Part shown: positions 1-64,000 of the stretch, in pieces
How the letters are laid out: every line of letters starts with the position of its first letter
Position numbering within the stretch: position 1 is the first letter of the stretch
Source: Escherichia coli
Lineage (GTDB): Bacteria; Pseudomonadota; Gammaproteobacteria; Enterobacterales; Enterobacteriaceae
Direction: 5' to 3' (one strand)
Length of the DNA stretch: 64,000 nucleotides
Assembly (NCBI RefSeq): GCF_029227855.1
Contig: NZ_CP074356.1
Notes under the pieces: model-generated
What the model saw: the letters and a program-made list of their open reading frames with translations, nothing else
Told to the model about the DNA's origin: nothing
Database searches by the model: none
Translations under genes and position numbers: made by a program

Positions 1-408
1 TCCGCGCCCATCATTATATTGATGCTCATTGCCGCCGCCTTACTGGTACGCCGGATGCGCTTGCTGGAAATGGGCGATGATACCGCGTGTGCGTTGGGCG
101 TCAGCGTCGAACGTTCGCGGCTGTTAATGATGCTGGTGGCAGTGGTGCTCACCGCTGCGGCAACGGCGCTTGCCGGGCCGATTTCCTTTATTGCTTTAGT
201 CGCGCCACACATTGCCCGGCGCATTAGCGGCACCGCTCGCTGGGGGCTGACCCAGGCGGCGCTGTGCGGGGCGTTGTTACTGCTGGCGGCCGATCTCTGC
301 GCCCAACAACTGTTTATGCCGTATCAACTTCCGGTTGGCGTCGTTACCGTCAGCCTCGGTGGTATTTACCTTATCGTCTTGTTAATTCAGGAGTCTCGCA
401 AAAAATGA
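1..408 (+). CDS. fepG: Ferric enterobactin ABC transporter permease FepG, C-terminal part (5' end outside window)
   Basis: ORF 19..408 is hydrophobic permease-like and ends ...LIVLLIQESRKK; its stop overlaps the fepC start (ATGA at 405-408); operon context fepG-fepC. Confidence 0.85.
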   Translation, partial: SAPIIILMLIAAALLVRRMRLLEMGDDTACALGVSVERSRLLMMLVAVVLTAAATALAGPISFIALVAPHIARRISGTARWGLTQAALCGALLLLAADLCAQQLFMPYQLPVGVVTVSLGGIYLIVLLIQESRKK

Positions 409-1220
409 CCGAATCAGTAGCCCGTTTGCGTGGCGAACAGTTAACCCTCGGATATGGCAAATATACCGTTGCGGAAAATCTGACTGTAGAAATTCCTGAT
501 GGTCACTTCACGGCAATTATCGGGCCAAATGGCTGCGGTAAATCCACGTTACTGCGTACTTTAAGCCGCCTGATGACGCCTGCTCACGGGCATGTCTGGC
601 TGGATGGTGAGCACATTCAACATTACGCCAGTAAAGAGGTTGCACGCCGGATTGGCCTGTTGGCGCAAAATGCTACCACGCCGGGCGATATCACCGTGCA
701 GGAGCTGGTGGCGCGTGGACGTTACCCGCATCAACCGCTGTTTACCCGCTGGCGCAAAGAGGATGAAGAAGCGGTAACGAAAGCGATGCAGGCCACGGGA
801 ATCACTCATCTGGCAGATCAAAGCGTGGATACCCTTTCTGGCGGACAACGCCAGCGAGCGTGGATAGCAATGGTGCTGGCCCAGGAAACGGCAATTATGC
901 TGCTCGATGAACCAACGACCTGGCTGGATATCAGTCATCAGATTGATTTGCTGGAACTGTTAAGCGAACTGAACCGCGAGAAAGGCTATACCCTGGCGGC
1001 GGTGCTGCACGATCTTAATCAGGCCTGTCGTTACGCCAGCCATTTGATTGCATTGCGGGAAGGGAAAATTGTTGCTCAGGGAGCGCCGAAAGAGATTGTC
1101 ACTGCTGAATTGATCGAGCGCATTTATGGTCTGCGCTGCATGATAATTGACGATCCGGTTGCCGGAACGCCGCTCGTGGTGCCGCTCGGACGAACGGCAC
1201 CTTCAACCGCAAATAGTTAA
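405..1220 (+). CDS. fepC: Ferric enterobactin ABC transporter ATP-binding protein FepC
   Basis: Translation MTESVARLRGEQL... with Walker A GPNGCGKST and ABC signature LSGGQRQR; the ORF-track start at 264 is an upstream extension, ATG at 405 overlaps the fepG stop. Confidence 0.93.
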   Translation: MTESVARLRGEQLTLGYGKYTVAENLTVEIPDGHFTAIIGPNGCGKSTLLRTLSRLMTPAHGHVWLDGEHIQHYASKEVARRIGLLAQNATTPGDITVQELVARGRYPHQPLFTRWRKEDEEAVTKAMQATGITHLADQSVDTLSGGQRQRAWIAMVLAQETAIMLLDEPTTWLDISHQIDLLELLSELNREKGYTLAAVLHDLNQACRYASHLIALREGKIVAQGAPKEIVTAELIERIYGLRCMIIDDPVAGTPLVVPLGRTAPSTANS

Positions 1221-2350
1221 ACTAAGTGCTCTTCCATCACGGCATCCTGTTTTCTGGATGCCATCGCATGGCGCAACAGCACGCCACCACAAGCCACCAT
1301 CCCGCCGATCATCGCAGAAAGGATCACAATAATCGCCTTACCCGGACCGTCTTTTTTCACTGGCAATGACGGGCTTAACTGATATTTAAACGGCGTAAAA
1401 TTCACATCGTTGATATTTGCTTTTGTTAACTGCTCAACAAGATACTGACGATTACGTAATTCACCGTTCAGTTCCGCAACGTCAGTAACCGCTTTTTCAA
1501 TTTCCAGTTTGCGTTCAATACCGTCTGCGCCGAGAGAAATAGAGAAATCGGGGTCATCTTTAACGGCCTGACCATTACTGTAAACGGGCTTTTTAATTCC
1601 TGCCGCGTTAGCAATGTCGAGTGAATAATTGAGGCGCTGAATGTTTGCATCAAGTTGATTTTTCGTTTTAATGCGGTCCTGAGCCAGTTTTTCTTTTTCA
1701 AACTGGGTTTTGATCTCCAGTTTATTACGGACGTTTTCTATCGACTCTTTCACCACCAACGCAGAGATATAATCGATATACCCTCTCAAAACGGTCTGCG
1801 CCTCTTCACTGGTTGGCGCGGTAAAACTTAGCGTCCAGGAGTTATACAGTGACGGTTCATCTTTTTTCTTACTGGCATTGTCATCAACCGCTTTCATTTT
1901 TTCGCTCAATGCGACAATTGCGCGATGCAAATCCAGTTCGTCGATTTTCGCCTCTTTTAATTGGTCCATCACATAAGGTGTTGAGCGCAGGTACTCTTCC
2001 AGCAAGCTAACCGACTGAAACTTCTTGATAAACAGGTTAAATGCTTCTGTACGATCAATTTTGATATCCAGATCCAGCACACGAAGCTTAGTGAATGTTT
2101 TCTCAAGCGCCTGCCACTGAACAGGTTCTGGAGGCGTGACAACCGCCACGCTGGTCCATTTTTGCGGCAGGATGAAAGAGATCAGTAAACCTGCGCAGGC
2201 AAATGCAAAAATGACCGCCATGACCGTTTTTTTGGCCCGCCATAAAACTGCGATTAGATTAAGTAAATCAATTTCATTATTACTGGGCGACGCCAGAGGA
2301 TACTCGGGAAAATGAGCGTCACTTCCCTGTTTAATATTCAGTGATGACAT
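1217..2350 (-). CDS. fepE: Polysaccharide co-polymerase (Wzz-like) FepE
   Basis: 377-aa ORF MSSLNIKQGSDAHFPEYPLAS...; convergent with fepC, 4-bp overlap of the 3' ends. Confidence 0.92.
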   Translation of the reverse strand: MSSLNIKQGSDAHFPEYPLASPSNNEIDLLNLIAVLWRAKKTVMAVIFAFACAGLLISFILPQKWTSVAVVTPPEPVQWQALEKTFTKLRVLDLDIKIDRTEAFNLFIKKFQSVSLLEEYLRSTPYVMDQLKEAKIDELDLHRAIVALSEKMKAVDDNASKKKDEPSLYNSWTLSFTAPTSEEAQTVLRGYIDYISALVVKESIENVRNKLEIKTQFEKEKLAQDRIKTKNQLDANIQRLNYSLDIANAAGIKKPVYSNGQAVKDDPDFSISLGADGIERKLEIEKAVTDVAELNGELRNRQYLVEQLTKANINDVNFTPFKYQLSPSLPVKKDGPGKAIIVILSAMIGGMVACGGVLLRHAMASRKQDAVMEEHLV

Positions 2351-2520
2351 GGGGTATAACCTGAAAATGAGTCCAATAGGGGGAAATCTCCACGGCGCTC
2401 ACTTTACCAGTTGGTGAGAATTATCCGAAGCTGAAGTTTGTAAATTCCTTCCACTGAATGCAACATTCACTCTATTTAAGAGAAATATCCACCAAATCCA
2501 TAAATTAAATAAATGATAAA

Positions 2521-2550
2521 CCCATAATTATTTCCTGTAATTATGGGTTT
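2521..2550 (-). terminator. Candidate Rho-independent terminator downstream of entF
   Basis: Perfect 10-bp inverted repeat cccataatta/taattatggg with 7-nt loop; on the minus strand it is followed by a T-rich run, about 20 bp past the entF stop. Confidence 0.45.
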
Positions 2551-2565
2551 ATCGATAATATTAAT

Positions 2566-5500
2566 TTACCTGTTTAGCGTAGCGCGAATAATCGGCCCAA
2601 TTTTTTCAAACGCCCCTGGAGAGATAATATCCACATGCGCACAATCCTGACGATAGATATCCAGCTCCGCAATCCACGGCGACCAGGCGCGTTCGGGATT
2701 CATACCTTCCTGAAGCGTGCGTTCAGCAACAAACAGCGTCGCTTTACCGTCAAACGGTACACTATGAGCAGTCGTCAGCAGGCGCACAGCATCAGCGTAG
2801 TTGCCTTCAATGGTGGTAAACAACTCCGTTGAAGTACTTCCCTGCTGTGCCGCCAGGAAGGCCTCGCGCTCGCGGTTAATCTCCGCCAGCACTTCCGGGT
2901 CCAGGCCATTAGCCTCTTTTTCCTGCCAGTTTTGCGTTTCTGGCGGCCAGGTATCCAGCAAGCCAAAAAATGCCACCTGTTCGCCACGGGCACGCAGCCG
3001 CGCCGCAATACCCTGCGCCAGCGTACCGCCCAGCGAATAACCCAGCAGGTAATAAGGGCCGTGCGGTTGATGCTCAAGTAACGTTGCCAGATGCGCTTCG
3101 CAGACTTCATCCAGATTTGCCGCGGTCTGCATGGGGCCATTGGGGCGCGGCGACTGAATGCCGATAATCGACCATTGTGGATCGAGATAACGCGAGAGCA
3201 CGCTGAACTGCCAGGCAAAACCGGACGCAGGATGGAAACAAAACAGCGTCGGGCCATTACCTTCACGCAACGGCAGAATGGTTTCGAATCCCATGCGCCG
3301 GGAGCTGTCTTCTTCACCATCAATAATCGTTGCCAGTTTGGCGACAGTTGACGCGACCATCACCTGCCCCGGCGTCACCTGGCGGGTAAACTGCCGACTT
3401 AACTGCGCAGCCAGTTTCATTGCCAGTAGCGAATGACCGCCAAGCGCGAAGAAATCAGCATCGGCATCCTGCACGTCACAACCCAGCAACGACGAGAATG
3501 CCGCGGCGATAATCGTTTCACTGCCCGCTTTCGGCGCACGCCCCGGCGCTTGTGCCTTCAGTTCAGGCAACGGTAAGGCTTTGCGATCCAGCTTGCCGTT
3601 GGCGCTAAGCGGCAACTGCGGAAGTTGCAGCAGAACCACGGGCACCATATGCGGTGGCAATGTTTCGCGCAACTGCGCCTGCAATGCAGTGGTATCCAAC
3701 GGCAGGCCTGATTGCGACACCAGATACCCAACCAACTGACGCGCATCGCCTCCCGTTGCGGCAGCCTGGTTAATAACGCAGGCGTGGGTCACGGCCTGTT
3801 CAACGTCCGGCAGCGCCTGCATCACGCGGTCGATTTCGCCCAGTTCGATACGCTGCCCGCGAATTTTTAGCTGATCGTCACTGCGCCCGAGGTACTCCAC
3901 CGCGCCGTTATCCAGCCAGCGGGCAACGTCTCCGGTACGGTACATCCGTTCACCTGGGGCAAAAGGATCGGCAATAAAGCGGCTGGCGGTCAGATCGGGG
4001 CGTCCGAGATAGCCCTGCGCCAGTTGTATGCCAGTGAGATAGAGATCACCCGCCACACCTGGCGGCACCGGATGCATCATCGCATCAAGAATACGCAGGC
4101 CCGTATTCCACACCGGATAACCAATCGGCACACTACTGCCGCGCACCTGTGCCAGTTCCTCGCCAAAAGCCGGATACCAGCTGACATCTACCGCCGCTTC
4201 CGTCGGGCCATATAGATTATGCAACGGCACGCTGGTTAACTGTTGCCATTCGCGGCATAAATCAGCGGGTAAGGCCTCACCACTACAGAAAACCTGTTTC
4301 AACGTCGCGCAATTCTGGCGAGCGGTTTGCGGCGTCAGCGATGCAACAAATGCCGCCAGCATCGACGGCACAAAGTGCGTAGTCGTTACGCCATATTCGG
4401 CAAAGAATTGCTGCATAGCGAGCGGGTCGCGGTGCGCTTCCGGTTCAGCCATCACCAGTTTAGCCCCGGCAATAAACGGCCAGAAAAACTCCCACACCGA
4501 GACATCAAAACTGCACGGCGTTTTTTGGGCAACGACATCTTCGCCTGTAAGCGGGTAGTGGTTTTGCATCCAAAGCAGGCGGTTAACGATAGCCGTCTGC
4601 CCGACCATTACCCCTTTCGGCCTGCCGGTGGAGCCAGAGGTAAAGATGATATAAGCCGTGTGGTGCGGTTGTGAAAGTTTCAGCGGCGCACTGCCCTGCG
4701 GTGTAAGCGGGGCGTTATAGCAAAGGCTGGTTAAATCTGGAACATCGGCAAAGCGCGGCAGTTGATCGTCGGTGGTGATTAACAGCGACGGACGCGCATC
4801 TTCCAGCATCATTTTCAGGCGATCGTCCGGATAGCCGGTATCCAGCGGTAACCAGGCCGCACCAGCCTCAACAATTGCATGTAGCGCCAGAGTCAAAAAG
4901 ACCGAGCGCGGTAGCGCCACCGCCACGCTGTCGCCTGGTTTAACGCCGCGCTCACGCAGCAGATTCGCCAGCGCCACCACCTGCTCGCGCATTTCCCGAT
5001 AGCTAAACTGGTAACTCGCATCAACCAGCGCCGGAGCATGCGGTGTTTTTGCCGCTTGTTCTGCCACCAGCGCGCTCAGCGTGGTTTCTGGAATCTCAAC
5101 CTGAGTGGCGTTGATCTGCGCCAGCTGCACATATTCACCTGGCAGCATAATATCGACATCGCCGCACAACAGCGCCGGATCCGCGGCGAACTGGGCAATC
5201 AGCATTTTCAGGCGTTCAGCATGCTGGATTAACGTTGGCTCATCGTAACGCTGTTTATTGGCGAGGATCTCAATACTCAAATCACCGTGTTCATCCGGGA
5301 ACAGGGCCAGTTCAAGGTCATTAACCGGACCGGTTGCCAGGGTATGGGTTTGCGTCTGAACACCAGGAATATCCAGTTGGTAATCAAATACCTTGATATT
5401 GAGTACCGGACCGAACAGCGGTTCCTCTCCTGCCGCTCGCCCGCTGTCACGGACAATTTGTTCGGCATCGTAACGTTGATAACGACGCATTTTTTTCAGT

Positions 5501-6447
5501 TGTGCTGCCAGTCGGGTTGCCAGTTCCGGCAGCGTTTCTTGTGCCGCAATGTGAATCCCCAACGGCAAAACGTTGAGCACGGGTCCGGTAGCCGTCAGCG
5601 CCGCCGAGCCCAGTCGACGCATAAAGATAAATCCGGCGGCGTAGTCCATGCGATTGCACAATCGCCCCAGCCACAAGGCTGCCAACGCAAGTGCTAAATC
5701 GGTACGCTGCACACCTGAAAGTTGCGTAGCCAGCTGGCGGAATTCCCCGTCGGTAAACTCCAGTTTCAGGCGCAGAATATCTGCCGAGACGCTGCGCCCC
5801 GGTAAAGGTGCCGGAGAAAGTGACGCGGGCGGCGGCAGTTGACGACGCTGTTCCGTCCAGAATGCCGCATCACGCTGCCAGGCTTCGCTTTCGCGGTATT
5901 GCTGGTACTCTTCCACGACATCAGCGAAAGGCGTAAACGGCGAAGCAGGCGTTGGTTCGCCACGCAGCCATGCGCAGTAAATATTGGCGATCTGGCGGGT
6001 AATGGCCGGGAAACTGAAGCCATCGACCAGCAAATGGTGATAACGCTGATACCAGTACCAGCGGTTATCTGCCACCTGAATGAGCTGATGAAAGACCAGC
6101 GGTTTGCCGCTGTCGGCACGTAGATTTTGCTGTAAATCCGCCTGCATTAATGCCCGCGCAGTACCGTGCGGATCAATGTTGGTTCGCAGGTCGATAATTT
6201 CTGGCAGTTCGAACGTCAGCGCATCATCGACCCACTGCCAGACTTCGCCGTTATCTTCCGTAAAACGCATCCGCAGCGTATCTGCTTGCGCTATTCCGGC
6301 AACCACCGCGCGGGCCAGTAGTGGCGCATCAACCTCTCCGGTTAACTCAACGTAATGCGCCACGCTCCAGGCGGAGGGTAAATCCGACAGTTTTTCTGCC
6401 ATCCAGATGCCGGGCTGTGCGGCGACCAAAGGTAAATGCTGGCTCAT
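2566..6447 (-). CDS. entF: Enterobactin nonribosomal peptide synthetase EntF (C-A-PCP-TE)
   Basis: 1293-aa ORF; adenylation motifs (FTSGSTGRPKG), PCP serine (GGHSLLAMK), thioesterase GYSLGG; matches remembered EntF length and N-terminus MSQHLPLVAAQPGIW. Confidence 0.96.
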   Translation of the reverse strand: MSQHLPLVAAQPGIWMAEKLSDLPSAWSVAHYVELTGEVDAPLLARAVVAGIAQADTLRMRFTEDNGEVWQWVDDALTFELPEIIDLRTNIDPHGTARALMQADLQQNLRADSGKPLVFHQLIQVADNRWYWYQRYHHLLVDGFSFPAITRQIANIYCAWLRGEPTPASPFTPFADVVEEYQQYRESEAWQRDAAFWTEQRRQLPPPASLSPAPLPGRSVSADILRLKLEFTDGEFRQLATQLSGVQRTDLALALAALWLGRLCNRMDYAAGFIFMRRLGSAALTATGPVLNVLPLGIHIAAQETLPELATRLAAQLKKMRRYQRYDAEQIVRDSGRAAGEEPLFGPVLNIKVFDYQLDIPGVQTQTHTLATGPVNDLELALFPDEHGDLSIEILANKQRYDEPTLIQHAERLKMLIAQFAADPALLCGDVDIMLPGEYVQLAQINATQVEIPETTLSALVAEQAAKTPHAPALVDASYQFSYREMREQVVALANLLRERGVKPGDSVAVALPRSVFLTLALHAIVEAGAAWLPLDTGYPDDRLKMMLEDARPSLLITTDDQLPRFADVPDLTSLCYNAPLTPQGSAPLKLSQPHHTAYIIFTSGSTGRPKGVMVGQTAIVNRLLWMQNHYPLTGEDVVAQKTPCSFDVSVWEFFWPFIAGAKLVMAEPEAHRDPLAMQQFFAEYGVTTTHFVPSMLAAFVASLTPQTARQNCATLKQVFCSGEALPADLCREWQQLTSVPLHNLYGPTEAAVDVSWYPAFGEELAQVRGSSVPIGYPVWNTGLRILDAMMHPVPPGVAGDLYLTGIQLAQGYLGRPDLTASRFIADPFAPGERMYRTGDVARWLDNGAVEYLGRSDDQLKIRGQRIELGEIDRVMQALPDVEQAVTHACVINQAAATGGDARQLVGYLVSQSGLPLDTTALQAQLRETLPPHMVPVVLLQLPQLPLSANGKLDRKALPLPELKAQAPGRAPKAGSETIIAAAFSSLLGCDVQDADADFFALGGHSLLAMKLAAQLSRQFTRQVTPGQVMVASTVAKLATIIDGEEDSSRRMGFETILPLREGNGPTLFCFHPASGFAWQFSVLSRYLDPQWSIIGIQSPRPNGPMQTAANLDEVCEAHLATLLEHQPHGPYYLLGYSLGGTLAQGIAARLRARGEQVAFFGLLDTWPPETQNWQEKEANGLDPEVLAEINREREAFLAAQQGSTSTELFTTIEGNYADAVRLLTTAHSVPFDGKATLFVAERTLQEGMNPERAWSPWIAELDIYRQDCAHVDIISPGAFEKIGPIIRATLNR

Positions 6448-6662
6448 TGTGCCTCCTGCAACTGGGTGAAATTCGCCGGTGTCAGAGTACGCCAGTGGGC
6501 TTCAAGCCACTGCTGGCAGGACGCCTGTGACTGCGGCTGACACACAACGACCCAGCCTGCCGGTAAGGCGCATTGTTGCGGCCACAGACTGAATTGCCCC
6601 TGCGCATTGCGCAAAATGTTAAACGCTCCCTGCGGATCATCGAAGGGATTACTGAATGCCAT
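6444..6662 (-). CDS. ybdZ: MbtH-like protein YbdZ
   Basis: 72-aa product MAFSNPFDDPQGAF...SLWPQ...; ATG at 6660-6662 (the ORF track begins two codons upstream at a TTG); 4-bp overlap with the entF start. Confidence 0.88.
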   Translation of the reverse strand: MAFSNPFDDPQGAFNILRNAQGQFSLWPQQCALPAGWVVVCQPQSQASCQQWLEAHWRTLTPANFTQLQEAQ

Positions 6663-6664
6663 AT

Positions 6665-7867
6665 TCAACTCCTGTCATGGAAAAGTGGTTGCCAGAGGTC
6701 GATTAGCCCCTGCATCAAGCCACCGCGCCAACAAAGCGCATCATGTCCGCCGTCAACCTGACGCCAGAAAATGGATTCTTTTATGGGGTGTAATTGCGCA
6801 TACAGCGCCTGATTGGCCCGCATGATCATCGGCTCGCGAATACCCGCTTCCAGCATAATGCGCAGACCTTCGGCGCTAACTTCACCAGCTTTAAGTTGCT
6901 CAAGTAAAACACCTTCTTGCTGCCCGCCCCGATGAGGCCACCAGTACGATCCTGACTGGCTTAATACACAGCCAAAGCGTTCAGGCCAGTGCAGTCCGGC
7001 ATACAGCGCGGAAAGTCCACCAAAACTCTGCCCGGCGACCACGGTGCGATCGGCGCGATCGCTAAAAGGGGCAATAGCTTTCACCAGGGGTAATAACTCT
7101 TGCTGTACTGCCAGCCAGAAATCCGCATTACACGGCAGTTCGTGGGCGCGGTGCGTGGTGTCAATAGCGTCGATCAACACATACACGGCGGGAGGAAGTT
7201 GCTGACGATGGGTCAACGAAGTCAGCACAGGCCAGACAGGCATACTCTGCGCCCAAAATTCGCCATCGAGCAAAACTGCCAGCGGGCGTTCTCCTGCTGT
7301 TGCATCGCCGGTGGTAAAAATCCATACACGGCGTGAATTTTTCAACCGCTCACTTTTCCAGATAATTTCTTTGGCAGGCGTTTCTGGCGCTTGCGGACAA
7401 TCCCATCCCGGTTGTAGGGGCGCTTGCGGCATTTCGAGTGCAGAAACAGCGTGCCCTCGCCCGCCTTTCCAGCTTTGTGGATTCAGCGGATCGGCTATCG
7501 CCTGGGGCAATAGTTTTCGCCAGCCTTCACGTAATTCGAGGCGATCGGGGGATGGTGCAGAAAAAATGTCATCGCGTTCGGTGGGAATAAAACAGTAGCT
7601 GCCGCGCCAGTTGGCATTAAGTTGTGTCGTCCACTGCCAGACGTTGGTACCTGCAATTCGCTGCATCGACTGGGGCTGGCTGTTCTGATGGTGATCGGTC
7701 ACACCAGTGATGTAGACCCATACGCGCTTTATCGTCGAGTATTCTTCAGAACCTTGGGGATCACGCCACCAGAAAGTGACCTCAAACATTTCGTCATTCA
7801 GACGCTGCCATTCCGGGCCATGTTTCGACTGCCACCAGCTCTCACTTCCTACTTTTAACGCCGTCAC
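6665..7867 (-). CDS. fes: Enterochelin esterase Fes
   Basis: 400-aa ORF MTALKVGSESWWQSKHGPEWQRL... with esterase GQSFGG motif; the first codon appears to be GTG. Confidence 0.93.
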   Translation of the reverse strand: MTALKVGSESWWQSKHGPEWQRLNDEMFEVTFWWRDPQGSEEYSTIKRVWVYITGVTDHHQNSQPQSMQRIAGTNVWQWTTQLNANWRGSYCFIPTERDDIFSAPSPDRLELREGWRKLLPQAIADPLNPQSWKGGRGHAVSALEMPQAPLQPGWDCPQAPETPAKEIIWKSERLKNSRRVWIFTTGDATAGERPLAVLLDGEFWAQSMPVWPVLTSLTHRQQLPPAVYVLIDAIDTTHRAHELPCNADFWLAVQQELLPLVKAIAPFSDRADRTVVAGQSFGGLSALYAGLHWPERFGCVLSQSGSYWWPHRGGQQEGVLLEQLKAGEVSAEGLRIMLEAGIREPMIMRANQALYAQLHPIKESIFWRQVDGGHDALCWRGGLMQGLIDLWQPLFHDRS

Positions 7868-7916
7868 ACCATAACCCCATGTTTACTGTGAAATTTTTCA
7901 TTGATTGCAGAAATAT

Positions 7917-7939
7917 ATTGATAATATTATTGATAACTA
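7917..7939. promoter_or_regulatory. Fur box-like site in the fes-fepA divergent promoter region
   Basis: attgataatattattgataacta contains GATAAT-type hexamer repeats resembling the Fur consensus; located between divergent iron-regulated genes. Confidence 0.55.
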
Positions 7940-8109
7940 TTTGCATTTGCAATAGCGTAATGGCGCGCCGTGGGAAGCGCGGACATTAATTAACCAACTG
8001 CACTGCGTGTCTTTCAGGATCAAAGGTTTTCGCGGTAGCGGGATGCGTCGTGTTGATGACGACCATGCCCGACAGTTGCAATTCGTGGCAAAAATGCAGG
8101 AATAAAACA

Positions 8110-10350
8110 ATGAACAAGAAGATTCATTCCCTGGCCTTGTTGGTCAATCTGGGGATTTATGGGGTAGCACAGGCACAAGAGCCAACCGATACTCCTGTTT
8201 CACATGACGATACCATTGTCGTTACCGCCGCCGAGCAGAACTTGCAGGCACCTGGCGTTTCGACCATCACCGCAGATGAAATCCGCAAAAACCCGGTTGC
8301 CCGCGATGTGTCGGAGATCATCCGTACCATGCCAGGCGTTAACCTGACCGGTAACTCCACCAGTGGTCAGCGTGGGAATAACCGACAGATTGATATTCGC
8401 GGCATGGGTCCGGAAAACACGCTGATTTTGATTGACGGCAAGCCGGTAAGCAGCCGTAACTCGGTGCGTCAGGGCTGGCGTGGCGAGCGCGATACCCGTG
8501 GTGATACCTCCTGGGTGCCACCTGAAATGATTGAACGTATTGAAGTTCTGCGTGGTCCGGCAGCTGCGCGTTATGGCAACGGCGCGGCGGGCGGCGTGGT
8601 TAACATCATTACCAAAAAAGGCAGTGGTGAGTGGCACGGCTCGTGGGACGCATATTTCAATGCGCCAGAACATAAAGAGGAAGGTGCCACCAAACGCACT
8701 AACTTTAGCCTCACCGGTCCGCTGGGCGACGAATTCAGCTTCCGCTTGTATGGCAACCTCGACAAAACTCAGGCTGACGCGTGGGATATCAACCAGGGCC
8801 ATCAGTCCGCGCGTGCCGGAACGTATGCCACGACGTTACCAGCCGGGCGCGAAGGGGTGATCAATAAAGATATTAACGGCGTGGTGCGCTGGGACTTCGC
8901 ACCATTACAATCGCTGGAACTGGAAGCAGGTTACAGCCGCCAGGGTAACCTGTATGCGGGCGATACCCAGAACACCAACTCTGACTCCTATACCCGCTCG
9001 AAATATGGCGATGAAACCAACCGTCTGTATCGCCAGAACTACTCGCTGACCTGGAACGGCGGCTGGGATAACGGCGTGACCACCAGCAACTGGGTGCAGT
9101 ACGAACACACCCGTAACTCGCGTATTCCGGAAGGTCTGGCGGGCGGTACCGAAGGGAAATTTAACGAAAAAGCGACACAGGATTTCGTCGATATCGATCT
9201 CGATGACGTGATGCTGCACAGCGAAGTTAACCTGCCGATTGATTTCCTCGTTAACCAGACGCTGACGCTGGGTACGGAGTGGAATCAGCAGCGGATGAAG
9301 GACTTGAGTTCCAACACCCAGGCGCTCACCGGGACGAATACCGGCGGCGCTATTGATGGCGTGAGTGCCACCGACCGTAGCCCGTATTCAAAAGCAGAAA
9401 TTTTCTCGCTGTTTGCCGAAAACAATATGGAGCTGACTGACAGCACCATCGTAACGCCGGGGCTGCGTTTCGATCATCACAGCATTGTTGGCAATAACTG
9501 GAGTCCGGCTCTAAACATATCGCAAGGTTTAGGCGATGACTTCACGCTGAAAATGGGCATTGCCCGTGCTTATAAAGCGCCGAGTCTGTACCAGACTAAC
9601 CCAAACTACATTCTCTACAGTAAAGGTCAGGGCTGCTATGCCAGCGCGGGCGGCTGCTATCTGCAAGGTAATGATGACCTGAAAGCGGAAACCAGCATCA
9701 ACAAAGAGATTGGTCTGGAGTTCAAACGCGACGGCTGGCTGGCGGGTGTGACCTGGTTCCGTAACGATTATCGCAATAAGATTGAAGCGGGCTATGTGGC
9801 TGTAGGGCAAAACGCAGTCGGCACCGATCTCTATCAGTGGGATAACGTACCGAAAGCGGTGGTTGAAGGTCTGGAAGGATCGTTAAACGTACCGGTTAGC
9901 GAAACGGTGATGTGGACCAATAACATCACTTATATGCTGAAGAGTGAAAACAAAACCACGGGCGACCGTTTGTCGATCATCCCGGAGTATACGTTGAACT
10001 CAACGCTGAGCTGGCAGGCACGGGAAGATTTGTCGATGCAAACAACCTTCACCTGGTACGGCAAGCAGCAGCCGAAGAAGTACAACTATAAAGGTCAGCC
10101 AGCGGTTGGACCGGAAACCAAAGAAATCAGTCCGTACAGCATTGTGGGTCTGAGCGCGACCTGGGATGTGACGAAGAATGTCAGTCTGACCGGCGGCGTG
10201 GACAACCTGTTCGACAAACGTTTGTGGCGTGCAGGTAATGCCCAGACCACGGGCGATCTGGCAGGAGCCAACTATATCGCCGGTGCCGGGGCGTATACCT
10301 ATAACGAGCCGGGACGTACGTGGTATATGAGCATTAATACTCACTTCTGA
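8110..10350 (+). CDS. fepA: TonB-dependent ferric enterobactin outer-membrane receptor FepA
   Basis: 746-aa product MNKKIHSLALLVNLGIYGVAQA..., TonB box DTIVVTA, C-terminal ...YMSINTHF; the ORF-track start at 8050 is an upstream extension. Confidence 0.96.
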   Translation: MNKKIHSLALLVNLGIYGVAQAQEPTDTPVSHDDTIVVTAAEQNLQAPGVSTITADEIRKNPVARDVSEIIRTMPGVNLTGNSTSGQRGNNRQIDIRGMGPENTLILIDGKPVSSRNSVRQGWRGERDTRGDTSWVPPEMIERIEVLRGPAAARYGNGAAGGVVNIITKKGSGEWHGSWDAYFNAPEHKEEGATKRTNFSLTGPLGDEFSFRLYGNLDKTQADAWDINQGHQSARAGTYATTLPAGREGVINKDINGVVRWDFAPLQSLELEAGYSRQGNLYAGDTQNTNSDSYTRSKYGDETNRLYRQNYSLTWNGGWDNGVTTSNWVQYEHTRNSRIPEGLAGGTEGKFNEKATQDFVDIDLDDVMLHSEVNLPIDFLVNQTLTLGTEWNQQRMKDLSSNTQALTGTNTGGAIDGVSATDRSPYSKAEIFSLFAENNMELTDSTIVTPGLRFDHHSIVGNNWSPALNISQGLGDDFTLKMGIARAYKAPSLYQTNPNYILYSKGQGCYASAGGCYLQGNDDLKAETSINKEIGLEFKRDGWLAGVTWFRNDYRNKIEAGYVAVGQNAVGTDLYQWDNVPKAVVEGLEGSLNVPVSETVMWTNNITYMLKSENKTTGDRLSIIPEYTLNSTLSWQAREDLSMQTTFTWYGKQQPKKYNYKGQPAVGPETKEISPYSIVGLSATWDVTKNVSLTGGVDNLFDKRLWRAGNAQTTGDLAGANYIAGAGAYTYNEPGRTWYMSINTHF

Positions 10351-10389
10351 TGCTAACGTCAGATTGTTGACAAAGTGCGCGTAGTTCAT

Positions 10390-10487
10390 GCCGGATGCGG
10401 CGTGAACGCCTTATCCGGCCTACAAAAATCTTGCCAATTCAATATATTGCAGGACCACGTAGGCCTGATAAGCGTAGCGCATCAGGC
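10390..10487. repeat. REP/BIME elements (two REP palindromes) between fepA and entD
   Basis: gccggatgcggcgtgaacgccttatccggcctac and gtaggcctgataagcgtagcgcatcaggc are typical E. coli REP sequences. Confidence 0.8.
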
Positions 10488-10515
10488 AGTTTTGCGTTTG
10501 TCATCAGTCTCTAAT

Positions 10516-11145
10516 ATGGTCGACATGAAAACTACGCATACCGCCCTCCCCTTTGCCGGAAATACGCTGCATTTTGTTAAGTTCGATCCGGCGAGTTTTT
10601 GTGAGCAGGATTTACTCTGGCTGCCACACTACGCGCAACTGCAACACGCTGGACGTAAACGTAAAACAGAGCATTTAGCCGGACGGATCGCTGCAGTTTA
10701 TGCGCTGCGGGAATATGGCTATAAATGTGTGCCCGCAATCGGCGAGCTACGCCAACCTGTGTGGCCTGCGGGGGTATACGGCAGTATTAGCCACTGTGGG
10801 GCTACGGCATTAGCCGTGGTATCTCGTCAACCGATTGGCATTGATATTGAAGAAATTTTTTCTGCGCAAACAGCGGCAGAATTGACAGACAACATTATTA
10901 CACCAGCAGAACACGAGCGACTCGCAGAATGCGGTTTAACCTTTTCTCTGGCGCTGACACTGGCATTTTCCGCCAAAGAGAGCGCATTTAAGGCAAGCAA
11001 GATACAGGCCGCTCAAGGTTTTCTGGATTATCAGATAATTAGCTGGAATAAACAGCAGATCATCATTCGACTAGAGGATGAGCAGTTTGCTGTGCACTGG
11101 CAGATAAAAGAAAAAATAGTCATAACGCTGTGCCAACACGATTAA
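10516..11145 (+). CDS. entD: Phosphopantetheinyl transferase EntD
   Basis: 209-aa product MVDMKTTHTALPFAGNTLHFVKFDP...; the ORF-track start at 10375 runs through the REP element and is rejected. Confidence 0.92.
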   Translation: MVDMKTTHTALPFAGNTLHFVKFDPASFCEQDLLWLPHYAQLQHAGRKRKTEHLAGRIAAVYALREYGYKCVPAIGELRQPVWPAGVYGSISHCGATALAVVSRQPIGIDIEEIFSAQTAAELTDNIITPAEHERLAECGLTFSLALTLAFSAKESAFKASKIQAAQGFLDYQIISWNKQQIIIRLEDEQFAVHWQIKEKIVITLCQHD

Positions 11146-11164
11146 TTGACAACATCTGGTACGA

Positions 11165-11635
11165 TTCGCCCGCAGCCATTACTGACCGCGGGCGAAAGTG
11201 TAAAGCAGGTGCCTTACCATCCTGACCTGACAACCGGATATGCGGGGATTGCTCCCCGCACAACGGCTACTTCTTCGGTTCGTAAGCGAGAACAGCCTTA
11301 AACTCAATATTACGTTCCTTCACCGTAAACTCACACAGCGAGTCGCGGACCAGAAGCGTAAATCCCAGCACCGTTAAACACAGCACTATGACTGCCACAA
11401 GGGCATATTTCGTCAGCATGTTTATATTGCCTCCATGCGAAGAAGGGACTACCATCCGAGTTGTTCAGGTTTGGGTAGGTAGCCCCAGGGTTGATAGAAA
11501 TATCGTCCTGGGGCTTCATCTTTCCAGACCTCAGAGTTAACCTGAAACCGGAAAGCTTCAGGCACCCGCCGTTATCTTACCCTTCCTCAGCAAAATAGCT
11601 GTTTATTTATACAGTGAATCCTGTTTCGGACTTCT
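11165..11635. repeat. Tandem repeat unit 1 carrying a hok/sok-type type I toxin-antitoxin locus
   Basis: About 470 bp that realigns with 11670-12137 at roughly 95% identity by eye; contains hok copy 1. Confidence 0.85.
11267..11419 (-). CDS. hokE: Hok-family small membrane toxin (HokE-like), copy 1
   Basis: 50-aa product [50 protein letters not shown]; an overlapping mok-frame ORF is present (11331..11519). Confidence 0.85.
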
Positions 11636-11669
11636 GTTGGCAAAACTGATCATTGCCCTTAAAACGACA

Positions 11670-12137
11670 TCGCCCGCAGCCATTGCTGACCGCGGGCGAA
11701 AGTGTAAAGCAGGTGCCTTACCACCCTGACCTGACAACCGGATATGCGGGGATTACTCCCCGCACAACGGCTACTTCTTCGGTTCGTAAGCGAGAACAGC
11801 CTTAAACTCAATATTACGTTCCTTCACCGTAAACTCACACAGCGAGTCTCCGACCAGAAGCGTAAATCCCAGTACCGTCAAACACAGCACTATGACTGCC
11901 ACAAGGGCATATTTCGTCAGCATGTTTATATTGCCTCCATGCGAAGAAGGGACTACCATCCAAATTGTCTGGTTTGGAGTGGCAGCCCCAGGGTTGATAG
12001 AAATATCTCCTGGGGCTTCATCTTTCCAGACCTCAGAGTAAACCTGAAACCGGAAAGCTTCAGGCACCCGCCGTTATCTTACCCTTCCTCAGCAAAATGG
12101 CTGTTTATTTATACAGTGAGTCCTGTTTCGGACTTCT
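11670..12137. repeat. Tandem repeat unit 2 carrying a second hok/sok-type locus
   Basis: Direct repeat of 11165-11635 with scattered substitutions. Confidence 0.85.
11771..11923 (-). CDS. Hok-family small membrane toxin, copy 2
   Basis: 50-aa product identical to copy 1 except G for R at the LLV(G/R)DSL position. Confidence 0.8.
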
Positions 12138-12354
12138 CACTCCTAATTTGATCAACTGAAGCTGAACCCGTTTTTTTCTGCATGCCTCAATCGTCAAAAT
12201 TCTTCGCCACCAGCCAGCTCTGCCATAACTTGTCACATTGCAAAAGTAGCCAAATTGCTTCAGTCACCATCACCAAAAAAAAGAAACATTCCAGAACTTC
12301 CGCATCTCGCCCAGCCGCTCCGACTTCTATACTGAATAGAAAACGCCAACATAA

Positions 12355-13482
<1,128 letters not shown>

Positions 13483-13547
13483 GCCGGGAATTGCCTTACA
13501 GAAGAATATCCCTGACAATGGTGTTTTAACTTACATTTAACAATGTT

Positions 13548-13796
13548 ATGAAACACCCTTTAGAAACCTTGACCACCGCAGCAGGCATTTTGCTGATGGC
13601 TTTCCTTTCTTGCCTGCTGCTGCCCGCCCCCGCACTGGGGCTGACGCTGGCACAAAAACTGGTGACCATGTTCCATCTGATGGATCTTAGCCAGCTTTAC
13701 ACTTTATTGTTTTGTCTGTGGTTTTTAGTGCTGGGCGCTATTGAGTATTTTGTTCTGCGCTTTATCTGGCGACGCTGGTTCTCGCTGGCGGATTAA
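13548..13796 (+). CDS. ybdJ: Small inner membrane protein YbdJ
   Basis: 82-aa hydrophobic ORF between ybdK and ybdF. Confidence 0.75.
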
Positions 13797-13860
13797 ACGT
13801 CGATTATCGCCGAACTTCGCGGCATACTTTGCTTATTCTCCTTCGCCTAAAGGAACGTTT

Positions 13861-14229
13861 ATGGATAAGCAATCACTGCACGAAACGGCGAAACGCCTGG
13901 CCCTTGAGTTACCCTTTGTCGAGCTTTGCTGGCCTTTTGGCCCGGAGTTCGATGTTTTTAAAATTGGCGGCAAGATTTTTATGCTGTCGTCGGAGCTGCG
14001 CGGCGTCCCCTTTATCAATCTGAAGTCCGATCCACAAAAATCCCTGTTAAATCAGCAGATATACCCGAGCATTAAACCAGGATATCACATGAATAAAAAG
14101 CACTGGATTTCGGTTTATCCCGGCGAGGAAATCTCCGAAGCGTTACTTAGCGATCTGATCAACGATTCGTGGAATCTGGTGGTTGATGGTCTGGCTAAAC
14201 GCGATCAAAAAAGAGTGCGTCCAGGCTAA
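13861..14229 (+). CDS. ybdF: Uncharacterized protein YbdF
   Basis: 122-aa product [21 protein letters not shown]...; the ORF-track start at 13741 is an upstream extension. Confidence 0.8.
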
Positions 14230-14322
14230 AGCGGAAATCTATAGCGCATTTTTCTCGCTTACCATTTCTCGTTGAACCTTGTAATCTGCTGGCACGCAAA
14301 ATTACTTTCACATGGAGTCTTT

Positions 14323-14976
14323 ATGGATATCATTTCTGTCGCCTTAAAGCGTCATTCCACTAAGGCATTTGATGCCAGCAAAAAACTTACCCCGGAACAG
14401 GCCGAGCAGATCAAAACGCTACTGCAATACAGCCCATCCAGCACTAACTCCCAGCCGTGGCATTTTATTGTTGCCAGCACGGAAGAAGGTAAAGCGCGTG
14501 TTGCCAAATCCGCTGCCGGTAATTACGTGTTCAACGAGCGTAAAATACTTGATGCCTCGCACGTCGTGGTGTTCTGTGCAAAAACCGCGATGGACGATGC
14601 CTGGCTGAAGCTGGTTGTTGACCAGGAAGATGCCGATGGCCGCTTTGCCACGCCGGAAGCGAAAGCCGCGAACGATAAAGGTCGCAAGTTCTTCGCCGAT
14701 ATACACCGTAAAGATCTGCATGATGATGCGCAGTGGATGGCAAAACAGGTTTATCTCAACGTCGGTAACTTCCTGCTCGGCGTGGCGGCGCTGGGTCTGG
14801 ACGCGGTGCCCATCGAAGGTTTTGACGCCGCCATCCTCGATGCAGAATTTGGTCTGAAAGAGAAAGGCTACACCAGTCTGGTGGTTGTTCCGGTAGGTCA
14901 TCACAGCGTTGAAGATTTTAACGCTACGCTGCCGAAATCTCGTCTGCCGCAAAACATCACCTTAACCGAAGTGTAA
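14323..14976 (+). CDS. nfsB: Oxygen-insensitive NAD(P)H nitroreductase NfsB
   Basis: 217-aa product [31 protein letters not shown]... Confidence 0.95.
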
Positions 14977-14985
14977 TTCTCTCTT

Positions 14986-15010
14986 GCCGGGCATCTGCCC
15001 GGCTATTTCC
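14986..15010 (+). terminator. Candidate terminator after nfsB
   Basis: gccggg-catctg-cccggc hairpin followed by tatttcc. Confidence 0.4.
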
Positions 15011-15035
15011 CCTCAGATTCTCCTGATTTGCATAA

Positions 15036-16331
<1,296 letters not shown>

Positions 16332-16342
16332 TTAATAAATAT

Positions 16343-16367
16343 CCTCCGGCATAGCCGGAGGTTTTTC
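16343..16367 (+). terminator. Rho-independent terminator after ybdG (or subterminal hairpin of IS200)
   Basis: cctccggc-ata-gccggagg stem-loop followed by TTTTT. Confidence 0.6.
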
Positions 16368-16442
16368 AAATGCGCCTATAAGGCTCTCTTACCAGCCGCG
16401 CCCTAACAGGCGCACACGATCTGACATTTGCATCCAACTTCG

Positions 16443-16901
16443 TTACTTACGGCCCGTAAACGGGCTGCCCGGATAGGGAATCGATAACTGCTCTCCCATT
16501 TTATCCTCTTCAAGCTGGTGCTTTATGTAATCCTGTATCTTCGCCGTGTTCTTACCCACTGTATCGACGTAGTACCCTCTGCACCAGAACTCCCTGTTCC
16601 TGTATTTGAATTTCAAATCACCAAACTGCTCGTAAAGCATCAGACTGCTTTTCCCTTTCAGATATCCCATAAACCCGGATACGCTCATTTTGGGCGGGAT
16701 CTCCACAAGCATATGGATATGATCTGCACAGCATTCAGCTTCCAGAATCCGTACGCTTTTCCACTCACACAGCTTTCTCAAAATACTGCCTATTGCTCTA
16801 CGCTTCTCTCTGTAGAACACCTGTCTTCGGTATTTTGGCGCAAAAACTATGTGATATTTACAGTTCCATCGGGTGTGCGCTAAGCTCTTTTCGTTCCCCA
16901 T
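16443..16901 (-). CDS. tnpA: IS200 transposase TnpA (HUH Y1 transposase)
   Basis: Product MGNEKSLAHTRWNCKYHIVFAPKYRRQVFY...HIHMLVEIPPKMSVS...; HxH motif and catalytic Tyr context. Confidence 0.9.
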   Translation of the reverse strand: MGNEKSLAHTRWNCKYHIVFAPKYRRQVFYREKRRAIGSILRKLCEWKSVRILEAECCADHIHMLVEIPPKMSVSGFMGYLKGKSSLMLYEQFGDLKFKYRNREFWCRGYYVDTVGKNTAKIQDYIKHQLEEDKMGEQLSIPYPGSPFTGRK

Positions 16902-17043
16902 TGGGACCCCCTTTTGATTTCTTGTTTGACACTTGCAGTTGCCAGACCGCAAAGTGTTTTAACAAATCAAAAGGGGTTTTAATAACTGGCTCAAAGCTGA
17001 AAGCTTTCCGGAACCCCCAGCCTAGCTGGGGGTTTTCTGTGCA

Positions 17044-17078
17044 CAAAAAAACCGCTCTCATCGAATGGATGAGAGCGG
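17044..17078 (-). terminator. Rho-independent terminator of pheP
   Basis: ccgctctcatc-gaat-ggatgagagcgg hairpin, followed on the minus strand by TTTTTTT. Confidence 0.7.
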
Positions 17079-17109
17079 ACATCGTTTTGTCGGATGTAGC
17101 GTGAATGCC

Positions 17110-18486
17110 TTATTTCCGACGCAGCGTTTTAAATGCCACAAACAGGAATACAATCCACACCGGCAGCAGGATCGCTGACAAGCGCATATCATCCATCGTG
17201 CACATCAGCAGCAAAATCATGCCGAGGAAGGCAATACAAAGATAGTTGCCGAACGGATAAAGCAGCGCCTTAAACTGTGTTTCACGTCCCTGACGTCGCA
17301 TCGCCGCGCGAAAACGCAGATGCGCCAGGCAGATCATAATCCAGTTCAACAGCAGCGTTGCTACCACCAGCGCCATCAGCAGACCAAACGCTTTTTGCGG
17401 CAGCAGATAGTTGATTAACACCACCAGCGAAGTGATCGCTCCGGAAAGCATCAGCGAGTTAATCGGCACGCCGCGACGGCTGACGCGAGTCAAAAACTTC
17501 GGCGCATTACCCTGCACAGAAAGGCCAAACAGCATGCGGCTGTTAGAGTAAACCCCGCTGTTATACACCGACAACGATGCCACCAGAATGACGAAGTTCA
17601 GCGCAGAAGCCACTACGTTGCTGTCGAGATTATGGAAAATCATCACAAACGGGCTACTGTTAGATTTCACTTCCACCCACGGATAGAGTGCCAGTAAAAC
17701 CACCAGTGAACCGATGTAAAACAGCAGGATGCGATACACCACCTGATTCACTGCTTTAGGGATGCTTTTTTCCGGATCGCGCGCTTCAGCGGCAGTAATC
17801 CCAATCAGTTCCAGACCGCCGAAGGAGAACATAATCACCGCCAGCGATAAAATCAGCCCATTCCAGCCGGTGGCAAAGAAACCACCGTAGCGCCAGAGGT
17901 TGTCGATACTGGCTTTCTCGCCGCCGTGACCAGAAAACAGCAGCCACAGGCCAAAGCCGATCATGCCGATGATCGCCAGCACTTTAATCAGCGCAAACCA
18001 GAACTCGGTTTCGCCATATAAGCGCACGTTCACCAGGTTAACAGCGTTGATGATAATAAAGAAGGCGGCAGCCCAGATCCAGGTAGGAACATCCGGGAAC
18101 CAGTACTGCATATAAATGCCCGCAGCCGTTAGCTCTGCCATCCCCACCAGCACGAACATCACCCAGTAGTTCCAGCCAGAGAGGAAGCCCGCAAACGGTC
18201 CCCAGTATTTATAGGCAAAGTGGGCAAATGAACCGGATACCGGCTCTTCGACCACCATCTCGCCGAGCTGGCGCATAATCAGGAAAGCGATGATCCCGGC
18301 GACGCCGTAGCCCAGCAATACAGCCGGACCCGCCATCTGAATCGCCGGGCCAATGCCAAGAAACAGACCAGTACCAATTGCGCCACCCAGCGCAATCAGT
18401 TGAATATGACGGTTATGTAATCCGCGATGAAGCGTCGGCTCTTGATTCGACGCAGTATCTTCCGATACGGTTGACGCGTTTTTCAC
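17110..18486 (-). CDS. pheP: Phenylalanine-specific permease PheP (APC family)
   Basis: 458-aa product MKNASTVSEDTASNQEPTLHRGLHNRHIQLIALGGAIGTGLF... Confidence 0.95.
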   Translation of the reverse strand: MKNASTVSEDTASNQEPTLHRGLHNRHIQLIALGGAIGTGLFLGIGPAIQMAGPAVLLGYGVAGIIAFLIMRQLGEMVVEEPVSGSFAHFAYKYWGPFAGFLSGWNYWVMFVLVGMAELTAAGIYMQYWFPDVPTWIWAAAFFIIINAVNLVNVRLYGETEFWFALIKVLAIIGMIGFGLWLLFSGHGGEKASIDNLWRYGGFFATGWNGLILSLAVIMFSFGGLELIGITAAEARDPEKSIPKAVNQVVYRILLFYIGSLVVLLALYPWVEVKSNSSPFVMIFHNLDSNVVASALNFVILVASLSVYNSGVYSNSRMLFGLSVQGNAPKFLTRVSRRGVPINSLMLSGAITSLVVLINYLLPQKAFGLLMALVVATLLLNWIMICLAHLRFRAAMRRQGRETQFKALLYPFGNYLCIAFLGMILLLMCTMDDMRLSAILLPVWIVFLFVAFKTLRRK

Positions 18487-18587
18487 GCCTTTCCCCTGTG
18501 TGTCTTTTTTGTTGAGGGGCACCTTTTAACATTTAGTGCCCATCGTCGCAAGACACAATCCACACGGTTAAACGGGGTATCCTGCTT

Positions 18588-21500
18588 TTATTTCCGTACC
18601 CGATGTCGGTGCAGCCACATCAGCTTATACGCCGCCGGGATAATAAACAGCGACAGCAAAGGCGCGGTGATCATGCCGCCAATCATCGGTGCGGCAATCC
18701 GGCTCATCACCTCTGAACCAGCCCCCGTTCCCCACAGAATCGGCAGCAGACCGGCGATAATCACCGCCACCGTCATCGCTTTCGGGCGCACGCGCAGTAC
18801 CGCGCCGTGATACAACGCCTCATCCAGCTTCTGCTCACTGAATGTTTGCGGATTATTCAACGACGGCTCGGCCTCTATGGCGTGACGTAAATACATCAGC
18901 ATCACCACGCCAAATTCGGCGGCGACCCCGGCAAGGGCAATAAAGCCAGTACCCGTCGCCACGGAAAGATGAAAGCCCATCCACCACAGCAACCAGATGC
19001 CGCCCACCAGCGCAAACGGTACGCTGCTGATAATCAGCAACGCTTCGCCCACCCGACGGAATGCCAGATACAACAGCACGAAGATGATCATCAGTGTCAT
19101 CGGCACCATGAGTTTCAGCTTATGGTTGGCGCGCTCCAGTAGCTCGAACTGCCCGGAGAATGCCACGCTGGTGCCCGGTTTTAACTGCACTTTTTCATCT
19201 ATCGCTTTTTGCAAATCGTGAACCACCGACACCATGTCACGATCGCGGGCATCGATATAAATCCAGCTCGTCGGGCGCGCATTCTCGGTTTTCAGCATCG
19301 ACGGTCCGGTAGAGACTTTAATGTCGGCCACGTCTGCCAGGGTGATTTGCTGCTTCATCGGCGTCAGGATCGGCAACTGGCGCAGTGCCTGCGGACTATC
19401 GCGCCAGCTTTGCGGATAACGCAGATTAATTGGATAACGGGCAATCCCTTCCACCGTTTCGCCAACCATCGCCCCGCCCACCGCAGAAGTCACAAACAAC
19501 TGCACATCCGCCACCGTCATACCGTAACGCGCGGCTTTTTCACGGTTAATCTCAACGTTGATATAGCGCCCACCTTCCAGACGCTCGGCAAGCGCAGAAG
19601 CCACGCCTGGTACCGTTCGTGCCACCTCTTCAATTTGCTCCGCCATCGCGTCGATATCCGCCAGCACAGTGCCGGAAACTTTAATGCCGATGGGGCTTTT
19701 AATGCCAGTCGAGAGCATATCGATACGGTTACGAATTGGCGGCACCCACAGATTCGCCAGCCCCGGCAGCCGCACGGTGTTATCCAGTTCCTCAATGATT
19801 TTGTCCATCGTCATGCCAGGCCGCCACTGATCCTGCGGCTTAAGCTGGATGGTCGTTTCAACCATCTCGAGCGGAGCAGAATCGGTGGCGGTTTCCGCTT
19901 TCCCGGTTTTGCCAAATACCCGCGCCACTTCAGGTACGCTCATAATTAGCTTGTCGGTTTTTTGCAGCATACTCGCCGCCTCTGCTGCGGAAATCCCCGG
20001 CAGCGTCGATGGCATATACAACAAGTCGCCTTCATTGATCTGCGGTAAAAATTCCCCGCCAACTTTATTGAGCGGCCAGAGAACCGTCAGCACCGAAAGC
20101 GCTGCCACCAGCAGCGTGGTTTTTGGCCAGTGCAGTACTTTCAGCAACAGCGGATGATAAGCACGAATCAAAAAGCGATTGAGCGGGTTACTGCTTTCTG
20201 GCGGAATTTTGCCACGGATCCAGTAACCCATCAGGATAGGGATCACTATGATCGCCAGCAGCGCCGCACCCGCCATCGCATAAGTTTTGGTGAACGCCAG
20301 CGGGCCAAACAGACGCCCTTCCTGCCCTTCCAGGGTGAAGATCGGGATAAACGACAACGTGATAATCAGCAGACTGATAAACAGCGCCGGCCCCACTTCA
20401 ACAGACGCATCGGTGATCACCTGCCAGCGCGTTTTATTATCCAGCGTGGCGTCAGGATGCTGGTGCTGCCACTCTTCCAGTCGTTTATGCGCATTCTCGA
20501 TCATGACGATAGCGGCATCGACCATCGCCCCGACGGCAATCGCAATGCCGCCCAGCGACATAATATTGGCATTCAGCCCCTGGAAGTGCATGACAATAAA
20601 AGCAATACACAACCCCAGCGGCAACGAAATAATCGCCACCAGCGCCGAGCGCACATGCCAGAGAAACAGCGCACAGACTACCGCCACCACAATAAACTCT
20701 TCCAGCAACTTGCCGCTGAGGTTGTCGATGGCGCGGTCAATGAGCTGGCTGCGATCGTATGTTGTAACTATCTCCACGCCTTCCGGCAGACTGCTTTTCA
20801 GCGTTTCCAGTTTGTCTTTCACGGCGGCGATCACTTCTCGGGCGTTTTTGCCGGAGCGCAGGATCACCACCCCGCCCGCCACTTCGCCTTCGCCGTTCAG
20901 TTCGGCAATGCCCCGGCGCATCTCCGGGCCAATCTGGACCTTCGCAACATCGCGCAGATAAACGGGCACGCCATTTTCACTGGCTTTTAAAACGATGTGA
21001 TTAAAGTCGTCGAGCGTTTGCAGATAGCCGCTGGCGCGCACCATATATTCCGCTTCCGCCAGTTCGATCGACGAACCGCCCGCTTCCTGGTTTGAAGCAT
21101 CCAGCGCGCTTTTTACTTCGGCGAGACTGATGCCATATTGCGCCAGGCGCTGGGGATCGATAACCACCTGATACTCTTTCACCACACCGCCCACCGACGC
21201 CACTTCCGCAACGTCAGGGATGGTTTTTAGCTCATATTTGAGAAACCAGTCCTGCAATGAGCGTAAATCGGCCAGATCGTGCTTACCGCTGCGATCCACC
21301 AGTGCATATTCATAGATCCAGCCAACACCCGTGGCATCTGGCCCCAGCTCAGCGCTGACTCCCGCAGGCAGCTTACCCTGTACCTGGTTGAGGTACTCCA
21401 GCACCCGCGAGCGCGCCCAGTATGGATCGGTGCCATCTTCGAAAATGACATACACATAAGAGTCGCCAAACTGCGAGAAACCGCGCACAGTCTTCGCGCC

Positions 21501-21731
21501 AGGCACCGACAACATAGTGGTGGTTAGCGGATAAGTCACCTGATTTTCAACGATTTGCGGTGCCTGACCGGGATAGCTGGTTTTAATAATCACCTGCACA
21601 TCAGAGAGATCCGGCAGTGCATCCACTGGCGTGTTAATGATGGTCCAGGTGCCCCAGATACTCAGAAACAACGCGCCCATCAGCACCAGAAAACGGTTCG
21701 CCACCGAGCGACGAATAATCCATTCAATCAT
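18588..21731 (-). CDS. cusA: Cu(I)/Ag(I) efflux RND transporter CusA
   Basis: 1047-aa RND permease [27 protein letters not shown]...; cusCFBA operon context. Confidence 0.96.
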
Positions 21732-21742
21732 TGGTTATTCCC

Positions 21743-22966
21743 TCAATGCGCATGGGTAGCACTTTCAGAGCGCATCCGCTCCAGTGCGCCAGAAATATTG
21801 GCTTCGGAATCAATCAGGAACAGGCCGCTGGAAACCACCTTTTCACCTTCCGCCAGACCAGAGCGTAATGCGGTGACGCCTTGCGATGCCTGGAAAACGG
21901 CAACGCGTTTCGGTACAAAGCGCCCGTCGGCATCAACGGTAATCACCCGCTGTTCGCTGCCGGTATCAATCAGCGCTTGTGACGGAATGAGCAGCATCGG
22001 TTCGCTGGCGGTGTTGAGTTGCAACCAGGCGTTCATTCCCGGCTTTAGCGCCTCGTCGGTGTTGTCGACTTCCAGGCGCAGCTGCAGCGTGCGGGTTGCG
22101 GCATCCACGCCGGGTAGCAGCGTCCATTTGCGGATGGTGAGTGTTTTATCAGGTCGTGCCGGAACGGTGAGCGTAAACTGCGAGGCATCTTTCACCAGCC
22201 AGGCGATGGACTCCGGGATCGCGGCAGTGATCCACACCGGATCCATACCCTGAATTTTCGCGACCACGTTATCTTTGGCGATATTCATTCCCGCGCGCAG
22301 ATCAAACGCGGTGATCACGCCATCAATGGGCGCTTTGAGCGTAAAGCGAGTCTGGATTTTTTGCGTGGCGATCAGGCGGCGAATATCCGCCTCCGGCATT
22401 CCCGCCAGTCTCAGCCGCTCAAGAATGCCTTCAGTCTGGGTCGCCGTACCGCCAGTTTCGCGCAGCAGTAAATACTCACTCTGCGCTTCCACCCAGTCGG
22501 GAATGGTCAGGTCGAGAAGCGGCGCGCCCTTTTGTACTTTATCGCCCACGGTAAGCGGATACACCTTGTCGATAAACCCGGCGGCGCGGGCCTGCACAAT
22601 GGCATACTGATACTCGTTGTAACTGACATTCGCCGGGAAACTTTGGGCAAAAGTCAGCGGCCCGCGCGTGACGGTCGCCGTTTTCACCCCCAGATTCTGC
22701 GTCTGAGTCGGGTCAATGCGCACACCAGACGCAGAACTCTCTTCATCGGCATATTTCGGCACCAGATCCATATCCATAAACGGCGATTTACCTGGTTTAT
22801 CGAACCGCGTATTGGGATACATCGGGTCGTACCAGAATAAGATTTTACGTTCTGCGGTCGACGTTTTTTCTGCGGGCGGTTCCGCCTTTGCAAACCAGGT
22901 AAAACCTGCCGCAGAAATAATACCGCCCGCGATCATGCTGCCGATAATAAGCGCGATTTTTTTCAT
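21743..22966 (-). CDS. cusB: Cu(I)/Ag(I) efflux membrane fusion protein CusB
   Basis: 407-aa ORF MKKIALIIGSMIAGGIISAAGFTWF... Confidence 0.95.
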   Translation of the reverse strand: MKKIALIIGSMIAGGIISAAGFTWFAKAEPPAEKTSTAERKILFWYDPMYPNTRFDKPGKSPFMDMDLVPKYADEESSASGVRIDPTQTQNLGVKTATVTRGPLTFAQSFPANVSYNEYQYAIVQARAAGFIDKVYPLTVGDKVQKGAPLLDLTIPDWVEAQSEYLLLRETGGTATQTEGILERLRLAGMPEADIRRLIATQKIQTRFTLKAPIDGVITAFDLRAGMNIAKDNVVAKIQGMDPVWITAAIPESIAWLVKDASQFTLTVPARPDKTLTIRKWTLLPGVDAATRTLQLRLEVDNTDEALKPGMNAWLQLNTASEPMLLIPSQALIDTGSEQRVITVDADGRFVPKRVAVFQASQGVTALRSGLAEGEKVVSSGLFLIDSEANISGALERMRSESATHAH

Positions 22967-22981
22967 CTCATTAAACCTGGG

Positions 22982-23314
22982 TTACTGGCTGACTTTAATA
23001 TCCTGTAATAAAGAAAGGTTGCCCTGCTGGACAAAATTAAACGCCACTTTGTCGCCGGTTTTTATTTCGCCCATCTTCGTCTGCGGGGTGATGGTAAAGC
23101 GCATGGTCATCTCCGGCCAGTTCACGGCAGCAATCGGATCGTGATGGATAGTGATTTTTTTGCTTTCCAGATCAATACCTTTTACCACCCCTGTGGCACT
23201 AATGACCTGCGGTTGTGCTTCGCTCATGGTTTCATGATGATGTTCGTTAGCCTGGGCATTAAAGCCAATAACGGTAAACAGACTGAACATTGCGACTTGC
23301 AGTGCTTTTTTCAT
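22982..23314 (-). CDS. cusF: Periplasmic copper/silver chaperone CusF
   Basis: 110-aa ORF with signal peptide and a His/Met-rich segment. Confidence 0.93.
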   Translation of the reverse strand: MKKALQVAMFSLFTVIGFNAQANEHHHETMSEAQPQVISATGVVKGIDLESKKITIHHDPIAAVNWPEMTMRFTITPQTKMGEIKTGDKVAFNFVQQGNLSLLQDIKVSQ

Positions 23315-23337
23315 TTATTCTCTCCTGGAGTTAAAAA

Positions 23338-24720
23338 TTATTGCTGCCAACCGCCACCAAGTGCGGTATATAAAGAAATTTCGTTAACCTGACGGGCATA
23401 ATTCAGGTCAAGTAAAGTTTGTCGGGTTGCAAATAAAGAACGTTCGGCATCCAGCACTTCCAGATAACTGATTGCGCCGTGCTGATATAATGCCCGCGCC
23501 CGTTGCAAAGTAATTTGCAGCGATGCCAGATAACGCTGCTGGGCGCTAATTTGATCGTTCAGGCTTTGACGTAATGCCAGCGCATCTGCCACTTCTTTAA
23601 AGGCATTCTGGATTTTCTGTTCATAATTCACCACCGACTGCTGCTGGCGAATTTCGGCGATATCCAGATTGGCCTGGTTGCGTCCGGCATTAAAAATGGG
23701 GATCTCAATTTTGGGAATAAAATTCCACATCCCGCTGCTGGCGTTAAATAAGGACGACAGATCGCTGCTGGCGGTCGATATTCCGCTGGTCAGACTGATA
23801 GACGGGAAAAATGCCGCGCGTGCAGCGCCAATATTGGCATTAGCCGCCATCAACGCGTGTTCAGCTTCCATAATATCCGGGCGCTGCAATAAGATTTGCG
23901 ACGACAAGCCCGCCGGTAATTTAACGCTTTGCAGGCTGTCGCTGTTTACTGTTTGCGCTTGCGGCAGCTTGCCGTAGCTTCCCAGCAACAGTTGCAATGC
24001 ATTATTCGCCTGCGCCAGTTCCCCCTGACGTTTAGCGATGTCGCTGCGGGTACTTTCTATCACCCCGCGAGCCTGTTCCAGCGCCAGAACATTGCTGCTA
24101 CCGGTCAACAGTTGTTTTTCGACAAACGCATATGACTGCTGATAATTACGCAGCGTTTCTTCGGCTATTTGCAATTGCGCATACGCCAGTTGCTGATTGA
24201 AATAGCTTTGCGCGACATTAGAAACCAGCAGAATATGCACCGCGCGCTGGGCTTCCTCAGTGGCTAAATAATTTTGGCGCTCGGCTTCGCTCATGTTCTT
24301 TAAGCGACCGAAAAAATCGAGATCAAAGCTGGCGTTAAGGCCGGTCGAAAACTCCCGTGTCGTGGCGGTATTCCCTTTAAGATTACCGCTCCAGCTGCCG
24401 CTGCCCTCGCCATTGAGCTGTGGGTAGCGGTCGGCATCGGTCAGACGATATTGCGCCCGTGCCTCCTGCACTTTCAGCGTCGCCATGCGCAAATCCCGGT
24501 TATTCACCAGCGCCTCGCTAATCAGCGTCTTCACCTGATTATCAATAAAAAAGGTGCGCCAGCCCGCGTTCTGGTAGTTATCTGCTGCGTTAACCAGGCC
24601 GTTCTGGCTGAGTGAGAACTGCTTCGGTACGGGCATTGCCGGACGCTGATAATCCGGTGCCAATGAACAACCGGTTAGCGCAAGGGCCACACAAAATGGC
24701 AGAAGTTTACAAGGAGACAT
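23338..24720 (-). CDS. cusC: Outer membrane efflux channel CusC
   Basis: Product MSPCKLLPFCVALALTGCSLAPDYQRP... with lipoprotein signal; the ORF track begins two codons upstream at a GTG. Confidence 0.94.
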   Translation of the reverse strand: MSPCKLLPFCVALALTGCSLAPDYQRPAMPVPKQFSLSQNGLVNAADNYQNAGWRTFFIDNQVKTLISEALVNNRDLRMATLKVQEARAQYRLTDADRYPQLNGEGSGSWSGNLKGNTATTREFSTGLNASFDLDFFGRLKNMSEAERQNYLATEEAQRAVHILLVSNVAQSYFNQQLAYAQLQIAEETLRNYQQSYAFVEKQLLTGSSNVLALEQARGVIESTRSDIAKRQGELAQANNALQLLLGSYGKLPQAQTVNSDSLQSVKLPAGLSSQILLQRPDIMEAEHALMAANANIGAARAAFFPSISLTSGISTASSDLSSLFNASSGMWNFIPKIEIPIFNAGRNQANLDIAEIRQQQSVVNYEQKIQNAFKEVADALALRQSLNDQISAQQRYLASLQITLQRARALYQHGAISYLEVLDAERSLFATRQTLLDLNYARQVNEISLYTALGGGWQQ

Positions 24721-24789
24721 AGGCACATAATTTCTGGTGATTTTATGCCGCCAACTTTACCCGCCAGGCTCTGATTTTCCGGTGACAGG

Positions 24790-24811
24790 AAAATGACAAA
24801 ATTGTCATTTT
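24790..24811. promoter_or_regulatory. CusR box in the cusC-cusR divergent promoter region
   Basis: Palindrome AAAATGACAAAATTGTCATTTT, matching the remembered CusR operator (AAAATGACAAnnTTGTCATTTT). Confidence 0.8.
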
Positions 24812-24876
24812 ACCAATAAGCGATTGCCATCTGATCCCGCTACTCTAGAATTGCCCGGGCAACATGTGGAGGAAAT

Positions 24877-25560
24877 ATGAAACTGTTGATTGTCGAAGAT
24901 GAAAAGAAAACCGGAGAATACTTGACCAAAGGGTTAACCGAAGCCGGTTTTGTGGTCGATTTGGCCGACAACGGGCTGAATGGCTACCATCTGGCGATGA
25001 CCGGAGATTATGATCTGATAATCCTCGATATTATGCTGCCGGACGTGAACGGCTGGGATATCGTGCGCATGTTGCGTTCCGCCAATAAAGGGATGCCGAT
25101 TCTGTTGCTTACCGCGCTTGGTACCATTGAACATCGCGTCAAGGGGCTGGAGTTGGGGGCGGATGACTATCTGGTGAAGCCGTTCGCTTTTGCTGAACTG
25201 CTGGCGCGGGTGCGCACTCTACTGCGGCGCGGGGCGGCGGTAATTATCGAAAGTCAGTTTCAGGTTGCCGATCTGATGGTCGATCTCGTCAGCCGCAAAG
25301 TCACCCGCAGCGGCACGCGCATCACTCTGACCAGTAAAGAATTTACTCTGCTGGAGTTTTTCCTCCGCCATCAAGGCGAAGTGCTGCCCCGCTCGCTTAT
25401 CGCCTCGCAGGTGTGGGACATGAATTTCGACAGCGATACCAACGCCATTGATGTGGCAGTGAAGCGGCTGCGCGGCAAAATCGACAACGACTTTGAGCCG
25501 AAGCTGATTCAAACCGTGCGCGGCGTGGGTTACATGCTTGAGGTGCCGGATGGTCAGTAA
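24877..25560 (+). CDS. cusR: Copper-responsive response regulator CusR (OmpR family)
   Basis: 227-aa [28 protein letters not shown]... Confidence 0.96.
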
Positions 25561-26998
25561 GCCATTTCAGCGCCCGTTTTCGCTGGCAACCCGCCTGACC
25601 TTTTTTATCAGCCTGGCCACCATCGCGGCGTTTTTCGCCTTTGCCTGGATCATGATTCACTCGGTAAAAGTGCATTTTGCTGAGCAGGATATTAATGATT
25701 TAAAAGAGATTAGCGCCACACTCAAGCGCGTTCTTAATCATCCCGAAGAGACACAAGCCCGACGCTTAATGACGCTGGAAGATATCGTCAGTGGTTATTC
25801 CAATGTGTTGATTTCCCTGGCAGATAGCCAGGGTAAAACGGTGTATCACTCCCCCGGTGCGCCGGATATCCGCGAGTTTACGCGTGACGCCATACCCGAT
25901 AAAGACACGCGGGGCGGCGAGGTGTATCTCCTTTCCGGCCCGACGATTATGATGCCGGGCCACGGTCACGGGCATATGGAACACAGCAACTGGCGGATGA
26001 TTAACTTGCCGGTTGGCCCGTTGGTGGACGGCAAACCGATTTATACGCTCTACATCGCGCTTTCGATCGATTTTCATCTTCATTACATAAATGATTTGAT
26101 GAATAAACTTATTATGACCGCATCGATCATCAGCATCCTGATCGTCTTTATCGTGCTGTTGGCGGTACATAAAGGTCACGCACCGATCCGCAGCGTCAGC
26201 CGTCAAATCCAGAACATTACCTCGAAAGATCTCGACGTTCGCCTTGACCCGCAGACCGTGCCGATTGAGCTGGAACAGCTGGTACTGTCGTTCAACCATA
26301 TGATCGAGCGTATTGAGGATGTCTTTACTCGCCAGTCCAATTTCTCAGCGGATATCGCTCACGAAATTCGTACACCAATTACGAATCTCATCACGCAAAC
26401 GGAAATCGCCCTCAGCCAGTCGCGCAGCCAGAAGGAGCTGGAAGATGTGCTCTACTCTAATCTCGAAGAGCTGACGCGAATGGCGAAAATGGTCAGCGAT
26501 ATGCTGTTTCTCGCCCAGGCCGATAACAACCAGTTAATCCCCGAAAAGAAAATGCTCAACCTGGCGGATGAAGTCGGCAAAGTGTTCGATTTTTTCGAGG
26601 CATTAGCGGAAGATCGCGGCGTGGAGTTGCGGTTTGTTGGTGACGAGTGTCAGGTTGCGGGCGATCCGCTGATGCTGCGTCGGGCGTTAAGCAACCTGCT
26701 TTCGAACGCCCTGCGTTATACGCCGCCCGGAGAGGCAATTGTTGTGCGCTGCCAGACGGTCGATCACCAGGTGCAAGTTACCGTCGAAAACCCCGGTACG
26801 CCCATTGCGCCCGAGCACTTACCGCGATTGTTTGACCGTTTCTATCGCGTTGACCCTTCCCGCCAGCGAAAAGGTGAAGGTAGCGGTATTGGGCTGGCGA
26901 TAGTGAAATCGATTGTTGTCGCGCATAAAGGCACGGTTGCGGTAACGTCAGATGCGCGGGGGACAAGGTTTGTGATTATGCTGCCGGAGAGAGAGTGA
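25550..26998 (+). CDS. cusS: Copper-sensing histidine kinase CusS
   Basis: Product [23 protein letters not shown]... with H-box [13 protein letters not shown]; overlaps the cusR stop by 11 bp. Confidence 0.94.
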
Positions 26999-27734
26999 TT
27001 ATTAAGTTCAAATTCAGGGCGTGGTGCATCACCTCCTGGTATTGTTGATCAACAAATTAGAGAAAAACTTATTAAACATATGAAATATCGAAGGCTTTTA
27101 TTTTTCAAAGTTTCACGAGATGTTTGTATATGAAACTTAGTTAAATCTGTGTTTCTTCCAATTGTAGATCACAATGCCCTTTCTAAATTTTCATCGTTAT
27201 AAACAAGCCATCTATCATATAAAGCAATGAATAATTTAATCGCGATTAATCATCATTAATTGTTATATTATTCACTCAATCTATTTATCAAGTGAATTTG
27301 ATAAATTCCTAATTTAAAATATCCACTATTGAGCCAGTATTTAACAACGTTAAGATGTGCAATGTGCAGATCATGTTATCAGGGTGGAGCGGTAGCATAT
27401 ATTTCTTATGCAATCATTCATTTTAATAATGTTAATTGGATTATTTATTGCTGTGAATAAAAATATATTATGAATATTGGTTTAACTTTGCGTTTTTGTT
27501 ACTCGTTGTGATATGCGTACCTGTCCTGAATAACGCCAAGAAACAAGAGGTTGAGCTTGTGATTATTTTTTTGACTGAACAGACACCCGTTTCTGTAAAG
27601 TAATATTTAAACAAAATTCTCACATAACCATAGCATTTTCTGTTCCTTCCCTAATAACGTCTGAAGTCGTCCCGCTTATCACATTATCCGCAGTTGTACG
27701 GTACGGATCATTATTCATTTTACTGGAGGTTGCT

Positions 27735-29636
27735 ATGTCAACCGGATTACGTTTCACACTGGAAGTGGACGGCCTGCCGCCGGATGCTTTTGCGGTGGTT
27801 TCCTTTCATCTGAACCAGTCACTCTCTTCGCTCTTTTCCCTCGATCTCTCCCTGGTCAGCCAGCAGTTTCTCTCCCTTGAATTTGCGCAGGTGCTGGACA
27901 AAATGGCCTACCTGACGATATGGCAGGGCGATGAAGTACAGCGCCGGGTGAAAGGCGTGGTGACCTGGTTTGAACTCGGGGAGAACGACAAAAACCAGAT
28001 GCTGTACAGCATGAAGGTGCACCCGCCGCTGTGGCGTGCCGGTCTGCGCCAGAACTTCCGTATCTTCCAGAACGAGGACATCAAAAGCATCCTCGGCACG
28101 ATGTTGCAGGAAAACGGGGTGACCGAATGGAGTCCGCTGTTCAGCGAGCCGCATCCTTCCCGTGAGTTTTGTGTCCAGTACGGTGAGACTGATTACGATT
28201 TCCTGTGCCGGATGGCGGCGGAGGAAGGCATCTTCTTTTATGAGGAGCATGCTTACAAAAGTACCGACCAGAGCCTGGTGCTGTGCGACACAGTCCGCCA
28301 TCTGCCCGAATCTTTTGAAATCCCATGGAACCCGAACACCCGTACCGAGGTGAGCACCCTCTGCATCAGCCAGTTCCGCTACAGCGCACAAATCCGCCCT
28401 TCTTCCGTGGTGACCAAAGACTACACCTTTAAACGCCCCGGCTGGGCCGGACGTTTTGAACAGGAAGGCCAGCACCAGGACTACCAGCGCACGCAGTATG
28501 AAGTGTATGACTACCCCGGACGTTTCAAGGGTGCCCACGGGCAGAACTTTGCCCGCTGGCAGATGGACGGCTGGCGAAACAATGCAGAAACCGCGCGGGG
28601 AATGAGTCGCTCGCCGGAGATATGGCCGGGACGACGAATTGTGCTGACGGGGCATCCGCAGGCGAACCTGAACCGGGAATGGCAGGTGGTGGCAAGTGAA
28701 CTGCACGGCGAACAGCCACAGGCGGTGCCAGGACGGCAGGGAGCGGGGACGGCGCTGGAGAACCATTTTGCGGTGATCCCGGCAGACAGAACATGGCGAC
28801 CACAGCCGTTGCTGAAACCGCTGGTCGACGGCCCGCAGAGCGCTGTCGTGACAGGACCGGCAGGCGAGGAAATCTTCTGCGACGAACATGGTCGCGTGCG
28901 GGTGAAGTTCAACTGGGACCGCTATAACCCGTCAAACCAGGACAGTTCGTGCTGGATCCGTGTGGCACAGGCGTGGGCAGGCACCGGTTTTGGCCACCTG
29001 GCGATACCGCGTGTGGGTCAGGAGGTGATTGTAGACTTCCTCAACGGCGATCCGGACCAGCCGATCATTATGGGGCGCACCTACCACCAGGAAAACCGCA
29101 CCCCCGGCAGCCTGCCGGGAACAAAGACGCAGATGACCATCCGCTCCAAAACGTACATGGGCAGCGGATTTAATGAGCTGAAGTTTGATGATGCGACAGG
29201 GAGAGAACAGGTCTACATCCACGCGCAGAAGAACATGGATACCGAAGTGCTCAACGACCGTACCACCACCGTAAAACACGATCACCACGAAACCGTAAAA
29301 AATGACCAGACGGTCACGATCCAGGAAGGTAACCGCCTTCTTACGGTGGAAAAAGGCCACAAGATCACCGGAGTACTGAAAGGGTCTTTATCTGAGGATG
29401 TCTTTCAGGACAGAGGCACGATTGCCGGTTCGGTGCATGTTGACGCTGTAAACAATGGTGGCGAAGGCGACGGTATACAGGCTTATACGGCGATTAAGGA
29501 AATTTTGCTGGCCGTGGAGGAAAGCAAAATTGCGCTGACGCCGGATGGCATTCAGCTACAGGTCGGGGAATCGACGGTAATCAGGCTGTCGAAGGATGGC
29601 ATCACCATCGTGGGCGGTTCTGTTTTCATCAACTGA
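27735..29636 (+). CDS. vgrG: Type VI secretion spike protein VgrG (Rhs-element Vgr protein)
   Basis: 633-aa ORF MSTGLRFTLEVDGLPPDAFAVVSFHLNQSLSSLFSLDLSL...; gp27/gp5-like organisation, immediately upstream of Eag/PAAR-Rhs genes. Confidence 0.88.
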   Translation: MSTGLRFTLEVDGLPPDAFAVVSFHLNQSLSSLFSLDLSLVSQQFLSLEFAQVLDKMAYLTIWQGDEVQRRVKGVVTWFELGENDKNQMLYSMKVHPPLWRAGLRQNFRIFQNEDIKSILGTMLQENGVTEWSPLFSEPHPSREFCVQYGETDYDFLCRMAAEEGIFFYEEHAYKSTDQSLVLCDTVRHLPESFEIPWNPNTRTEVSTLCISQFRYSAQIRPSSVVTKDYTFKRPGWAGRFEQEGQHQDYQRTQYEVYDYPGRFKGAHGQNFARWQMDGWRNNAETARGMSRSPEIWPGRRIVLTGHPQANLNREWQVVASELHGEQPQAVPGRQGAGTALENHFAVIPADRTWRPQPLLKPLVDGPQSAVVTGPAGEEIFCDEHGRVRVKFNWDRYNPSNQDSSCWIRVAQAWAGTGFGHLAIPRVGQEVIVDFLNGDPDQPIIMGRTYHQENRTPGSLPGTKTQMTIRSKTYMGSGFNELKFDDATGREQVYIHAQKNMDTEVLNDRTTTVKHDHHETVKNDQTVTIQEGNRLLTVEKGHKITGVLKGSLSEDVFQDRGTIAGSVHVDAVNNGGEGDGIQAYTAIKEILLAVEESKIALTPDGIQLQVGESTVIRLSKDGITIVGGSVFIN

Positions 29637-29663
29637 TTCACTCAGATTATCAGGGAGTATTTT

Positions 29664-30125
29664 ATGCAGTTCACTTTTAATGAAGGCCACATTCAACTGC
29701 CGTCTCAATGGCAGGATCAGTCAATGCAGGTCCTGGTGTCCACAGATAACAGTGGCATCAACCTGGTCATTACCCGCGAAGCCGTTCCACAGGGAACCCT
29801 GACACCAGAGCTGTACCAGGAAACGCTGGCGCTGTACCAGGGCAAACTTGATGGGTACACCGAACATGCCTGCCGGGAAATCACTCTGGCAGAGGCCCCG
29901 GCCTGGCTGCTGGATTATTCCTGGAACGGTCCGGAAGATGAGGGGAATCAGGGGCGGATTAGCCAGATAGCCGTATTCCAGCGGCGTGGAGATACGCTGC
30001 TGACCTTCACTTTCAGCACCTCCTTATCCCTGAAGAACAGTCAAAAGACGATGCTGCTGGAGGTGATAAAGAGCTTCACCCCGTTGCCACCGGAGAATGA
30101 CATCCAAAAGGACCAGCCGCGCTGA
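29664..30125 (+). CDS. DUF1795/Eag-family T6SS effector chaperone (EagR-like)
   Basis: 153-aa ORF placed between vgrG and a prePAAR-Rhs gene, the canonical position of Eag chaperones; assignment from context and overall similarity, no HMM run. Confidence 0.7.
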   Translation: MQFTFNEGHIQLPSQWQDQSMQVLVSTDNSGINLVITREAVPQGTLTPELYQETLALYQGKLDGYTEHACREITLAEAPAWLLDYSWNGPEDEGNQGRISQIAVFQRRGDTLLTFTFSTSLSLKNSQKTMLLEVIKSFTPLPPENDIQKDQPR

Positions 30126-30144
30126 CATAAACGAGGGATAACAC

Positions 30145-33100
30145 ATGAGTGAAGGACCAGGCGGGCCACAGGGAGCGACCGCAGGCGGTACGCTGGCAAT
30201 GCGAATGCTGTCACAGCAGGCGATGGTCGCCAGCCAGATGAAACGGGCAGCCAACGACAAAGCCATTGCACAGATGCTGGCATCAAAAAAGTCCGGCCCC
30301 CCCGCCGCCAGGCTGGGCGATGAAATTCAGCACAAGAGTTTTTTGGGGGCGCTGGCAGGGGCCGTGCTGGGGGCGATAGTGACCATCGCAGAAGGTTGCC
30401 TGATTATGGCCGCCTGTGCCACCGGCCCTTATGCGCTGGTTCTGGTGCCTGCGCTGATGTATGCCAGCTATAAGGCGAGTGATTATGTGGAGGAGAAACA
30501 GAACCAGCTTGAATCATGGATAAACAGCTTTTGTGACACGGACGGCGCCATCAATACCGGTTCTGAAAATGTAAACATTAACGGAAAGCCCGCTGCCAGG
30601 GCCGCCGTCACCCTTCCCCCTCCTCCCCCACCTGGAGCAATACCTGAAATCCCACAGGGGGAACCCTCATGGGGTGATATTGCCACTGACCTGCTTGAAT
30701 CGGCAGCGGAAAAAGCAGTACCACTGGCGAAGGCCTGGGGGAACGCTGTTATCACCCTGACGGACAGCAATGCCGGTTTTATGGATCGCGTCAGCGCCGG
30801 CGCATCGCTTCTGTTTCCCGCCGGTCCGGTATTAATGGAGTTTGCCACCATGGTGGGCGGGCGTGGCGAAATCAAAAAAGATGTGGATTTCCCGGAAGCC
30901 GGTGAGGACACGGCGCTCTGCGACAAGGAGAACAAACCACCGAGGATAGCCCAGGGCAGCAGCAACGTCTTTATCAACAATCAGCCCGCCGCGCGCAAGG
31001 GCGACAAACTGGAGTGCAGCGCGGCAATCGTGGAAGGTTCGCCGGACGTCTTTATTGGCGGTGAACAGGTGACCTATCTGGATATCCAGCCAGAGTTCCC
31101 GCCGTGGCAGAGAATGATCCTGGGGGGAATAACGATAGCCAGCTATCTTCTGCCGCCAGCGGGACTGCTGGGAAAACTGAAGAATCTGGCGAGACTCGGC
31201 AAACTGGGGAACCTGCTGGGGAAAAGCGGGAAGCTGCTGGGGGCAAAGCTCGGCGCGTTGCTGGGAAAAACAGATAAGTCGTTAAAAAGTATTGCCAATA
31301 AAGTCATCAGATGGGTAACAGATCCTGTCGATCCGGTAACCGGCGCGTACTGCGACGAACGTACCGACTTTACGCTGGGCCAGACCCTCCCCCTCTCCTT
31401 CACCCGTTTCCACAGTTCTGTACTGCCGCTGCATGGCCTGACCGGCGTGGGCTGGAGCGACTCCTGGAGCGAATACGCCTGGGTGCGTGAACAGGGAAAC
31501 CGGGTGGATATCATCAGCCAGGGAGCCACGCTGAACTTCGCCTTCGACGGTGACAGTGATACGGCGGTTAACCCGTATCACGCCCAGTACATTCTGCGCC
31601 GCCGCGATGATTATCTGGAGCTGTTCGACAGGGATGCACTGAGCAGCCGCTTCTTTTATGACGCCTTTCCGGGAATGCGTCTGCGCCACCCGGTGACTGA
31701 CGATACCAGCGATGACCGCCTGGCACACAGCCCCAATGACCGGATGTACATGCTGGGCGGGATGAGCGACACCGCCAGCAACCGCATCACGTTTGAGCGC
31801 GACAGCCAGTACCGGATCACAGGTGTCAGTCACACCGACGGGATCCGGCTTAAACTGACGTACCACGCCAGCGGCTACCTGAAAGCCATTCACCGCACGG
31901 ATAACGGCATACAGACGCTGGCGACCTACGAACAGGATGCGCGGGGGCGGCTGACAGAAGCGGATGCGCGGCTGGACTACCACCTGTTTTATGAGTACGA
32001 CGCTGCGGACCGGATCATCCGCTGGTCCGATAACGACCAGACGTGGAGCCGTTTCACCTACGATGAACAGGGCCGGTGCGTGAATGTCACCGGGGCGGAG
32101 GGCTATTACAACGCCACGCTGGACTATGGTGACGGCTGCACCACCGTGACGGACGGCAAGGGCATTCACCGTTATTACTATGATCCTGACGGCAATATTC
32201 TGCGGGAAGCAGCGCCGGACGGCAGCACCACCACGTATGAATGGGATGAATTCCATCACCTGCTGGCCCGTCACTCCCCTGCCGGGCGGGTGGAGAAATT
32301 TGAATACAACGCCGCACACGGTCAGTTAAGCCGTTACACGGCGGCAGACGGCGCGGAGTGGCAGTACCGCTATGATGAGCGCGGCCTGCTCAGCAACATC
32401 ACCGACCCTGCCGGGCAGACGTGGACACAGCAGTGTGATGAACGCGGCCTGCCGGTAAGTCTGGTGTCGCCACAGGGCGAAGAGACCCGGCTGGCATACA
32501 CCGCTCAGGGGCTGCTGTCGGGAATATTCCGCCAGGATGAACGGCGTCTGGGCATAGAGTACGACCACCACAACCGGCCGGAAACACTCACCGACGTGAT
32601 GGGCCGTGAACACCACACCGAATACAGCGGTCACGACCTGCCGGTGAAGATGCGCGGCCCCGGCGGTCAGTCAGTGCGGTTGCAGTGGCAGCAGCACCAT
32701 AAACTGAGTGGCCTTGAGCGCACTGGCACCGGCGCGGAAGGGTTCAGCTATGACCGCCACGGCAACCTGCTGGCCTGGACGGACGGCAATGGTGTTGTCT
32801 GGACAATGGAGTACGGCCCGTTCGATTTGCCGGTGGCGCGAACGGACGGTGAAGGCCACCGCTGGCAGTACCGCTATGATAAAGACACGCTGCAACTGAC
32901 AGAAGTCATTAACCCGCAGGGTGAGTCATATCTTTATGTTCTGGATAACTGCGGCCGGGTGACGGAAGAGCATGACTGGGGCGGCGTGGTCTGGCGTTAC
33001 CGCTATGACGCCGATGGCCTGTGTACCGCCAGGGTCAACGGCCTGGAGGAAACCATCCTCTACAGCCGGGACGACGCAGGCCGCCTGGCAGAAGTCATCA

Positions 33101-34974
33101 CGCCGGAAGGCAAAACGCAGTATGCGTATGACAAATCCGGCAGGCTGACGGGTATCTTCAGCCCGGACGGCACATCACAGCGCACCGGCTATGACGAACG
33201 CGGGCGGGTGAATGTCACCACTCAGGGCCGACGGGCCATTGAATACCACTACCCCGATGAACACACCGTCATCCGCTGTATCCTGCCACCGGAAGATGAA
33301 CGCGACAGACACCCCGGTGAATCCCTGCTGAAAACCACGTACCGCTACAACGCAGCCGGAGAACTGGCAGAGGTCATCCTGCCGGAGGATGAGACGCTGA
33401 CGTTCAGCCGTGATGAGGCAGGACGTGAAGTGCTCCGGCACAGTAACCGGGGTTTTGCCTGTGAGCAGGGCTGGAATGCAGCCGGTCAGCTTACCAGCCA
33501 GCGCGCCGGACTTTTCCCGGCAGAAGCCACATGGGGCGGGCTGCTCCCCTCACTGGTACGGGAGTACCGTTACGACAGCGCGGGCAATGTGTCGGCTGTC
33601 ACCAGCCGGGAAGATTACGGACGGGAAACTCGCCGGGAGTACCGGCTGGACCGGAACGGCCAGGTCACGGCGGTGACAGCCTCAGGCACCGGGCTGGGCT
33701 ATGGCGAAGGCGATGAGTCCTATGGCTATGACAGTTGTGGCTACCTGAAGGCGCAGTCTGCGGGCAGGCACCGGATAAGTGAAGAGACTGAGCGGTATGC
33801 CGGAGGCCACCGGCTGAAACAGGCCGGAAACACGCAGTATGACTATGACGCCGCAGGCCGGATGGTCAGCCGCACCAGACACCGTAACGGCTATCGCCCG
33901 GAAACAGAGCGGTTCCGGTGGGACAGCCGGGACCAGCTGACCGGGTATTGCAGCGCACAGGGTGAACAGTGGGAATACCGCCACGACGCCAGCGGCAGAC
34001 GGACGGAAAAACGCTGCGACCGGAAGAAAATCCGCTTCACGTACCTGTGGGACGGCGACAGTATTGCGGAAATCCGGGAATACCGCGATGATAAACTGTA
34101 CAGCGTAAGGCACCTGGTGTTTAACGGCTTTGAGCTGATAAGCCAGCAGTTTAGCCGGGTACGGCAGCCGCACCCGTCCGTGGCCCCGCAGTGGGTGACG
34201 CGGACGAATCATGCGGTGAGCGATCTGACGGGCCGTCCGCTGATGCTCTTTAACAGTGAAGGTAAAACCGTCTGGCGACCGGGACAGACCAGCCTGTGGG
34301 GGCTGGCACTCAGCCTGCCCGCGGACACCGGCTACCCGGACCCGCGCGGGGAACTGGACGCGGAAGCCGACCCCGGCCTGCTGTATGCAGGACAGTGGCA
34401 GGATGCGGAATCCGGGCTGTGCTATAACCGGTTCCGGTATTACGAGCCGGAAACAGGGATGTACCTGGTGAGTGATCCGCTGGGGTTGCTGGGGGGTGAG
34501 CAGACTTACCGGTATGTGCCGAATCCGTGTGGGTATGTTGATCCTTTGGGATTAGCAACATGTCCCATAATCAGACAACGGGTGCTGGCTAACCTTGAAG
34601 CCAGTCGGGCAGCAAGGGCTGCATCTAATTTTGGTAAGAAAAATATCTATGATTTTATCAAGGCAACTCAATCTGCTATCCCTGGCACCTCTATCCCAAA
34701 ATCTTTTGAGATTATAACTGCTAATGGTACTTTCTGGGTACACCCAAATGCTACAAAACATATGGCTGAATATTTGACTCGGAACGGTCTCTCACATTCA
34801 ACTTCTGTAGAGAGCCAAATAATGTTAACAAGTTTTCACGAAGCTGTAAGTTTGGCTAGTGCTCAAGGTATAAAGTATGAAGAAATGATGAATGTTGGCG
34901 GCTGGGAACTAGTATTTAGTCAAGCTAAATCTGACTCGGCTTTATCAGTTATTAAACATGCTCTTTATAAATGA
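30145..34974 (+). CDS. prePAAR/PAAR-domain Rhs polymorphic toxin (T6SS effector) with variable C-terminal toxin domain
   Basis: 1609 aa; prePAAR motif AARLGDEIQH near the N-terminus with hydrophobic helices; PAAR-like segment (GDKLECSAAIVEGSPDVFIGGE); many YD/RHS repeats; PxxxxDPxGL core-end motif (NPCGYVDPLGL) followed by about 150 aa of divergent C-terminus. Confidence 0.9.
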   Translation: MSEGPGGPQGATAGGTLAMRMLSQQAMVASQMKRAANDKAIAQMLASKKSGPPAARLGDEIQHKSFLGALAGAVLGAIVTIAEGCLIMAACATGPYALVLVPALMYASYKASDYVEEKQNQLESWINSFCDTDGAINTGSENVNINGKPAARAAVTLPPPPPPGAIPEIPQGEPSWGDIATDLLESAAEKAVPLAKAWGNAVITLTDSNAGFMDRVSAGASLLFPAGPVLMEFATMVGGRGEIKKDVDFPEAGEDTALCDKENKPPRIAQGSSNVFINNQPAARKGDKLECSAAIVEGSPDVFIGGEQVTYLDIQPEFPPWQRMILGGITIASYLLPPAGLLGKLKNLARLGKLGNLLGKSGKLLGAKLGALLGKTDKSLKSIANKVIRWVTDPVDPVTGAYCDERTDFTLGQTLPLSFTRFHSSVLPLHGLTGVGWSDSWSEYAWVREQGNRVDIISQGATLNFAFDGDSDTAVNPYHAQYILRRRDDYLELFDRDALSSRFFYDAFPGMRLRHPVTDDTSDDRLAHSPNDRMYMLGGMSDTASNRITFERDSQYRITGVSHTDGIRLKLTYHASGYLKAIHRTDNGIQTLATYEQDARGRLTEADARLDYHLFYEYDAADRIIRWSDNDQTWSRFTYDEQGRCVNVTGAEGYYNATLDYGDGCTTVTDGKGIHRYYYDPDGNILREAAPDGSTTTYEWDEFHHLLARHSPAGRVEKFEYNAAHGQLSRYTAADGAEWQYRYDERGLLSNITDPAGQTWTQQCDERGLPVSLVSPQGEETRLAYTAQGLLSGIFRQDERRLGIEYDHHNRPETLTDVMGREHHTEYSGHDLPVKMRGPGGQSVRLQWQQHHKLSGLERTGTGAEGFSYDRHGNLLAWTDGNGVVWTMEYGPFDLPVARTDGEGHRWQYRYDKDTLQLTEVINPQGESYLYVLDNCGRVTEEHDWGGVVWRYRYDADGLCTARVNGLEETILYSRDDAGRLAEVITPEGKTQYAYDKSGRLTGIFSPDGTSQRTGYDERGRVNVTTQGRRAIEYHYPDEHTVIRCILPPEDERDRHPGESLLKTTYRYNAAGELAEVILPEDETLTFSRDEAGREVLRHSNRGFACEQGWNAAGQLTSQRAGLFPAEATWGGLLPSLVREYRYDSAGNVSAVTSREDYGRETRREYRLDRNGQVTAVTASGTGLGYGEGDESYGYDSCGYLKAQSAGRHRISEETERYAGGHRLKQAGNTQYDYDAAGRMVSRTRHRNGYRPETERFRWDSRDQLTGYCSAQGEQWEYRHDASGRRTEKRCDRKKIRFTYLWDGDSIAEIREYRDDKLYSVRHLVFNGFELISQQFSRVRQPHPSVAPQWVTRTNHAVSDLTGRPLMLFNSEGKTVWRPGQTSLWGLALSLPADTGYPDPRGELDAEADPGLLYAGQWQDAESGLCYNRFRYYEPETGMYLVSDPLGLLGGEQTYRYVPNPCGYVDPLGLATCPIIRQRVLANLEASRAARAASNFGKKNIYDFIKATQSAIPGTSIPKSFEIITANGTFWVHPNATKHMAEYLTRNGLSHSTSVESQIMLTSFHEAVSLASAQGIKYEEMMNVGGWELVFSQAKSDSALSVIKHALYK

Positions 34975-35504
34975 CGATTATGCTTACATTAGAAAATGAA
35001 ACAAACTACAAAGATGTTGTTGTTAATATAGATGAATTTGTACCTTTTGATATAACTTTTGGAAAGGGGAGCGAACAGTGTTTGTACTGGAGAGGCGGCA
35101 ATGGTAAAAGTTCTTTGGTTGAAGTTGGGTTAAATATGTACAGCGGAGAAGTAAGTAACATCACACTAGCAAATATCGATTCAGGTGAAATTAACATTAC
35201 AGATGAGATGTTAGCCAACAACCTTCCTGAAATACAAGGGTCTGTTATATTTCAGACAAGCGAGTGGCTTAATAAAGACATTTCCGAATACTCAAACAGA
35301 TTTATTGATGATTTTGATTGCAATATCAAGTTAATAATTGGTAGTAATTACATTAAATTATTATTTAAAAAAGCAACAAATCCCATTTGTTATATCATTA
35401 ATAGGAATATAAGATTTGGTTTTTCTTTGAGTAGGGAACTTTCGACATTGGAAATATTAGACCTCAATCAAGAAAAATTAGATATTCTAAAGTTATTTAA
35501 ATAG
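34971..35504 (+). CDS. Putative cognate immunity protein for the Rhs C-terminal toxin
   Basis: 177-aa ORF whose ATG overlaps the rhs stop (ATGA); markedly AT-rich; position typical of rhsI genes. Confidence 0.7.
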   Translation: MTIMLTLENETNYKDVVVNIDEFVPFDITFGKGSEQCLYWRGGNGKSSLVEVGLNMYSGEVSNITLANIDSGEINITDEMLANNLPEIQGSVIFQTSEWLNKDISEYSNRFIDDFDCNIKLIIGSNYIKLLFKKATNPICYIINRNIRFGFSLSRELSTLEILDLNQEKLDILKLFK

Positions 35505-35983
35505 TTTTAGTGTTTGAAACTTACCGAGAGATGATAGCTATGAATGAATACAAAAACATCCATCTTGGAGGAAACAATGGAATGTTAATCCATTAAAAAA
35601 CATACTTCAATATCTTTAGTGAAGAAAGAGTTGTATGAAAGAAATATATCTTATGTGAGCGACATGATGCATGCTAATTATATTATTGGCCGGAAATTTT
35701 ATGATGATAGCAAAAAGGAGGGGTTATTTCTGTAAGAATGGATATACCCGCAGGGTTTGAACCAGACATTTATTTGTTGAAGTCTAAGATCCAAATGGAA
35801 GCATTTATATCCCTCAGATATTATGCGTTGACGGGTTGATAAAGATACTTTTAGAGGGTTAATAAATGGAGAACGTATAATAAATCTCTTAAACAAACTA
35901 TAACCTGTACTAATGAAAAAAATGGGAATAGATAAGTTAATAGCCTATTCTAAAAATGGTAAAGTGGTTTTACTTCCAAAATA

Positions 35984-36427
35984 ATGGAGTTTAGTATGAA
36001 AATCGAAGCTAATTCCCTTACTCATCCCTATGACTACAACGCCTCACTGAACAATTATTTACATTATTTTGAGAATTTCTCTCGTAATGACTGGAATAAA
36101 GATTCATGTGGAGGATATTTTACTTTTAGAGATGATGACAGAGAGTGTGTTTTGTTTTTTGTGAATTATGGTGATAATTTTTCATTGCGCTATGATTGTA
36201 CACAAAGTTCTGATGGAATAGTGTCATGCTGGTATAGTAACCATGAAGATGATAAAATGAATATCATCGTCGATGCTGATACAGAACAATTTATCCCTTT
36301 AGGTTCTTGCTTACCTCCTGATATTACTTTATCAGTAATAAAAGATTTTTTCAAAAATCCTTTAGAGAAATCAAAAAAAGTAAAATGGATGAATGCAGAT
36401 GACATTGACTGGTCATCTGTGTATTAA
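35984..36427 (+). CDS. Hypothetical protein, possible orphan immunity gene
   Basis: 147-aa ORF in AT-rich DNA downstream of the toxin/immunity pair; no recognisable motif. Confidence 0.4.
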   Translation: MEFSMKIEANSLTHPYDYNASLNNYLHYFENFSRNDWNKDSCGGYFTFRDDDRECVLFFVNYGDNFSLRYDCTQSSDGIVSCWYSNHEDDKMNIIVDADTEQFIPLGSCLPPDITLSVIKDFFKNPLEKSKKVKWMNADDIDWSSVY

Positions 36428-37318
36428 AGTTGGATTGGATAATTATCTGTTTCAAAAATCATTAAATTTAGAACCTATCTGTTCAACAGAGCTGCCTTGA
36501 ACAGCAGGTTCTTTTATGATGTCCAGGAGCGAATATGCCTGTGATGTCTGGCACTCAGCATCTGACTGACCTGGACTACTGATCCTACTCACACAGGGAG
36601 CTAGACCTGGAAGCAACCTACTGTAAGCAGTGCAGTAGCAGCCCACCTCACATCAGTCCTTGCAAGGTGTGGGCCTTTGTGATCTTGCTCTGTATTGCTG
36701 AGATCCTCAGGAAGGACTCGAAATTTAATCAGGAAGGCCGTTGCTAAAAATCAAAAAATAAATTCAAGAGCAATTTCTAAAACTTTTGAATCTACTGTAT
36801 CGGATGAGGTTTTCACTCCTTTCCAAAAGGTGAGTTTTCAAGCATTCAAGTTTCTGTTATGACCAAAACTTCACCATTTAACACTAATCCGAGTATTATG
36901 TTACCATGAAGAAAAAAGATATTAGATTTGCAATATCCATTAACTCCAACTCAAGTAAGATAGAATTAATGGAAAAATTAAAAACATAATCCCAGGGCTT
37001 ATTGAAATAACTCCCAGTGCATTAAGAGAAGAAAAAACATGGTAGTTATTGAAGATAATGATCTTTATGACTCTATAAAAGCAGAGGGAGTTGATGGATG
37101 GATGTATTATAAATTCATATTATCCATATTCCCATTAAAGGGAGTAGACACAACATTAGAATATCAACGGAAATTATCTTTTCTTTTCTTAAAGAAATTA
37201 AAAGATGCGGGTCTGTTAGGTGAACTTATATGCGAGGATGATTTTCATGACTGATGACCTCTACATATATCCTCAGTTCGTGGCTGGTATTACATGATCT
37301 GACAGGGAAAGATCGTAG

Positions 37319-37613
37319 CGAAATCAAAAAAGACGTGGATTTCCCGGAAGCCGGTGAAGACACGGCGCTCTGCGACAAGGAGACTAAACCGCCGAGGATA
37401 GCCCAGGGCAGCAGCAACGTTTTTATCAACAATCAGCCTGCCGCACGCCAGGGAGACAAACTGGAGTGCAGTGCGGCGATCGTGGAAGGTTCGCCGGACG
37501 TCTTTATTGGGGGTGAGCAGGTCACCTATCTGGATATCCAGCCGGAGTTCCCGCCGTGGCAGAGAATGATCCTGGGGGGAATAACGATAGCCAGCTATCT
37601 TCTGCCGCCAGCG
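37319..37613 (+). pseudogene. Duplicated fragment of the Rhs PAAR-domain region
   Basis: 295 bp nearly identical to 30867-31161 of the full-length rhs gene; encodes EIKKDVDFPEAGEDTALCDK...ITIASYLLPPA inside ORF 37254..37631; lacks the N-terminus and core. Confidence 0.85.
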
Positions 37614-37750
37614 CAGGGAAAGATCACGTAACGCTGCTTTTTTGTACTAAATAATTCGCACTAAATGTTCAATAATTGAGATATTCCTTATTACCTAAAT
37701 ACAGTTCCACCAAGATTACCTAAACCCAAATGAGGTAAAAGATAGTGGGT

Positions 37751-38112
37751 ATGAATAAAAATGAAATCCATTTCCCTATAGGATATGGTTGGTTGAATGA
37801 AAAAAAATTATTGGCACCAGTGAATTTAGCCAATTAGAACCATGGTTTTATCTAGATGAGAACAGGTGTTTTTTTGCGAATAAAAAATGGCCAAATGTCA
37901 TAGGTGAACAATTATTCGCTTTTGCTAAACGTCAAGATAATGATGAATTGGCTTGTTTCAAAATTAATGAATCTGGAGTCTGTGAGGGTGTTTATTTAAT
38001 TAATGGGTGGACTCCTAACGGGTTTGATATTATACAATTTTACCCTGATTTTTGGGAATGGGTACATTTGGTTATACAAGATGTCTCGGAGTGGATTGAT
38101 AATAAAGGATAA
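37751..38112 (+). pseudogene. Frameshifted small gene (immunity-protein-like) with an A8 tract at the frame switch
   Basis: ATG at 37751 reads 27 codons to a stop; a shifted frame from about 37813 continues for 99 codons to TAA at 38110-38112; the shift coincides with gaaaaaaaatt at 37798-37808. Confidence 0.45.
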
Positions 38113-38141
38113 TTTGAAACAAAAGTAAAAAACCGCCTTCA

Positions 38142-38840
38142 TTGAAGGTAACGTGGAGTGGTGGGCGGAGCAGCCTGCCCGCAGACACAGACTACCCGGA
38201 CCCGCGCGGGGAGCGGGACGCGGAAGCCGACCCCGGCCTGCTGTATGCAGGACAGTGGCAGGATGCGGAATCCGGACTGTGCTATAACCGGTTCCGGTAT
38301 TACGAGCCGGAAACCGGGATGTACCTGGTGAGTGATCCCCTGGGGTTGCTGGGGGGTGAGCAGACTTACCGGTATGTGCCTAATCCTAGTGGGTATGTTG
38401 ATCCTCTGGGATTAGCAACGTGTCCTATACTCAGACAGTGGGCGCTGACTAACCTTGAAGCCAGTCGGGCAGCAAGGGCTGCATCTAATTTTGGTAAGCC
38501 TCTGGTCCAGCGAAATAAAACGATTGGCGATAAAGTAAGGGATATGATTGCCAAAGAGAGGGGAACCACTCTAATTGAACAAAATTATAGAGTGACAGGA
38601 GGATTAAAGCGTATTGACGTTGTTGATGGAGTAACGGGTATAGAATCTAAAGTCGATCGAACAGGGTTAACAACCCGAGTACGGCAAGAGGTAGCGCGGG
38701 ATATTAAGATTTTGAGAAGTGAGCAACTTGATCAAATTGAATGGGTGTTTACAAGAAGTTCAACTACAGGGAAGATTGGGCCAACTAAACCACTTGAAGA
38801 TCTTTTAAATAAACATGGTATACCGATTATTTATCGATAA
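38142..38840 (+). CDS. Orphan Rhs C-terminal fragment: core end (DPxGL) plus alternative C-terminal toxin domain, candidate PD-(D/E)xK nuclease
   Basis: 38171-38498 nearly identical to 34311-34638 of the full rhs; the C-terminal domain diverges after ...AASNFGK; contains RIDVVDG...GIESK; the ORF begins at TTG and has no PAAR or core of its own. Confidence 0.7.
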   Translation: MKVTWSGGRSSLPADTDYPDPRGERDAEADPGLLYAGQWQDAESGLCYNRFRYYEPETGMYLVSDPLGLLGGEQTYRYVPNPSGYVDPLGLATCPILRQWALTNLEASRAARAASNFGKPLVQRNKTIGDKVRDMIAKERGTTLIEQNYRVTGGLKRIDVVDGVTGIESKVDRTGLTTRVRQEVARDIKILRSEQLDQIEWVFTRSSTTGKIGPTKPLEDLLNKHGIPIIYR

Positions 38841-38851
38841 GGAGTGATAGT

Positions 38852-39409
38852 GTGAAACTCAAACCGATTGGTGACTTTTTAAACAAAAATGGGTTTATAA
38901 AAAATGGTAACAATGATTTTTATAAAGTTCATGATAAGTTTGTAAATTGTATAAATTTTCAAAAAAAGAGTACAGGTGATATTTTTTTTATAAACACAGG
39001 TGTTCATCCTGTGTTCGAAAATTTTTGCAATGAACCACCGAAAAAAGAAATAGATTGTTACATCCGTAACCGTGTGTGTGATGGACTAAGTATATCTTTG
39101 CTGCATTCTTTTGAAGGTAGTGAGTTTGTTATCAGTGAGATAAAAAACAAAGCGTTTTGTTTTTTTGAATACTTTGATTCATTGAATAAAATATTCGATG
39201 CTATTCGTGTTGTAGATATTGAAGAGAGAAATATTTGCGATGAGCTAAGTGGTGTAAGCAGCGTAAGATTAGCTTTGATGTGTATGAACTACCAGTATGA
39301 GAAAAAAAAATTTAGCCTTGTTTCTGATTTTGCGAACTATGGTCTTGCTATATCTAGAGGCCCGGTACCGAAAAAAGCATTTAAGGATATGATAAAAATA
39401 ACAGAGTGA
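38852..39409 (+). CDS. Putative immunity protein for the orphan Rhs C-terminal toxin
   Basis: 185-aa AT-rich ORF with GTG start 11 bp after the orphan toxin stop and GGAG upstream. Confidence 0.6.
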   Translation: MKLKPIGDFLNKNGFIKNGNNDFYKVHDKFVNCINFQKKSTGDIFFINTGVHPVFENFCNEPPKKEIDCYIRNRVCDGLSISLLHSFEGSEFVISEIKNKAFCFFEYFDSLNKIFDAIRVVDIEERNICDELSGVSSVRLALMCMNYQYEKKKFSLVSDFANYGLAISRGPVPKKAFKDMIKITE

Positions 39410-39434
39410 TACCTAATCCGGTGTAATACTTGCT

Positions 39435-39646
39435 GCCTGTGTACCGCGAAGATTAACGGCCGGGAGGAAACTATTCTCTACAACCGGGACGCCACAGGCC
39501 GCCTGGCAGAAGTCATCACGCCGGAAGGCAAAACGCAGTATGCGTATGACAAATCCGGCAGGCTGACGGGTATCTTCAGCCCGGACGACACATCACAGCG
39601 CACCGGCTATGAAGAACGCGGGCGGGTGAATGTCACCACTCAGGGC
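39435..39646 (+). pseudogene. Internal Rhs core fragment
   Basis: About 210 bp at roughly 90% identity to 33018-33228 of the full-length rhs; truncated at both ends, abutting the ISAs1 left end. Confidence 0.8.
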
Positions 39647-40936
39647 AGGGAAAGATCATCCAAAGTACACTTTTTGTACTAAATAATTCGCATTTTATGT
39701 TTAAAAATGGAGATATTCCTCATTACCTAAAGCTGTTTTTTATTGCTTATACATGATCAAATACTCCTTACATAATTAAGGAGAACAAAATGGAACTTAA
39801 AAAATTGATGGAACATATTTCTATTATCCCCGATTACAGACAAGCCTGGAAAGTGGAACATAAATTATCGGATATTCTGCTGTTGACTATTTGTGCCGTT
39901 ATTTCGGGTGCAGAAGGCTGGGAAGATATAGAGGATTTTGGGGAAACACATCTCGATTTTTTGAAGCAATATGGTGATTTTGATAATGGTATTCCTGTTC
40001 ACGATACCATCGCCAGAGTTATATCCTGTATCAGTCCTTCAAAATTTCACGAGTGTTTTATTAACTGGATGCGAGATTGCCATACTTCAGATGATAAAGA
40101 CGTCATCGCAATTGATGGAAAAACACTCCGGCATTCTTATGACAAGAGTCGCCGCAAGGGAGCGATTCATGTCATTAGTGCGTTCTCAACAATGCACAGT
40201 CTGGTCATCGGACAGATCAGGACGGATGAGAAATCCAATGAAATTACAGCTATCCCTGAACTTCTTAACATGCTGGATATTAAAGGAAAAATCATCACAA
40301 CTGATGCGATGGGTTGCCAGAAAGATATTGCAGAGAAGATACAAAAACAGGGCGGTGATTATTTATTCGCTGTAAAAGGAAACCAGGGGCGGCTAAATAA
40401 AGCCTTCGAGGAAAAATTTCCGCTGAAAGAATTAAATAATCCAGAGCATGACAGTTACGCCATTAGTGAAAAGAGTCACGGCAGAGAAGAAATCCGTCTT
40501 CATATTGTTTGCGATGTCCCTGATGAACTTATTGATTTCACGTTTGAATGGAAAGGACTGAAGAAATTATGCGTGGCAGTCTCTTTTCGGTCAATAATAG
40601 CAGAACAAAAGAAAGAGCCAGAAATGACGGTCAGATATTATATCAGTTCTGCTGATTTAACCGCAGAGAAGTTCGCCACAGCAATCCGAAACCACTGGCG
40701 CGTGGAGAATAAGCTGCACTGGCGTCTGGACGTGGTAATGAATGAAGACGACTGCAAAATAAGAAGAGGAAACGCCGCAGAATTATTTTCAGGGATACGG
40801 CACATCGCTATTAATATTTTAACGAATGATAAGGTATTCAAGGCAGGGTTAAGACGTAAGATGCGAAAAGCAGCCATGGACAGAAACTATCTCGCGTCAG
40901 TCCTTGCGGGGAGCGGGCTTTCGTAATCTTGCCCTG
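39646..40936 (+). mobile_element. ISAs1-family insertion sequence (H-repeat element), about 1.29 kb
   Basis: Imperfect terminal inverted repeats CAGGGAAAGATCA (39646-39658) and TAATCTTGCCCTG (40924-40936); single transposase ORF; inserted in rhs-derived sequence. Confidence 0.75.
39790..40926 (+). CDS. ISAs1-family transposase (H-repeat-associated protein, YhhI/YdcC-like)
   Basis: 378-aa [55 protein letters not shown]...; the stop codon lies inside the right inverted repeat. Confidence 0.88.
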
Positions 40937-41123
40937 CGTTAACCGCCCCTCCTTGACACCACGCTTTTGTCTACATTCTACACAAACGGCAACTTTTATA
41001 ACCAGTGTAAAAATAACGTGCCGCAATAGTCATACCTATTAATGGTAAAAAGCTGTCACAATTCATAAAAAACCTTAATATACGCCACCCTAAACATAAC
41101 CAGCGTTAATGTAAGGTTTTTGT

Positions 41124-43361
41124 GTGGACTGGCTTCTTGATGTTTTTGCTACCTGGCTCTACGGCTTAAAAGTAATCGCGATAACGTTAGCGGTCATCAT
41201 GTTCATCAGCGGGCTGGACGATTTTTTTATTGATGTCGTCTACTGGGTACGCCGCATTAAACGCAAGTTGAGTGTTTATCGCCGCTACCCGCGAATGAGT
41301 TACCGCGAACTGTATAAACCAGATGAAAAACCGTTAGCGATTATGGTTCCGGCGTGGAATGAAACGGGCGTCATCGGCAATATGGCCGAGCTGGCGGCGA
41401 CCACGCTCGACTATGAAAACTATCATATCTTTGTTGGCACCTACCCCAACGACCCCGATACACAGCGTGATGTTGACGAAGTGTGCGCTCGCTTCCCGAA
41501 CGTGCATAAGGTAGTCTGCGCGCGTCCTGGCCCCACCAGCAAAGCCGACTGCCTGAACAACGTGCTGGACGCCATCACCCAGTTTGAGCGTAGCGCCAAT
41601 TTCGCTTTTGCTGGTTTTATTCTGCATGACGCCGAAGACGTAATTTCACCGATGGAATTGCGTCTGTTCAACTATCTGGTCGAGCGTAAAGATCTGATTC
41701 AGATCCCGGTGTATCCGTTCGAACGCGAATGGACGCACTTCACCAGCATGACTTACATTGATGAGTTTTCAGAACTGCATGGCAAAGATGTTCCGGTGCG
41801 TGAAGCCCTCGCCGGACAAGTGCCCAGCGCAGGCGTCGGTACCTGTTTCAGCCGCCGCGCCGTGACCGCACTGTTAGCTGACGGTGACGGTATTGCTTTC
41901 GACGTGCAGAGTCTTACTGAAGATTACGACATTGGTTTCCGCCTGAAAGAAAAAGGTATGACGGAAATTTTTGTCCGTTTTCCGGTGGTGGACGAAGCCA
42001 AAGAACGCGAGCAGCGTAAATTTTTACAGCACGCGCGGACGTCAAACATGATCTGCGTGCGCGAATATTTCCCTGATACCTTTTCGACTGCGGTTCGACA
42101 AAAATCTCGCTGGATCATCGGCATTGTTTTCCAGGGCTTTAAAACCCACAAATGGACCTCCAGCCTGACGCTGAACTACTTTCTCTGGCGCGACCGCAAA
42201 GGGGCAATCAGTAACTTTGTCAGCTTTCTCGCGATGCTGGTGATGATCCAGCTTCTGCTGTTACTGGCGTATGAAAGTTTGTGGCCCGATGCCTGGCATT
42301 TCCTTTCTATTTTCAGCGGCAGCGCATGGTTAATGACCCTGCTGTGGCTAAACTTTGGTTTGATGGTTAACCGCATCGTGCAGCGGGTGATTTTTGTCAC
42401 TGGCTACTACGGTCTGACGCAGGGGCTGCTATCTGTCCTGCGTCTTTTCTGGGGCAACCTGATTAACTTCATGGCCAACTGGCGCGCGTTAAAACAGGTA
42501 CTTCAACACGGCGATCCACGTCGTGTCGCGTGGGATAAAACAACGCATGACTTCCCCAGCGTGACTGGCGATACCCGCTCGTTGCGCCCGTTAGGCCAAA
42601 TTCTGCTGGAAAATCAGGTCATCACTGAAGAACAACTCGATACAGCACTGCGTAATCGCGTCGAAGGTCTACGCCTGGGCGGTTCAATGCTGATGCAGGG
42701 GCTGATTAGCGCCGAACAGCTGGCACAGGCGCTGGCAGAGCAAAACGGCGTGGCGTGGGAATCCATCGACGCCTGGCAGATCCCGTCCTCGCTGATTGCC
42801 GAAATGCCGGCCTCCGTGGCGCTGCATTATGCAGTGCTGCCGCTGCGTCTGGAAAATGATGAGTTAATTGTCGGCAGTGAAGATGGTATTGACCCGGTTT
42901 CGCTGGCGGCCCTGACGCGTAAAGTCGGACGCAAAGTGCGTTACGTCATTGTTCTGCGGGGACAAATTGTCACGGGGTTACGCCACTGGTATGCGCGCCG
43001 ACGCGGTCACGATCCGCGGGCAATGTTGTACAATGCGGTTCAGCATCAGTGGCTCACGGAACAGCAGGCCGGTGAAATCTGGCGGCAATATGTGCCGCAT
43101 CAGTTCCTGTTCGCCGAAATACTGACCACGCTCGGTCATATTAATCGTTCAGCAATTAACGTGTTGTTATTGCGCCATGAACGCAGTTCTCTGCCGCTCG
43201 GCAAGTTTTTGGTCACCGAAGGCGTTATCAGCCAGGAAACGTTGGATCGCGTCCTGACAATTCAACGCGAATTACAAGTTTCGATGCAATCACTATTACT
43301 CAAAGCAGGTTTAAATACAGAACAGGTTGCGCAACTGGAGTCCGAAAATGAAGGAGAATAA
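41124..43361 (+). CDS. nfrB: NfrB, phage N4 adsorption protein B (family-2 glycosyltransferase with C-terminal c-di-GMP-binding domain)
   Basis: 745-aa product MDWLLDVFATWLYGLKVIAITLAVIMF...; GTG start. Confidence 0.93.
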   Translation: MDWLLDVFATWLYGLKVIAITLAVIMFISGLDDFFIDVVYWVRRIKRKLSVYRRYPRMSYRELYKPDEKPLAIMVPAWNETGVIGNMAELAATTLDYENYHIFVGTYPNDPDTQRDVDEVCARFPNVHKVVCARPGPTSKADCLNNVLDAITQFERSANFAFAGFILHDAEDVISPMELRLFNYLVERKDLIQIPVYPFEREWTHFTSMTYIDEFSELHGKDVPVREALAGQVPSAGVGTCFSRRAVTALLADGDGIAFDVQSLTEDYDIGFRLKEKGMTEIFVRFPVVDEAKEREQRKFLQHARTSNMICVREYFPDTFSTAVRQKSRWIIGIVFQGFKTHKWTSSLTLNYFLWRDRKGAISNFVSFLAMLVMIQLLLLLAYESLWPDAWHFLSIFSGSAWLMTLLWLNFGLMVNRIVQRVIFVTGYYGLTQGLLSVLRLFWGNLINFMANWRALKQVLQHGDPRRVAWDKTTHDFPSVTGDTRSLRPLGQILLENQVITEEQLDTALRNRVEGLRLGGSMLMQGLISAEQLAQALAEQNGVAWESIDAWQIPSSLIAEMPASVALHYAVLPLRLENDELIVGSEDGIDPVSLAALTRKVGRKVRYVIVLRGQIVTGLRHWYARRRGHDPRAMLYNAVQHQWLTEQQAGEIWRQYVPHQFLFAEILTTLGHINRSAINVLLLRHERSSLPLGKFLVTEGVISQETLDRVLTIQRELQVSMQSLLLKAGLNTEQVAQLESENEGE

Positions 43362-46320
43362 CCTTAATCGCGTCATCGGATGGTCTGGTTTACTGCTGAC
43401 GTCTTTATTGAGTACCAGCGCACTCGCAGACAATATCGGCACCAGCGCAGAAGAGCTGGGGCTGAGCGATTATCGCCATTTTGTTATTTATCCCCGTCTC
43501 GACAAGGCGCTGAAGGCACAGAAAAATAACGACGAAGCAACCGCCATCCGCGAATTTGAATATATACACCAGCAGGTGCCGGATAATATTCCGCTAACTT
43601 TATACCTTGCGGAAGCCTATCGCCATTTTGGTCATGATGACCGGGCGCGGCTGTTGCTTGAGGATCAACTGAAACGTCACCCAGGAGATGCCCGACTTGA
43701 GCGCAGTCTGGCGGCTATTCCAGTTGAAGTGAAAAGCGTTACGACTGTTGAAGAACTGCTTGCCCAGCAAAAAGCGTGCGATGCTGCGCCGACCCTGCGT
43801 TGTCGCAGTGAAGTTGGGCAGAATGCCCTGCGGCTGGCACAATTACCTGTCGCCAGAGCGCAACTGAACGATGCGACGTTTGCTGCATCGCCGGAAGGAA
43901 AAACGCTGCGAACCGATCTGCTGCAACGGGCAATCTACCTGAAGCAATGGTCCCAGGCAGATACGCTATACAATGAAGCACGCCAGCAGAACACATTAAG
44001 CGCGGCAGAACGCCGCCAGTGGTTTGATGTGCTTCTTGCCGGGCAGCTGGACGATCGGATCCTGGCGCTGCAATCACAGGGGATCTTCACCGATCCGCAG
44101 TCATATATTACTTACGCGACCGCGCTGGCTTATCGTGACGAAAAAGCACGCCTCCAGCGTTATCTCATTGAAAATACGCCGCTATTTACCACGGACGCAC
44201 AAGAGAAAAGTTGGCTCTATCTGTTATCTAAATACAGCGGCAACCCCGTTCAGGCGTTGGCGAATTATACGGTACAGTTTGCCGATAACCGCCAGTATGT
44301 TGTTGGCGCGACGCTACCGGTGCTGTTAAAAGAAGGTCAGTACGACGCAGCGCAAAAACTGCTCGCCACCCTCCCCGCCAATGAAATGCTTGAGGAGCGT
44401 TATACCGTTAGCGTGGCGACCCGTAACAAGGCTGAAGCTCTGCGTCTGGCACGATTGCTGTATCAGCAAGAACCGGCAAATCTTACCCGCCTGGATCAAC
44501 TGACCTGGCAACTGATGCAGAACGAGCAGTCACGCGAAGTTGCCGATTTATTGCTGCAACGCTATCCTTTCCAGGGCGATGCGCGTGTCAGCCAGACTTT
44601 AATGGCGCGACTGGCGTCTCTGCTGGAAAGTCATCCTTACCTGGCAACTCCGGCGAAGGTGGCGATTTTATCGAAACCCTTACCGCTGGCGGAGCAACGT
44701 CAGTGGCAAAGTCAGTTGCCGGGTATTGCAGATAATTGCCCGGCAATAGTTCGCTTGCTGGGCGATATGTCGCCTTCCTACGATGCCACCGCCTGGAACC
44801 GTCTGGCAAAGTGTTATCGGGACACGCTACCCGGTGTGGCGTTGTATGCATGGCTTCAGGCCGAACAACGACAACCGAACGCCTGGCAACATCGTGCGGT
44901 AGCCTATCAGGCGTATCAGGTTGAGGACTACGCCACCGCACTGGCGGCCTGGCAGAAAATCAGTCTTCACGACATGAGCAATGAGGATCTGCTTGCTGCT
45001 GCCAATACCGCCCAGGCGGCAGGAAATGGTGCGGCTCGCGATCGCTGGCTTCAGCAGGCAGAACAACGTGGGCTGGGAAACAATGCCCTCTACTGGTGGC
45101 TGCATGCGCAACGTTACATTCCTGGTCAGCCGGAACTCGCACTGAACGATCTCACGCGCTCAATCAATATTGAGCCTTCTGCCAACGCTTACGTTGCGCG
45201 GGCGACAATTTATCGCCAACGTCATAATGTCCCGGCGGCGGTGAGTGATTTGCGCGCCGCGCTGGAACTGGAACCGAATAATAGCAACACCCAGGCAGCG
45301 CTCGGTTACGCCTTGTGGGATAGCGGTGATATCGCACAGTCGCGGGAAATGCTCGAACAGGCGCATAAAGGGCTACCGGACGATCCGGCACTTATCCGAC
45401 AACTGGCCTACGTGAACCAGCGTCTGGATGACATGCCTGCGACGCAGCACTACGCCCGGCTGGTGATTGATGACATTGATAATCAGGCGCTGATAACCCC
45501 ACTGACCCCAGAGCAAAATCAGCAACGCTTCAATTTCCGCCGTCTGCATGAGGAGGTCGGTCGCCGCTGGACGTTCAGTTTCGATTCTTCTATCGGCTTG
45601 CGTTCCGGCGCAATGAGTACCGCTAACAATAATGTCGGCGGCGCAGCGCCAGGGAAAAGCTATCGTAGCTATGGGCAACTGGAAGCCGAGTACCGCATCG
45701 GACGCAATATGCTGCTGGAAGGCGACCTGCTCTCAGTTTATAGCCGCGTCTTTGCCGATACCGGAGAAAACGGGGTGATGATGCCGGTGAAAAATCCGAT
45801 GTCCGGCACCGGTCTGCGCTGGAAGCCGCTGCGCGATCAGATCTTTTTCCTCGCCGTCGAACAGCAGTTGCCGCTGAACGGGCAAAATGGCGCATCCGAT
45901 ACCATGCTGCGCGCCAGCGCCTCATTCTTTAATGGCGGCAAATACAGCGACGAATGGCACCCGAACGGTTCAGGCTGGTTTGCCCAAAACCTGTACCTCG
46001 ATGCGGCGCAATATGTCCGCCAGGATATTCAGGCGTGGACGGCAGATTATCGCGTAAGCTGGCATCAGAAGGTGGCGAACGGACAGACTATTGAGCCTTA
46101 CGCTCACGTTCAGGACAACGGTTATCGTGATAAAGGCACTCAGGGCGCGCAGCTTGGCGGTGTCGGGGTCCGCTGGAATATCTGGACCGGCGAGACGCAC
46201 TACGACGCCTGGCCGCACAAAGTCAGTCTCGGCGTCGAATATCAACATACCTTTAAGGCGATTAATCAACGTAACGGAGAGCGCAACAACGCGTTTCTCA
46301 CCATTGGAGTGCACTGGTAA
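43348..46320 (+). CDS. nfrA: NfrA, outer-membrane phage N4 receptor (TPR plus beta-barrel)
   Basis: 990-aa product MKENNLNRVIGWSGLLLTSLLSTSALA...; overlaps the nfrB 3' end by 14 bp. Confidence 0.93.
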   Translation: MKENNLNRVIGWSGLLLTSLLSTSALADNIGTSAEELGLSDYRHFVIYPRLDKALKAQKNNDEATAIREFEYIHQQVPDNIPLTLYLAEAYRHFGHDDRARLLLEDQLKRHPGDARLERSLAAIPVEVKSVTTVEELLAQQKACDAAPTLRCRSEVGQNALRLAQLPVARAQLNDATFAASPEGKTLRTDLLQRAIYLKQWSQADTLYNEARQQNTLSAAERRQWFDVLLAGQLDDRILALQSQGIFTDPQSYITYATALAYRDEKARLQRYLIENTPLFTTDAQEKSWLYLLSKYSGNPVQALANYTVQFADNRQYVVGATLPVLLKEGQYDAAQKLLATLPANEMLEERYTVSVATRNKAEALRLARLLYQQEPANLTRLDQLTWQLMQNEQSREVADLLLQRYPFQGDARVSQTLMARLASLLESHPYLATPAKVAILSKPLPLAEQRQWQSQLPGIADNCPAIVRLLGDMSPSYDATAWNRLAKCYRDTLPGVALYAWLQAEQRQPNAWQHRAVAYQAYQVEDYATALAAWQKISLHDMSNEDLLAAANTAQAAGNGAARDRWLQQAEQRGLGNNALYWWLHAQRYIPGQPELALNDLTRSINIEPSANAYVARATIYRQRHNVPAAVSDLRAALELEPNNSNTQAALGYALWDSGDIAQSREMLEQAHKGLPDDPALIRQLAYVNQRLDDMPATQHYARLVIDDIDNQALITPLTPEQNQQRFNFRRLHEEVGRRWTFSFDSSIGLRSGAMSTANNNVGGAAPGKSYRSYGQLEAEYRIGRNMLLEGDLLSVYSRVFADTGENGVMMPVKNPMSGTGLRWKPLRDQIFFLAVEQQLPLNGQNGASDTMLRASASFFNGGKYSDEWHPNGSGWFAQNLYLDAAQYVRQDIQAWTADYRVSWHQKVANGQTIEPYAHVQDNGYRDKGTQGAQLGGVGVRWNIWTGETHYDAWPHKVSLGVEYQHTFKAINQRNGERNNAFLTIGVHW

Positions 46321-47211
46321 ATGCGTAAGTTCATTTTCGTATTGCTGACACTGCTTTTGGTCAGCCCTTTTTCCTTTGCGATGAAAGGTATTATCTGGCA
46401 ACCACAAAACCGTGATAGTCAGGTTACCGATACCCAGTGGCAGGGGCTGATGAGTCAGTTACGTTTGCAAGGCTTCGATACCCTGGTTTTGCAATGGACC
46501 CGTTACGGCGATGCATTCACCCAGCCAGAACAGCGCGCGTTATTGTTTAAGCGTGCAGCAGCTGCGCAACAGACTGGCCTGAAGCTGATTGTCGGGCTGA
46601 ATGCCGATCCGGAATTTTTTATGCACCAGAAACAGTCATCCGCGGCGCTGGAAAGCTATCTTAATCGCCTGCTGGCTGCCGATCTCCAGCAAGCCAGATT
46701 ATGGAGCGCCGCGCCTGGCGTAACGCCGGATGGCTGGTACATCAGCGCGGAAATTGACGACCTGAACTGGCGCAGCGAAGCCGCCCGTCAACCGTTGCTG
46801 ACATGGTTAAACAACGCGCAGCGGTTGATTAGCGATGTTTCAGCAAAACCGGTTTATATCAGTAGTTTTTTCGCCGGAAACATGTCGCCAGATGGCTATC
46901 GCCAACTGCTGGAACAAGTTAAAACAACCGGCGTTAATGTCTGGGTACAGGATGGCAGCGGCGTGAATAAACTTACCGCTGAACAGCGTGAACGTTATCT
47001 ACAGGCCAGCGCCGATTGCCAAAGTTCCGCCCCTGCCAGCGGCATTGTTTATGAACTGTTTGTCGCCGGCAAAGGCAAAACCTTTACAGCGAAACCGAAA
47101 CCGAATGCAGAGATCGCCTCGCTGTTAGCGAAACGTTCCTCTTGCGGTAAAGACACGCTCTATTTCTCTCTGCGCTATTTGCCCGTCGCACACGGCATTC
47201 TCGAGTATTAA
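46321..47211 (+). CDS. ybcH: YbcH, uncharacterized secreted protein co-transcribed with nfrA
   Basis: 296-aa ORF with signal peptide MRKFIFVLLTLLLVSPFSFA; starts at the base after the nfrA stop. Confidence 0.88.
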   Translation: MRKFIFVLLTLLLVSPFSFAMKGIIWQPQNRDSQVTDTQWQGLMSQLRLQGFDTLVLQWTRYGDAFTQPEQRALLFKRAAAAQQTGLKLIVGLNADPEFFMHQKQSSAALESYLNRLLAADLQQARLWSAAPGVTPDGWYISAEIDDLNWRSEAARQPLLTWLNNAQRLISDVSAKPVYISSFFAGNMSPDGYRQLLEQVKTTGVNVWVQDGSGVNKLTAEQRERYLQASADCQSSAPASGIVYELFVAGKGKTFTAKPKPNAEIASLLAKRSSCGKDTLYFSLRYLPVAHGILEY

Positions 47212-47393
47212 ATCCCCTCCAGGTAAGTCGGGTACGACCTGGCTTACCTCTTTCGCTCTCGTCAGAATTCCATCAAGATTAATTGCTAAAAAGCGTGCTA
47301 AAGAAAGAAGATCGTTATCGGCGAACGGGCCGATCACTCATGCAGGAAGCATAGATCCTTTGAGCGGAGTTTCTGATATCTGAGGAGTGCGAA

Positions 47394-48155
47394 ATGCAAT
47401 TGAGCAGCAGTGAACCTTGCGTGGTGATCCTGACCGAAAAAGAGGTAGAGGTAAGCGTTAATAACCATGCCACGTTTACCCTTCCGAAAAATTACCTGGC
47501 CGCCTTCGCGTGCAACAATAACGTCATTGAACTCTCAACGTTAAATCACGTATTAATCACCCACATCAACCGCAACATCATCAACGATTATCTGTTGTTT
47601 TTAAATAAGAACTTAACCTGCGTAAAGCCCTGGTCGCGGCTGGCTACCCCGGTTATCGCTTGTCATAGCCGTACACCGGAAGTGTTCCGGCTAGCCGCCA
47701 ACCACAGCAAGCAGCAACCCAGCAAACCCTGCGAAGCGGAGTTGACGCGCGCATTGCTTTTTACCGTATTGTCTAACTTTCTTGAGCAATCGCGGTTTAT
47801 TGCCCTACTGATGTATATCTTACGCAGCAGCGTCCGCGACAGCGTCTGCCGCATTATTCAAAGCGATATTCAGCATTACTGGAATCTGCGAATTGTCGCC
47901 AGTTCGCTATGTTTAAGCCCCAGCCTGCTCAAAAAGAAATTAAAAAACGAAAATACCAGCTATAGCCAGATTGTCACAGAGTGTCGTATGCGTTACGCCG
48001 TACAGATGTTATTGATGGATAACAAAAATATCACTCAGGTAGCGCAATTATGTGGCTATAGCAGCACGTCGTACTTTATCTCTGTTTTTAAGGCGTTTTA
48101 CGGCCTGACACCGTTGAATTATCTCGCCAAACAGCGACAAAAAGTGATGTGGTGA
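47394..48155 (+). CDS. envY: AraC-family transcriptional regulator EnvY
   Basis: 253-aa ORF MQLSSSEPCVVILTEKEVE... with C-terminal AraC-type helix-turn-helix. Confidence 0.9.
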   Translation: MQLSSSEPCVVILTEKEVEVSVNNHATFTLPKNYLAAFACNNNVIELSTLNHVLITHINRNIINDYLLFLNKNLTCVKPWSRLATPVIACHSRTPEVFRLAANHSKQQPSKPCEAELTRALLFTVLSNFLEQSRFIALLMYILRSSVRDSVCRIIQSDIQHYWNLRIVASSLCLSPSLLKKKLKNENTSYSQIVTECRMRYAVQMLLMDNKNITQVAQLCGYSSTSYFISVFKAFYGLTPLNYLAKQRQKVMW

Positions 48156-48200
48156 AGGGCAAAGCGGAAACGGATAAGACGGGGATAAATGAAGAAGAAA

Positions 48201-48277
48201 TGGCGCGCCCTGCAGGATTCGAACCTGCGGCCCACGACTTAGAAGGTCGTTGCTCTATCCAACTGAGCTAAGGGCGC
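48201..48277 (-). tRNA. argU: tRNA-Arg (anticodon UCU), argU
   Basis: Reverse complement reads GCGCCCTTAGCTCAGTTGGATAGAGCAACGACCTTCTAAGTCGTGGGCCGCAGGTTCGAATCCTGCAGGGCGCGCCA; cloverleaf with TCT anticodon and CCA end. Confidence 0.95.
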
Positions 48278-48519
48278 GTTGATACCGCAATGCGGTGTAA
48301 TCGCGTGAATTATACGGTCAACCCTTGCTGAGTCAATGGCTTTTGATCTGGTTGCTGAACAAGTGAACGACCGCGTCTGATTTTCTGATTTATTTCGCTA
48401 TAGCGGCAAACAAACGCACATTGCTGCGCGTCTGAATCAAGAAAACCCGTATTTTTATGTATCAAAGTACAATTTCCCGCCCTAACGGAAAATTGTCCGA
48501 TCCAATGAGACTGGTAACT

Positions 48520-49152
48520 ATGAAACCAACGTCGGTGATCATTATGGATACTCATCCTATCATCAGAATGTCTATTGAAGTTCTGTTGCAAAAAAACAAT
48601 GAATTGCAAATTGTCCTGAAAACGGATGATTATCGCATAACCATCGATTATCTCCGAACCCGTCCTGTTGATTTAATCATTATGGATATAGACTTGCCCG
48701 GAACAGACGGTTTTACCTTCCTGAAAAGGATCAAACAAATCCAGAGCACAGTGAAAGTATTATTTTTATCATCGAAATCAGAATGCTTTTATGCTGGCAG
48801 AGCGATACAAGCTGGTGCTAACGGTTTTGTCAGTAAATGCAATGATCAGAATGATATTTTTCATGCCGTTCAGATGATCCTCTCCGGATACACTTTTTTT
48901 CCCAGCGAAACGCTCAACTATATAAAAAGCAATAAATGCAGTACGAATAGTTCAACGGTCACGGTGCTATCTAATCGTGAAGTGACCATATTACGTTATC
49001 TGGTTAGCGGATTATCCAATAAAGAAATTGCCGATAAGTTATTACTTAGCAATAAAACAGTTAGTGCGCATAAATATAATATTTATGGCAAGCTAGGTTT
49101 GCATTCAATTGTAGAGCTTATCGACTACGCCAAATTATATGAATTAATATAA
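48520..49152 (+). CDS. fimZ: Fimbrial response regulator FimZ (LuxR/NarL family)
   Basis: 210-aa product MKPTSVIIMDTHPIIRMSIEVLL...; the ORF-track start at 48457 is an upstream extension. Confidence 0.92.
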   Translation: MKPTSVIIMDTHPIIRMSIEVLLQKNNELQIVLKTDDYRITIDYLRTRPVDLIIMDIDLPGTDGFTFLKRIKQIQSTVKVLFLSSKSECFYAGRAIQAGANGFVSKCNDQNDIFHAVQMILSGYTFFPSETLNYIKSNKCSTNSSTVTVLSNREVTILRYLVSGLSNKEIADKLLLSNKTVSAHKYNIYGKLGLHSIVELIDYAKLYELI

Positions 49153-49154
49153 TA

Positions 49155-49670
49155 TTAATTGTAATTGATCATAAATATCGCATCCGCTTTCGCCACACCT
49201 GGCTGAACACCGCTGGCTAACGCTCGATAATTGGCAAAAAAGTTTAGTGTGACATTGCCATTTGCATCTACTTCCTCAGTCGGACTCGCCTCCCCCAGTG
49301 CGAGCCGGGAGCGATCGCTATTACGTAATTCGATGGCGACGGTTTGTGCCATTGCGGGATCATCCAGAGCCAGCAGATTGGTATCGGATGCCGGCGTTCC
49401 CGTAAATAAAATCGCGACTGAACCCGGAGGACATCCCTCCAGCCGCAGGCTAAAAGGGACGAGTGCCGTGGTATCGCCAGCGGTCAGTAGTTGTGTCGTA
49501 GGCCATCTGCCTAAATCTACCGTCTTATCAATATCCGCTGTGTTTACGGTACAGGAGAAATCAACAACGTTACCGTGCAAATTGATATTAATCGTTCCTA
49601 AAGGGTCAACTGCCCATCCACTGGAACTCCACAGTAGCCCGCAGAAACAGCTAAAGAGCACTCTTCTCAT
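49155..49670 (-). CDS. sfmF: Fimbrial-like minor subunit SfmF
   Basis: 171-aa product MRRVLFSCFCGLLWSSSGWA...; convergent with fimZ. Confidence 0.88.
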   Translation of the reverse strand: MRRVLFSCFCGLLWSSSGWAVDPLGTININLHGNVVDFSCTVNTADIDKTVDLGRWPTTQLLTAGDTTALVPFSLRLEGCPPGSVAILFTGTPASDTNLLALDDPAMAQTVAIELRNSDRSRLALGEASPTEEVDANGNVTLNFFANYRALASGVQPGVAKADAIFMINYN

Positions 49671-49680
49671 TCTCCGTACC

Positions 49681-50688
49681 TCATTGATAATCGACGCGTA
49701 AATACCCCAGCGCGCTAAACGGCCCTTCGGTCGGTTTTTGACCGGTAATACTGATAGGCCAGGCGCGAAGTGTGACATTGGCTGCCGCAGCTGCATCCAG
49801 ACGGAAAGGAATAACGCTATTGAGATCGTTAGGCGTGATCGGCGTATCGTTCTGATCGGCCACAATAAAACCTAAATCCTGATTGTCCGACACCATCGCC
49901 TGACCAGAAACGGCACTGGCTTCCAGACGCATTGTTAAATAAGCCTGCGCAGCAACATTCGTACATTTGATCGCAATGCTCTTGGTTTGCGGCATGACAC
50001 CAGCTGGTCGATTCCCCGGCCCTGCCGCACTAAATAACGATGCGCCGATATCACCAAAATCAAATTCAACAATTTGCCCGGCATTTAATTCGCAGTTTTG
50101 CGGTACTTCAACCCGGCCACCAAAACTAATGGTATAAACAGGTGTAACCAACGGATCGTTAGGCGTTGATGTCACATACACGGTAAACATCACCTGTCTG
50201 GGGATCTCCACCATGTTAATAAAGGGACGAATAACCTTTAAACGAAATATCAAACGAGAATCCATCACCCCGAACGGAAGGTTTTGCGAAACGTTAGGAT
50301 CTGTTCCCATACGAATATAATTTTGCGGAGGGAATTGAATATCCATCACGCTATCAACCAGACTCATCGCACCTAATAGATAATCATTTAATTGCATATA
50401 TTTATAATTATCGATAGTTTCCTGAACAATAAAGTTAGTGACATAACTACGGTATGTATAATTCACCAGCGTGCCGGGTGGACAAATTGCTGACACACCT
50501 ACCCAGCCGGATTTTTCCGGTAAAACAACAATCTGGCCTGGCTGGTTATTGGTGCTATTAAAGACATTTGAGAGATCATAGTGTTCATCTTCTGCTACGC
50601 CAGTACTATTTGCACAAACAGTAGCCCAGGATATGTTTGCCAGACACAAACATGCCATTGCCAATAATAATCTGCAGATTATCTTCAT
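49681..50688 (-). CDS. sfmH: Fimbrial adhesin-like protein SfmH
   Basis: 335-aa ORF MKIICRLLLAMACLCLANISWA... Confidence 0.88.
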   Translation of the reverse strand: MKIICRLLLAMACLCLANISWATVCANSTGVAEDEHYDLSNVFNSTNNQPGQIVVLPEKSGWVGVSAICPPGTLVNYTYRSYVTNFIVQETIDNYKYMQLNDYLLGAMSLVDSVMDIQFPPQNYIRMGTDPNVSQNLPFGVMDSRLIFRLKVIRPFINMVEIPRQVMFTVYVTSTPNDPLVTPVYTISFGGRVEVPQNCELNAGQIVEFDFGDIGASLFSAAGPGNRPAGVMPQTKSIAIKCTNVAAQAYLTMRLEASAVSGQAMVSDNQDLGFIVADQNDTPITPNDLNSVIPFRLDAAAAANVTLRAWPISITGQKPTEGPFSALGYLRVDYQ

Positions 50689-50700
50689 TGATAATTTCCT

Positions 50701-53310
50701 TTATGAGCCAGGATGTGTGCAAACTGCCGAAATAACAGTGACGGCTTGCTGTAAGCTTTGCTTCGGCAATACATAGTGCGCAATGCAGCGTGAGTTCGCG
50801 CCGTCTCCCCACTGAACCAGTAATTCACCAGACAATGGCGCACCACTTAAATAAACTTGCCCGTCATCACCCACCATACTGGTTATTCCGGTACTGTTTT
50901 CCCGTACCAGTGATCCAAACGGCACCGGTTTTCCGCCCTGGGTAACGGTAATGAGCGCCCGCACGCCTATGCGGGTATCAAAATTGGCACGAACCAACGC
51001 GCCTTGCGTCGGCACAACGCTGCTAATATTTTTTTCAACATCGATGGAATTCCCCATCGTATTGGTATCAAGCGCGATACGGTTATATCGATAAACCGTG
51101 GCATACGGCATTACCGCATAGCCGCGCCAGTCGGTTAAAATTCCAGTTTGATTTTCAATGCGTACACCGCCTGCGCCTGGCGCTTTAATCAAAACATTGG
51201 TATCCCCTAAAGGCTGGCTCAGCGTTATACCATTTTCATGCCCGACCACACCGCCAGACAGCTGCCAGTTAACGTCATGTTGATCGCGGTCGTAGTTATA
51301 CCCGACCCCCAGCGTACCGTAAGCGGCCTGCCAGTTTGCCGTGGCGCTGCCCGTATACCCATTATTCGAGGTATCGCCCTGGCTTACGTGATAACTCAGG
51401 TTGTGGCCTTCCAGTAAGGTCCCACCAACGCCTGCCAGCCAGCTATTTTGCCCGTTGCTGTTACGGTTGGCGTTAAAAGAGGCATAAGCGCGGTCGAGCG
51501 CATTTTCCCGGGTGTAGCGACGTTTGGTCAGAACATTGAAAGGCACTGAAACATTAAGTCCGACAATACGTTCGTTATCGGGGATCCCTACAGATTCATT
51601 CCACGAAAATGAGAGTGAATAACTGATGCCAACCCAGCTGCTGGTATACCCCACCTGATACCAGGTATCTGAATCCGAAGTATTCCAGTATTTTTGATGG
51701 GTACCAGAGATATAAAGCGAGCCAAAGTCATTAAGTGATTGTGAAATATTTAACTGCAAACGGTCTTTACGGCTAAAGCGTAAATTGTGGTAATTCACGA
51801 TTATCGGTTCATCGCGATGCTCACCGTCATAATCGTAATCATATTCGTACCCCTCCATTCGACGATACGCAACATCATCAAGGGTATAAAAACCTTGTGT
51901 CGAATAGCGGTAACCCATTAACTGAAAATTGGTGCCGAAAGTGTTCATTGATTTCGCATAGAGGAAGCGAATGGAATCCCCCTCATGACGACTGTCGTCG
52001 GCTAACTGACTGCGCGCATGCGTTACATCCAGCGACACTGCGCCCCAGTTCCCGAGATTGCGCCCCAGCCCTAATAAAAAGGCGGTGTAATTTGCAGATA
52101 ATTGCGTCCCGCCGTAGGCAGTAAATTCCTGTGGTAAACCGCCGAGTGCCGTGCCCTGAAAAAAGAAAGGCGACGATTGCTGACTATTACCGCTACGAAA
52201 ATCACCCGCCGTCAGGTCAAATTTGAAACGCCCTTCGCGTTGTAAAATTGGCACTGTTGAATACGGAATCGTGTAATTCTGCTGATTACCATCGCGCTCG
52301 TCGATGGTGACGTCCAGATCGCCATTTGAAGATGTCGGGTGCAAATCTGTAATTTCAAAAGCGCCGGGGGAAACATAGCTTTGATAGATAATAAAACCAT
52401 TTTGCCGAATCGTTAGCTGGGCCGCCGTACGGGCAATCCCACGTACCGTTGGGGCAAACCCTTGCTGGCTATCAGGATACATATTATCGGAAGAGTAAAG
52501 CCGTACACCACGAAATCCAACGCCATCGAAAATATCACTTCCTGTATTGCCGTCTCCCATTACCAGTTCACTTTTCAGCGGAATAATGGCGCGCTGTACC
52601 CAGGTGCCAATATTATTCCACTGTTCTGAATGATATCCATTTCCGCGAAAATAGTTCCAGGAACCATTGTTGCGTAAACGCCACGGGCCAATATTAATCC
52701 CGCTGAGTTCACTAAAAAAATAGCTATCGTTACCATTACCTCTGTTACCGGTGAAATTATAATTCAGGAGTAAAGCAGGAATACCTTCATCCCACTCTTC
52801 AGGCGGAATGTAACCGTGAGCGCTACTCAACAACGCTATCTGAGGAATAGTGATGTTCAGGCGCATCGCTGCAAAATCAAAGTTAATTGTGGCATCAGGT
52901 ACAGCTTTCAGTAAATTAATGCATTTATTATTTTGCTGCTGGGCTAACTCGGGGAATGCACTGCTATTAAGGCCAATTCGTTCAAGGAGTGCCTGATTAA
53001 AACAAGGCATTAACCCACCTGATTTATCACCTGTATTTACTGTCGTCGATTCAAATACGATATCCTGTGAACCAATGAACTCATCATTACGCCAGAGATC
53101 CACCCGATACACACCCGCAGGTTGATGATTACCTCTCTCAAAGCGCGATAAATCAGCAACGGATGTGCCATTCTCTAATAAAAATGCCGGGTTGAAATAA
53201 CTTTCCGCATAGCTTAAAAAGGAGGGTAAAATGGCAAGAGATGAATAACAAATTCCGGCCAGACACCAGGTATACCTCTGCGGAATATCCGTAGTAGTGG
53301 GTATTTTCAT
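50701..53310 (-). CDS. sfmD: Fimbrial outer-membrane usher SfmD
   Basis: 869-aa usher-family ORF. Confidence 0.92.
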
Positions 53311-53340
53311 AATTAGCTCTGATATTGTCAGATGATTCGG

Positions 53341-54033
53341 TTAGTTTAAGTTCACTTCTCTGACCGGGGTTACTGAACCATAATCATTAACGGTCTGAAA
53401 TTTCAGCTTTCCCTGCACTCCTGAGGGTAAGGGAATTTGTGAATTAACTCTGGGTGCAGCCATAGCATTCCCCAGTTTTTGGCTGCCCACTTGCAAGTTA
53501 ACCAGGGTGACATAAAAAGGTGATGGATTATGAACATTGATATAGTTACCGGATCGCGAAAACTTGAGTGTGTCCGGCGCTTCTGCGGGTAATTCTTGTA
53601 ATTGAATTGGACGGAGAAATAATTTCATGCGCGATAAAATCGCCAGTTGCAAAACATTCCTGCCGTTCAATGCATTTTTATCTACCGAAGGGATCGTCTT
53701 AACATTCATCCAGAACAAAGACTCACGATCTGCCGCCAGCGGTGGACCGGTGTAAATAATACGCAAAGTATTTTCGCTTTTGGGTTCACTAACAAACAGT
53801 GGCGGTGTAATGATGAATGACTTTTCTTTTACACCGCTGCTGTTTTCAATCCACGAATTGACCAGAAAGCGCTCATTGGTATGGCTATTTCTAATCCATA
53901 CCGCAGTCTGTTTAGCATCAGCGGGATAAATAATACGCGTGGCACCTAATGCGATCCCTCCGGCAGCATGGGCGCTGGCCGAAATGATTAAATAAAATAT
54001 AATGAGCATCAATAACTTTATTTTAGTCATCAT
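53341..54033 (-). CDS. sfmC: Fimbrial periplasmic chaperone SfmC
   Basis: 230-aa PapD-like chaperone [23 protein letters not shown]... Confidence 0.92.
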
Positions 54034-54252
54034 AGTTAATACGCCTTGTGTATTCCTGACGGCAAAAATAAGGAGTATAAAGAAATGATTGCTTTGGTTT
54101 CTTACAACACATCATTCCCTTTTCATTTAATAAAGCGGCATGATACAAAGTGAGCGTGATTTCGATTTACATTGCCACCATACCGCTTCAGACAACCGGT
54201 ACATTACTTTGTTATAAGACGTGATATATAATTCAAAACAACGTGGTTTTGA

Positions 54253-54795
54253 TTATTCGTATCTCATAATAAAAGTCGCGTCAGCATTTGCTTGCCCTGC
54301 TGATGCACTTGTACCGGTGCCTTTATAACGTGCAGAAAAATGAAGAACGTTGGTCCCGGGGATCAAGTTCTGGTTGGTTGAGAAGCTATTCCCATCAGGT
54401 TTGAGAATTGCGGATGTATTATCAAGTATTTCAATACCGACACCCGTTGCTGTTGTTGTATTAGTACTGGATGCAATGGCCAATAAATTATCATTGATTG
54501 CATCCGCCTGACCAGAAAATGCAACGGCAGCATTAGCGGCAACGACAGGATCGCAGTCGTTCAACTGTATAGTGAATGGAATTAATGCAGAGGTATTACC
54601 AACAGCATTGAAAATATCGGTACGATATTGACCGAGTGTGACAACCTGGTCTGCCGAGTCAGTATTCACTGAACAGGCAGCATTCACCAGTTCGCCTTCA
54701 AAGTGAATTGTACCGCCATCTACAACGGCAGCATAACTACCCGTAGCGGCGAATAGTGCGGCGGCCAGCGCAGACGAAATAAATCTTAATTTCAT
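54253..54795 (-). CDS. sfmA: Type 1-like fimbrial major subunit SfmA
   Basis: 180-aa product [22 protein letters not shown]...; the ORF-track start at 54828 is an upstream extension. Confidence 0.9.
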
Positions 54796-55265
54796 ATATA
54801 TTCCTTCAATCTCATTTATCGACTCCACATCCGTATATAACCGATTACTTTATTTAAGACACTGATAGTAGTAAATTCCTTTTTATCCTCTAAGAATGTC
54901 TTAATTGAAAATATGCACTCTATTCTAAAAAATAGAGAGCCCCGTTAGATGAATACTTCCGCGCAAAATATATTCAACACAAATATAGACCTGAAGCGGT
55001 AAATTACCAGGCTGAAAATTCTTTTTATATTGTCAGGTATTTCTTAAATTATCTTAATCCTTTGACAAGGAAATAAGTCAGTTCCAGATTTACAACGCCA
55101 TCATGGACGAAAAATGAAGCTTTCAATCTCAGCGACAGTGCGCCTCACCTTCGCACGAGGTCGCTTCACGCGATAAATCTGAAACGAAACCTGACAGCGC
55201 GCCCCGCTTCTGACAAAATAGGCGCATCCCCTTCGACCTACGTAACAGATGGAATCCTCTCTCTG

Positions 55266-56132
55266 ATGGCAGCAAAGATTATTGACGGTAAAACGATTGC
55301 GCAGCAGGTGCGCTCTGAAGTTGCTCAAAAAGTTCAGGCGCGTATTGCAGCCGGACTGCGGGCACCAGGACTGGCCGTTGTGCTGGTGGGTAGTAACCCT
55401 GCATCGCAAATTTATGTCGCAAGCAAACGCAAGGCTTGTGAAGAAGTCGGGTTCGTCTCCCGCTCTTACGACCTCCCGGAAACCACCAGCGAAGCGGAGC
55501 TGCTGGAGCTTATCGATACGCTGAATGCCGACAACACCATCGATGGCATTCTGGTTCAACTGCCGTTACCGGCGGGTATTGATAACGTCAAAGTGCTGGA
55601 ACGTATACACCCGGACAAAGACGTAGACGGTTTCCATCCTTATAACGTCGGTCGCCTGTGCCAGCGCGCGCCGCGTCTGCGTCCCTGCACCCCGCGCGGT
55701 ATTGTCACGCTGCTTGAGCGTTACAACATTGATACCTTCGGCCTCAACGCCGTGGTGATTGGCGCATCGAATATCGTTGGCCGCCCGATGAGCATGGAAC
55801 TGCTACTGGCAGGTTGCACCACCACCGTGACTCACCGTTTCACTAAAAATCTGCGTCACCACGTAGAAAATGCCGATCTATTGATCGTTGCCGTCGGTAA
55901 GCCAGGCTTTATTCCCGGTGACTGGATCAAAGAAGGCGCAATTGTGATTGATGTCGGCATCAACCGTCTGGAAAATGGCAAAGTTGTGGGCGACGTCGTG
56001 TTTGAAGACGCGGCTAAACGCGCCTCATACATTACGCCTGTTCCCGGCGGCGTTGGCCCGATGACGGTTGCCACGCTGATTGAAAACACGCTACAGGCGT
56101 GCGTTGAATATCATGATCCACAGGGTGAGTAA
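55266..56132 (+). CDS. folD: Bifunctional methylenetetrahydrofolate dehydrogenase/cyclohydrolase FolD
   Basis: 288-aa [26 protein letters not shown]... Confidence 0.96.
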
Positions 56133-56133
56133 C

Positions 56134-56346
56134 ATGGCGACATTTTCTTTAGGTAAACATCCGCACGTTGAGCTGTGCGACTTGCTGAAACTGGAAGGCT
56201 GGAGCGAAAGCGGCGCGCAGGCGAAAATCGCGATTGCCGAAGGCCAGGTGAAAGTCGACGGTGCGGTTGAAACGCGCAAACGCTGCAAAATCGTCGCCGG
56301 GCAGACAGTGAGTTTTGCAGGTCACAGCGTACAGGTTGTTGCCTGA
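56134..56346 (+). CDS. ybcJ: S4-domain RNA-binding protein YbcJ
   Basis: 70-aa product MATFSLGKHPHVELCDLLKLEGW...; ATG 2 bp after the folD stop. Confidence 0.88.
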   Translation: MATFSLGKHPHVELCDLLKLEGWSESGAQAKIAIAEGQVKVDGAVETRKRCKIVAGQTVSFAGHSVQVVA

Positions 56347-56453
56347 TCCCTTTCCCGGCCTGTAACAACAGGCCGGTTCTCTTTTCAGACTTTTGCCCTC
56401 TACGCCCCATTCATCCATGCTGATAGCATCGACATTTTGCCGAAGCGATCATC

Positions 56454-56975
56454 ATGCCAACCGTTATTACGCACGCCGCCGTTCCCCTTTGCATTGGTTT
56501 AGGGTTGGGTTCGAAAGTCATCCCTCCGCGTCTTTTATTTGCCGGAATCGTCCTGGCGATGCTGCCTGATGCCGACGTATTGTCGTTTAAATTTGGCGTT
56601 GCTTACGGCAATGTTTTTGGTCATCGCGGGTTTACCCATTCGCTGGTGTTTGCGTTTGTTGTCCCGCTGTTATGTGTGCTGATTGGACGTCGATGGTTCA
56701 GGGCTGGGCTGATTCGCTGCTGGCTGTTTTTAACCGTCTCGTTGTTATCGCACAGCTTGCTGGATTCGGTAACCACTGGCGGTAAGGGCGTTGGCTGGCT
56801 GTGGCCGTGGTCAGATGAACGCTTTTTCGCTCCCTGGCAGGTGATTAAAGTCGCGCCGTTTGCATTGTCTCGTTACACCACGCCGTACGGACATCAGGTG
56901 ATTATTTCTGAATTGATGTGGGTGTGGTTGCCGGGGATGCTACTGATGGGAATGTTGTGGTGGTGCAGGCGATAA
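56454..56975 (+). CDS. ybcI: Inner membrane protein YbcI (DUF457)
   Basis: 173-aa hydrophobic ORF MPTVITHAAVPLCIGLGLGS... Confidence 0.88.
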   Translation: MPTVITHAAVPLCIGLGLGSKVIPPRLLFAGIVLAMLPDADVLSFKFGVAYGNVFGHRGFTHSLVFAFVVPLLCVLIGRRWFRAGLIRCWLFLTVSLLSHSLLDSVTTGGKGVGWLWPWSDERFFAPWQVIKVAPFALSRYTTPYGHQVIISELMWVWLPGMLLMGMLWWCRR

Positions 56976-57010
56976 CCGGATGCGAAAACTCGCATCCGGC
57001 AATAGCGCAA

Positions 57011-58396
57011 TTACTTACGACGCCAGGTGGTCCCTTGCGGGCCATCTTCCAGCACGATCCCCATCTCGTTAAGACGGTCACGCGCCGCATCTGCCGCCGC
57101 CCAGTCTTTCGCTTTACGGGCATCCAGACGCTGTTGAATTAACGCTTCAATCTCAGCCACTTCACTGTCGTCTGCCTGCGCGCCGCTTTGCAGGAACGCT
57201 TCCGGTTCTTGCTCCAGCAGGCCCAATACAGCGGAAAGTTTACGCAGATGAGACGCCATTGCATTCGCCGCTGCCATATCTTCTGCTTTCAGACGGTTCA
57301 CTTCACGGGCCATATCAAACAGCACGGAATAGGCTTCCGGGGTGTTGAAATCGTCGTCCATCGCTTCAATAAAGCGCGCTTCAAACGCTTCCCCACCGGC
57401 AGGCGCAACGGTTTTATCTGTGCCGCGCAGCGCAGTGTAGAGACGCTCCAGCGCCGCACGCGCCTGCTTCAGGTTCTCTTCGCTGTAGTTCAACTGGCTG
57501 CGATAGTGCCCCGACATCAGGAAGTAACGCACGGTTTCGGCATCGTAGTATTTCAGCACATCGCGCACGGTGAAGAAGTTACCCAGCGATTTGGACATCT
57601 TCTCGCGGTCAACCATTACCATCCCGGAGTGCATCCAGTAGTTCACATACTGACCATCATGCGCACAGGTGGACTGAGCGATTTCGTTTTCGTGGTGCGG
57701 GAACATCAGGTCTGAACCGCCGCCGTGAATATCAAAGTGGTTACCCAGCTGCTTGCAGTTCATTGCCGAACATTCAATGTGCCAGCCTGGACGGCCCGCG
57801 CCCCACGGCGACGGCCAGCTCGGTTCGCCCTCTTTCGACATCTTCCACAGAACGAAATCCATCGGGTTGCGTTTGTCGTCGACCACGTCAACGCGCGCGC
57901 CTGCCTGCAGCTGGTCGAGATCCTGACGCGACAGCACGCCATATGTCGGATCGGTCGGTACGTCAAACATCACGTCGCCGTTGTCCGCCACATAAGCGTG
58001 ACCTTTGGCGATCAGTTGTTCAGTGAGTTCAATAATTTCTGCGATATGGTGCGTCGCGCGCGGCTCCATATCCGGGCGCAGAATGTTCAAAGCATCAAAA
58101 TCTTTGTGCATTTCGGCGATCATGCGATCCACCAGCGCCACAAAGCTTTCGCCATTTTCATTGGCGCGTTTGATGATTTTGTCATCGATATCAGTAATGT
58201 TGCGCACATACTTCAGCTTATAGCCGAGGAAACGCAGATAGCGCGCAACCACGTCAAAGGCAACAAAGGTACGCCCGTGACCGATATGACAGAGATCGTA
58301 AACGGTGATTCCACACACGTACATGCCGACTTCCCCGGCGTGAATAGGCTTAAATTCCTCTTTTTGGCGTGTCAGAGTATTGAAGATTTTTAGCAT
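57011..58396 (-). CDS. cysS: Cysteine--tRNA ligase CysS
   Basis: 461-aa [46 protein letters not shown]... with HIGH and KMSKS motifs. Confidence 0.97.
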
Positions 58397-58569
58397 CGAA
58401 GATTCCGTTTAGACATGTGTGGGTAATTGAGTTGCGTATAATACCCATATTTCCCGCGCGAATCAGCATACATTGCGTGATGATCCGATCGTGCGGTTAT
58501 GCTATAACACCACCCTATATATGACCCGAACCGGGTTGAAGCACCAATCAAACGGAACAGGATGCAAAA

Positions 58570-59064
58570 ATGGTTACTTTCCACACCAATCACGGCGATA
58601 TTGTCATCAAAACTTTTGACGATAAAGCACCTGAAACAGTTAAAAACTTCCTGGACTACTGCCGCGAAGGTTTTTACAACAACACCATTTTCCACCGTGT
58701 AATCAACGGCTTTATGATTCAGGGCGGCGGTTTTGAGCCGGGCATGAAGCAAAAAACCACCAAAGACCCGATCAAAAACGAAGCCAACAACGGTCTGAAA
58801 AATACCCGTGGTACGCTGGCAATGGCCCGTACTCAGGCACCGCACTCTGCAACTGCACAGTTCTTCATCAACGTGGTTGATAACGACTTCCTGAACTTCT
58901 CTGGCGAAAGCCTGCAAGGTTGGGGTTACTGCGTGTTTGCTGAAGTGGTTGAAGGCATGGACGTGGTAGACAAAATCAAAGGTGTGGCAACCGGTCGTAG
59001 CGGTATGCACCAGGACGTGCCAAAAGAAGACGTTATCATTGAAAGCGTGACCGTTAGCGAGTAA
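58570..59064 (+). CDS. ppiB: Peptidyl-prolyl cis-trans isomerase B (cyclophilin) PpiB
   Basis: 164-aa [30 protein letters not shown]... Confidence 0.96.
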
Positions 59065-59066
59065 TC

Positions 59067-59789
59067 GTGGCGACACTCTTTATTGCAGATCTTCATCTCT
59101 GCGCGGAAGAACCGGCGATCACCGCCGGTTTTCTGCGTTTTTTAGCGGGGGAAGCCCGCAAGGCCGACGCGCTGTATATTCTTGGCGATCTGTTTGAAGC
59201 GTGGATTGGCGACGACGATCCCAACCCACTCCATCGCCAGATGGCGGCAGCGATCAAAGCGGTGTCCGATTCCGGTGTTCCCTGTTATTTCATTCATGGC
59301 AACCGTGATTTTCTGCTCGGCAAACGCTTTGCCCGTGAAAGCGGCATGACGTTATTGCCGGAAGAAAAGGTGCTCGAACTGTATGGTCGCCGGGTATTGA
59401 TTATGCATGGCGACACGCTGTGCACCGATGACGCCGGTTATCAGGCTTTTCGCGCCAAAGTCCACAAACCCTGGCTGCAAACGCTATTCCTCGCCCTGCC
59501 GTTGTTTGTGCGCAAACGCATTGCCGCGCGAATGCGAGCGAACAGCAAAGAAGCCAACAGCAGTAAATCGCTGGCGATCATGGACGTTAACCAAAACGCG
59601 GTGGTCAGTGCGATGGAAAAACATCAGGTGCAATGGCTGATTCACGGGCATACCCATCGCCCGGCAGTACATGAACTTATCGCCAATCAGCAACCTGCTT
59701 TCCGCGTCGTGCTGGGTGCCTGGCATACTGAAGGTTCAATGGTGAAAGTCACGGCAGATGACGTTGAGCTGATTCATTTTCCGTTTTAA
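59067..59789 (+). CDS. lpxH: UDP-2,3-diacylglucosamine pyrophosphatase LpxH
   Basis: 240-aa calcineurin-like phosphoesterase [22 protein letters not shown]... Confidence 0.95.
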
Positions 59790-59905
59790 ATACCCGCAAC
59801 TTTGCTGATTTCACAGCCACGCAACCGTTTTCCTTGCTCTCTTTCCGTGCTATTCTCTGTGCCCTCTAAAGCCGAGAGTTGTGCACCACAGGAGTTTTAA
59901 GACGC

Positions 59906-60415
59906 ATGTCTTCCCGCAATAATCCGGCGCGTGTCGCCATCGTGATGGGGTCCAAAAGCGACTGGGCTACCATGCAGTTCGCCGCCGAAATCTTCGAAAT
60001 CCTGAATGTCCCACACCACGTTGAAGTGGTTTCTGCTCACCGCACCCCCGATAAACTGTTCAGCTTCGCCGAAAGTGCCGAAGAGAACGGTTATCAGGTG
60101 ATTATTGCGGGCGCAGGCGGCGCAGCGCACCTGCCAGGCATGATTGCCGCCAAAACGCTGGTGCCAGTGCTGGGCGTGCCAGTACAGAGCGCCGCACTGA
60201 GCGGTGTCGATAGCCTCTACTCCATCGTACAAATGCCGCGCGGCATTCCGGTGGGTACACTGGCGATTGGTAAAGCTGGCGCGGCAAACGCGGCGTTACT
60301 GGCAGCACAAATTCTTGCAACTCATGATAAAGAGCTACACCAGCGTCTGAATGACTGGCGCAAAGCCCAAACTGACGAAGTGCTGGAAAACCCGGACCCG
60401 CGAGGTGCGGCATGA
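59906..60415 (+). CDS. purE: N5-carboxyaminoimidazole ribonucleotide mutase PurE
   Basis: 169-aa product [24 protein letters not shown]...; the ORF-track start at 59879 is an upstream extension. Confidence 0.96.
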
Positions 60416-61479
60416 AACAGGTTTGCGTCCTCGGTAACGGGCAGTTAGGCCGTATGCTGCGTCAGGCAGGCGAACCGTTAGGCATTGCTGTCTGGCCAGT
60501 CGGGCTGGACGCTGAACCGGCGGCGGTGCCTTTTCAACAAAGTGTGATTACCGCTGAGATCGAACGCTGGCCGGAAACCGCATTAACCCGCGAGCTGGCG
60601 CGCCATCCGGCCTTTGTGAACCGCGATGTATTCCCGATTATTGCTGACCGTCTGACTCAGAAGCAGCTTTTCGATAAGCTCCACCTGCCGACCGCACCGT
60701 GGCAGTTACTTGCCGATCGCAGCGAGTGGCCTGCGGTGTTTGATCGTTTAGGTGAGCTGGCGATTGTTAAGCGTCGCACTGGTGGCTATGACGGACGCGG
60801 TCAATGGCGTTTACGCGCCGATGAAACCGAACAGTTACCGGCTGAATCCTACGGCGAATGTATTGTCGAGCAGGGCATAAACTTCTCTGGTGAAGTGTCG
60901 CTGGTTGGTGCGCGCGGCTTTGATGGCAGCACCGTATTTTATCCGCTGACGCATAACCTGCATCAGGACGGTATTTTACGCACCAGCGTCGCTTTCCCGC
61001 AGGCCAACGCGCAGCAACAGGCACAAGCTGAAGAGATGTTGTCGGCGATTATGCAGGAGCTGGGCTATGTGGGCGTGATGGCGATGGAGTGTTTTGTCAC
61101 CCCGCAAGGTCTGCTGATCAACGAACTGGCTCCGCGTGTGCATAACAGCGGTCACTGGACACAAAACGGTGCCAGCATCAGCCAGTTTGAGCTGCATCTG
61201 CGGGCGATTACCGATCTGCCGTTACCGCAACCGGTAGTGAATAGCCCGTCGGTGATGATCAACCTGATTGGTAGCGATGTGAATTATGACTGGCTGAAAC
61301 TGCCGCTAGTGCATCTGCACTGGTACGACAAAGAAGTCCGTCCGGGGCGTAAAGTGGGGCATCTGAATTTGACCGACAGCGACACATCGCGTCTGACCGC
61401 GACGCTGGAAGCCTTAATCCCGCTGCTGCCGCCGGAGTATGCCAGTGGCGTGATTTGGGCGCAGAGTAAGTTCAGTTAA
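60412..61479 (+). CDS. purK: N5-carboxyaminoimidazole ribonucleotide synthase PurK
   Basis: 355-aa ATP-grasp ORF; start overlaps the purE stop (ATGA). Confidence 0.96.
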
Positions 61480-61498
61480 CCTGGTGCACATATTCTTA

Positions 61499-61586
61499 CC
61501 GGATTCGGCGTGAACGCCTTATCCGGCTTAACGCTCCGGTACCCATTGTAGGCCTGATAAGACGCGTCAAGCGTCGCATCAGGCAC
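61499..61586. repeat. REP/BIME elements downstream of purK
   Basis: ggattcggcgtgaacgccttatccggc and gtaggcctgataagacgcgtcaagcgtcgcatcaggc REP palindromes. Confidence 0.8.
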
Positions 61587-61605
61587 AAATGTCTAATGCC
61601 TACGA

Positions 61606-62499
61606 CTACAGCGAAATACAGGTCCCCGCTTCGCCCGCCAGCGTCTCTTCAATCCGCGATAACGCCCCAATCCACGCAGGTTTGCCACGGCTTCTGACAT
61701 AGCCACTCACCGCCGTTACCTTCGGCCCCATCGAACCATCGGCTTTGGCAAATGGCGCTAACTCATCCGGTGTGGCACGGCGAATGGCGCGTTGCTGCGG
61801 CGTTCCCCAGTTTTCATAAACCGCGTCAGCATCGGTGAGGATCACCAGCCCATCGGCGTTAATCTGCTCAGCGAGCAACGCAGCGGCGAGATCTTTATCA
61901 ATCACTGCTTCACTCCCTGCTCCGTCATCCGTCACAGGCACACCGCCGCCGCCACTGCAAATCACCACATGCCCCTCTTTGAGCAACAACTCGATGGCTT
62001 CGCTGTCGAGAATTTTACGCGGTTGCGGAGACGCCACCACCCGGCGCAAATATTTACCATCACGTTTCATCTGCCAGCCGTAAGCCGCTTCCAGTGCCTC
62101 TTGTTCTTCTGGCTGATAAACCGGACCGATAAACTTCTCTGGCTGCAAAAACGCCGGATCATCAGGCGAAATCTCAATGCGCGTCAGCACCGTCGTCACG
62201 GGCGGCATCTGCGGCTGTGCGCTCAAGCTCTGCGCCAGCATATAGCCAATCATCCCCTGGCTTTCCGCCACCAGCACATCCAGCGGATACGGTTCTACCT
62301 CTTTCCACGCCAGATTCTGTAACGCCAGCAGCCCCACCTGCGGCCCGTTGCCGTGAACAATCGCCAGCCGATAAGAACGGGCCAGGCGCGCCAGCGCAGG
62401 TACAGCGCTGGCGATATTGCGATATTGATTTTCTGCCGTCAGCGCCTCACCGCGCTGAAGCAAGGCATTGCCCCCAAGAGCTACAACCAGTGTTTTCAT
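61606..62499 (-). CDS. ybcF: Carbamate kinase-like protein YbcF (ArcC paralogue)
   Basis: 297-aa [28 protein letters not shown]..., carbamate kinase fold signature. Confidence 0.9.
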
Positions 62500-63311
62500 G
62501 GTTTTCCTTGTAATAATTGTTGACCAAGCCAGAACCCCAGCAGCGTATCGGCCCCTGACGTGTGCCCCAGCGCCAGCAGCGAATCAATCGCAACAGCGGT
62601 ACGTTTCGGGCAACTCAGAGCATGGACAAAGTGCAGGAGTGGCGAGGCGAAATATCCTTGCGCGGCATAACGTAAATAACTGACGCTCACCGCTGTGGTA
62701 ACGAGTTGAAGATTGTCGGAACAGACAAAAAATGGGCGACCGGAGCGCGCATCTAAAGCGCCATAATACCAGGCCGCCAGCAGCATTCCGCTCAGCGTGT
62801 CATCATGACTCGGCGTTAATCCCGGACCTTTGCCCAGCCAGTGCCGCCAGTCGGTCTTCACGCCATTGAGCGCGGCCTGAAAACAGTGGCGAAACTGGCG
62901 TAATTCAGCAGGAAGCGGATCGCCTGCCGCCAACGCCAGTGGCCCGAAAAGCCCGGTTTCCTCCGCGCGTTGCATCCATGCAGCTGCAAGCGGTTGAGGA
63001 TGCGCAGGCGGCGTAATACGCAGCAAACAATAACGCTGTGGCTGTTTAACCGTGAAACGTCCGAGGCGAATCCCTTGAGCCACTACCTTCGGTCGTTCAT
63101 TGCCGCATAATCCACCGCATAACGCATCGAATTGCGCGCGTCGAAGCACCCATCCTCCGGGGCCGAAACCACTACCCTGACGATGCAGCGTTAACAGTTC
63201 GCCGCTTTCCGTCATCAGGTTAATCGCCCGCCGCCACACGCCCGCTAACCGCCAGGACTGGCGATAATTCGGTGCGCTACGGCTGGCAAGCAGAGGATGG
63301 ATGATTGTCAT
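62496..63311 (-). CDS. ylbF: DUF2877-family protein YlbF
   Basis: 271-aa product [24 protein letters not shown]...; the ORF-track start at 63404 is an upstream extension; 4-bp overlap with the ybcF start. Confidence 0.85.
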
Positions 63312-63321
63312 TGCGTGTTCC

Positions 63322-64000
63322 TCAAGCAATACCCATGCTTGCAGCCAGTGCTTCCAGCGCCTGTTCAAAGCACGCCAGCGGTGCCCGCACGGTGCCTGCG
63401 CCAATCTGCCCGATCCCCTCCTCTTTATGGGCGATACCGGTATTGATGAGTGGCGTAATGCCGGTTTCTACCACGCGACGAATGTCCAGCCCCAGGCACG
63501 CGCCCTGGAAATCCCAGCCGGGGATCTGCAACTGCATATTGCGTTCAAGGTAAATTTCCGCCATTTCTTCAGATACCGCTCTGGCCGCTTCCATGCCACC
63601 CGCACCGACAAAGCGTGTTACGCCAGGTGCGGCGATCATTGCCGCACCACCGATACCAAAGGTTTCGGTAATCGCGCTATCGCCCATATCCGGGTTCGCC
63701 TGCTCCTGCGAGAAGCCGGTGAAAAACAGACCTTGCGGAGTGTTTACAGGCGCAGTAAACCAGCGTTCACCCAGCCCGCTTACCCGAATCCCGAACATAT
63801 TGCCGTTGCGGGTCATAGCCGTAACGATGCTGCCTGCGCGGATCATCGCGCCTGCATCCATCGCCGCCTTGCAGTAAGCCATCGCGAGGTTGAGGAAGAA
63901 CTGATCGGTCACGCTGAGAAAATCCATCACTTCCGCGATGTGCTGTTTATCATGATCGAGGCGAGCAATTTGTGGGGCCAGCGCACGCATTAACAGTGCA
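63322..64000 (-). CDS. ylbE: DUF1116-family protein YlbE, C-terminal part (5' end beyond window)
   Basis: Open minus-strand frame running to the window edge; conserved fdrA-ylbE-ylbF-ybcF neighbourhood. Confidence 0.75.

Follow-up and report, generated by a model that had tools for sequence, protein, structure and literature searches.

An apparently coding-competent H-repeat (ISEc1) of the ISAs1 family at the nfrB-proximal end of an Escherichia coli Rhs island

The H-repeat and its relatives

The H-repeat (H-rpt) of Escherichia coli has reportedly been described since the early 1990s, in Rhs papers from the Hill laboratory. Copies are carried by RhsB (yhhI), RhsE (ydcC) and RhsC (ybfD/ybfL), and the Rhs locus between nfrB and cusS was tabulated by Jackson et al. 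in 2009 as locus 4 (PMC2935791); transposition of an H-rpt has reportedly never been observed (PMC3032704). Relatives of the ISAs1 family are found on plasmids, among them ISAs1 (the Aeromonas salmonicida type element), ISAeme2, ISPa60 and ISKpn31, which like the H-rpt have a single DDE transposase of PF13808 plus PF01609 architecture, conserved D, D and E residues, a length of 1.2-1.3 kb and a reading frame that runs almost to the right end. Descriptions of the ISAs1 family recovered by our literature searches were passing mentions only.

The element analysed here lies in a 64,000-nt stretch of E. coli DNA, referred to as the window. With the Rhs-borne copies named above it shares the terminal bases, the length of 1,291 bp, the 378-aa reading frame and the distal position within an Rhs element, oriented like rhs; as in the yhhI, ydcC and RhsC copies, the stop codon falls within the right repeat and a target duplication is missing. 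Over exactly 39646-40936, its DNA is 96.4-97.8% identical to the yhhI and ydcC copies, both of which are 1,291 bp long. It departs from the K-12 copies by a DNA difference of ~2-4% and by its residence at Rhs locus 4 (cusS/nfrB), a locus absent from K-12, and from the usual locus-4 H-rpt in that its clade lacks 71 bp normally following the right end. The distance to the plasmid relatives is far greater: the H-rpt protein is only 32-49% identical to theirs, and ISAs1, ISAeme2, ISPa60 and an Aeromonas media element (the ends of ISKpn31 being left out of this comparison) have repeats of 17-22 bp as opposed to 13 bp, stop codons situated 19-28 bp from the terminus and just outside the repeat as opposed to inside it, and perfect 10-bp target duplications where the H-rpt has none. 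The terminal CAGGG of the H-rpt is common to all four, with the single exception of the right end of ISPa60 (CAAGG).

It is very probable that the feature represents a complete, apparently coding-competent H-repeat (ISEc1), that is, a DDE insertion sequence of the ISAs1 family, at the nfrB-proximal end of a vgrG-rhs toxin island at Rhs locus 4. The H-rpt/ISEc1 assignment draws on near-identity to yhhI/ydcC in sequence, length and ends, together with the Rhs association. Membership in the ISAs1 family, already proposed in the preliminary description, was borne out by a match to the full NF033564 profile above its cut-off, by the PF13808/PF01609 two-domain architecture with its triad, and by the build of 1,291 bp with a single reading frame and short repeats. 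The name ISEc1 rests on the RefSeq product names of 97-98% identical proteins ("ISAs1-like element ISEc1 family transposase"); the exact protein of the window is labelled "ISAs1 family transposase" only, and the gene names yhhI and ydcC are attached to relatives. The element is thus the long-known H-repeat/ISEc1 in a catalogued Rhs locus, already known and routinely annotated by RefSeq. Of 5,426 complete E. coli genomes, 5,342 contain an H-rpt match, with a median of 5 places each; the places number roughly 25,000 in all, and 28 places are plasmid-borne.

Ends and coding capacity of the element

The element is made up of the following parts.

39646..40936, + strand: H-repeat (H-rpt) / ISEc1-type insertion sequence of the ISAs1 family, complete, 1,291 bp, with ends common to six copies
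39646..39658, + strand: left terminal inverted repeat CAGGGAAAGATCA, read from the sequence; 5 pattern matches in the window
39748..39776, + strand: sigma-70-like site TATACA-17-CATAAT, putative transposase promoter predicted by consensus scan
39790..40926, + strand: transposase reading frame, 378 aa, ATG start, intact; candidate catalytic residues D109, D172 and E306
40924..40936, + strand: right terminal inverted repeat TAATCTTGCCCTG, opening with the TAA stop of the transposase

Delimitation relied on the comparison of independent copies, obtained by megablast of the element with 600-bp flanks against 5,426 complete E. coli genomes. Copies at other loci align to query positions 601-1891, which correspond exactly to 39646-40936. 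The six copies compared in full (window, EC1, EC21Z-083, K-12-type yhhI in RhsB, ydcC and BL21 RhsC) have unrelated flanks, yet all six are identical in their first and last bases and are 1,290-1,291 bp long, the five others starting with CAGGGAAAGATCA and ending with TAATCTT(G/T)CCCTG. The reverse complement of TAATCTTGCCCTG is CAGGGCAAGATTA, which matches the left end CAGGGAAAGATCA at 11 of 13 bases, and the terminal pattern CAGGGMAAGATYA occurs 5 times in the window with one mismatch at most, against 0.23 occurrences expected. Given the agreement of six differently flanked copies and the enrichment of CAGGGMAAGATYA, the ends are not a product of chance. That inverted repeat and reading frame might be a fortuitous arrangement, or the element wrongly delimited, could be argued from the shortness of the repeat, 13 bp with two mismatches; the reading has practically no probability and is ruled out by the boundaries shared among independent copies, the recurrence of the CAGGG terminus across the ISAs1 family and the transposase profile match (E-value 5e-125), the frequency of CAGGGMAAGATYA likewise speaking against it. 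The bounds of 39646-40936 and the imperfect inverted repeat in the preliminary description were, accordingly, right.

The transposase gene is the sole long reading frame of the element and fills 88% of its 1,291 bp. Upstream of it, an AAGGAG Shine-Dalgarno sequence at 39778-39783 follows the putative promoter; sites of this promoter-like kind occurred 4 times across the region in the consensus scan, with 3.7 expected. Sequence and list of reading frames agree with the preliminary description of a 378-aa frame ending at 40926, which leaves 10 bp to the terminus, and of a stop codon inside the right inverted repeat: TAA at 40924-40926 forms the innermost three bases (positions 11-13) of the repeat at 40924-40936. 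Because all six ISEc1/H-rpt copies examined have this layout and the stops of the plasmid relatives lie outside the repeat, the stop inside the repeat is a trait of the ISEc1 lineage, in which a short repeat is combined with a slightly longer reading frame, and is not peculiar to the window copy. In the ISAs1 family generally, the reading frame extends nearly as far as the right end.

The encoded protein matches the NCBIfam equivalog NF033564 ("ISAs1 family transposase") with 416.8 bits against a cut-off of 70 (E-value 5e-125), residues 29-344 covering profile positions 1-314 of 314, and its Pfam architecture consists of PF13808 DDE_Tnp_1_assoc (E = 1.4e-33) and PF01609 DDE_Tnp_1 (E = 1.3e-30). 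The catalytic triad D109/D172/E306 appears intact, as judged from the invariance of the three residues in a six-protein family alignment of the window protein with ISKpn31, ISAs1, ISPa60, ISKpn9 and the Aeromonas media element (32-49% identity). All six H-rpt copies encode 378 aa, and the window transposase is 97.4-98.7% identical to the other five (97.6% to YhhI and 98.7% to YdcC). The truncation relative to reference copies that the preliminary description had envisaged as a possible objection is therefore absent, the protein having the length of YhhI and YdcC and covering the whole NF033564 profile. Differences among the reading frames of the six copies (window 39790-40926; L003 392-1528; L005 2645-3781; L006 1648-2784; L007 1645-2781; L008 1644-2780) are mostly synonymous, with pairwise dN/dS of 0.04-0.10 at dS of 0.06-0.14, and indicate long-term, strong purifying selection on the H-rpt transposase gene. 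This selection is observed despite six copies without target duplications and the reported absence of observed transposition.

Flanks, end relics and the history of the locus

Strain 7/2 shares 99.8% identity with the window over 36000-41500; its genes are arranged in the order cusC, cusRS, vgrG, a DcrB-related gene, rhs, an immunity gene and then orphan modules; the orphan rhs tips and immunity genes are followed by the H-rpt and then by nfrB, nfrA and ybcH. K-12 is without the island, the end of cusS and nfrB being separated by 149 bp. In four contexts (locus 4, RhsB, RhsC and the ydcC site), the H-rpt is placed next to a conserved core gene, on the distal side and in rhs orientation. The immediate surroundings of the window copy are these.

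39435..39645, + strand: left flank, an internal Rhs core fragment that repeats a portion of the main rhs gene and is cut off precisely at the IS terminus
40937..40982, + strand: island-specific spacer of 46 bp, without counterpart in K-12 and separated from the IS end by a further 71 bp in most genomes
40983..41123, + strand: nfrB upstream region in common with K-12, comprising the last 141 bp of the 149-bp cusS-nfrB spacer there
41124..43361, + strand: nfrB, intact, 745 aa, GTG start, a c-di-GMP-activated glycosyltransferase needed for phage N4 infection (PMC8669469)

The left flank is 94% identical to positions 9371-9582 of strain 7/2 L001, within the main rhs gene there, and the intact rhs core continues ...ACTCAGGGCCGACGG at the point where the left flank of the window stops at the IS terminus. 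It differs in every strain examined; the right junction is constant. Immediately upstream of the core fragment abutting the IS, the window has at 38142-39409 an orphan rhs C-terminal tip (232-aa reading frame with a DPLGL motif) followed by a DUF4304 protein (185 aa), the two being taken to be a toxin/immunity pair.

Target-site duplications, proposed earlier as a check, were found neither at the window copy, where the left flank reads ...CACCACTCAGGG and the right flank CGTTAACCGCCC..., nor at the other five copies with offsets checked by eye (0 of 6 in all); perfect 10-bp duplications surround four of four plasmid ISAs1 relatives. We read the missing 10-bp duplication as the result of later flank rearrangement, not as evidence against ISAs1 membership. 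An 800-bp query of the joined flanks had its two halves contiguous in 0 of 5,097 genomes, hence no pre-insertion site in the collection.

On the right, K-12 homology starts at 40983, with 99.6% identity over 40983-41500. Of the 5,426 complete genomes, 2,480 (~46%) have an H-rpt right end adjoining the nfrB upstream region; since nearly half of the complete E. coli genomes have it, the arrangement is an ordinary one and not peculiar to what the preliminary description called a strain carrying this island. Among 14 such rows in a spread sample of the genome search, 13 carry an additional 66-73 bp after the H-rpt right end, in the common form CCTGCTCACC...CACTATGA between the terminus and CGTTAACC. 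O157:H7 and O104:H4 are examples of strains with the 71 bp. The window clade, which numbers no more than 196 genomes, 168 of which reach ≥99% identity, and is exemplified by ST2747 and strain 7/2, is without these 71 bp, the loss starting at the IS terminus with a junction ambiguity of 1 nt (compared with loci L002, L005, L015 and L016). By its position the loss looks like an IS-adjacent deletion, and it could also be an ordinary deletion that by chance ends at the IS boundary. In E. coli EC1 (L003, 1539-4000), 2.46 kb of other genes are interposed between a full H-rpt and the nfrB flank; the stretch ends with ...ATGATCTCCCCTG, in appearance a degenerate H-rpt terminus fused to the 71-bp segment, and the junction suggests repeated H-rpt turnover beside the nfrB flank.

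Three relics of H-rpt ends are situated among the orphan rhs modules.

36647..36692, + strand: relic of a diverged H-rpt right end, 46 bp, 78% identical
37303..37315, + strand: lone 13-mer resembling the left repeat, CAGGGAAAGATCG, with an rhs N-terminal fragment immediately after it
37614..37704, + strand: relic of a second H-rpt left end, ydcC-like subtype, ~91 bp, directly after the rhs N-terminal fragment 37316-37613

The rhs N-terminal fragment at 37316-37613 is thus bracketed by two left-end sequences in direct orientation, and the main rhs gene has no left-repeat-like 13-mer at the place that corresponds to 37303-37315. A tblastn search found no transposase fragment behind the left-end relic at 37614, so that the ~91 bp of non-coding left end alone survive there. 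Several breakpoints fall precisely on H-rpt termini: one follows position 36692, one precedes 37303, and others are at 37613/37614, 39645/39646 and 40936/40937. Two rhs core fragments likewise stop precisely where an H-rpt left end begins. Breakpoints at termini rather than at internal positions are the pattern expected from transposase-mediated events, which we regard as a low-probability lead.

The H-rpt is a compact unit with a leader of its own (promoter-like site and Shine-Dalgarno sequence), one transposase gene and a stop that doubles as the inner three bases of the right repeat, a layout common to the six ISEc1 copies examined. The window copy is not a simple fresh insertion, seeing that it has no 10-bp duplication, that its left end sits on a truncated rhs core fragment and that its right end adjoins DNA that has lost, from the terminus onwards, 71 bp found in most other genomes. 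We infer that the Rhs locus has long housed this copy and passed it on vertically, and that deletions at the IS ends, together with the exchange of orphan toxin/immunity modules upstream of it, would have reshaped its flanks.

The terminus-precise breakpoints, the end relics dispersed over 36.6-37.7 kb, the purifying selection and the absence of target duplications, taken together, raise the rather unlikely prospect that the H-rpt transposase is still active in cis and possibly serves as the dedicated agent of orphan-module shuffling in Rhs and of adjacent deletion, instead of being an inert relic. A rival version, which we judge distinctly improbable, denies that the H-rpt is, or still is, a selfish IS and sees in it a host-retained part of Rhs loci, whose transposase would be selected for cutting at the termini and so shuffling rhs core fragments and orphan toxin/immunity modules. 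The low dN/dS over a dS of 0.06-0.14 among copies from different loci and strains fits this version, as does the triad that is intact by alignment, but purifying selection is equally expected where only functional IS copies propagate. No target duplication was found at any of the six copies, while relatives have them; later recombination between copies can have the same outcome, and the comparison took in only six copies. The version is further favoured by the RhsB, RhsC, ydcC-site and locus-4 copies all being distal to, and adjoining, a core gene, by the several window breakpoints exactly at H-rpt termini and by the report that transposition has never been seen (PMC3032704). It is opposed by the plasmid-borne copies (28 places), which fit ordinary mobility or hitch-hiking.

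The H-repeat as upstream neighbour of nfrB

Activation of adjacent genes by outward or hybrid promoters is a general phenomenon among insertion sequences (review: PMC9330008). The window IS resembles such gene-activating elements in being co-directional with, and close to, a low-expressed downstream gene: the GTG of nfrB at 41124 is 187 bp past the IS end at 40936 on the same strand, just as the preliminary description had it, and RefSeq places the start identically in strain 7/2 and K-12. Expression of nfrBA-ybcH in K-12 is low, follows exponential growth and depends on FliA (PMC8669469). Unlike gene-activating elements, the window IS has no outward -35 or full promoter detected at its right end, and the native upstream region of nfrB is retained.

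The promoter and terminator searches were consensus scans of a crude kind, in which sigma-28 and hybrid promoters are poorly covered. They returned no + strand sigma-70-like site at or beyond the IS right end (~40900-41124) and no + strand terminator-like site between 39776 and 41124. A perfect TTGACA is present at 40953-40958 in the island-specific spacer, with a best -10 partner of only 3/6 in a relaxed scan, and the sigma-28 (FliA) consensus scan upstream of nfrB gave 10/16 at best, no convincing site. The RNA fold of 40890-41130 has a z-score of -2.5. A predicted GC-rich pairing GGGGAGCGG / CCGCCCCUCC at 40906-40952, found only in the 71-bp-deleted form, spans the junction of IS and flank; we do not class it as a terminator, there being no U-tract directly after it. 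The Rfam scan of 39000-41600 yielded only a sub-threshold chance match to BsrF (21 bits versus 50 needed).

In four examined strains with the H-rpt upstream, an internal stop or frameshift makes nfrB a pseudogene according to RefSeq, at these positions.

L001 (strain 7/2) 17479-19716, L005 4050-6292, L015 from 2054 and L016 from 2061: nfrB pseudogenes

The window nfrB is intact at 745 aa; that of strain 7/2, 99.8% identical, is one of these pseudogenes. Loss of nfrB, a gene of a phage-receptor pathway, may be recurrent.

Whether the IS acts as a regulatory insertion, with an outward or hybrid promoter or read-through that materially alters nfrBA-ybcH expression and with it N4-type phage sensitivity and motility, must be weighed on this evidence, and we hold it to be very unlikely. 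The suggestion in the preliminary description that transcription out of the IS could influence nfrB is unsupported here. The IS is co-directional with nfrB and ends 187 bp away, and with no + strand terminator predicted between 39776 and 41124, read-through from the transposase gene into nfrB is possible; small inputs could matter for an operon whose expression is normally low (PMC8669469), and the spacer does contain the perfect TTGACA. Against this, zero sigma-70-like sites passed the scan at or beyond the right end, the TTGACA is without an acceptable -10 partner, Rho-dependent termination is possible in the untranslated gap of 187 nt, and the K-12-type upstream region of nfrB is whole from 40983. 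With 141 of the 149 bp of the K-12 spacer kept, the native control region of nfrB is probably intact. The nfrB pseudogenes in four strains with the same IS do not suggest selection for IS-driven expression. An effect of the IS on nfrB is thus weakly grounded and most likely small, its sole plausible input being weak transposase-gene read-through. The corresponding co-directional neighbour in K-12, from which read-through into nfrB could come, is cusS.

As a discovery the element matters little, the H-repeat being long described and its locus catalogued (PMC2935791). The practical value lies in annotation, in that the ends, the intact reading frame, the missing target duplication and the clade-specific 71-bp deletion have been pinned down. 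Lastly, nfrBA-ybcH makes the glycan receptor pathway for phage N4, and ~46% of complete E. coli genomes have the H-rpt upstream of nfrB, which K-12 does not. The three layouts upstream of nfrB, namely that of K-12, that with the additional 71 bp and that with the direct junction, constitute a common polymorphism with a conceivable effect on phage sensitivity.

What the first reader, a model, noticed from the sequence alone, without database searches (positions are those of the whole stretch)
41124..47211. nfrB-nfrA-ybcH with overlapping genes
nfrB uses a GTG start and overlaps nfrA by 14 bp; ybcH begins at the base immediately after the nfrA stop, implying translational coupling of all three. 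NfrB is a family-2 glycosyltransferase with a C-terminal c-di-GMP-binding domain, so the trio is best viewed as an envelope polysaccharide synthesis/export module that also serves as the phage N4 receptor. The ISAs1 element upstream may alter its expression in this strain.
Basis: partly seen in the sequence, partly recalled or inferred. Interest (0 to 1): 0.35.

Follow-up and report, generated by a model that had tools for sequence, protein, structure and literature searches.

The report
Known phage N4 receptor-sugar operon

Summary
nfrB runs 41124-43361 with a GTG start, nfrA runs 43348-46320 with a 14-nt overlap, and ybcH runs 46321-47211 with its ATG directly after the nfrA TAA. The window is E. 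coli. NfrB is 100% identical to K-12 NfrB, NfrA 98.6% and YbcH 97%. Domain searches confirm a GT2 domain plus an MshEN c-di-GMP domain in NfrB, TPR plus NfrA_C in NfrA, and DUF4434 in YbcH.

The overlap, the operon, c-di-GMP binding (Kd about 1 uM), the exopolysaccharide module and the N4 receptor role were all published in 2021 (PMC8669469, PMC8669472).

The ISAs1 element (39642-40936) is the ISEc1-type end of a roughly 14-kb vgrG-Rhs island between cusS and nfrB. It adjoins nfrB in 2471 of 5426 complete E. coli genomes. The 141 bp upstream of nfrB are identical to K-12 and hold promoter-like hexamers conserved in four species. An effect on distal or read-through transcription cannot be excluded.

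Two additions:
- YbcH models as a glycoside-hydrolase-type TIM barrel, with invariant glutamates at the ends of strands 4 and 7.
- NfrB carries a conserved second MshEN-like motif pair at 665-714.

Verdict: already known, low interest.

The parts
39642..40936 (+). ISAs1-family (ISEc1-like) insertion sequence. The intact 378-aa transposase CDS is 39790-40926. Short terminal inverted repeat: CAGGGCAGG at the left end, CTTGCCCTG at the right end.
   Evidence: Pfam DDE_Tnp_1_assoc plus DDE_Tnp_1 and NCBIfam transpos_ISAs1 at 417 bits. The right end was located by where other IS copies and IS-free strains stop matching. Inverted repeat.
40937..40982 (+). 46-bp remnant of Rhs-island flank between the IS end and the DNA shared with K-12. 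Relative to most IS-bearing strains, 71 bp next to the IS end are deleted here.
   Evidence: Alignment with STEC17-183, FCI48 and RM13514. The deletion junction is found in 114 of 5426 complete genomes.
40983..41123 (+). nfrB upstream region, identical to K-12. It contains the candidate core promoter: -35-like CTGTCA at 41053-41058 and -10-like TAATAT at 41076-41081, with a 17-nt spacer.
   Evidence: The 141 bp are invariant in K-12, RM13514, FCI48, STEC17-183 and the window. GCTGTCA and TTAATATA are invariant in E. coli, E. albertii, E. fergusonii and C. amalonaticus while the surrounding sequence diverges. The hexamer match is 8 of 12. No transcription start site data are available.
41124..43361 (+). 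nfrB: inner-membrane family-2 glycosyltransferase (synthase) with a C-terminal MshEN c-di-GMP receptor (motif pair at residues 489-540) and a second MshEN-like motif pair at residues 665-714. GTG start.
   Evidence: The GTG start is conserved in four species.
43348..46320 (+). nfrA: outer-membrane component with a signal peptide, TPR repeats and the NfrA_C barrel domain. Overlaps nfrB by 14 nt. GGAG Shine-Dalgarno sequence at 43337-43340.
   Evidence: Published AlphaFold model of a 16-stranded barrel resembling PgaA and BcsC (PMC8669472).
46321..47211 (+). ybcH: DUF4434 protein with an N-terminal signal-like segment. Predicted (beta/alpha)8 barrel of the glycoside-hydrolase type. The ATG abuts the nfrA stop codon.

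Best explanation
The region is the E. coli nfrBA-ybcH operon, a synthase-dependent exopolysaccharide system.

Shown in the literature for the identical or near-identical K-12 proteins:
- NfrB sits in the inner membrane.
[quoted passage not shown] That c-di-GMP is made locally by DgcJ, with DgcQ as a backup.
- N4 infection needs the GT2 catalytic residues, the MshEN residues, NfrA and WecB.

Inferred in the literature: the GT2 domain polymerises a ManNAc-based glycan from the UDP-ManNAc that WecB supplies, and NfrA (periplasmic TPR plus outer-membrane barrel) exports it. Phage N4 and related phages use the surface glycan (NGR) as their primary receptor.

Inferred here:
- The three cistrons are read from one mRNA that starts in the conserved 141-bp region upstream of nfrB.
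- The stop/start overlap (ATG...TAA, 14 nt) and the abutment (TAAATG) allow ribosomes to pass from one cistron to the next.
- A conserved GTG start limits NfrB output.
- YbcH is most likely the periplasmic glycan-processing hydrolase of the system, rather than only a scaffold.
- The ISAs1 element is a common Rhs-island terminus that leaves the proximal control region intact.
For: Identity:
- 100% DNA match to an E. coli chromosome, with nfrB/nfrA/ybcH annotation.
- NfrB 745/745, NfrA 976/990 and YbcH 287/296 identical to K-12.
- Pfam and NCBIfam equivalog hits.
- MshE and PilF c-di-GMP domains are the only solved relatives of residues 487-625.

Function, from the literature:
- Operon with the 14-nt overlap, c-di-GMP Kd of 1.0 uM, and loss of N4 plating with D169A, D267A, W330A and G491L. 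YbcH is dispensable for plating but partly needed for the motility phenotype (PMC8669469).
- NGR model and requirement for WecB alone among the wec genes (PMC8669472).
- Moderate ybcH phenotype in droplet RB-TnSeq.

Coupling:
- Shine-Dalgarno spacings read from the sequence.
- The junctions stay within -14 to 0 nt and -1 to 0 nt in three other species.

Promoter region:
- 141 bp invariant across strains with and without the island or the IS.
- Hexamers conserved across genera.

YbcH:
- AlphaFold2 model with pLDDT 93.
- Invariant E144 lies at the end of strand 4 and invariant E245 at the end of strand 7.
Against: - The papers read here give the chemical structure of the glycan only as a postulate. 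ManNAc is inferred from WecB dependence.
- Neither paper reports a test of translational coupling. nfrA has a good Shine-Dalgarno sequence of its own and could initiate independently.
- No transcription start site is known. The published FliA dependence was measured with a -1499..0 fusion. No sigma-28 consensus above background lies in the retained 141 bp.
- Hydrolase activity of YbcH is inferred from fold and conserved residues only. Foldseek TM-scores to solved structures are modest at 0.45-0.5, and no sequence-level relative has a solved structure.
Confidence: 0.93

Rival explanations
1. The upstream ISAs1 element and Rhs island materially change nfr operon transcription in this strain. Two routes are possible: read-through from the co-directional transposase or island genes, or separation of nfrB from signals that lie in cusS in K-12-type strains.
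For: - The transposase CDS is on the same strand and ends 197 bp before nfrB. No terminator-like site is predicted on the + strand between 40300 and 42109.
- The only published reporter, which is FliA- and temperature-responsive, carried -1499..0, which is all of K-12 cusS. Only the last 141 bp are retained here.
- A perfect sigma-28 -10 octamer, GCCGATAA, lies in cusS 616 bp upstream of nfrB in K-12. Here it is 14.6 kb away, at 26519-26526.
- This window also has a lineage-restricted 71-bp deletion abutting the IS, seen in 114 of 5426 genomes.
Against: - The 141 bp next to nfrB are identical in every configuration examined and hold the only cross-genus conserved promoter-like hexamers.
- IS-nfrB adjacency is present in about 45% of complete E. 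coli genomes, so it is an old, tolerated state.
- In K-12, cusS is equally co-directional, with a 149-bp gap.
- The GCCGATAA octamer is within chance expectation.
- No sigma-70-like outward promoter was called at the IS end.
Confidence: 0.2
2. The older model: the NfrA protein itself is the N4 receptor, NfrB is an inner-membrane entry factor, and no glycan is involved.
For: NfrA was reported to interact with the N4 tail sheath protein and may be the terminal receptor (cited in PMC8669472). NCBIfam still names NfrA 'phage receptor'.
Against: GT2 active-site and c-di-GMP-site mutants of NfrB block N4. WecB epimerase activity alone among the wec genes is required. The NfrA architecture, TPR plus barrel, is that of glycan export porins. 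A dual role, with the glycan as primary receptor and NfrA as terminal receptor, remains possible.
Confidence: 0.05
3. YbcH is a non-catalytic periplasmic scaffold, as suggested in the 2021 paper, not an enzyme.
For: PMC8669469 proposes a scaffold role. Deleting ybcH does not abolish N4 plating and only partly relieves the motility defect. No biochemical data exist.
Against: The fold is a glycoside-hydrolase-type barrel. E144, D146, D147, Q210, E245 and R285 are invariant in 34 homologues that go down to 42% identity, and the two glutamates sit at the canonical strand-4 and strand-7 ends. Other synthase-dependent systems also carry a non-essential periplasmic hydrolase (background knowledge: BcsZ, PgaB C-terminal domain, PslG, PelA).
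Confidence: 0.35
4. The overlap and abutment are only compact gene packing. Each cistron initiates independently, without translational coupling.
For: nfrA has a canonical GGAG 7 nt upstream. In E. albertii one base change turns the overlap into TAAATG without apparent harm.
Against: ybcH has only a distant GGAG (11 nt) and no spacer at all. Junction distances stay between -14 and 0 nt in four species. The authors of PMC8669469 placed their tag so as to avoid polar effects on nfrA initiation.
Confidence: 0.3

Closest known systems
NfrBA-YbcH system of E. coli K-12 (Junkermeier & Hengge 2021, PMC8669469; Sellner et al. 2021, PMC8669472)
   Same: Same three genes in the same order, with the same GTG start, the same 14-nt overlap and the same TAAATG junction. 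NfrB is 100% identical, NfrA 98.6% and YbcH 97%. The 141-bp upstream region is identical.
   Different: The upstream neighbour is a roughly 14-kb vgrG-Rhs island ending in an ISAs1 element, instead of cusS directly. Downstream, envY abuts tRNA-Arg(UCU) with no ompT and no DLP12 prophage.
Synthase-dependent exopolysaccharide systems: PgaABCD (PNAG), Bcs (cellulose), Alg and Pel
   Different: The c-di-GMP receptor is an MshEN domain fused to the synthase, not PilZ (BcsA, Alg44), the PgaC/PgaD interface or PelD. No BcsB- or PgaD-like co-polymerase gene is in the operon. The substrate is inferred to be UDP-ManNAc.
MshEN c-di-GMP-binding domains of MshE, PilB and PilF ATPases (PDB 5HTL, 8PDK, 6F8L)
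   Same: A tandem pair of 24-residue motifs, xLGxxL(V/L)xxGxIxxxxLxxxLxxQ, at NfrB 489-540. Sequence hits to 5htl_A and to PilF and PilB chains.
   Different: The domain is attached to a glycosyltransferase, not to a secretion ATPase. A second motif pair lies at 665-714, whose first half is degenerate with A in place of the conserved G.
ISEc1-type ISAs1-family elements associated with E. coli Rhs loci (for example yhhI and ydcC of K-12)
   Same: ISAs1-family transposase. The IS end is 100% identical over 40 bp to the yhhI and ydcC copies. It sits at the distal end of an Rhs locus, with orphan Rhs and PAAR fragments upstream.
   Different: This copy abuts nfrB, and 71 bp of its right flank are deleted.

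Membership tests
NfrB (NCBIfam NF008411, c-di-GMP-activated glycosyltransferase) | Full-length match above the curated equivalog cut-off | tested here: met
   1332.7 bits against a cut-off of 1170, covering residues 7-728. 745/745 identical to K-12 NfrB.
NfrB (NCBIfam NF008411, c-di-GMP-activated glycosyltransferase) | GT2 catalytic signatures DxD, TED and QxxRW | tested here: met
   D169 in HDAED, T265-E266-D267, and Q326-K-S-R-W330, read from the alignment. Pfam GT2 hits.
NfrB (NCBIfam NF008411, c-di-GMP-activated glycosyltransferase) | MshEN domain with two 24-residue c-di-GMP motifs | tested here: met
   PF05157 at E 3.8e-14. NF053729 at 66 bits, residues 489-540. L490, G491, L505, L509, L518, G519 and L537 are present.
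NfrB (NCBIfam NF008411, c-di-GMP-activated glycosyltransferase) | Binds c-di-GMP and is activated by it | not testable with these tools
   Shown for the identical K-12 protein: Kd 1.0 uM, and G491L blocks N4 (PMC8669469, PMC8669472).
Synthase-dependent exopolysaccharide secretion system | Outer-membrane beta-barrel exporter with periplasmic TPR repeats, encoded next to the synthase | tested here: met
   NfrA has NfrA_C at E 1e-67 plus several TPR families and the NF007302 equivalog at 1884 bits. The barrel fold itself comes from the published AlphaFold model and was not re-modelled here.
Synthase-dependent exopolysaccharide secretion system | Periplasmic polymer-processing enzyme (hydrolase, lyase or deacetylase) | tested here: inconclusive
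   YbcH has a glycoside-hydrolase-type TIM-barrel fold with invariant E144 and E245 at the ends of strands 4 and 7. Activity is untested.
Synthase-dependent exopolysaccharide secretion system | A secreted polysaccharide product is demonstrated | not testable with these tools
   The glycan (NGR) is inferred genetically. The papers read here do not report its structure.
Clan GH-A-like glycoside hydrolases (candidate family for YbcH/DUF4434) | (beta/alpha)8 barrel with the acid/base residue at the end of strand 4 and the nucleophile at the end of strand 7 | tested here: inconclusive
   The model has 8 strand/helix units. E144 ends strand 138-145 and E245 ends strand 241-245, and both are invariant. 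No residue-level superposition on a characterised enzyme was possible, and there is no sequence hit to a solved structure.
ISAs1 family insertion sequence | DDE transposase matching the family model | tested here: met
   NF033564 at 416.8 bits against a cut-off of 70. PF13808 plus PF01609. Intact 378 aa.
ISAs1 family insertion sequence | Terminal inverted repeats and target-site duplication | tested here: inconclusive
   A 9-bp imperfect inverted repeat: CAGGGCAGG at the left end and the reverse complement CAGGGCAAG at the right end. No flanking direct repeat was identifiable, because the right flank carries a 71-bp deletion.
Translationally coupled polycistron | Stop and start codons overlapping or abutting | tested here: met
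   14-nt overlap and TAAATG. Conserved within 0 to 14 nt in three other species.
Translationally coupled polycistron | Downstream translation depends on upstream translation | not testable with these tools
   Requires reporter or nonsense-mutation experiments.

The most novel reading that the evidence does not exclude
YbcH (DUF4434) is an active periplasmic glycoside hydrolase of a family not yet characterised. It uses E144 and E245 in a clan GH-A-like 4/7 arrangement to trim or release the NfrB-made ManNAc glycan. This would make Nfr a complete synthase-dependent system with its own hydrolase. In addition, NfrB carries a second, conserved MshEN-like site (665-714) that could bind a second c-di-GMP or mediate the DgcJ contact. 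Neither point appears in the two 2021 papers as far as I could read them.
Probability: 0.45. Interest if true: 0.3.

Novelty: already known. Interest (0 to 1): 0.1.

Why it matters
The locus matters for predicting the host range of phage N4 and of the Vequintavirinae and phi92-like phages, and as an example of local c-di-GMP signalling, but all of this is published. For this window the useful points are three. The operon is intact and encodes the experimentally characterised NfrB sequence, so the strain should be able to make the NGR receptor if DgcJ and WecB are present. The neighbouring IS is a population-wide Rhs-island terminus, not a fresh insertion. The only published promoter reporter included 1.5 kb of K-12 sequence, of which just 141 bp exist at this position in island-bearing strains, so the regulation seen in K-12 (FliA, temperature) has not been shown to apply to about half of E. 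coli.

Tried and rejected
1. A hairpin that sequesters the Shine-Dalgarno sequence and start codon of nfrB (41062-41129; MFE -16.8 kcal/mol, z -1.9, 8 of 200 shuffles as good) was considered as a possible RNA thermometer, given the published difference in expression between 37 and 28 degrees C. I rejected it. Its 5' arm coincides with the conserved -10-like TTAATATA and the spacer, so it is probably not transcribed. The pairing is lost in E. fergusonii and C. amalonaticus without compensating changes, and weakened in E. albertii.

2. I searched for a sigma-28 (FliA) promoter upstream of nfrB. The best match in 40800-41140 is 10 of 16, a level reached 840 times in the window. No hit with 2 or fewer mismatches to TAAA-N15-GCCGATAA lies on the sense strand between 31302 and nfrB. 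The published 'class 3' status therefore has no sequence explanation here.

3. Sequence searches of YbcH against solved structures, with the single sequence and with a profile, found nothing meaningful.

4. BLASTP self-comparison of the two NfrB motif regions gave no alignment because the segments are too short. The HMM test succeeded instead.

5. An 80-bp junction query could not count the 71-bp deletion variant, because split hits were joined. A 56-bp query centred on the junction solved this.
Full report
**Observation**

- nfrB runs from GTG at 41124 to TAA at 43359-43361 (745 aa).
- nfrA runs from ATG at 43348 to TAA at 46318-46320 (990 aa).
- ybcH runs from ATG at 46321 to 47211 (296 aa).

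The nfrB/nfrA overlap is 14 nt (43348-43361). The ybcH ATG is the base after the nfrA TAA. The ribosome-binding sequences are AAGG 7 nt before the nfrB GTG, GGAG 7 nt before the nfrA ATG, and GGAG 11 nt before the ybcH ATG.

The 8-kb stretch is 100% identical to the chromosome of E. coli JNEC-KY178. It matches 5425 of 5426 complete E. coli genomes. RefSeq annotates the same boundaries.

**Identity and domains**

NfrB hits Pfam Glyco_trans_2_3, Glyco_tranf_2_3 and MshEN. NfrA hits NfrA_C and several TPR families. YbcH hits DUF4434. All three exceed the NCBIfam equivalog cut-offs.

NfrB is 745/745 identical to K-12 NfrB, NfrA 976/990 and YbcH 287/296. The residues mutated in the literature are therefore all present: D169, D267 and W330 for catalysis, and L490, G491, L505, L509, L518, G519 and L537 for c-di-GMP binding.

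The only solved relatives by sequence are the c-di-GMP-binding N-domains of MshE, PilB and PilF for NfrB 487-625, and generic TPR proteins for NfrA. YbcH has none.

**What is already published**

Junkermeier & Hengge (mBio 2021, PMC8669469) describe the nfrBA-ybcH operon, state the 14-nt overlap, and show c-di-GMP binding by NfrB 414-745 (Kd 1.0 uM). They show that N4 plating requires the GT2 and MshEN residues, that DgcJ gives local activation, and that expression depends on FlhDC/FliA and temperature. YbcH has only a partial role.

Sellner et al. (mBio 2021, PMC8669472) propose the NGR glycan, show that WecB alone among the wec genes is required, and model NfrA as a 16-stranded barrel with TPRs resembling PgaA and BcsC.

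**Translational coupling**

This is an inference from geometry. In the parts of the papers I read, I found no report of a direct test. I checked whether the geometry is conserved.
- Citrobacter amalonaticus keeps the 14-nt overlap and has TAATG at nfrA/ybcH.
- E. fergusonii has an 11-nt overlap and TAATG.
- E. albertii has TAAATG at both junctions.
- GGAG stays in place throughout.

The GTG start of nfrB is also conserved in all four species. This is consistent with selection for tight junctions and a weak NfrB start. It does not prove coupling.

**The IS element**

The transposase (39790-40926) is an intact ISAs1-family enzyme. Comparison with other strains puts the element at about 39642-40936, with a 9-bp imperfect terminal inverted repeat.

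It is the last component of a roughly 14-kb island lying between cusS and nfrB (26974-40982). The island carries vgrG, a DcrB-like gene, an Rhs core protein, orphan Rhs and PAAR fragments, and a DUF4304 gene. K-12 lacks the whole island and has cusS 149 bp upstream of nfrB. The same IS end occurs in the K-12 ISEc1 copies yhhI and ydcC and beside rhsB.

A junction query shows IS-nfrB adjacency in 2471 of 5426 complete genomes, so this is not a strain-specific event.

What is lineage-restricted is a 71-bp deletion immediately next to the IS right end, found in 114 of 5426 genomes.

The 141 bp preceding nfrB (40983-41123) are identical in four configurations: K-12, a cusS-nfrB strain (RM13514), an island strain without the IS (FCI48), and an island+IS strain without the deletion (STEC17-183). 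Within those 141 bp, GCTGTCA (41052-41058) and TTAATATA (41075-41082) are invariant across four species while the flanks diverge. This gives a CTGTCA-N17-TAATAT candidate core promoter. The IS end lies 116 bp upstream of it.

**What remains open on regulation**

- No terminator-like site separates the transposase from nfrB, so read-through is possible. The same is true of cusS in K-12.
- The published reporter spanned -1499 to 0, which is all of K-12 cusS. The FliA- and temperature-responsive element has therefore not been localised to the 141 bp retained here.
- I found no sigma-28 consensus above background in the retained region.
- The only perfect GCCGATAA in the K-12 fusion interval lies within cusS, 616 bp upstream of nfrB. 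In this window it is 14.6 kb away, at 26519-26526. One such octamer is within chance expectation, so this is a lead only.

I give it about 0.2.

**YbcH**

The 2021 paper calls it a putative scaffold. A 34-sequence alignment, going down to 42% identity, has invariant Q58, W59, E144, D146, D147, Q210, G212, E245, R285 and Y286.

Foldseek scores are weaker and include non-GH barrels.

E144 ends predicted strand 4 and E245 ends strand 7, which is the clan GH-A arrangement. I infer that YbcH is the periplasmic hydrolase of the system. Its non-essential phenotype fits the accessory hydrolases of other synthase-dependent systems (background knowledge). This is fold-level inference only.

**Second MshEN-like site in NfrB**

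The last 115 residues alone pass NCBIfam NF053729 (c-di-GMP motif, MshE-related) at 46.5 bits against a cut-off of 38, covering residues 665-714. Across 33 homologues, down to 28% identity, the pattern L...G...LG..LV....I....L...L..Q is conserved there.

Its first half-motif has A where the canonical G stands. The second half, LPLGKFLVTEGVISQETLDRVLTIQ, is canonical. The two papers mutated only the 489-540 site.

**Verdict**

Interest is low. The small additions are the population context of the IS, the gap in promoter mapping, the hydrolase-like YbcH and the second MshEN-like motif pair.

Noticed in passing
[not shown]
   Followed up: partly
window 43116-43265 (NfrB residues 665-714): A second tandem pair of MshEN-like 24-residue c-di-GMP motifs near the NfrB C-terminus. 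It passes NCBIfam NF053729 on its own (46.5 bits against 38) and is conserved in 33 homologues. It is not among the residues mutated in the two 2021 papers.
   Followed up: partly
window 26974-40982: A roughly 14-kb vgrG / DcrB-like / Rhs-core / orphan Rhs-PAAR / DUF4304 / ISAs1 island between cusS and nfrB, absent from K-12. Its left junction lies inside the last codons of cusS, so CusS has a different C-terminal tail here (482 aa against 480 aa).
   Followed up: partly
window 40936/40937: A 71-bp deletion directly abutting the right end of the ISAs1 element, relative to most IS-bearing strains. The junction is present in only 114 of 5426 complete E. coli genomes, which makes it a lineage marker.
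   Followed up: yes
window 26519-26526 (in cusS); K-12 L002 11795-11802: A perfect sigma-28 -10 octamer, GCCGATAA, inside cusS and co-directional with nfrB. It lies 616 bp upstream of nfrB in K-12, inside the published -1499..0 reporter, but 14.6 kb away here. It is within chance expectation.
   Followed up: partly
window 42115-42141 (-) and 47060-47086 (-): Sigma-28-like motifs antisense within nfrB and ybcH. TAAAGCCC-N11-GCCGATGA has 1 mismatch to TAAA-N15-GCCGATAA. TAAAGGTT-N11-GGCGACAA has 2 mismatches. Both are also present in K-12. They may be intragenic FliA sites.
   Followed up: no
window 47394-48277: envY is followed directly by tRNA-Arg(UCU) (48201-48277, minus strand), then fimZ and the sfm fimbrial genes. 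The DLP12 prophage, appY and ompT, which lie between them in K-12, are absent.
   Followed up: partly
proteins P0126-P0128 (E. coli): Database proteins that combine Rhs or VgrG Pfam domains with the NfrB C-terminal MshEN region. In some E. coli, deletions across the Rhs-IS-nfrB junction appear to have fused or truncated nfrB.
   Followed up: no
L008 1308-3542 (E. fergusonii contig): nfrB is called as two ORFs (192 aa and 536 aa) in this E. fergusonii assembly, which suggests a frameshift or pseudogene there. nfrA and ybcH are intact.
   Followed up: no
window 11267-12159: Two tandem hokE toxin genes with degenerate partner ORFs. An IS200C transposase lies between ybdG and pheP (16443-16901).
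   Followed up: no
K-12 nfrB-cusS spacer (PMC5493296 table): A genomic SELEX study lists a minor-sigma holoenzyme binding peak in the nfrB-cusS spacer of K-12 (position 592452, intensity 3.2), in the section on heat-shock sigma promoters. It may relate to the higher nfrB expression at 37 degrees C.
   Followed up: no

What the first reader, a model, noticed from the sequence alone, without database searches (positions are those of the whole stretch)
48156..48277. Unoccupied argU attachment site: envY lies 45 bp from the tRNA 3' end
In the K-12 map I recall, the DLP12 lambdoid prophage, appY and ompT lie between argU and envY. Here the tRNA-Arg 3' end (48201) is only 45 bp from the envY stop (48155), with no integrase or phage genes. 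This strain therefore lacks DLP12 and ompT/appY at this locus, which affects outer-membrane protease phenotype and shows a pristine or cleanly excised tRNA integration hotspot.
Basis: partly seen in the sequence, partly recalled or inferred. Interest (0 to 1): 0.5.

Follow-up and report, generated by a model that had tools for sequence, protein, structure and literature searches.

The report
Empty DLP12 prophage site at argU

Summary
tRNA-Arg(UCU) lies at 48201-48277 (-) and is identical to K-12 argU. Its 3' end is 45 bp from the envY stop codon at 48155, and no integrase or phage gene lies between them.

In K-12 the 21.3-kb DLP12 element, including appY and ompT, sits between two exact 45-bp (47 with TT) copies of the argU 3' end. 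The window has one copy. Its 45-bp spacer matches K-12's attR-to-envY spacer at 43 of 45 bases, so this is exactly the empty attB.

The window is nearly identical to E. coli JNEC-KY178 (2 mismatches in 38 kb). That chromosome has no ompT, no appY and no omptin-like DNA, and its only plasmid has no annotated omptin.

The state is ordinary:
- 2531 of 5426 complete E. coli genomes (46.6%) have the same envY-argU junction.
- 43% lack ompT.
- The 47-bp repeat and strains without DLP12 are already published (PMC6379469).

One addition: strain E300010 shares a 17-kb tract around the site (3 mismatches) but has a 14.3-kb decayed DLP12-type remnant there. This mildly favours precise loss over a never-occupied site. 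Interest is low.

The parts
47394..48155 (+). envY (AraC-family regulator), the chromosomal gene that flanks attR in occupied genomes
   Evidence: ORF of 253 aa. Annotated envY in 100%-identical genomes. Collinear with K-12 envY at 98% identity.
48156..48200 (.). 45-bp spacer between the envY stop and the argU 3' end; homologous to the K-12 segment between the attR repeat and envY
   Evidence: 43 of 45 bases identical to K-12 L001 26103-26147. No terminator-like hairpin: fold z-score +0.58 and no terminator hit in the spacer.
48201..48277 (-). argU, tRNA-Arg(UCU), intact
   Evidence: ARAGORN and Rfam RF00005 at 72 bits. 77 of 77 nt identical to K-12 argU.
48199..48245 (-). Single copy of the DLP12-type att core: the 3' 45 nt of argU from the anticodon loop to CCA, plus TT. 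This is the empty attB.
   Evidence: In K-12 this sequence occurs twice as an exact direct repeat, at L001 4756-4802 and 26058-26104, bracketing DLP12. It occurs once in the window. The two K-12 alignment blocks overlap at window 48199-48248.
48309..48336 (-). Promoter-like site upstream of argU (TTGACT-16-TATAAT, 11 of 12)
   Evidence: Consensus scan. The -10 element ends 32 nt upstream of the tRNA 5' end. This is a consensus match only.
48520..49152 (+). fimZ, the chromosomal gene flanking argU on the attL side; spacing is the same as in K-12
   Evidence: Annotated fimZ in KE55 at the equivalent position. K-12 has fimZ 242 bp from argU.
46141..63276 (.). 17-kb tract around the site that is nearly identical to strain E300010, where the same att site holds a 14.3-kb DLP12-type remnant
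   Evidence: 3 mismatches in 17,136 bp (positions 49076, 55082, 62172) against 1-2% divergence outside the tract. E300010 has two core copies 14,340 bp apart, with intD, appY and ompT between them.

Best explanation
The interval 48156-48277 is the unoccupied bacterial attachment site (attB) of DLP12-type lambdoid prophages.

**How the site works.** These phages encode a tyrosine integrase (IntD). It recombines a phage copy of the last 45 nt of argU with the chromosomal gene. Integration leaves an intact tRNA gene at attL and a 45-47-bp partial copy at attR, next to envY. ompT and appY (or other cargo) ride at the attR end of the prophage. The window has one core copy and no element, so this locus carries no DLP12, ompT or appY. 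The nearly identical complete genome has no ompT or appY anywhere. That much is shown directly.

**How the site came to be empty (inferred).** I think it most likely that a decayed DLP12-type remnant was lost precisely, rather than that the site was never occupied. The loss could have been Int-mediated excision or recombination between the 47-bp repeats, occurring in this lineage or in the donor of the 17-kb tract around the site.
For: **Anatomy**
- K-12 DLP12 is bounded by an exact 45(+2)-bp repeat of the argU 3' end.
- The window has one copy. Its left flank matches K-12 attR-right and its right flank matches K-12 attL-left. The spacer matches at 43 of 45 bases.
- In other strains ompT always lies just inside attR, next to envY, with varying cargo. 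A B2 strain keeps a mini-remnant there with an integrase fragment and ompT.

**Whole-genome absence**
- JNEC-KY178 matches the window with 2 mismatches in 38,167 bp.
- Its chromosome shows one place, not two, in the chimeric ompT and appY searches.
- The number of distant-mode places is unchanged with or without ompT in the query.
- Its sole plasmid has no annotated omptin.

**Loss rather than never occupied**
- E300010 has only 3 mismatches to the window over 17.1 kb spanning the site, with none within 2,015 bp on the left or 799 bp on the right.
- E300010 nevertheless holds a 14.3-kb remnant between two core copies. The remnant has an intact intD and truncated Q, tail and other genes.
- Such a remnant cannot have decayed within so short a divergence, and an imported one should have brought donor polymorphisms in the flanks.
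- Similar remnants at 99.5% identity exist in other strains.
- DLP12 excision is measurable in K-12 (PMC9782134; PMC4632033).
Against: There is no scar and no core polymorphism that would distinguish an excised site from a virgin one.

Only three genomes carry this flank haplotype. Two are empty and one is occupied, so parsimony is weak. The next-closest haplotype, KE55, is empty, and at 99.4% identity the two states are mixed.

No genome-wide phylogeny was possible. The outgroup scan for the junction gave nothing usable.

Absence of ompT was tested on the nearly identical public genome, not on the unseen remainder of the window's own genome. It was tested at the DNA level only.
Confidence: 0.6

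Rival explanations
1. The site is pristine. This lineage's argU haplotype never carried a DLP12-type prophage, and E300010 acquired its remnant later.
For: Empty sites are very common: 2531 of 5426 genomes. They occur in diverse backgrounds, including strain 042, O157:H7, ST540 and KE55. The two closest genomes to the window (JNEC-KY178, UID2309220033) and the next closest (KE55) are all empty and lack ompT. There is no scar in the core or spacer.
Against: E300010's element is a decayed 14.3-kb remnant, not a fresh phage. It lies in flanks with 0 mismatches for 2 kb on the left and 1 mismatch in 2 kb on the right relative to the window. Gain by homologous recombination should have imported donor flank differences. 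Gain by integrase would need an already decayed element to be delivered as a circle.
Confidence: 0.37
2. The junction is an assembly collapse, or a non-specific deletion that only resembles an att site.
For: A 45-bp repeat could in principle cause an assembler to collapse the intervening DNA.
Against: The identical junction is present in 2531 independent complete genomes, many of them long-read assemblies. The boundaries fall exactly at the repeat ends, with intact flanks and an intact tRNA. The matching complete chromosome has no ompT or appY anywhere, so no displaced element exists.
Confidence: 0.02

Closest known systems
E. coli K-12 MG1655 argU::DLP12 locus (NC_000913 564723-586908)
   Same: Same argU sequence (77 of 77 nt). 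Same flanking genes: fimZ-sfm on one side and envY-ybcH-nfrA-nfrB on the other. Same 45-bp spacer next to envY (43 of 45). Flanks are 98% identical.
   Different: K-12 has a 21.3-kb decayed lambdoid prophage (intD ... appY, ompT) between two 45(+2)-bp core copies. The window has one core copy and no insert.
Empty argU sites described by Ramisetty & Sudhakari 2019 (PMC6379469) and seen here in strains 042, KE55, an O157:H7 strain and ST540
   Same: Identical arrangement, with envY contiguous with argU. That paper already aligns loci with and without DLP12, notes the 47-bp attR, and reports DLP12 at this locus in 74% of 638 strains. Here 2531 of 5426 genomes are empty.
   Different: Nothing structural. 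The window is another member of this class. My frequency (53% not empty) differs from their 74%, probably because of the strain set and the definition used.
E. coli E300010 (NZ_CM128601.1) argU locus
   Same: 17.1 kb of flanking DNA is nearly identical to the window (3 mismatches), including envY, the spacer, argU, fimZ and the sfm operon.
   Different: It carries a 14,340-bp DLP12-type remnant with intact intD, an ompC-like porin gene, a lysis cassette, appY and ompT between two core copies. The rest of the compared region is about 2% divergent and lacks the vgrG/Rhs island.
ompT-negative E. coli and Shigella (for example E. coli B/BL21 and Shigella; recalled from memory, not tested here)
   Same: No OmpT protease gene. 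In this collection 2331 of 5426 complete E. coli genomes lack ompT by megablast.
   Different: As I recall, B strains lost ompT through a larger deletion that also removes neighbouring genes. Here the neighbours are intact and the boundary is the att core. This comparison rests on memory only.

Membership tests
Unoccupied attB of DLP12-type (argU-integrating lambdoid) prophages | The target gene is argU, tRNA-Arg(UCU), and it is intact | tested here: met
   ARAGORN and Rfam both call it. 77 of 77 nt identical to K-12 argU.
Unoccupied attB of DLP12-type (argU-integrating lambdoid) prophages | Exactly one copy of the 45-47-bp core that is duplicated as attL and attR in lysogens | tested here: met
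   The core occurs twice in the K-12 locus and twice in E300010, but once in the 64-kb window, at 48201-48245.
Unoccupied attB of DLP12-type (argU-integrating lambdoid) prophages | Sequence on either side of the core is collinear with the outer flanks of attL and attR in an occupied genome | tested here: met
   Window 42302-48248 aligns to the K-12 envY side and 48199-53007 to the K-12 fimZ side, overlapping only in the core. The spacer matches at 43 of 45.
Unoccupied attB of DLP12-type (argU-integrating lambdoid) prophages | No integrase or phage genes between the flanking chromosomal genes | tested here: met
   The ORF list and the annotation of identical genomes show envY, then tRNA-Arg, then fimZ, with nothing between.
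Unoccupied attB of DLP12-type (argU-integrating lambdoid) prophages | The site is a competent substrate for IntD-type integrase | not testable with these tools
   This needs an integration assay. It is inferred from sequence identity with the cores that flank integrated elements.
DLP12 lysogen (occupied argU) | intD-type integrase gene immediately 3' of argU, and a second core copy next to envY | tested here: not met
   There is no integrase ORF and only a single core. Compare K-12 and E300010.
Omptin-negative E. coli | No ompT or other omptin gene in the genome | tested here: met
   Tested on the nearly identical complete genome JNEC-KY178. There is no ompT place by megablast. The ompT part of the query adds no place in distant blastn. 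Its only plasmid has no annotated omptin. This is a DNA-level test on a proxy genome.
Omptin-negative E. coli | Lack of OmpT proteolytic activity | not testable with these tools
   This needs a protease assay on the strain.

The most novel reading that the evidence does not exclude
On one 17-kb haplotype with 0.02% divergence, the argU site is found both empty (the window, JNEC-KY178) and holding a 14.3-kb decayed DLP12 remnant with an intact intD (E300010). If the empty state arose by precise excision, then 'grounded' DLP12 remnants still excise cleanly in nature. OmpT and AppY status would then flip on very short timescales within otherwise identical chromosomal backgrounds.
Probability: 0.55. 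Interest if true: 0.25.

Novelty: already known. Interest (0 to 1): 0.12.

Why it matters
The practical value is strain typing. This strain, a close match to the Japanese clinical isolate JNEC-KY178, lacks three things at this locus. One is the OmpT outer-membrane protease, which is used as an extraintestinal virulence marker and is a nuisance protease in protein production. The second is the AppY regulator, reported to affect acid resistance, biofilm formation and motility (PMC10057817). The third is the DLP12 lysis cassette.

Biologically this is a textbook presence/absence polymorphism at a tRNA integration site, shared by almost half of sequenced E. coli genomes. It opens no new question. 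The only mildly interesting point is the nearly identical haplotype found in both states. That pair could be used to study natural excision of decayed prophages.

Tried and rejected
**Outgroup scan.** I scanned genome contigs with the 20-mer junction GCAGGGCGCGCCATTTCTTC to find other Escherichia species with the envY-argU junction. It returned three MAG contigs.
- Two (L009 Acidobacteriaceae, L011 Deltaproteobacteria) show no blastn similarity to the window, so they are chance matches.
- One (L010, 'Collinsella') is misbinned E. coli attR DNA.
- No outgroup information was obtained, and the cap for that scan is now used.

**Remnant architecture.** I searched with E300010's remnant to see whether its architecture is widespread. 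Only two genomes cover 80% or more of it. DLP12-type remnants are too mosaic for this to settle the direction of the event.

**Haplotype carriers.** A chimeric search of right flank plus ompT, meant to count states among carriers of the flank haplotype, found only three carriers. That is too few for parsimony.

**Terminator in the spacer.** I looked for one shared by the convergent envY and argU transcripts. The scan found none and the fold is no better than shuffles, z = +0.58.

**Lindsey et al. 1989.** The original DLP12/argU paper (PMC210489) is not held, so the att description rests on my own alignment and on PMC6379469.

**Other rejected options.** Assembly collapse is rejected because the junction recurs in 2531 independent genomes. 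A first attempt at a 25,001-base query exceeded the length limit.

Full report
**1. The observation**

ARAGORN finds a single tRNA in the 64-kb window. It is tRNA-Arg with anticodon TCT, at 48201-48277 on the minus strand. Rfam's tRNA model hits the same place. The 253-aa ORF at 47394-48155 (+) is annotated EnvY in genomes that are 100% identical over this stretch.

The gap between the envY stop codon (48155) and the tRNA 3' end (48201) is 45 bp. On the other side, fimZ starts 242 bp from the tRNA 5' end, as in K-12. No integrase or phage ORF lies in or next to the interval. The coordinates and the description are correct.

**2. The K-12 comparison**

In MG1655 the gene order is fimZ, argU, intD, then the rest of DLP12, then appY, ompT, envY, ybcH and nfrA. 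The record annotates 'cryptic prophage DLP12' at 564755-586056.

Reading the two ends and checking by script gives the following.
- The last 45 nt of argU (CTTCTAAG...GCGCGCCA) plus the next two bases (TT) occur twice as an exact direct repeat, at L001 4756-4802 and 26058-26104.
- 21,257 bp lie between the end of argU and the second copy.
- The second copy is followed by 45 bp and then the envY stop codon.
- Those 45 bp match the window's spacer at 43 of 45 positions.
- The window has one copy of the core, at 48201-48245 on the minus strand.
- The argU sequence is identical in the window and in K-12 (77 of 77).

blastn of the window against the K-12 locus gives two blocks. Window 42302-48248 matches the envY side at 98.0%. 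Window 48199-53007 matches the fimZ side at 98.2%. The blocks overlap only in the core.

The window therefore equals K-12 attL-left joined to attR-right through one core. That is the definition of an empty attB. The K-12 right arm, from just after tfaX to attR, has 34.9% G+C against 51% for the window. This fits foreign cargo.

**3. How common the empty site is, and whether it is known**

A 600-bp query centred on the junction is covered at 80% or more in one place in 2531 of 5426 complete E. coli genomes, or 46.6%. The 1201-bp query gave 2501. Examples include strain 042, KE55, an O157:H7 strain and ST540.

The remaining genomes show either of two patterns.
- Two separate places, with the envY side ending at the core. 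These are occupied sites.
- Only an argU-proximal match at 93-94% identity.

Sampled occupied sites always have ompT just inside attR, next to envY. The other cargo varies: appY in some, an alpha/beta hydrolase and a methyltransferase in others. One strain of the second kind (NCTC9022) has a mini-remnant in the order ybcH, ompT, methyltransferase, tail-fibre fragment, integrase fragment, argU, folD.

ompT itself is found in 3095 of 5426 genomes, or 57%. Because 3095 + 2531 exceeds 5426 by 200, at least 200 genomes have an empty argU site and ompT elsewhere. O157:H7 TR01, for example, has an ompT 100% identical to K-12's next to minCDE, in a decayed prophage context.

The literature already covers this.
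- Ramisetty & Sudhakari 2019 (PMC6379469) align loci with and without DLP12, describe the 47-bp attR, and report DLP12 at this locus in 74% of 638 genomes.
- PMC10057817 describes appY as DLP12 cargo integrated at argU.

**4. Whether the strain lacks ompT and appY altogether**

The window is 100% identical over 25 kb to E. coli JNEC-KY178, a clinical isolate from Japan. It differs at 2 positions in 38,167 bp.

To query that specific genome I used chimeric queries. Each joined a window piece that ranks this genome first to K-12 ompT or appY in the opposite orientation, so that the two parts could not be merged into one place.
- JNEC-KY178 shows one place for the ompT chimera.
- It shows one place for the appY chimera.
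- Occupied relatives such as E300010 show two places in both searches.
- In distant blastn mode JNEC-KY178 shows two places with the ompT part and two without it. The ompT part therefore adds nothing. E300010 goes from two places to three.

The assembly has one plasmid, the 40-kb pKY178, with no annotated omptin. The next accession belongs to a different strain.

The support comes from a nearly identical proxy genome and from DNA-level searches only.

**5. Pristine or excised**

The core and spacer carry no scar, so the sequence of the site cannot decide this. Strain E300010 (stool, Mozambique) is informative.

Between window positions 46141 and 63276 it differs from the window at only 3 positions in 17,136 bp. 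Outside that tract the divergence is 1-2%, and E300010 lacks the vgrG/Rhs island. Yet E300010 has two core copies 14,340 bp apart. Between them lie an intact intD, truncated Q and tail genes, an ompC-like porin gene, a lysis cassette, appY and ompT. The nearest mismatches to the site are 2,015 bp to the left and 799 bp to the right.

Each alternative to precise loss has a difficulty.
- A phage could not decay to this remnant within 0.02% divergence.
- Import of a remnant by homologous recombination should have brought donor flank differences, and none are seen.
- Integrase-mediated gain would require an already decayed element to arrive as a circle.

Precise loss needs one event. DLP12 excision is measurable in K-12 (PMC9782134; PMC4632033).

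Against this, only three genomes carry the haplotype, two empty and one occupied. The next-closest haplotypes are empty or mixed. E300010's remnant architecture is nearly unique.

I put precise loss at about 0.6 and a never-occupied site at about 0.37. This step is inference, not demonstration.

**6. Mechanism**

From established knowledge of lambdoid tyrosine integrases and tRNA-gene attachment sites, the phage attP carries a copy of the tRNA 3' segment. Integration therefore regenerates an intact argU at attL and leaves a partial copy at attR. Excision by Int and Xis, or RecA recombination between the repeats, restores the single-copy site.

The anatomy here fits each of these points. Whether this particular site is a competent substrate was not testable.

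A side consequence concerns downstream context. envY keeps the same 3' context in both states, namely the spacer plus the core. The context downstream of argU changes from the end of intD to the spacer and envY. No intrinsic terminator is apparent in the spacer.

**7. Verdict**

The observation and the interpretation are both correct. However, this is an already described and very common presence/absence polymorphism, not a new feature. Interest is low.

The only added value is threefold: the strain assignment, the genome-wide absence of ompT and appY in the nearly identical genome, and the paired occupied and empty haplotypes, which hint at recent clean excision.

Noticed in passing
window 27000-41000: A type VI secretion effector island lies between cusS and nfrB. 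It contains vgrG (27735-29636), a DcrB-like gene, a 4.8-kb Rhs gene (30145-34974), orphan rhs and PAAR fragments that repeat internal rhs segments at about 94% identity, and an ISAs1 transposase gene. It is present in KE55 and JNEC-KY178 but absent from E300010, where nfrB follows cusS directly.
   Followed up: partly
window 11267-12159: Two tandem hokE/sok toxin-antitoxin copies. hokE lies at 11267-11419 and 11771-11923, and Rfam finds sok at 11411-11567 and 11915-12069. E300010 has an IS100 between its two copies.
   Followed up: no
window 16443-17034: An IS200C transposase gene with an adjacent Rfam STnc490 RNA (144.6 bits) lies between ybdG and pheP. It is absent at this position in E300010.
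   Followed up: no
window 6856 and 14703: These are the only two differences from JNEC-KY178 in 38 kb, and both are nonsynonymous: Fes V338M and NfsB M127I (JNEC to window). nfsB encodes the oxygen-insensitive nitroreductase.
   Followed up: partly
window 46141-63276: This tract has 3 mismatches to E300010, while flanking sequence is 1-2% divergent. It is a recently shared recombinant segment covering ybcH through the all-gene region.
   Followed up: yes
L010 (JAIJJM010000316.1, 'Collinsella sp.' MAG) 1-260: The contig begins with the E. coli envY 3' end, the spacer, the att core and then the DLP12 attR interior. It is E. coli DNA from an occupied site that has been misbinned into a Collinsella MAG.
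   Followed up: partly
L014 (O157:H7 TR01, NZ_CP033605.1 1591692-1606645): An ompT 100% identical to K-12's sits near minCDE. It has the same cargo neighbours seen at argU in other strains (alpha/beta hydrolase, methyltransferase, tail-fibre fragment) plus IS66 and IS1203. The ompT cargo module therefore also occurs at another chromosomal site.
   Followed up: partly
window 45651-48150 (query); the target was not located: In distant blastn mode this nfrA-ybcH-envY piece has a second matching place in nearly every E. coli chromosome (median of 2 places). This implies a paralogous segment elsewhere in the genome.
   Followed up: no
H174, NZ_CP096587.1 (strain EC6622) 3429873-3437489: A rearranged mini-remnant in which intD, an IS1 and ompT lie within about 3 kb of argU. 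ompT is inverted relative to the usual arrangement.
   Followed up: no

Follow-up and report, generated by a model that had tools for sequence, protein, structure and literature searches.

The terminal part of the 64,000-nt stretch of Escherichia coli DNA analysed here (below, the window) contains three closely spaced genes, all on the minus strand. In the direction of transcription these are allG (ylbE), allH (ylbF) and allK (ybcF). The allG gene (63322..64000) runs past the end of the window and is represented by the C-terminal 225 of 419 residues; this fragment matches PF06545 (formerly DUF1116) with 147.7 bits, above the gathering score. The allH gene (62496..63311) encodes a protein of 271 aa, the candidate smallest subunit of oxamic transcarbamylase. 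It was identified by its translation, by PF11392 (formerly DUF2877; 100.5 bits at a cutoff of 25, residues 158-263) and by the RefSeq coordinates in E. coli JNEC-KY178. The allK gene (61606..62499) is the last gene of the operon. Its product, a predicted catabolic carbamate kinase of 297 aa, begins with MKTLVV and has a Pfam AA_kinase match; the assignment is based on the ORF and its translation, curated models and comparison with K-12. The earlier note had proposed the same domain content, and all three assignments agree with these matches.

The junctions between the genes were read directly from the sequence, and both the 4-bp overlap and the 10-bp distance reported in the earlier note are there. 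The allH and allK genes share the nucleotides ATGA (62496..62499, minus strand): the start codon ATG of allK occupies 62499-62497, and the stop codon TGA of allH occupies 62498-62496. An AAGGA motif is situated 5-6 nt upstream of the allK start. The stop codon TGA of allG (63322-63324) is separated from the start of allH by a spacer of exactly 10 nt, GGAACACGCA (63312..63321, minus strand). The Shine-Dalgarno box GAGGAA of allH overlaps the allG stop codon. The longest ORF of allH starts with a TTG at 63404, 93 nt ahead of the ATG annotated at 63311; translation from the latter yields the 271-aa product, same as in the RefSeq annotation. The ATGA overlap and the 10-nt spacer with their embedded ribosome-binding sites suggest that translation of these genes is coupled; such coupling would hold the AllF, AllG and AllH subunits and the AllK kinase in proportion.

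The overlap of allK and allH is identical in K-12 MG1655, and the 10-nt spacer has one substitution there. The allK and allH genes and the C-terminal part of allG differ from K-12 in 28, 28 and 18 nucleotides, respectively (96.6-97.4% identity over the three coding stretches), resulting in 3, 4 and 4 amino acid changes. So few amino acid changes at approximately 3% nucleotide divergence mean that all three frames are under purifying selection. Hence the overlaps are not annotation artefacts, a possibility raised in the earlier note.

A promoter/terminator scan of the region 61300-64000 gave no sign of internal transcription units: there were no promoter-like sites, and the two terminator-like sites are no more than were seen in shuffled sequences. 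The 3' end of the operon is the intergenic region between the convergent genes purK and allK (61480..61605), delimited from the sequence and comparison with K-12. No consensus intrinsic terminator was found in this region. It contains REP-like palindromes (GCCTGATAAGACGCG...CGCATCAGGC) and is 126 nt long as compared to 194 nt in K-12, where the repeat unit occurs once more.

The window is collinear with the genome of E. coli JNEC-KY178 (NZ_AP045174.1), with 4 mismatches in an ungapped overlay of 64 kb. JNEC-KY178 is a clinical isolate from Japan. In JNEC-KY178, the fdrA gene (allF, 555 aa) is located 9 nt upstream of ylbE. Beyond fdrA lie the divergent genes allD-allC-allE and then glxK, ybbY, allB and allW, as they do in K-12 MG1655. 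Judging from this near-identical genome, allF probably lies just past the end of the window. The gene layout of the oxamic transcarbamylase complex is thus seen in JNEC-KY178, with allF directly upstream, and is the same in K-12. The three genes listed in the earlier note as a cluster are indeed members of one unit; however, the unit has four genes, the first of which is fdrA/allF outside the window. At least 80% of a 2.6-kb query from the all region is present in 5418 of 5426 complete E. coli genomes. Most other complete E. coli genomes share only 95-99% identity with the 2.6-kb region, and K-12 about 97%, so the source of this DNA belongs to a less commonly sequenced lineage.

Several other features were observed elsewhere in the window. 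According to the annotation of JNEC-KY178, the region 27735-39673 contains a type VI secretion Vgr gene, a DcrB-related gene and a 4830-nt gene of an RHS core protein, followed by orphan RHS/PAAR fragments and small ORFs. This RHS island, located between cusS and nfrB, is closed by an ISAs1 transposase gene (39790-40926). Two hokE genes of type I toxins lie in tandem (11267-11419 and 11771-11923, in the region 11267-12159), and antisense to each there is an overlapping degraded ORF. An IS200C transposase gene was found at 16443-16901. The tRNA-Arg gene at 48201-48277, between envY and fimZ, has no adjoining prophage. In K-12, the corresponding neighbourhood carries the DLP12 prophage at argU.

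The product of allK scores 618.1 bits with the carbamate kinase equivalog NF006926 (cutoff 416) and 423.6 bits with TIGR00746 (cutoff 358.25), the models covering residues 1-296. It also matches carbamate kinases with solved structures: 8CRV (E 1.8e-89), 1E19 (5.7e-58) and 1B7B (2e-49). Purified YbcF of K-12 acts as a catabolic carbamate kinase and has been renamed AllK (Kim & Kim 2022, PMC9843812). It phosphorylates ADP with carbamoyl phosphate to give ATP, with Vmax about 1.8-1.9 U/mg and KM about 0.45 mM. In the same study fdrA-ylbE-ylbF-ybcF was shown by RT-PCR across all junctions to be one transcript, and the deletion of ybcF caused no growth or flux phenotype. As the protein from the window is 3 residues away from YbcF of K-12, it probably has the same activity.

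The other three proteins of the K-12 operon were studied by Kim & Kim (2024, PMC11326118), who showed that the purified complex FdrA-YlbE-YlbF is oxamic transcarbamylase catalysing the reaction oxalurate + Pi <-> oxamate + carbamoyl phosphate, and renamed the genes allF, allG and allH. The assay was run in the reverse direction, from oxamate and carbamoyl phosphate to oxalurate, because oxalurate was not available. The oxalurate formed by His-tagged AllF-AllG-AllH was detected by HPLC, LC-MS and NMR, and the KM for carbamoyl phosphate was 1.3 mM, that for oxamate 36.9 mM. The loss of any of fdrA, ylbE and ylbF abolished, or nearly abolished, the formation of oxamate from allantoin, and the trio together restored it (PMC11326118). 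More recently, the allF promoter was shown to be directly activated by AllS and ArcA, placing the operon under ArcA/AllS control (2025, PMC12535856). The gene-context prediction for the operon dates to 2012 (CanOE, PMC3364942). The proteins encoded in the window are likely to have the same activity as their K-12 orthologues.

Taken together, these data identify the region 61606-64000 as the distal part (allG', allH, allK) of the E. coli allFGHK operon, with a probability of about 0.93, since the frames and junctions were verified, the proteins passed the curated models and are 3-4 amino acids away from the assayed K-12 proteins, and the experiments are published. No data contradicting this identification were found. 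The K-12 operon (fdrA-ylbE-ylbF-ybcF, b0518-b0521) has the same genes in the same order and in the same position between purK and allD, with the same ATGA overlap and the same length of the spacer, the differences being only allelic. Apart from this, the window has fewer REP-like repeats in the purK-allK region, lacks allF and contains allG in part. The suggestion of the earlier note that tight coupling reflects a single pathway, linked to purine- or allantoin-derived carbamate metabolism, agrees with the experiments (PMC9843812, PMC11326118). Its view that no function had been established is outdated, as the activities were measured in these two studies. In Pfam, PF11392 and PF06545 are already named "oxamate carbamoyltransferase subunit AllH" and "AllG", respectively; the AllH name is used in recent RefSeq annotations, and the name allFGHK is used in environmental genomics papers.

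The conservation of the cluster was analysed by a genome scan seeded with AllG. The best 80 of at least 589 matches, those most similar to E. coli AllG, were considered, so that distant, yahG-like members are under-sampled. The 80 loci come from Enterobacterales, Orbaceae, Sutterella, Bacilli, Clostridia and Actinobacteria, as well as Chloroflexi, Alphaproteobacteria, Nitrospinae and SAR324. Sixty-two loci in which AllG is flanked by 4 kb or more in both directions were retained, and neighbours within 8 kb were counted. AllF was found near AllG in 60 of the 62 loci, AllK in 54 and AllH in 49; all three occur together in 45 loci. AllD was found in 35, AllC in 34 and AllE in 32 of the 62 loci. 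Thus the module is conserved across many phyla, and the view of the earlier note that ybcF, ylbF and ylbE form one co-conserved unit holds in this sample. In Rahnella and a related contig, the layout allD-allC-allE / allF-G-H-K is the same. Some distant loci from Chloroflexi and from actinobacterial metagenome contigs, among them L003 (a MAG of Anaerolineae) and the metagenome contigs L007 and L008, contain the trio of AllF, AllG and AllH with no carbamate kinase nearby. The neighbours of these trios are genes for amidase, amidohydrolase/Amidohydro_3, cyclase, molybdopterin oxidoreductase and nitrile hydratase, which suggests other substrates.

The spacing of the genes is a different matter. 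Conservation of the exact junctions beyond Escherichia was considered and rejected: in Citrobacter the distances are 9, 11 and 3 nt, and in other genera they reach approximately 100-190 nt, the spacing being kept only in close relatives, although start-site calls for distant AllH proteins are unreliable.

A fusion of AllF and AllG in a single protein of about 1000 aa is found in 17 of the 62 loci. It was observed in loci from Clostridia, Lactobacillales and Coriobacteriia (including L044, L055, L059, L069, L073 and L078). In 13 of the 62 loci no AllH was found within 8 kb of AllG even at E <= 10. Several of these are clostridial allE-allD-allFG-allK clusters with no detectable AllH homologue in the 8-kb vicinity. 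In view of these 13 loci, it is less certain for AllH than for AllF and AllG that it is an obligatory catalytic subunit.

Neither AllH nor AllG is matched by an NCBIfam model at E <= 0.001, and the naming comes only from Pfam. Full-length AllG from JNEC-KY178 scores 324.9 bits with PF06545. The AllH family is large, with approximately 12,000 clusters at 50% identity found in a profile search. Structure prediction of YlbF was proposed in the earlier note along with the neighbourhood analysis, and the AF2 model of AllH has pLDDT 96.4. However, a sequence search of PDB gave no match at E <= 1, and a Foldseek comparison of the model with PDB gave none at E <= 0.001. It follows that AllH has a confidently predicted structure with no apparent solved relative. 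An alignment of 67 diverse sequences, with the protein from the window as the reference, has two invariant motifs, GxGxGLTPxxDD (residues 160-171) and GHTSG (residues 249-253). The positions G160, G162, G164, T166, P167, D170, D171, G249, S252 and G253 are invariant.

One may ask, then, whether AllH is catalytic at all. It might instead assist, assemble or regulate an enzyme of AllF and AllG that transfers carbamoyl on its own. The fusion of AllF with AllG and the loci with no neighbouring AllH are consistent with this, as are the observations that AllH appeared substoichiometric in the purified complex, that a strain with the allH deletion still made some oxamate (1.2 mM as compared to 17.7 mM), and that allFG alone restored 7% (PMC11326118). 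On the other hand, oxamate falls by more than 90% if allH is lost, and allH on a plasmid restores 12.6 mM (PMC11326118). AllH is adjacent to AllG in 49 of the 62 loci, and the genomes of the remaining loci could encode AllH elsewhere. The strictly invariant polar motifs of AllH look like a ligand-binding or active-site signature. We consider an accessory AllH rather unlikely. The same doubtful standing applies to a wider version, in which an accessory or regulatory AllH attends a phosphorolytic core of AllF and AllG resembling succinyl-CoA synthetase (SCS), while the large AllH family, together with the paralogous products of yahEFG and yahI, marks a family of three-part phosphorolytic enzymes with substrates other than oxalurate. 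Even if this were true, the locus considered here would still not be new.

The relationship of AllF to SCS leads to another alternative, in which FdrA-YlbE-YlbF would act as an NDP-forming acyl-CoA synthetase (an oxamate:CoA ligase, for instance) and the transcarbamylase would be another protein. AllF contains the domains PF02629 (CoA_binding, 48.6 bits) and PF00549 (Ligase_CoA, 122.9 bits), common to the SCS alpha chain and NDP-forming acyl-CoA synthetases, and matches SCS alpha chains at E 1.4e-11. RefSeq still labels it "acyl-CoA synthetase FdrA", a hypothesis put forward by CanOE in 2012 (PMC3364942). However, the pure complex converts oxamate and carbamoyl phosphate to oxalurate with no need for CoA or nucleotide (PMC11326118), and oxamate builds up as the end product (PMC11326118, PMC9843812). 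AllF has neither GHAG nor HAG strings and thus lacks the GHAGA phosphohistidine loop, although local alignments with SCS alpha stop near residue 290, short of this loop. The only histidine conserved in at least 95% of 73 AllF sequences, H389 in the motif GxPHPMIDP, is placed differently from the histidine of GHAGA. The partners of AllF are AllG and AllH rather than an ATP-grasp beta subunit. Finally, the linkage of carbamate kinase to the module in 54 of the 62 loci fits an enzyme producing carbamoyl phosphate. An acyl-CoA synthetase is therefore very improbable, and the CoA-free activity of the purified complex largely refutes it.

The last alternative, that the overlaps are annotation artefacts or that the genes are decaying and do not form a functional unit, could draw on the TTG start of the longest ylbF ORF and on the ylbE frameshift that CanOE noted in the then-current K-12 sequence (a possible sequencing error, citing UniProt; PMC3364942), but it deserves practically no credence and is refuted by the junctions matching those of K-12 and preceded by good Shine-Dalgarno boxes, by purifying selection, by proteins that pass the curated family thresholds at full length, by ylbE being an intact 1260-nt CDS in the current K-12 and JNEC-KY178 records, and by transcripts detected across all junctions (PMC9843812).

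With the region identified as part of the allFGHK operon, its products can be compared with other systems. The reaction of AllFGH is of the same formal type, reversible carbamoyl transfer, as those of aspartate transcarbamylase PyrB (ATCase), ornithine transcarbamylase ArgF/ArgI (OTCase) and YgeW. As in the classical enzymes, carbamoyl is transferred between carbamoyl phosphate and amino or amide nitrogen. Catabolic OTCase, too, works together with a carbamate kinase to make ATP (PMC11326118). None of AllF, AllG, AllH and AllK has matches to the Pfam domains OTCace_N and OTCace, and this absence of the classical transcarbamylase domains agrees with the claim of a new type of transcarbamylase (PMC11326118).

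As to the possible mechanism, SCS converts an acyl-X compound and Pi to acyl phosphate. By analogy, both SCS and AllFGH would form acyl phosphate from an activated acyl compound and Pi. The SCS-alpha-like scaffold of AllF together with this chemistry suggests that phosphorolysis may occur on the core formed by AllF and AllG, AllH being the third subunit.

The same four families are found once more in E. coli, in the cluster yahE-yahF-yahG-(yahH)-yahI-yahJ (b0319-b0324). YahE belongs to the DUF2877/AllH family, YahF is FdrA-like, YahG belongs to the DUF1116/AllG family, and YahI is carbamate-kinase-like. The identity is 46% between YahG and AllG, 38% between YahF and AllF, 39% between YahI and AllK, and 25% between YahE and AllH. 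Unlike the all operon with its order F-G-H, the yah genes are arranged as H-F-G and adjoin the amidohydrolase gene yahJ instead of allantoin genes. In K-12 this cluster occupies positions 335925-342507 of NC_000913.3, outside the window. No functional study of yahE, yahF, yahG or yahI was found in the literature searched. The mechanism, the role of AllH and the yah paralogues are questions about the enzyme family rather than about the window.

The feature itself is already known, its function having been demonstrated by the experiments of 2022 and 2024. Between the 1960s and 2024 oxamic transcarbamylase remained an orphan activity, and this history makes the locus biologically notable, the discovery being already published and the names established in Pfam and RefSeq. 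In the oxamate branch of anaerobic allantoin catabolism, AllD oxidises ureidoglycolate to oxalurate, AllF-AllG-AllH uses phosphate to split oxalurate into oxamate and carbamoyl phosphate, and AllK transfers the phosphate to ADP, yielding ATP and carbamate, which decays to NH3 and CO2. Thus the operon completes the anaerobic use of allantoin in E. coli with its final two steps, which free the remaining nitrogen and yield one ATP per oxalurate by substrate-level phosphorylation.
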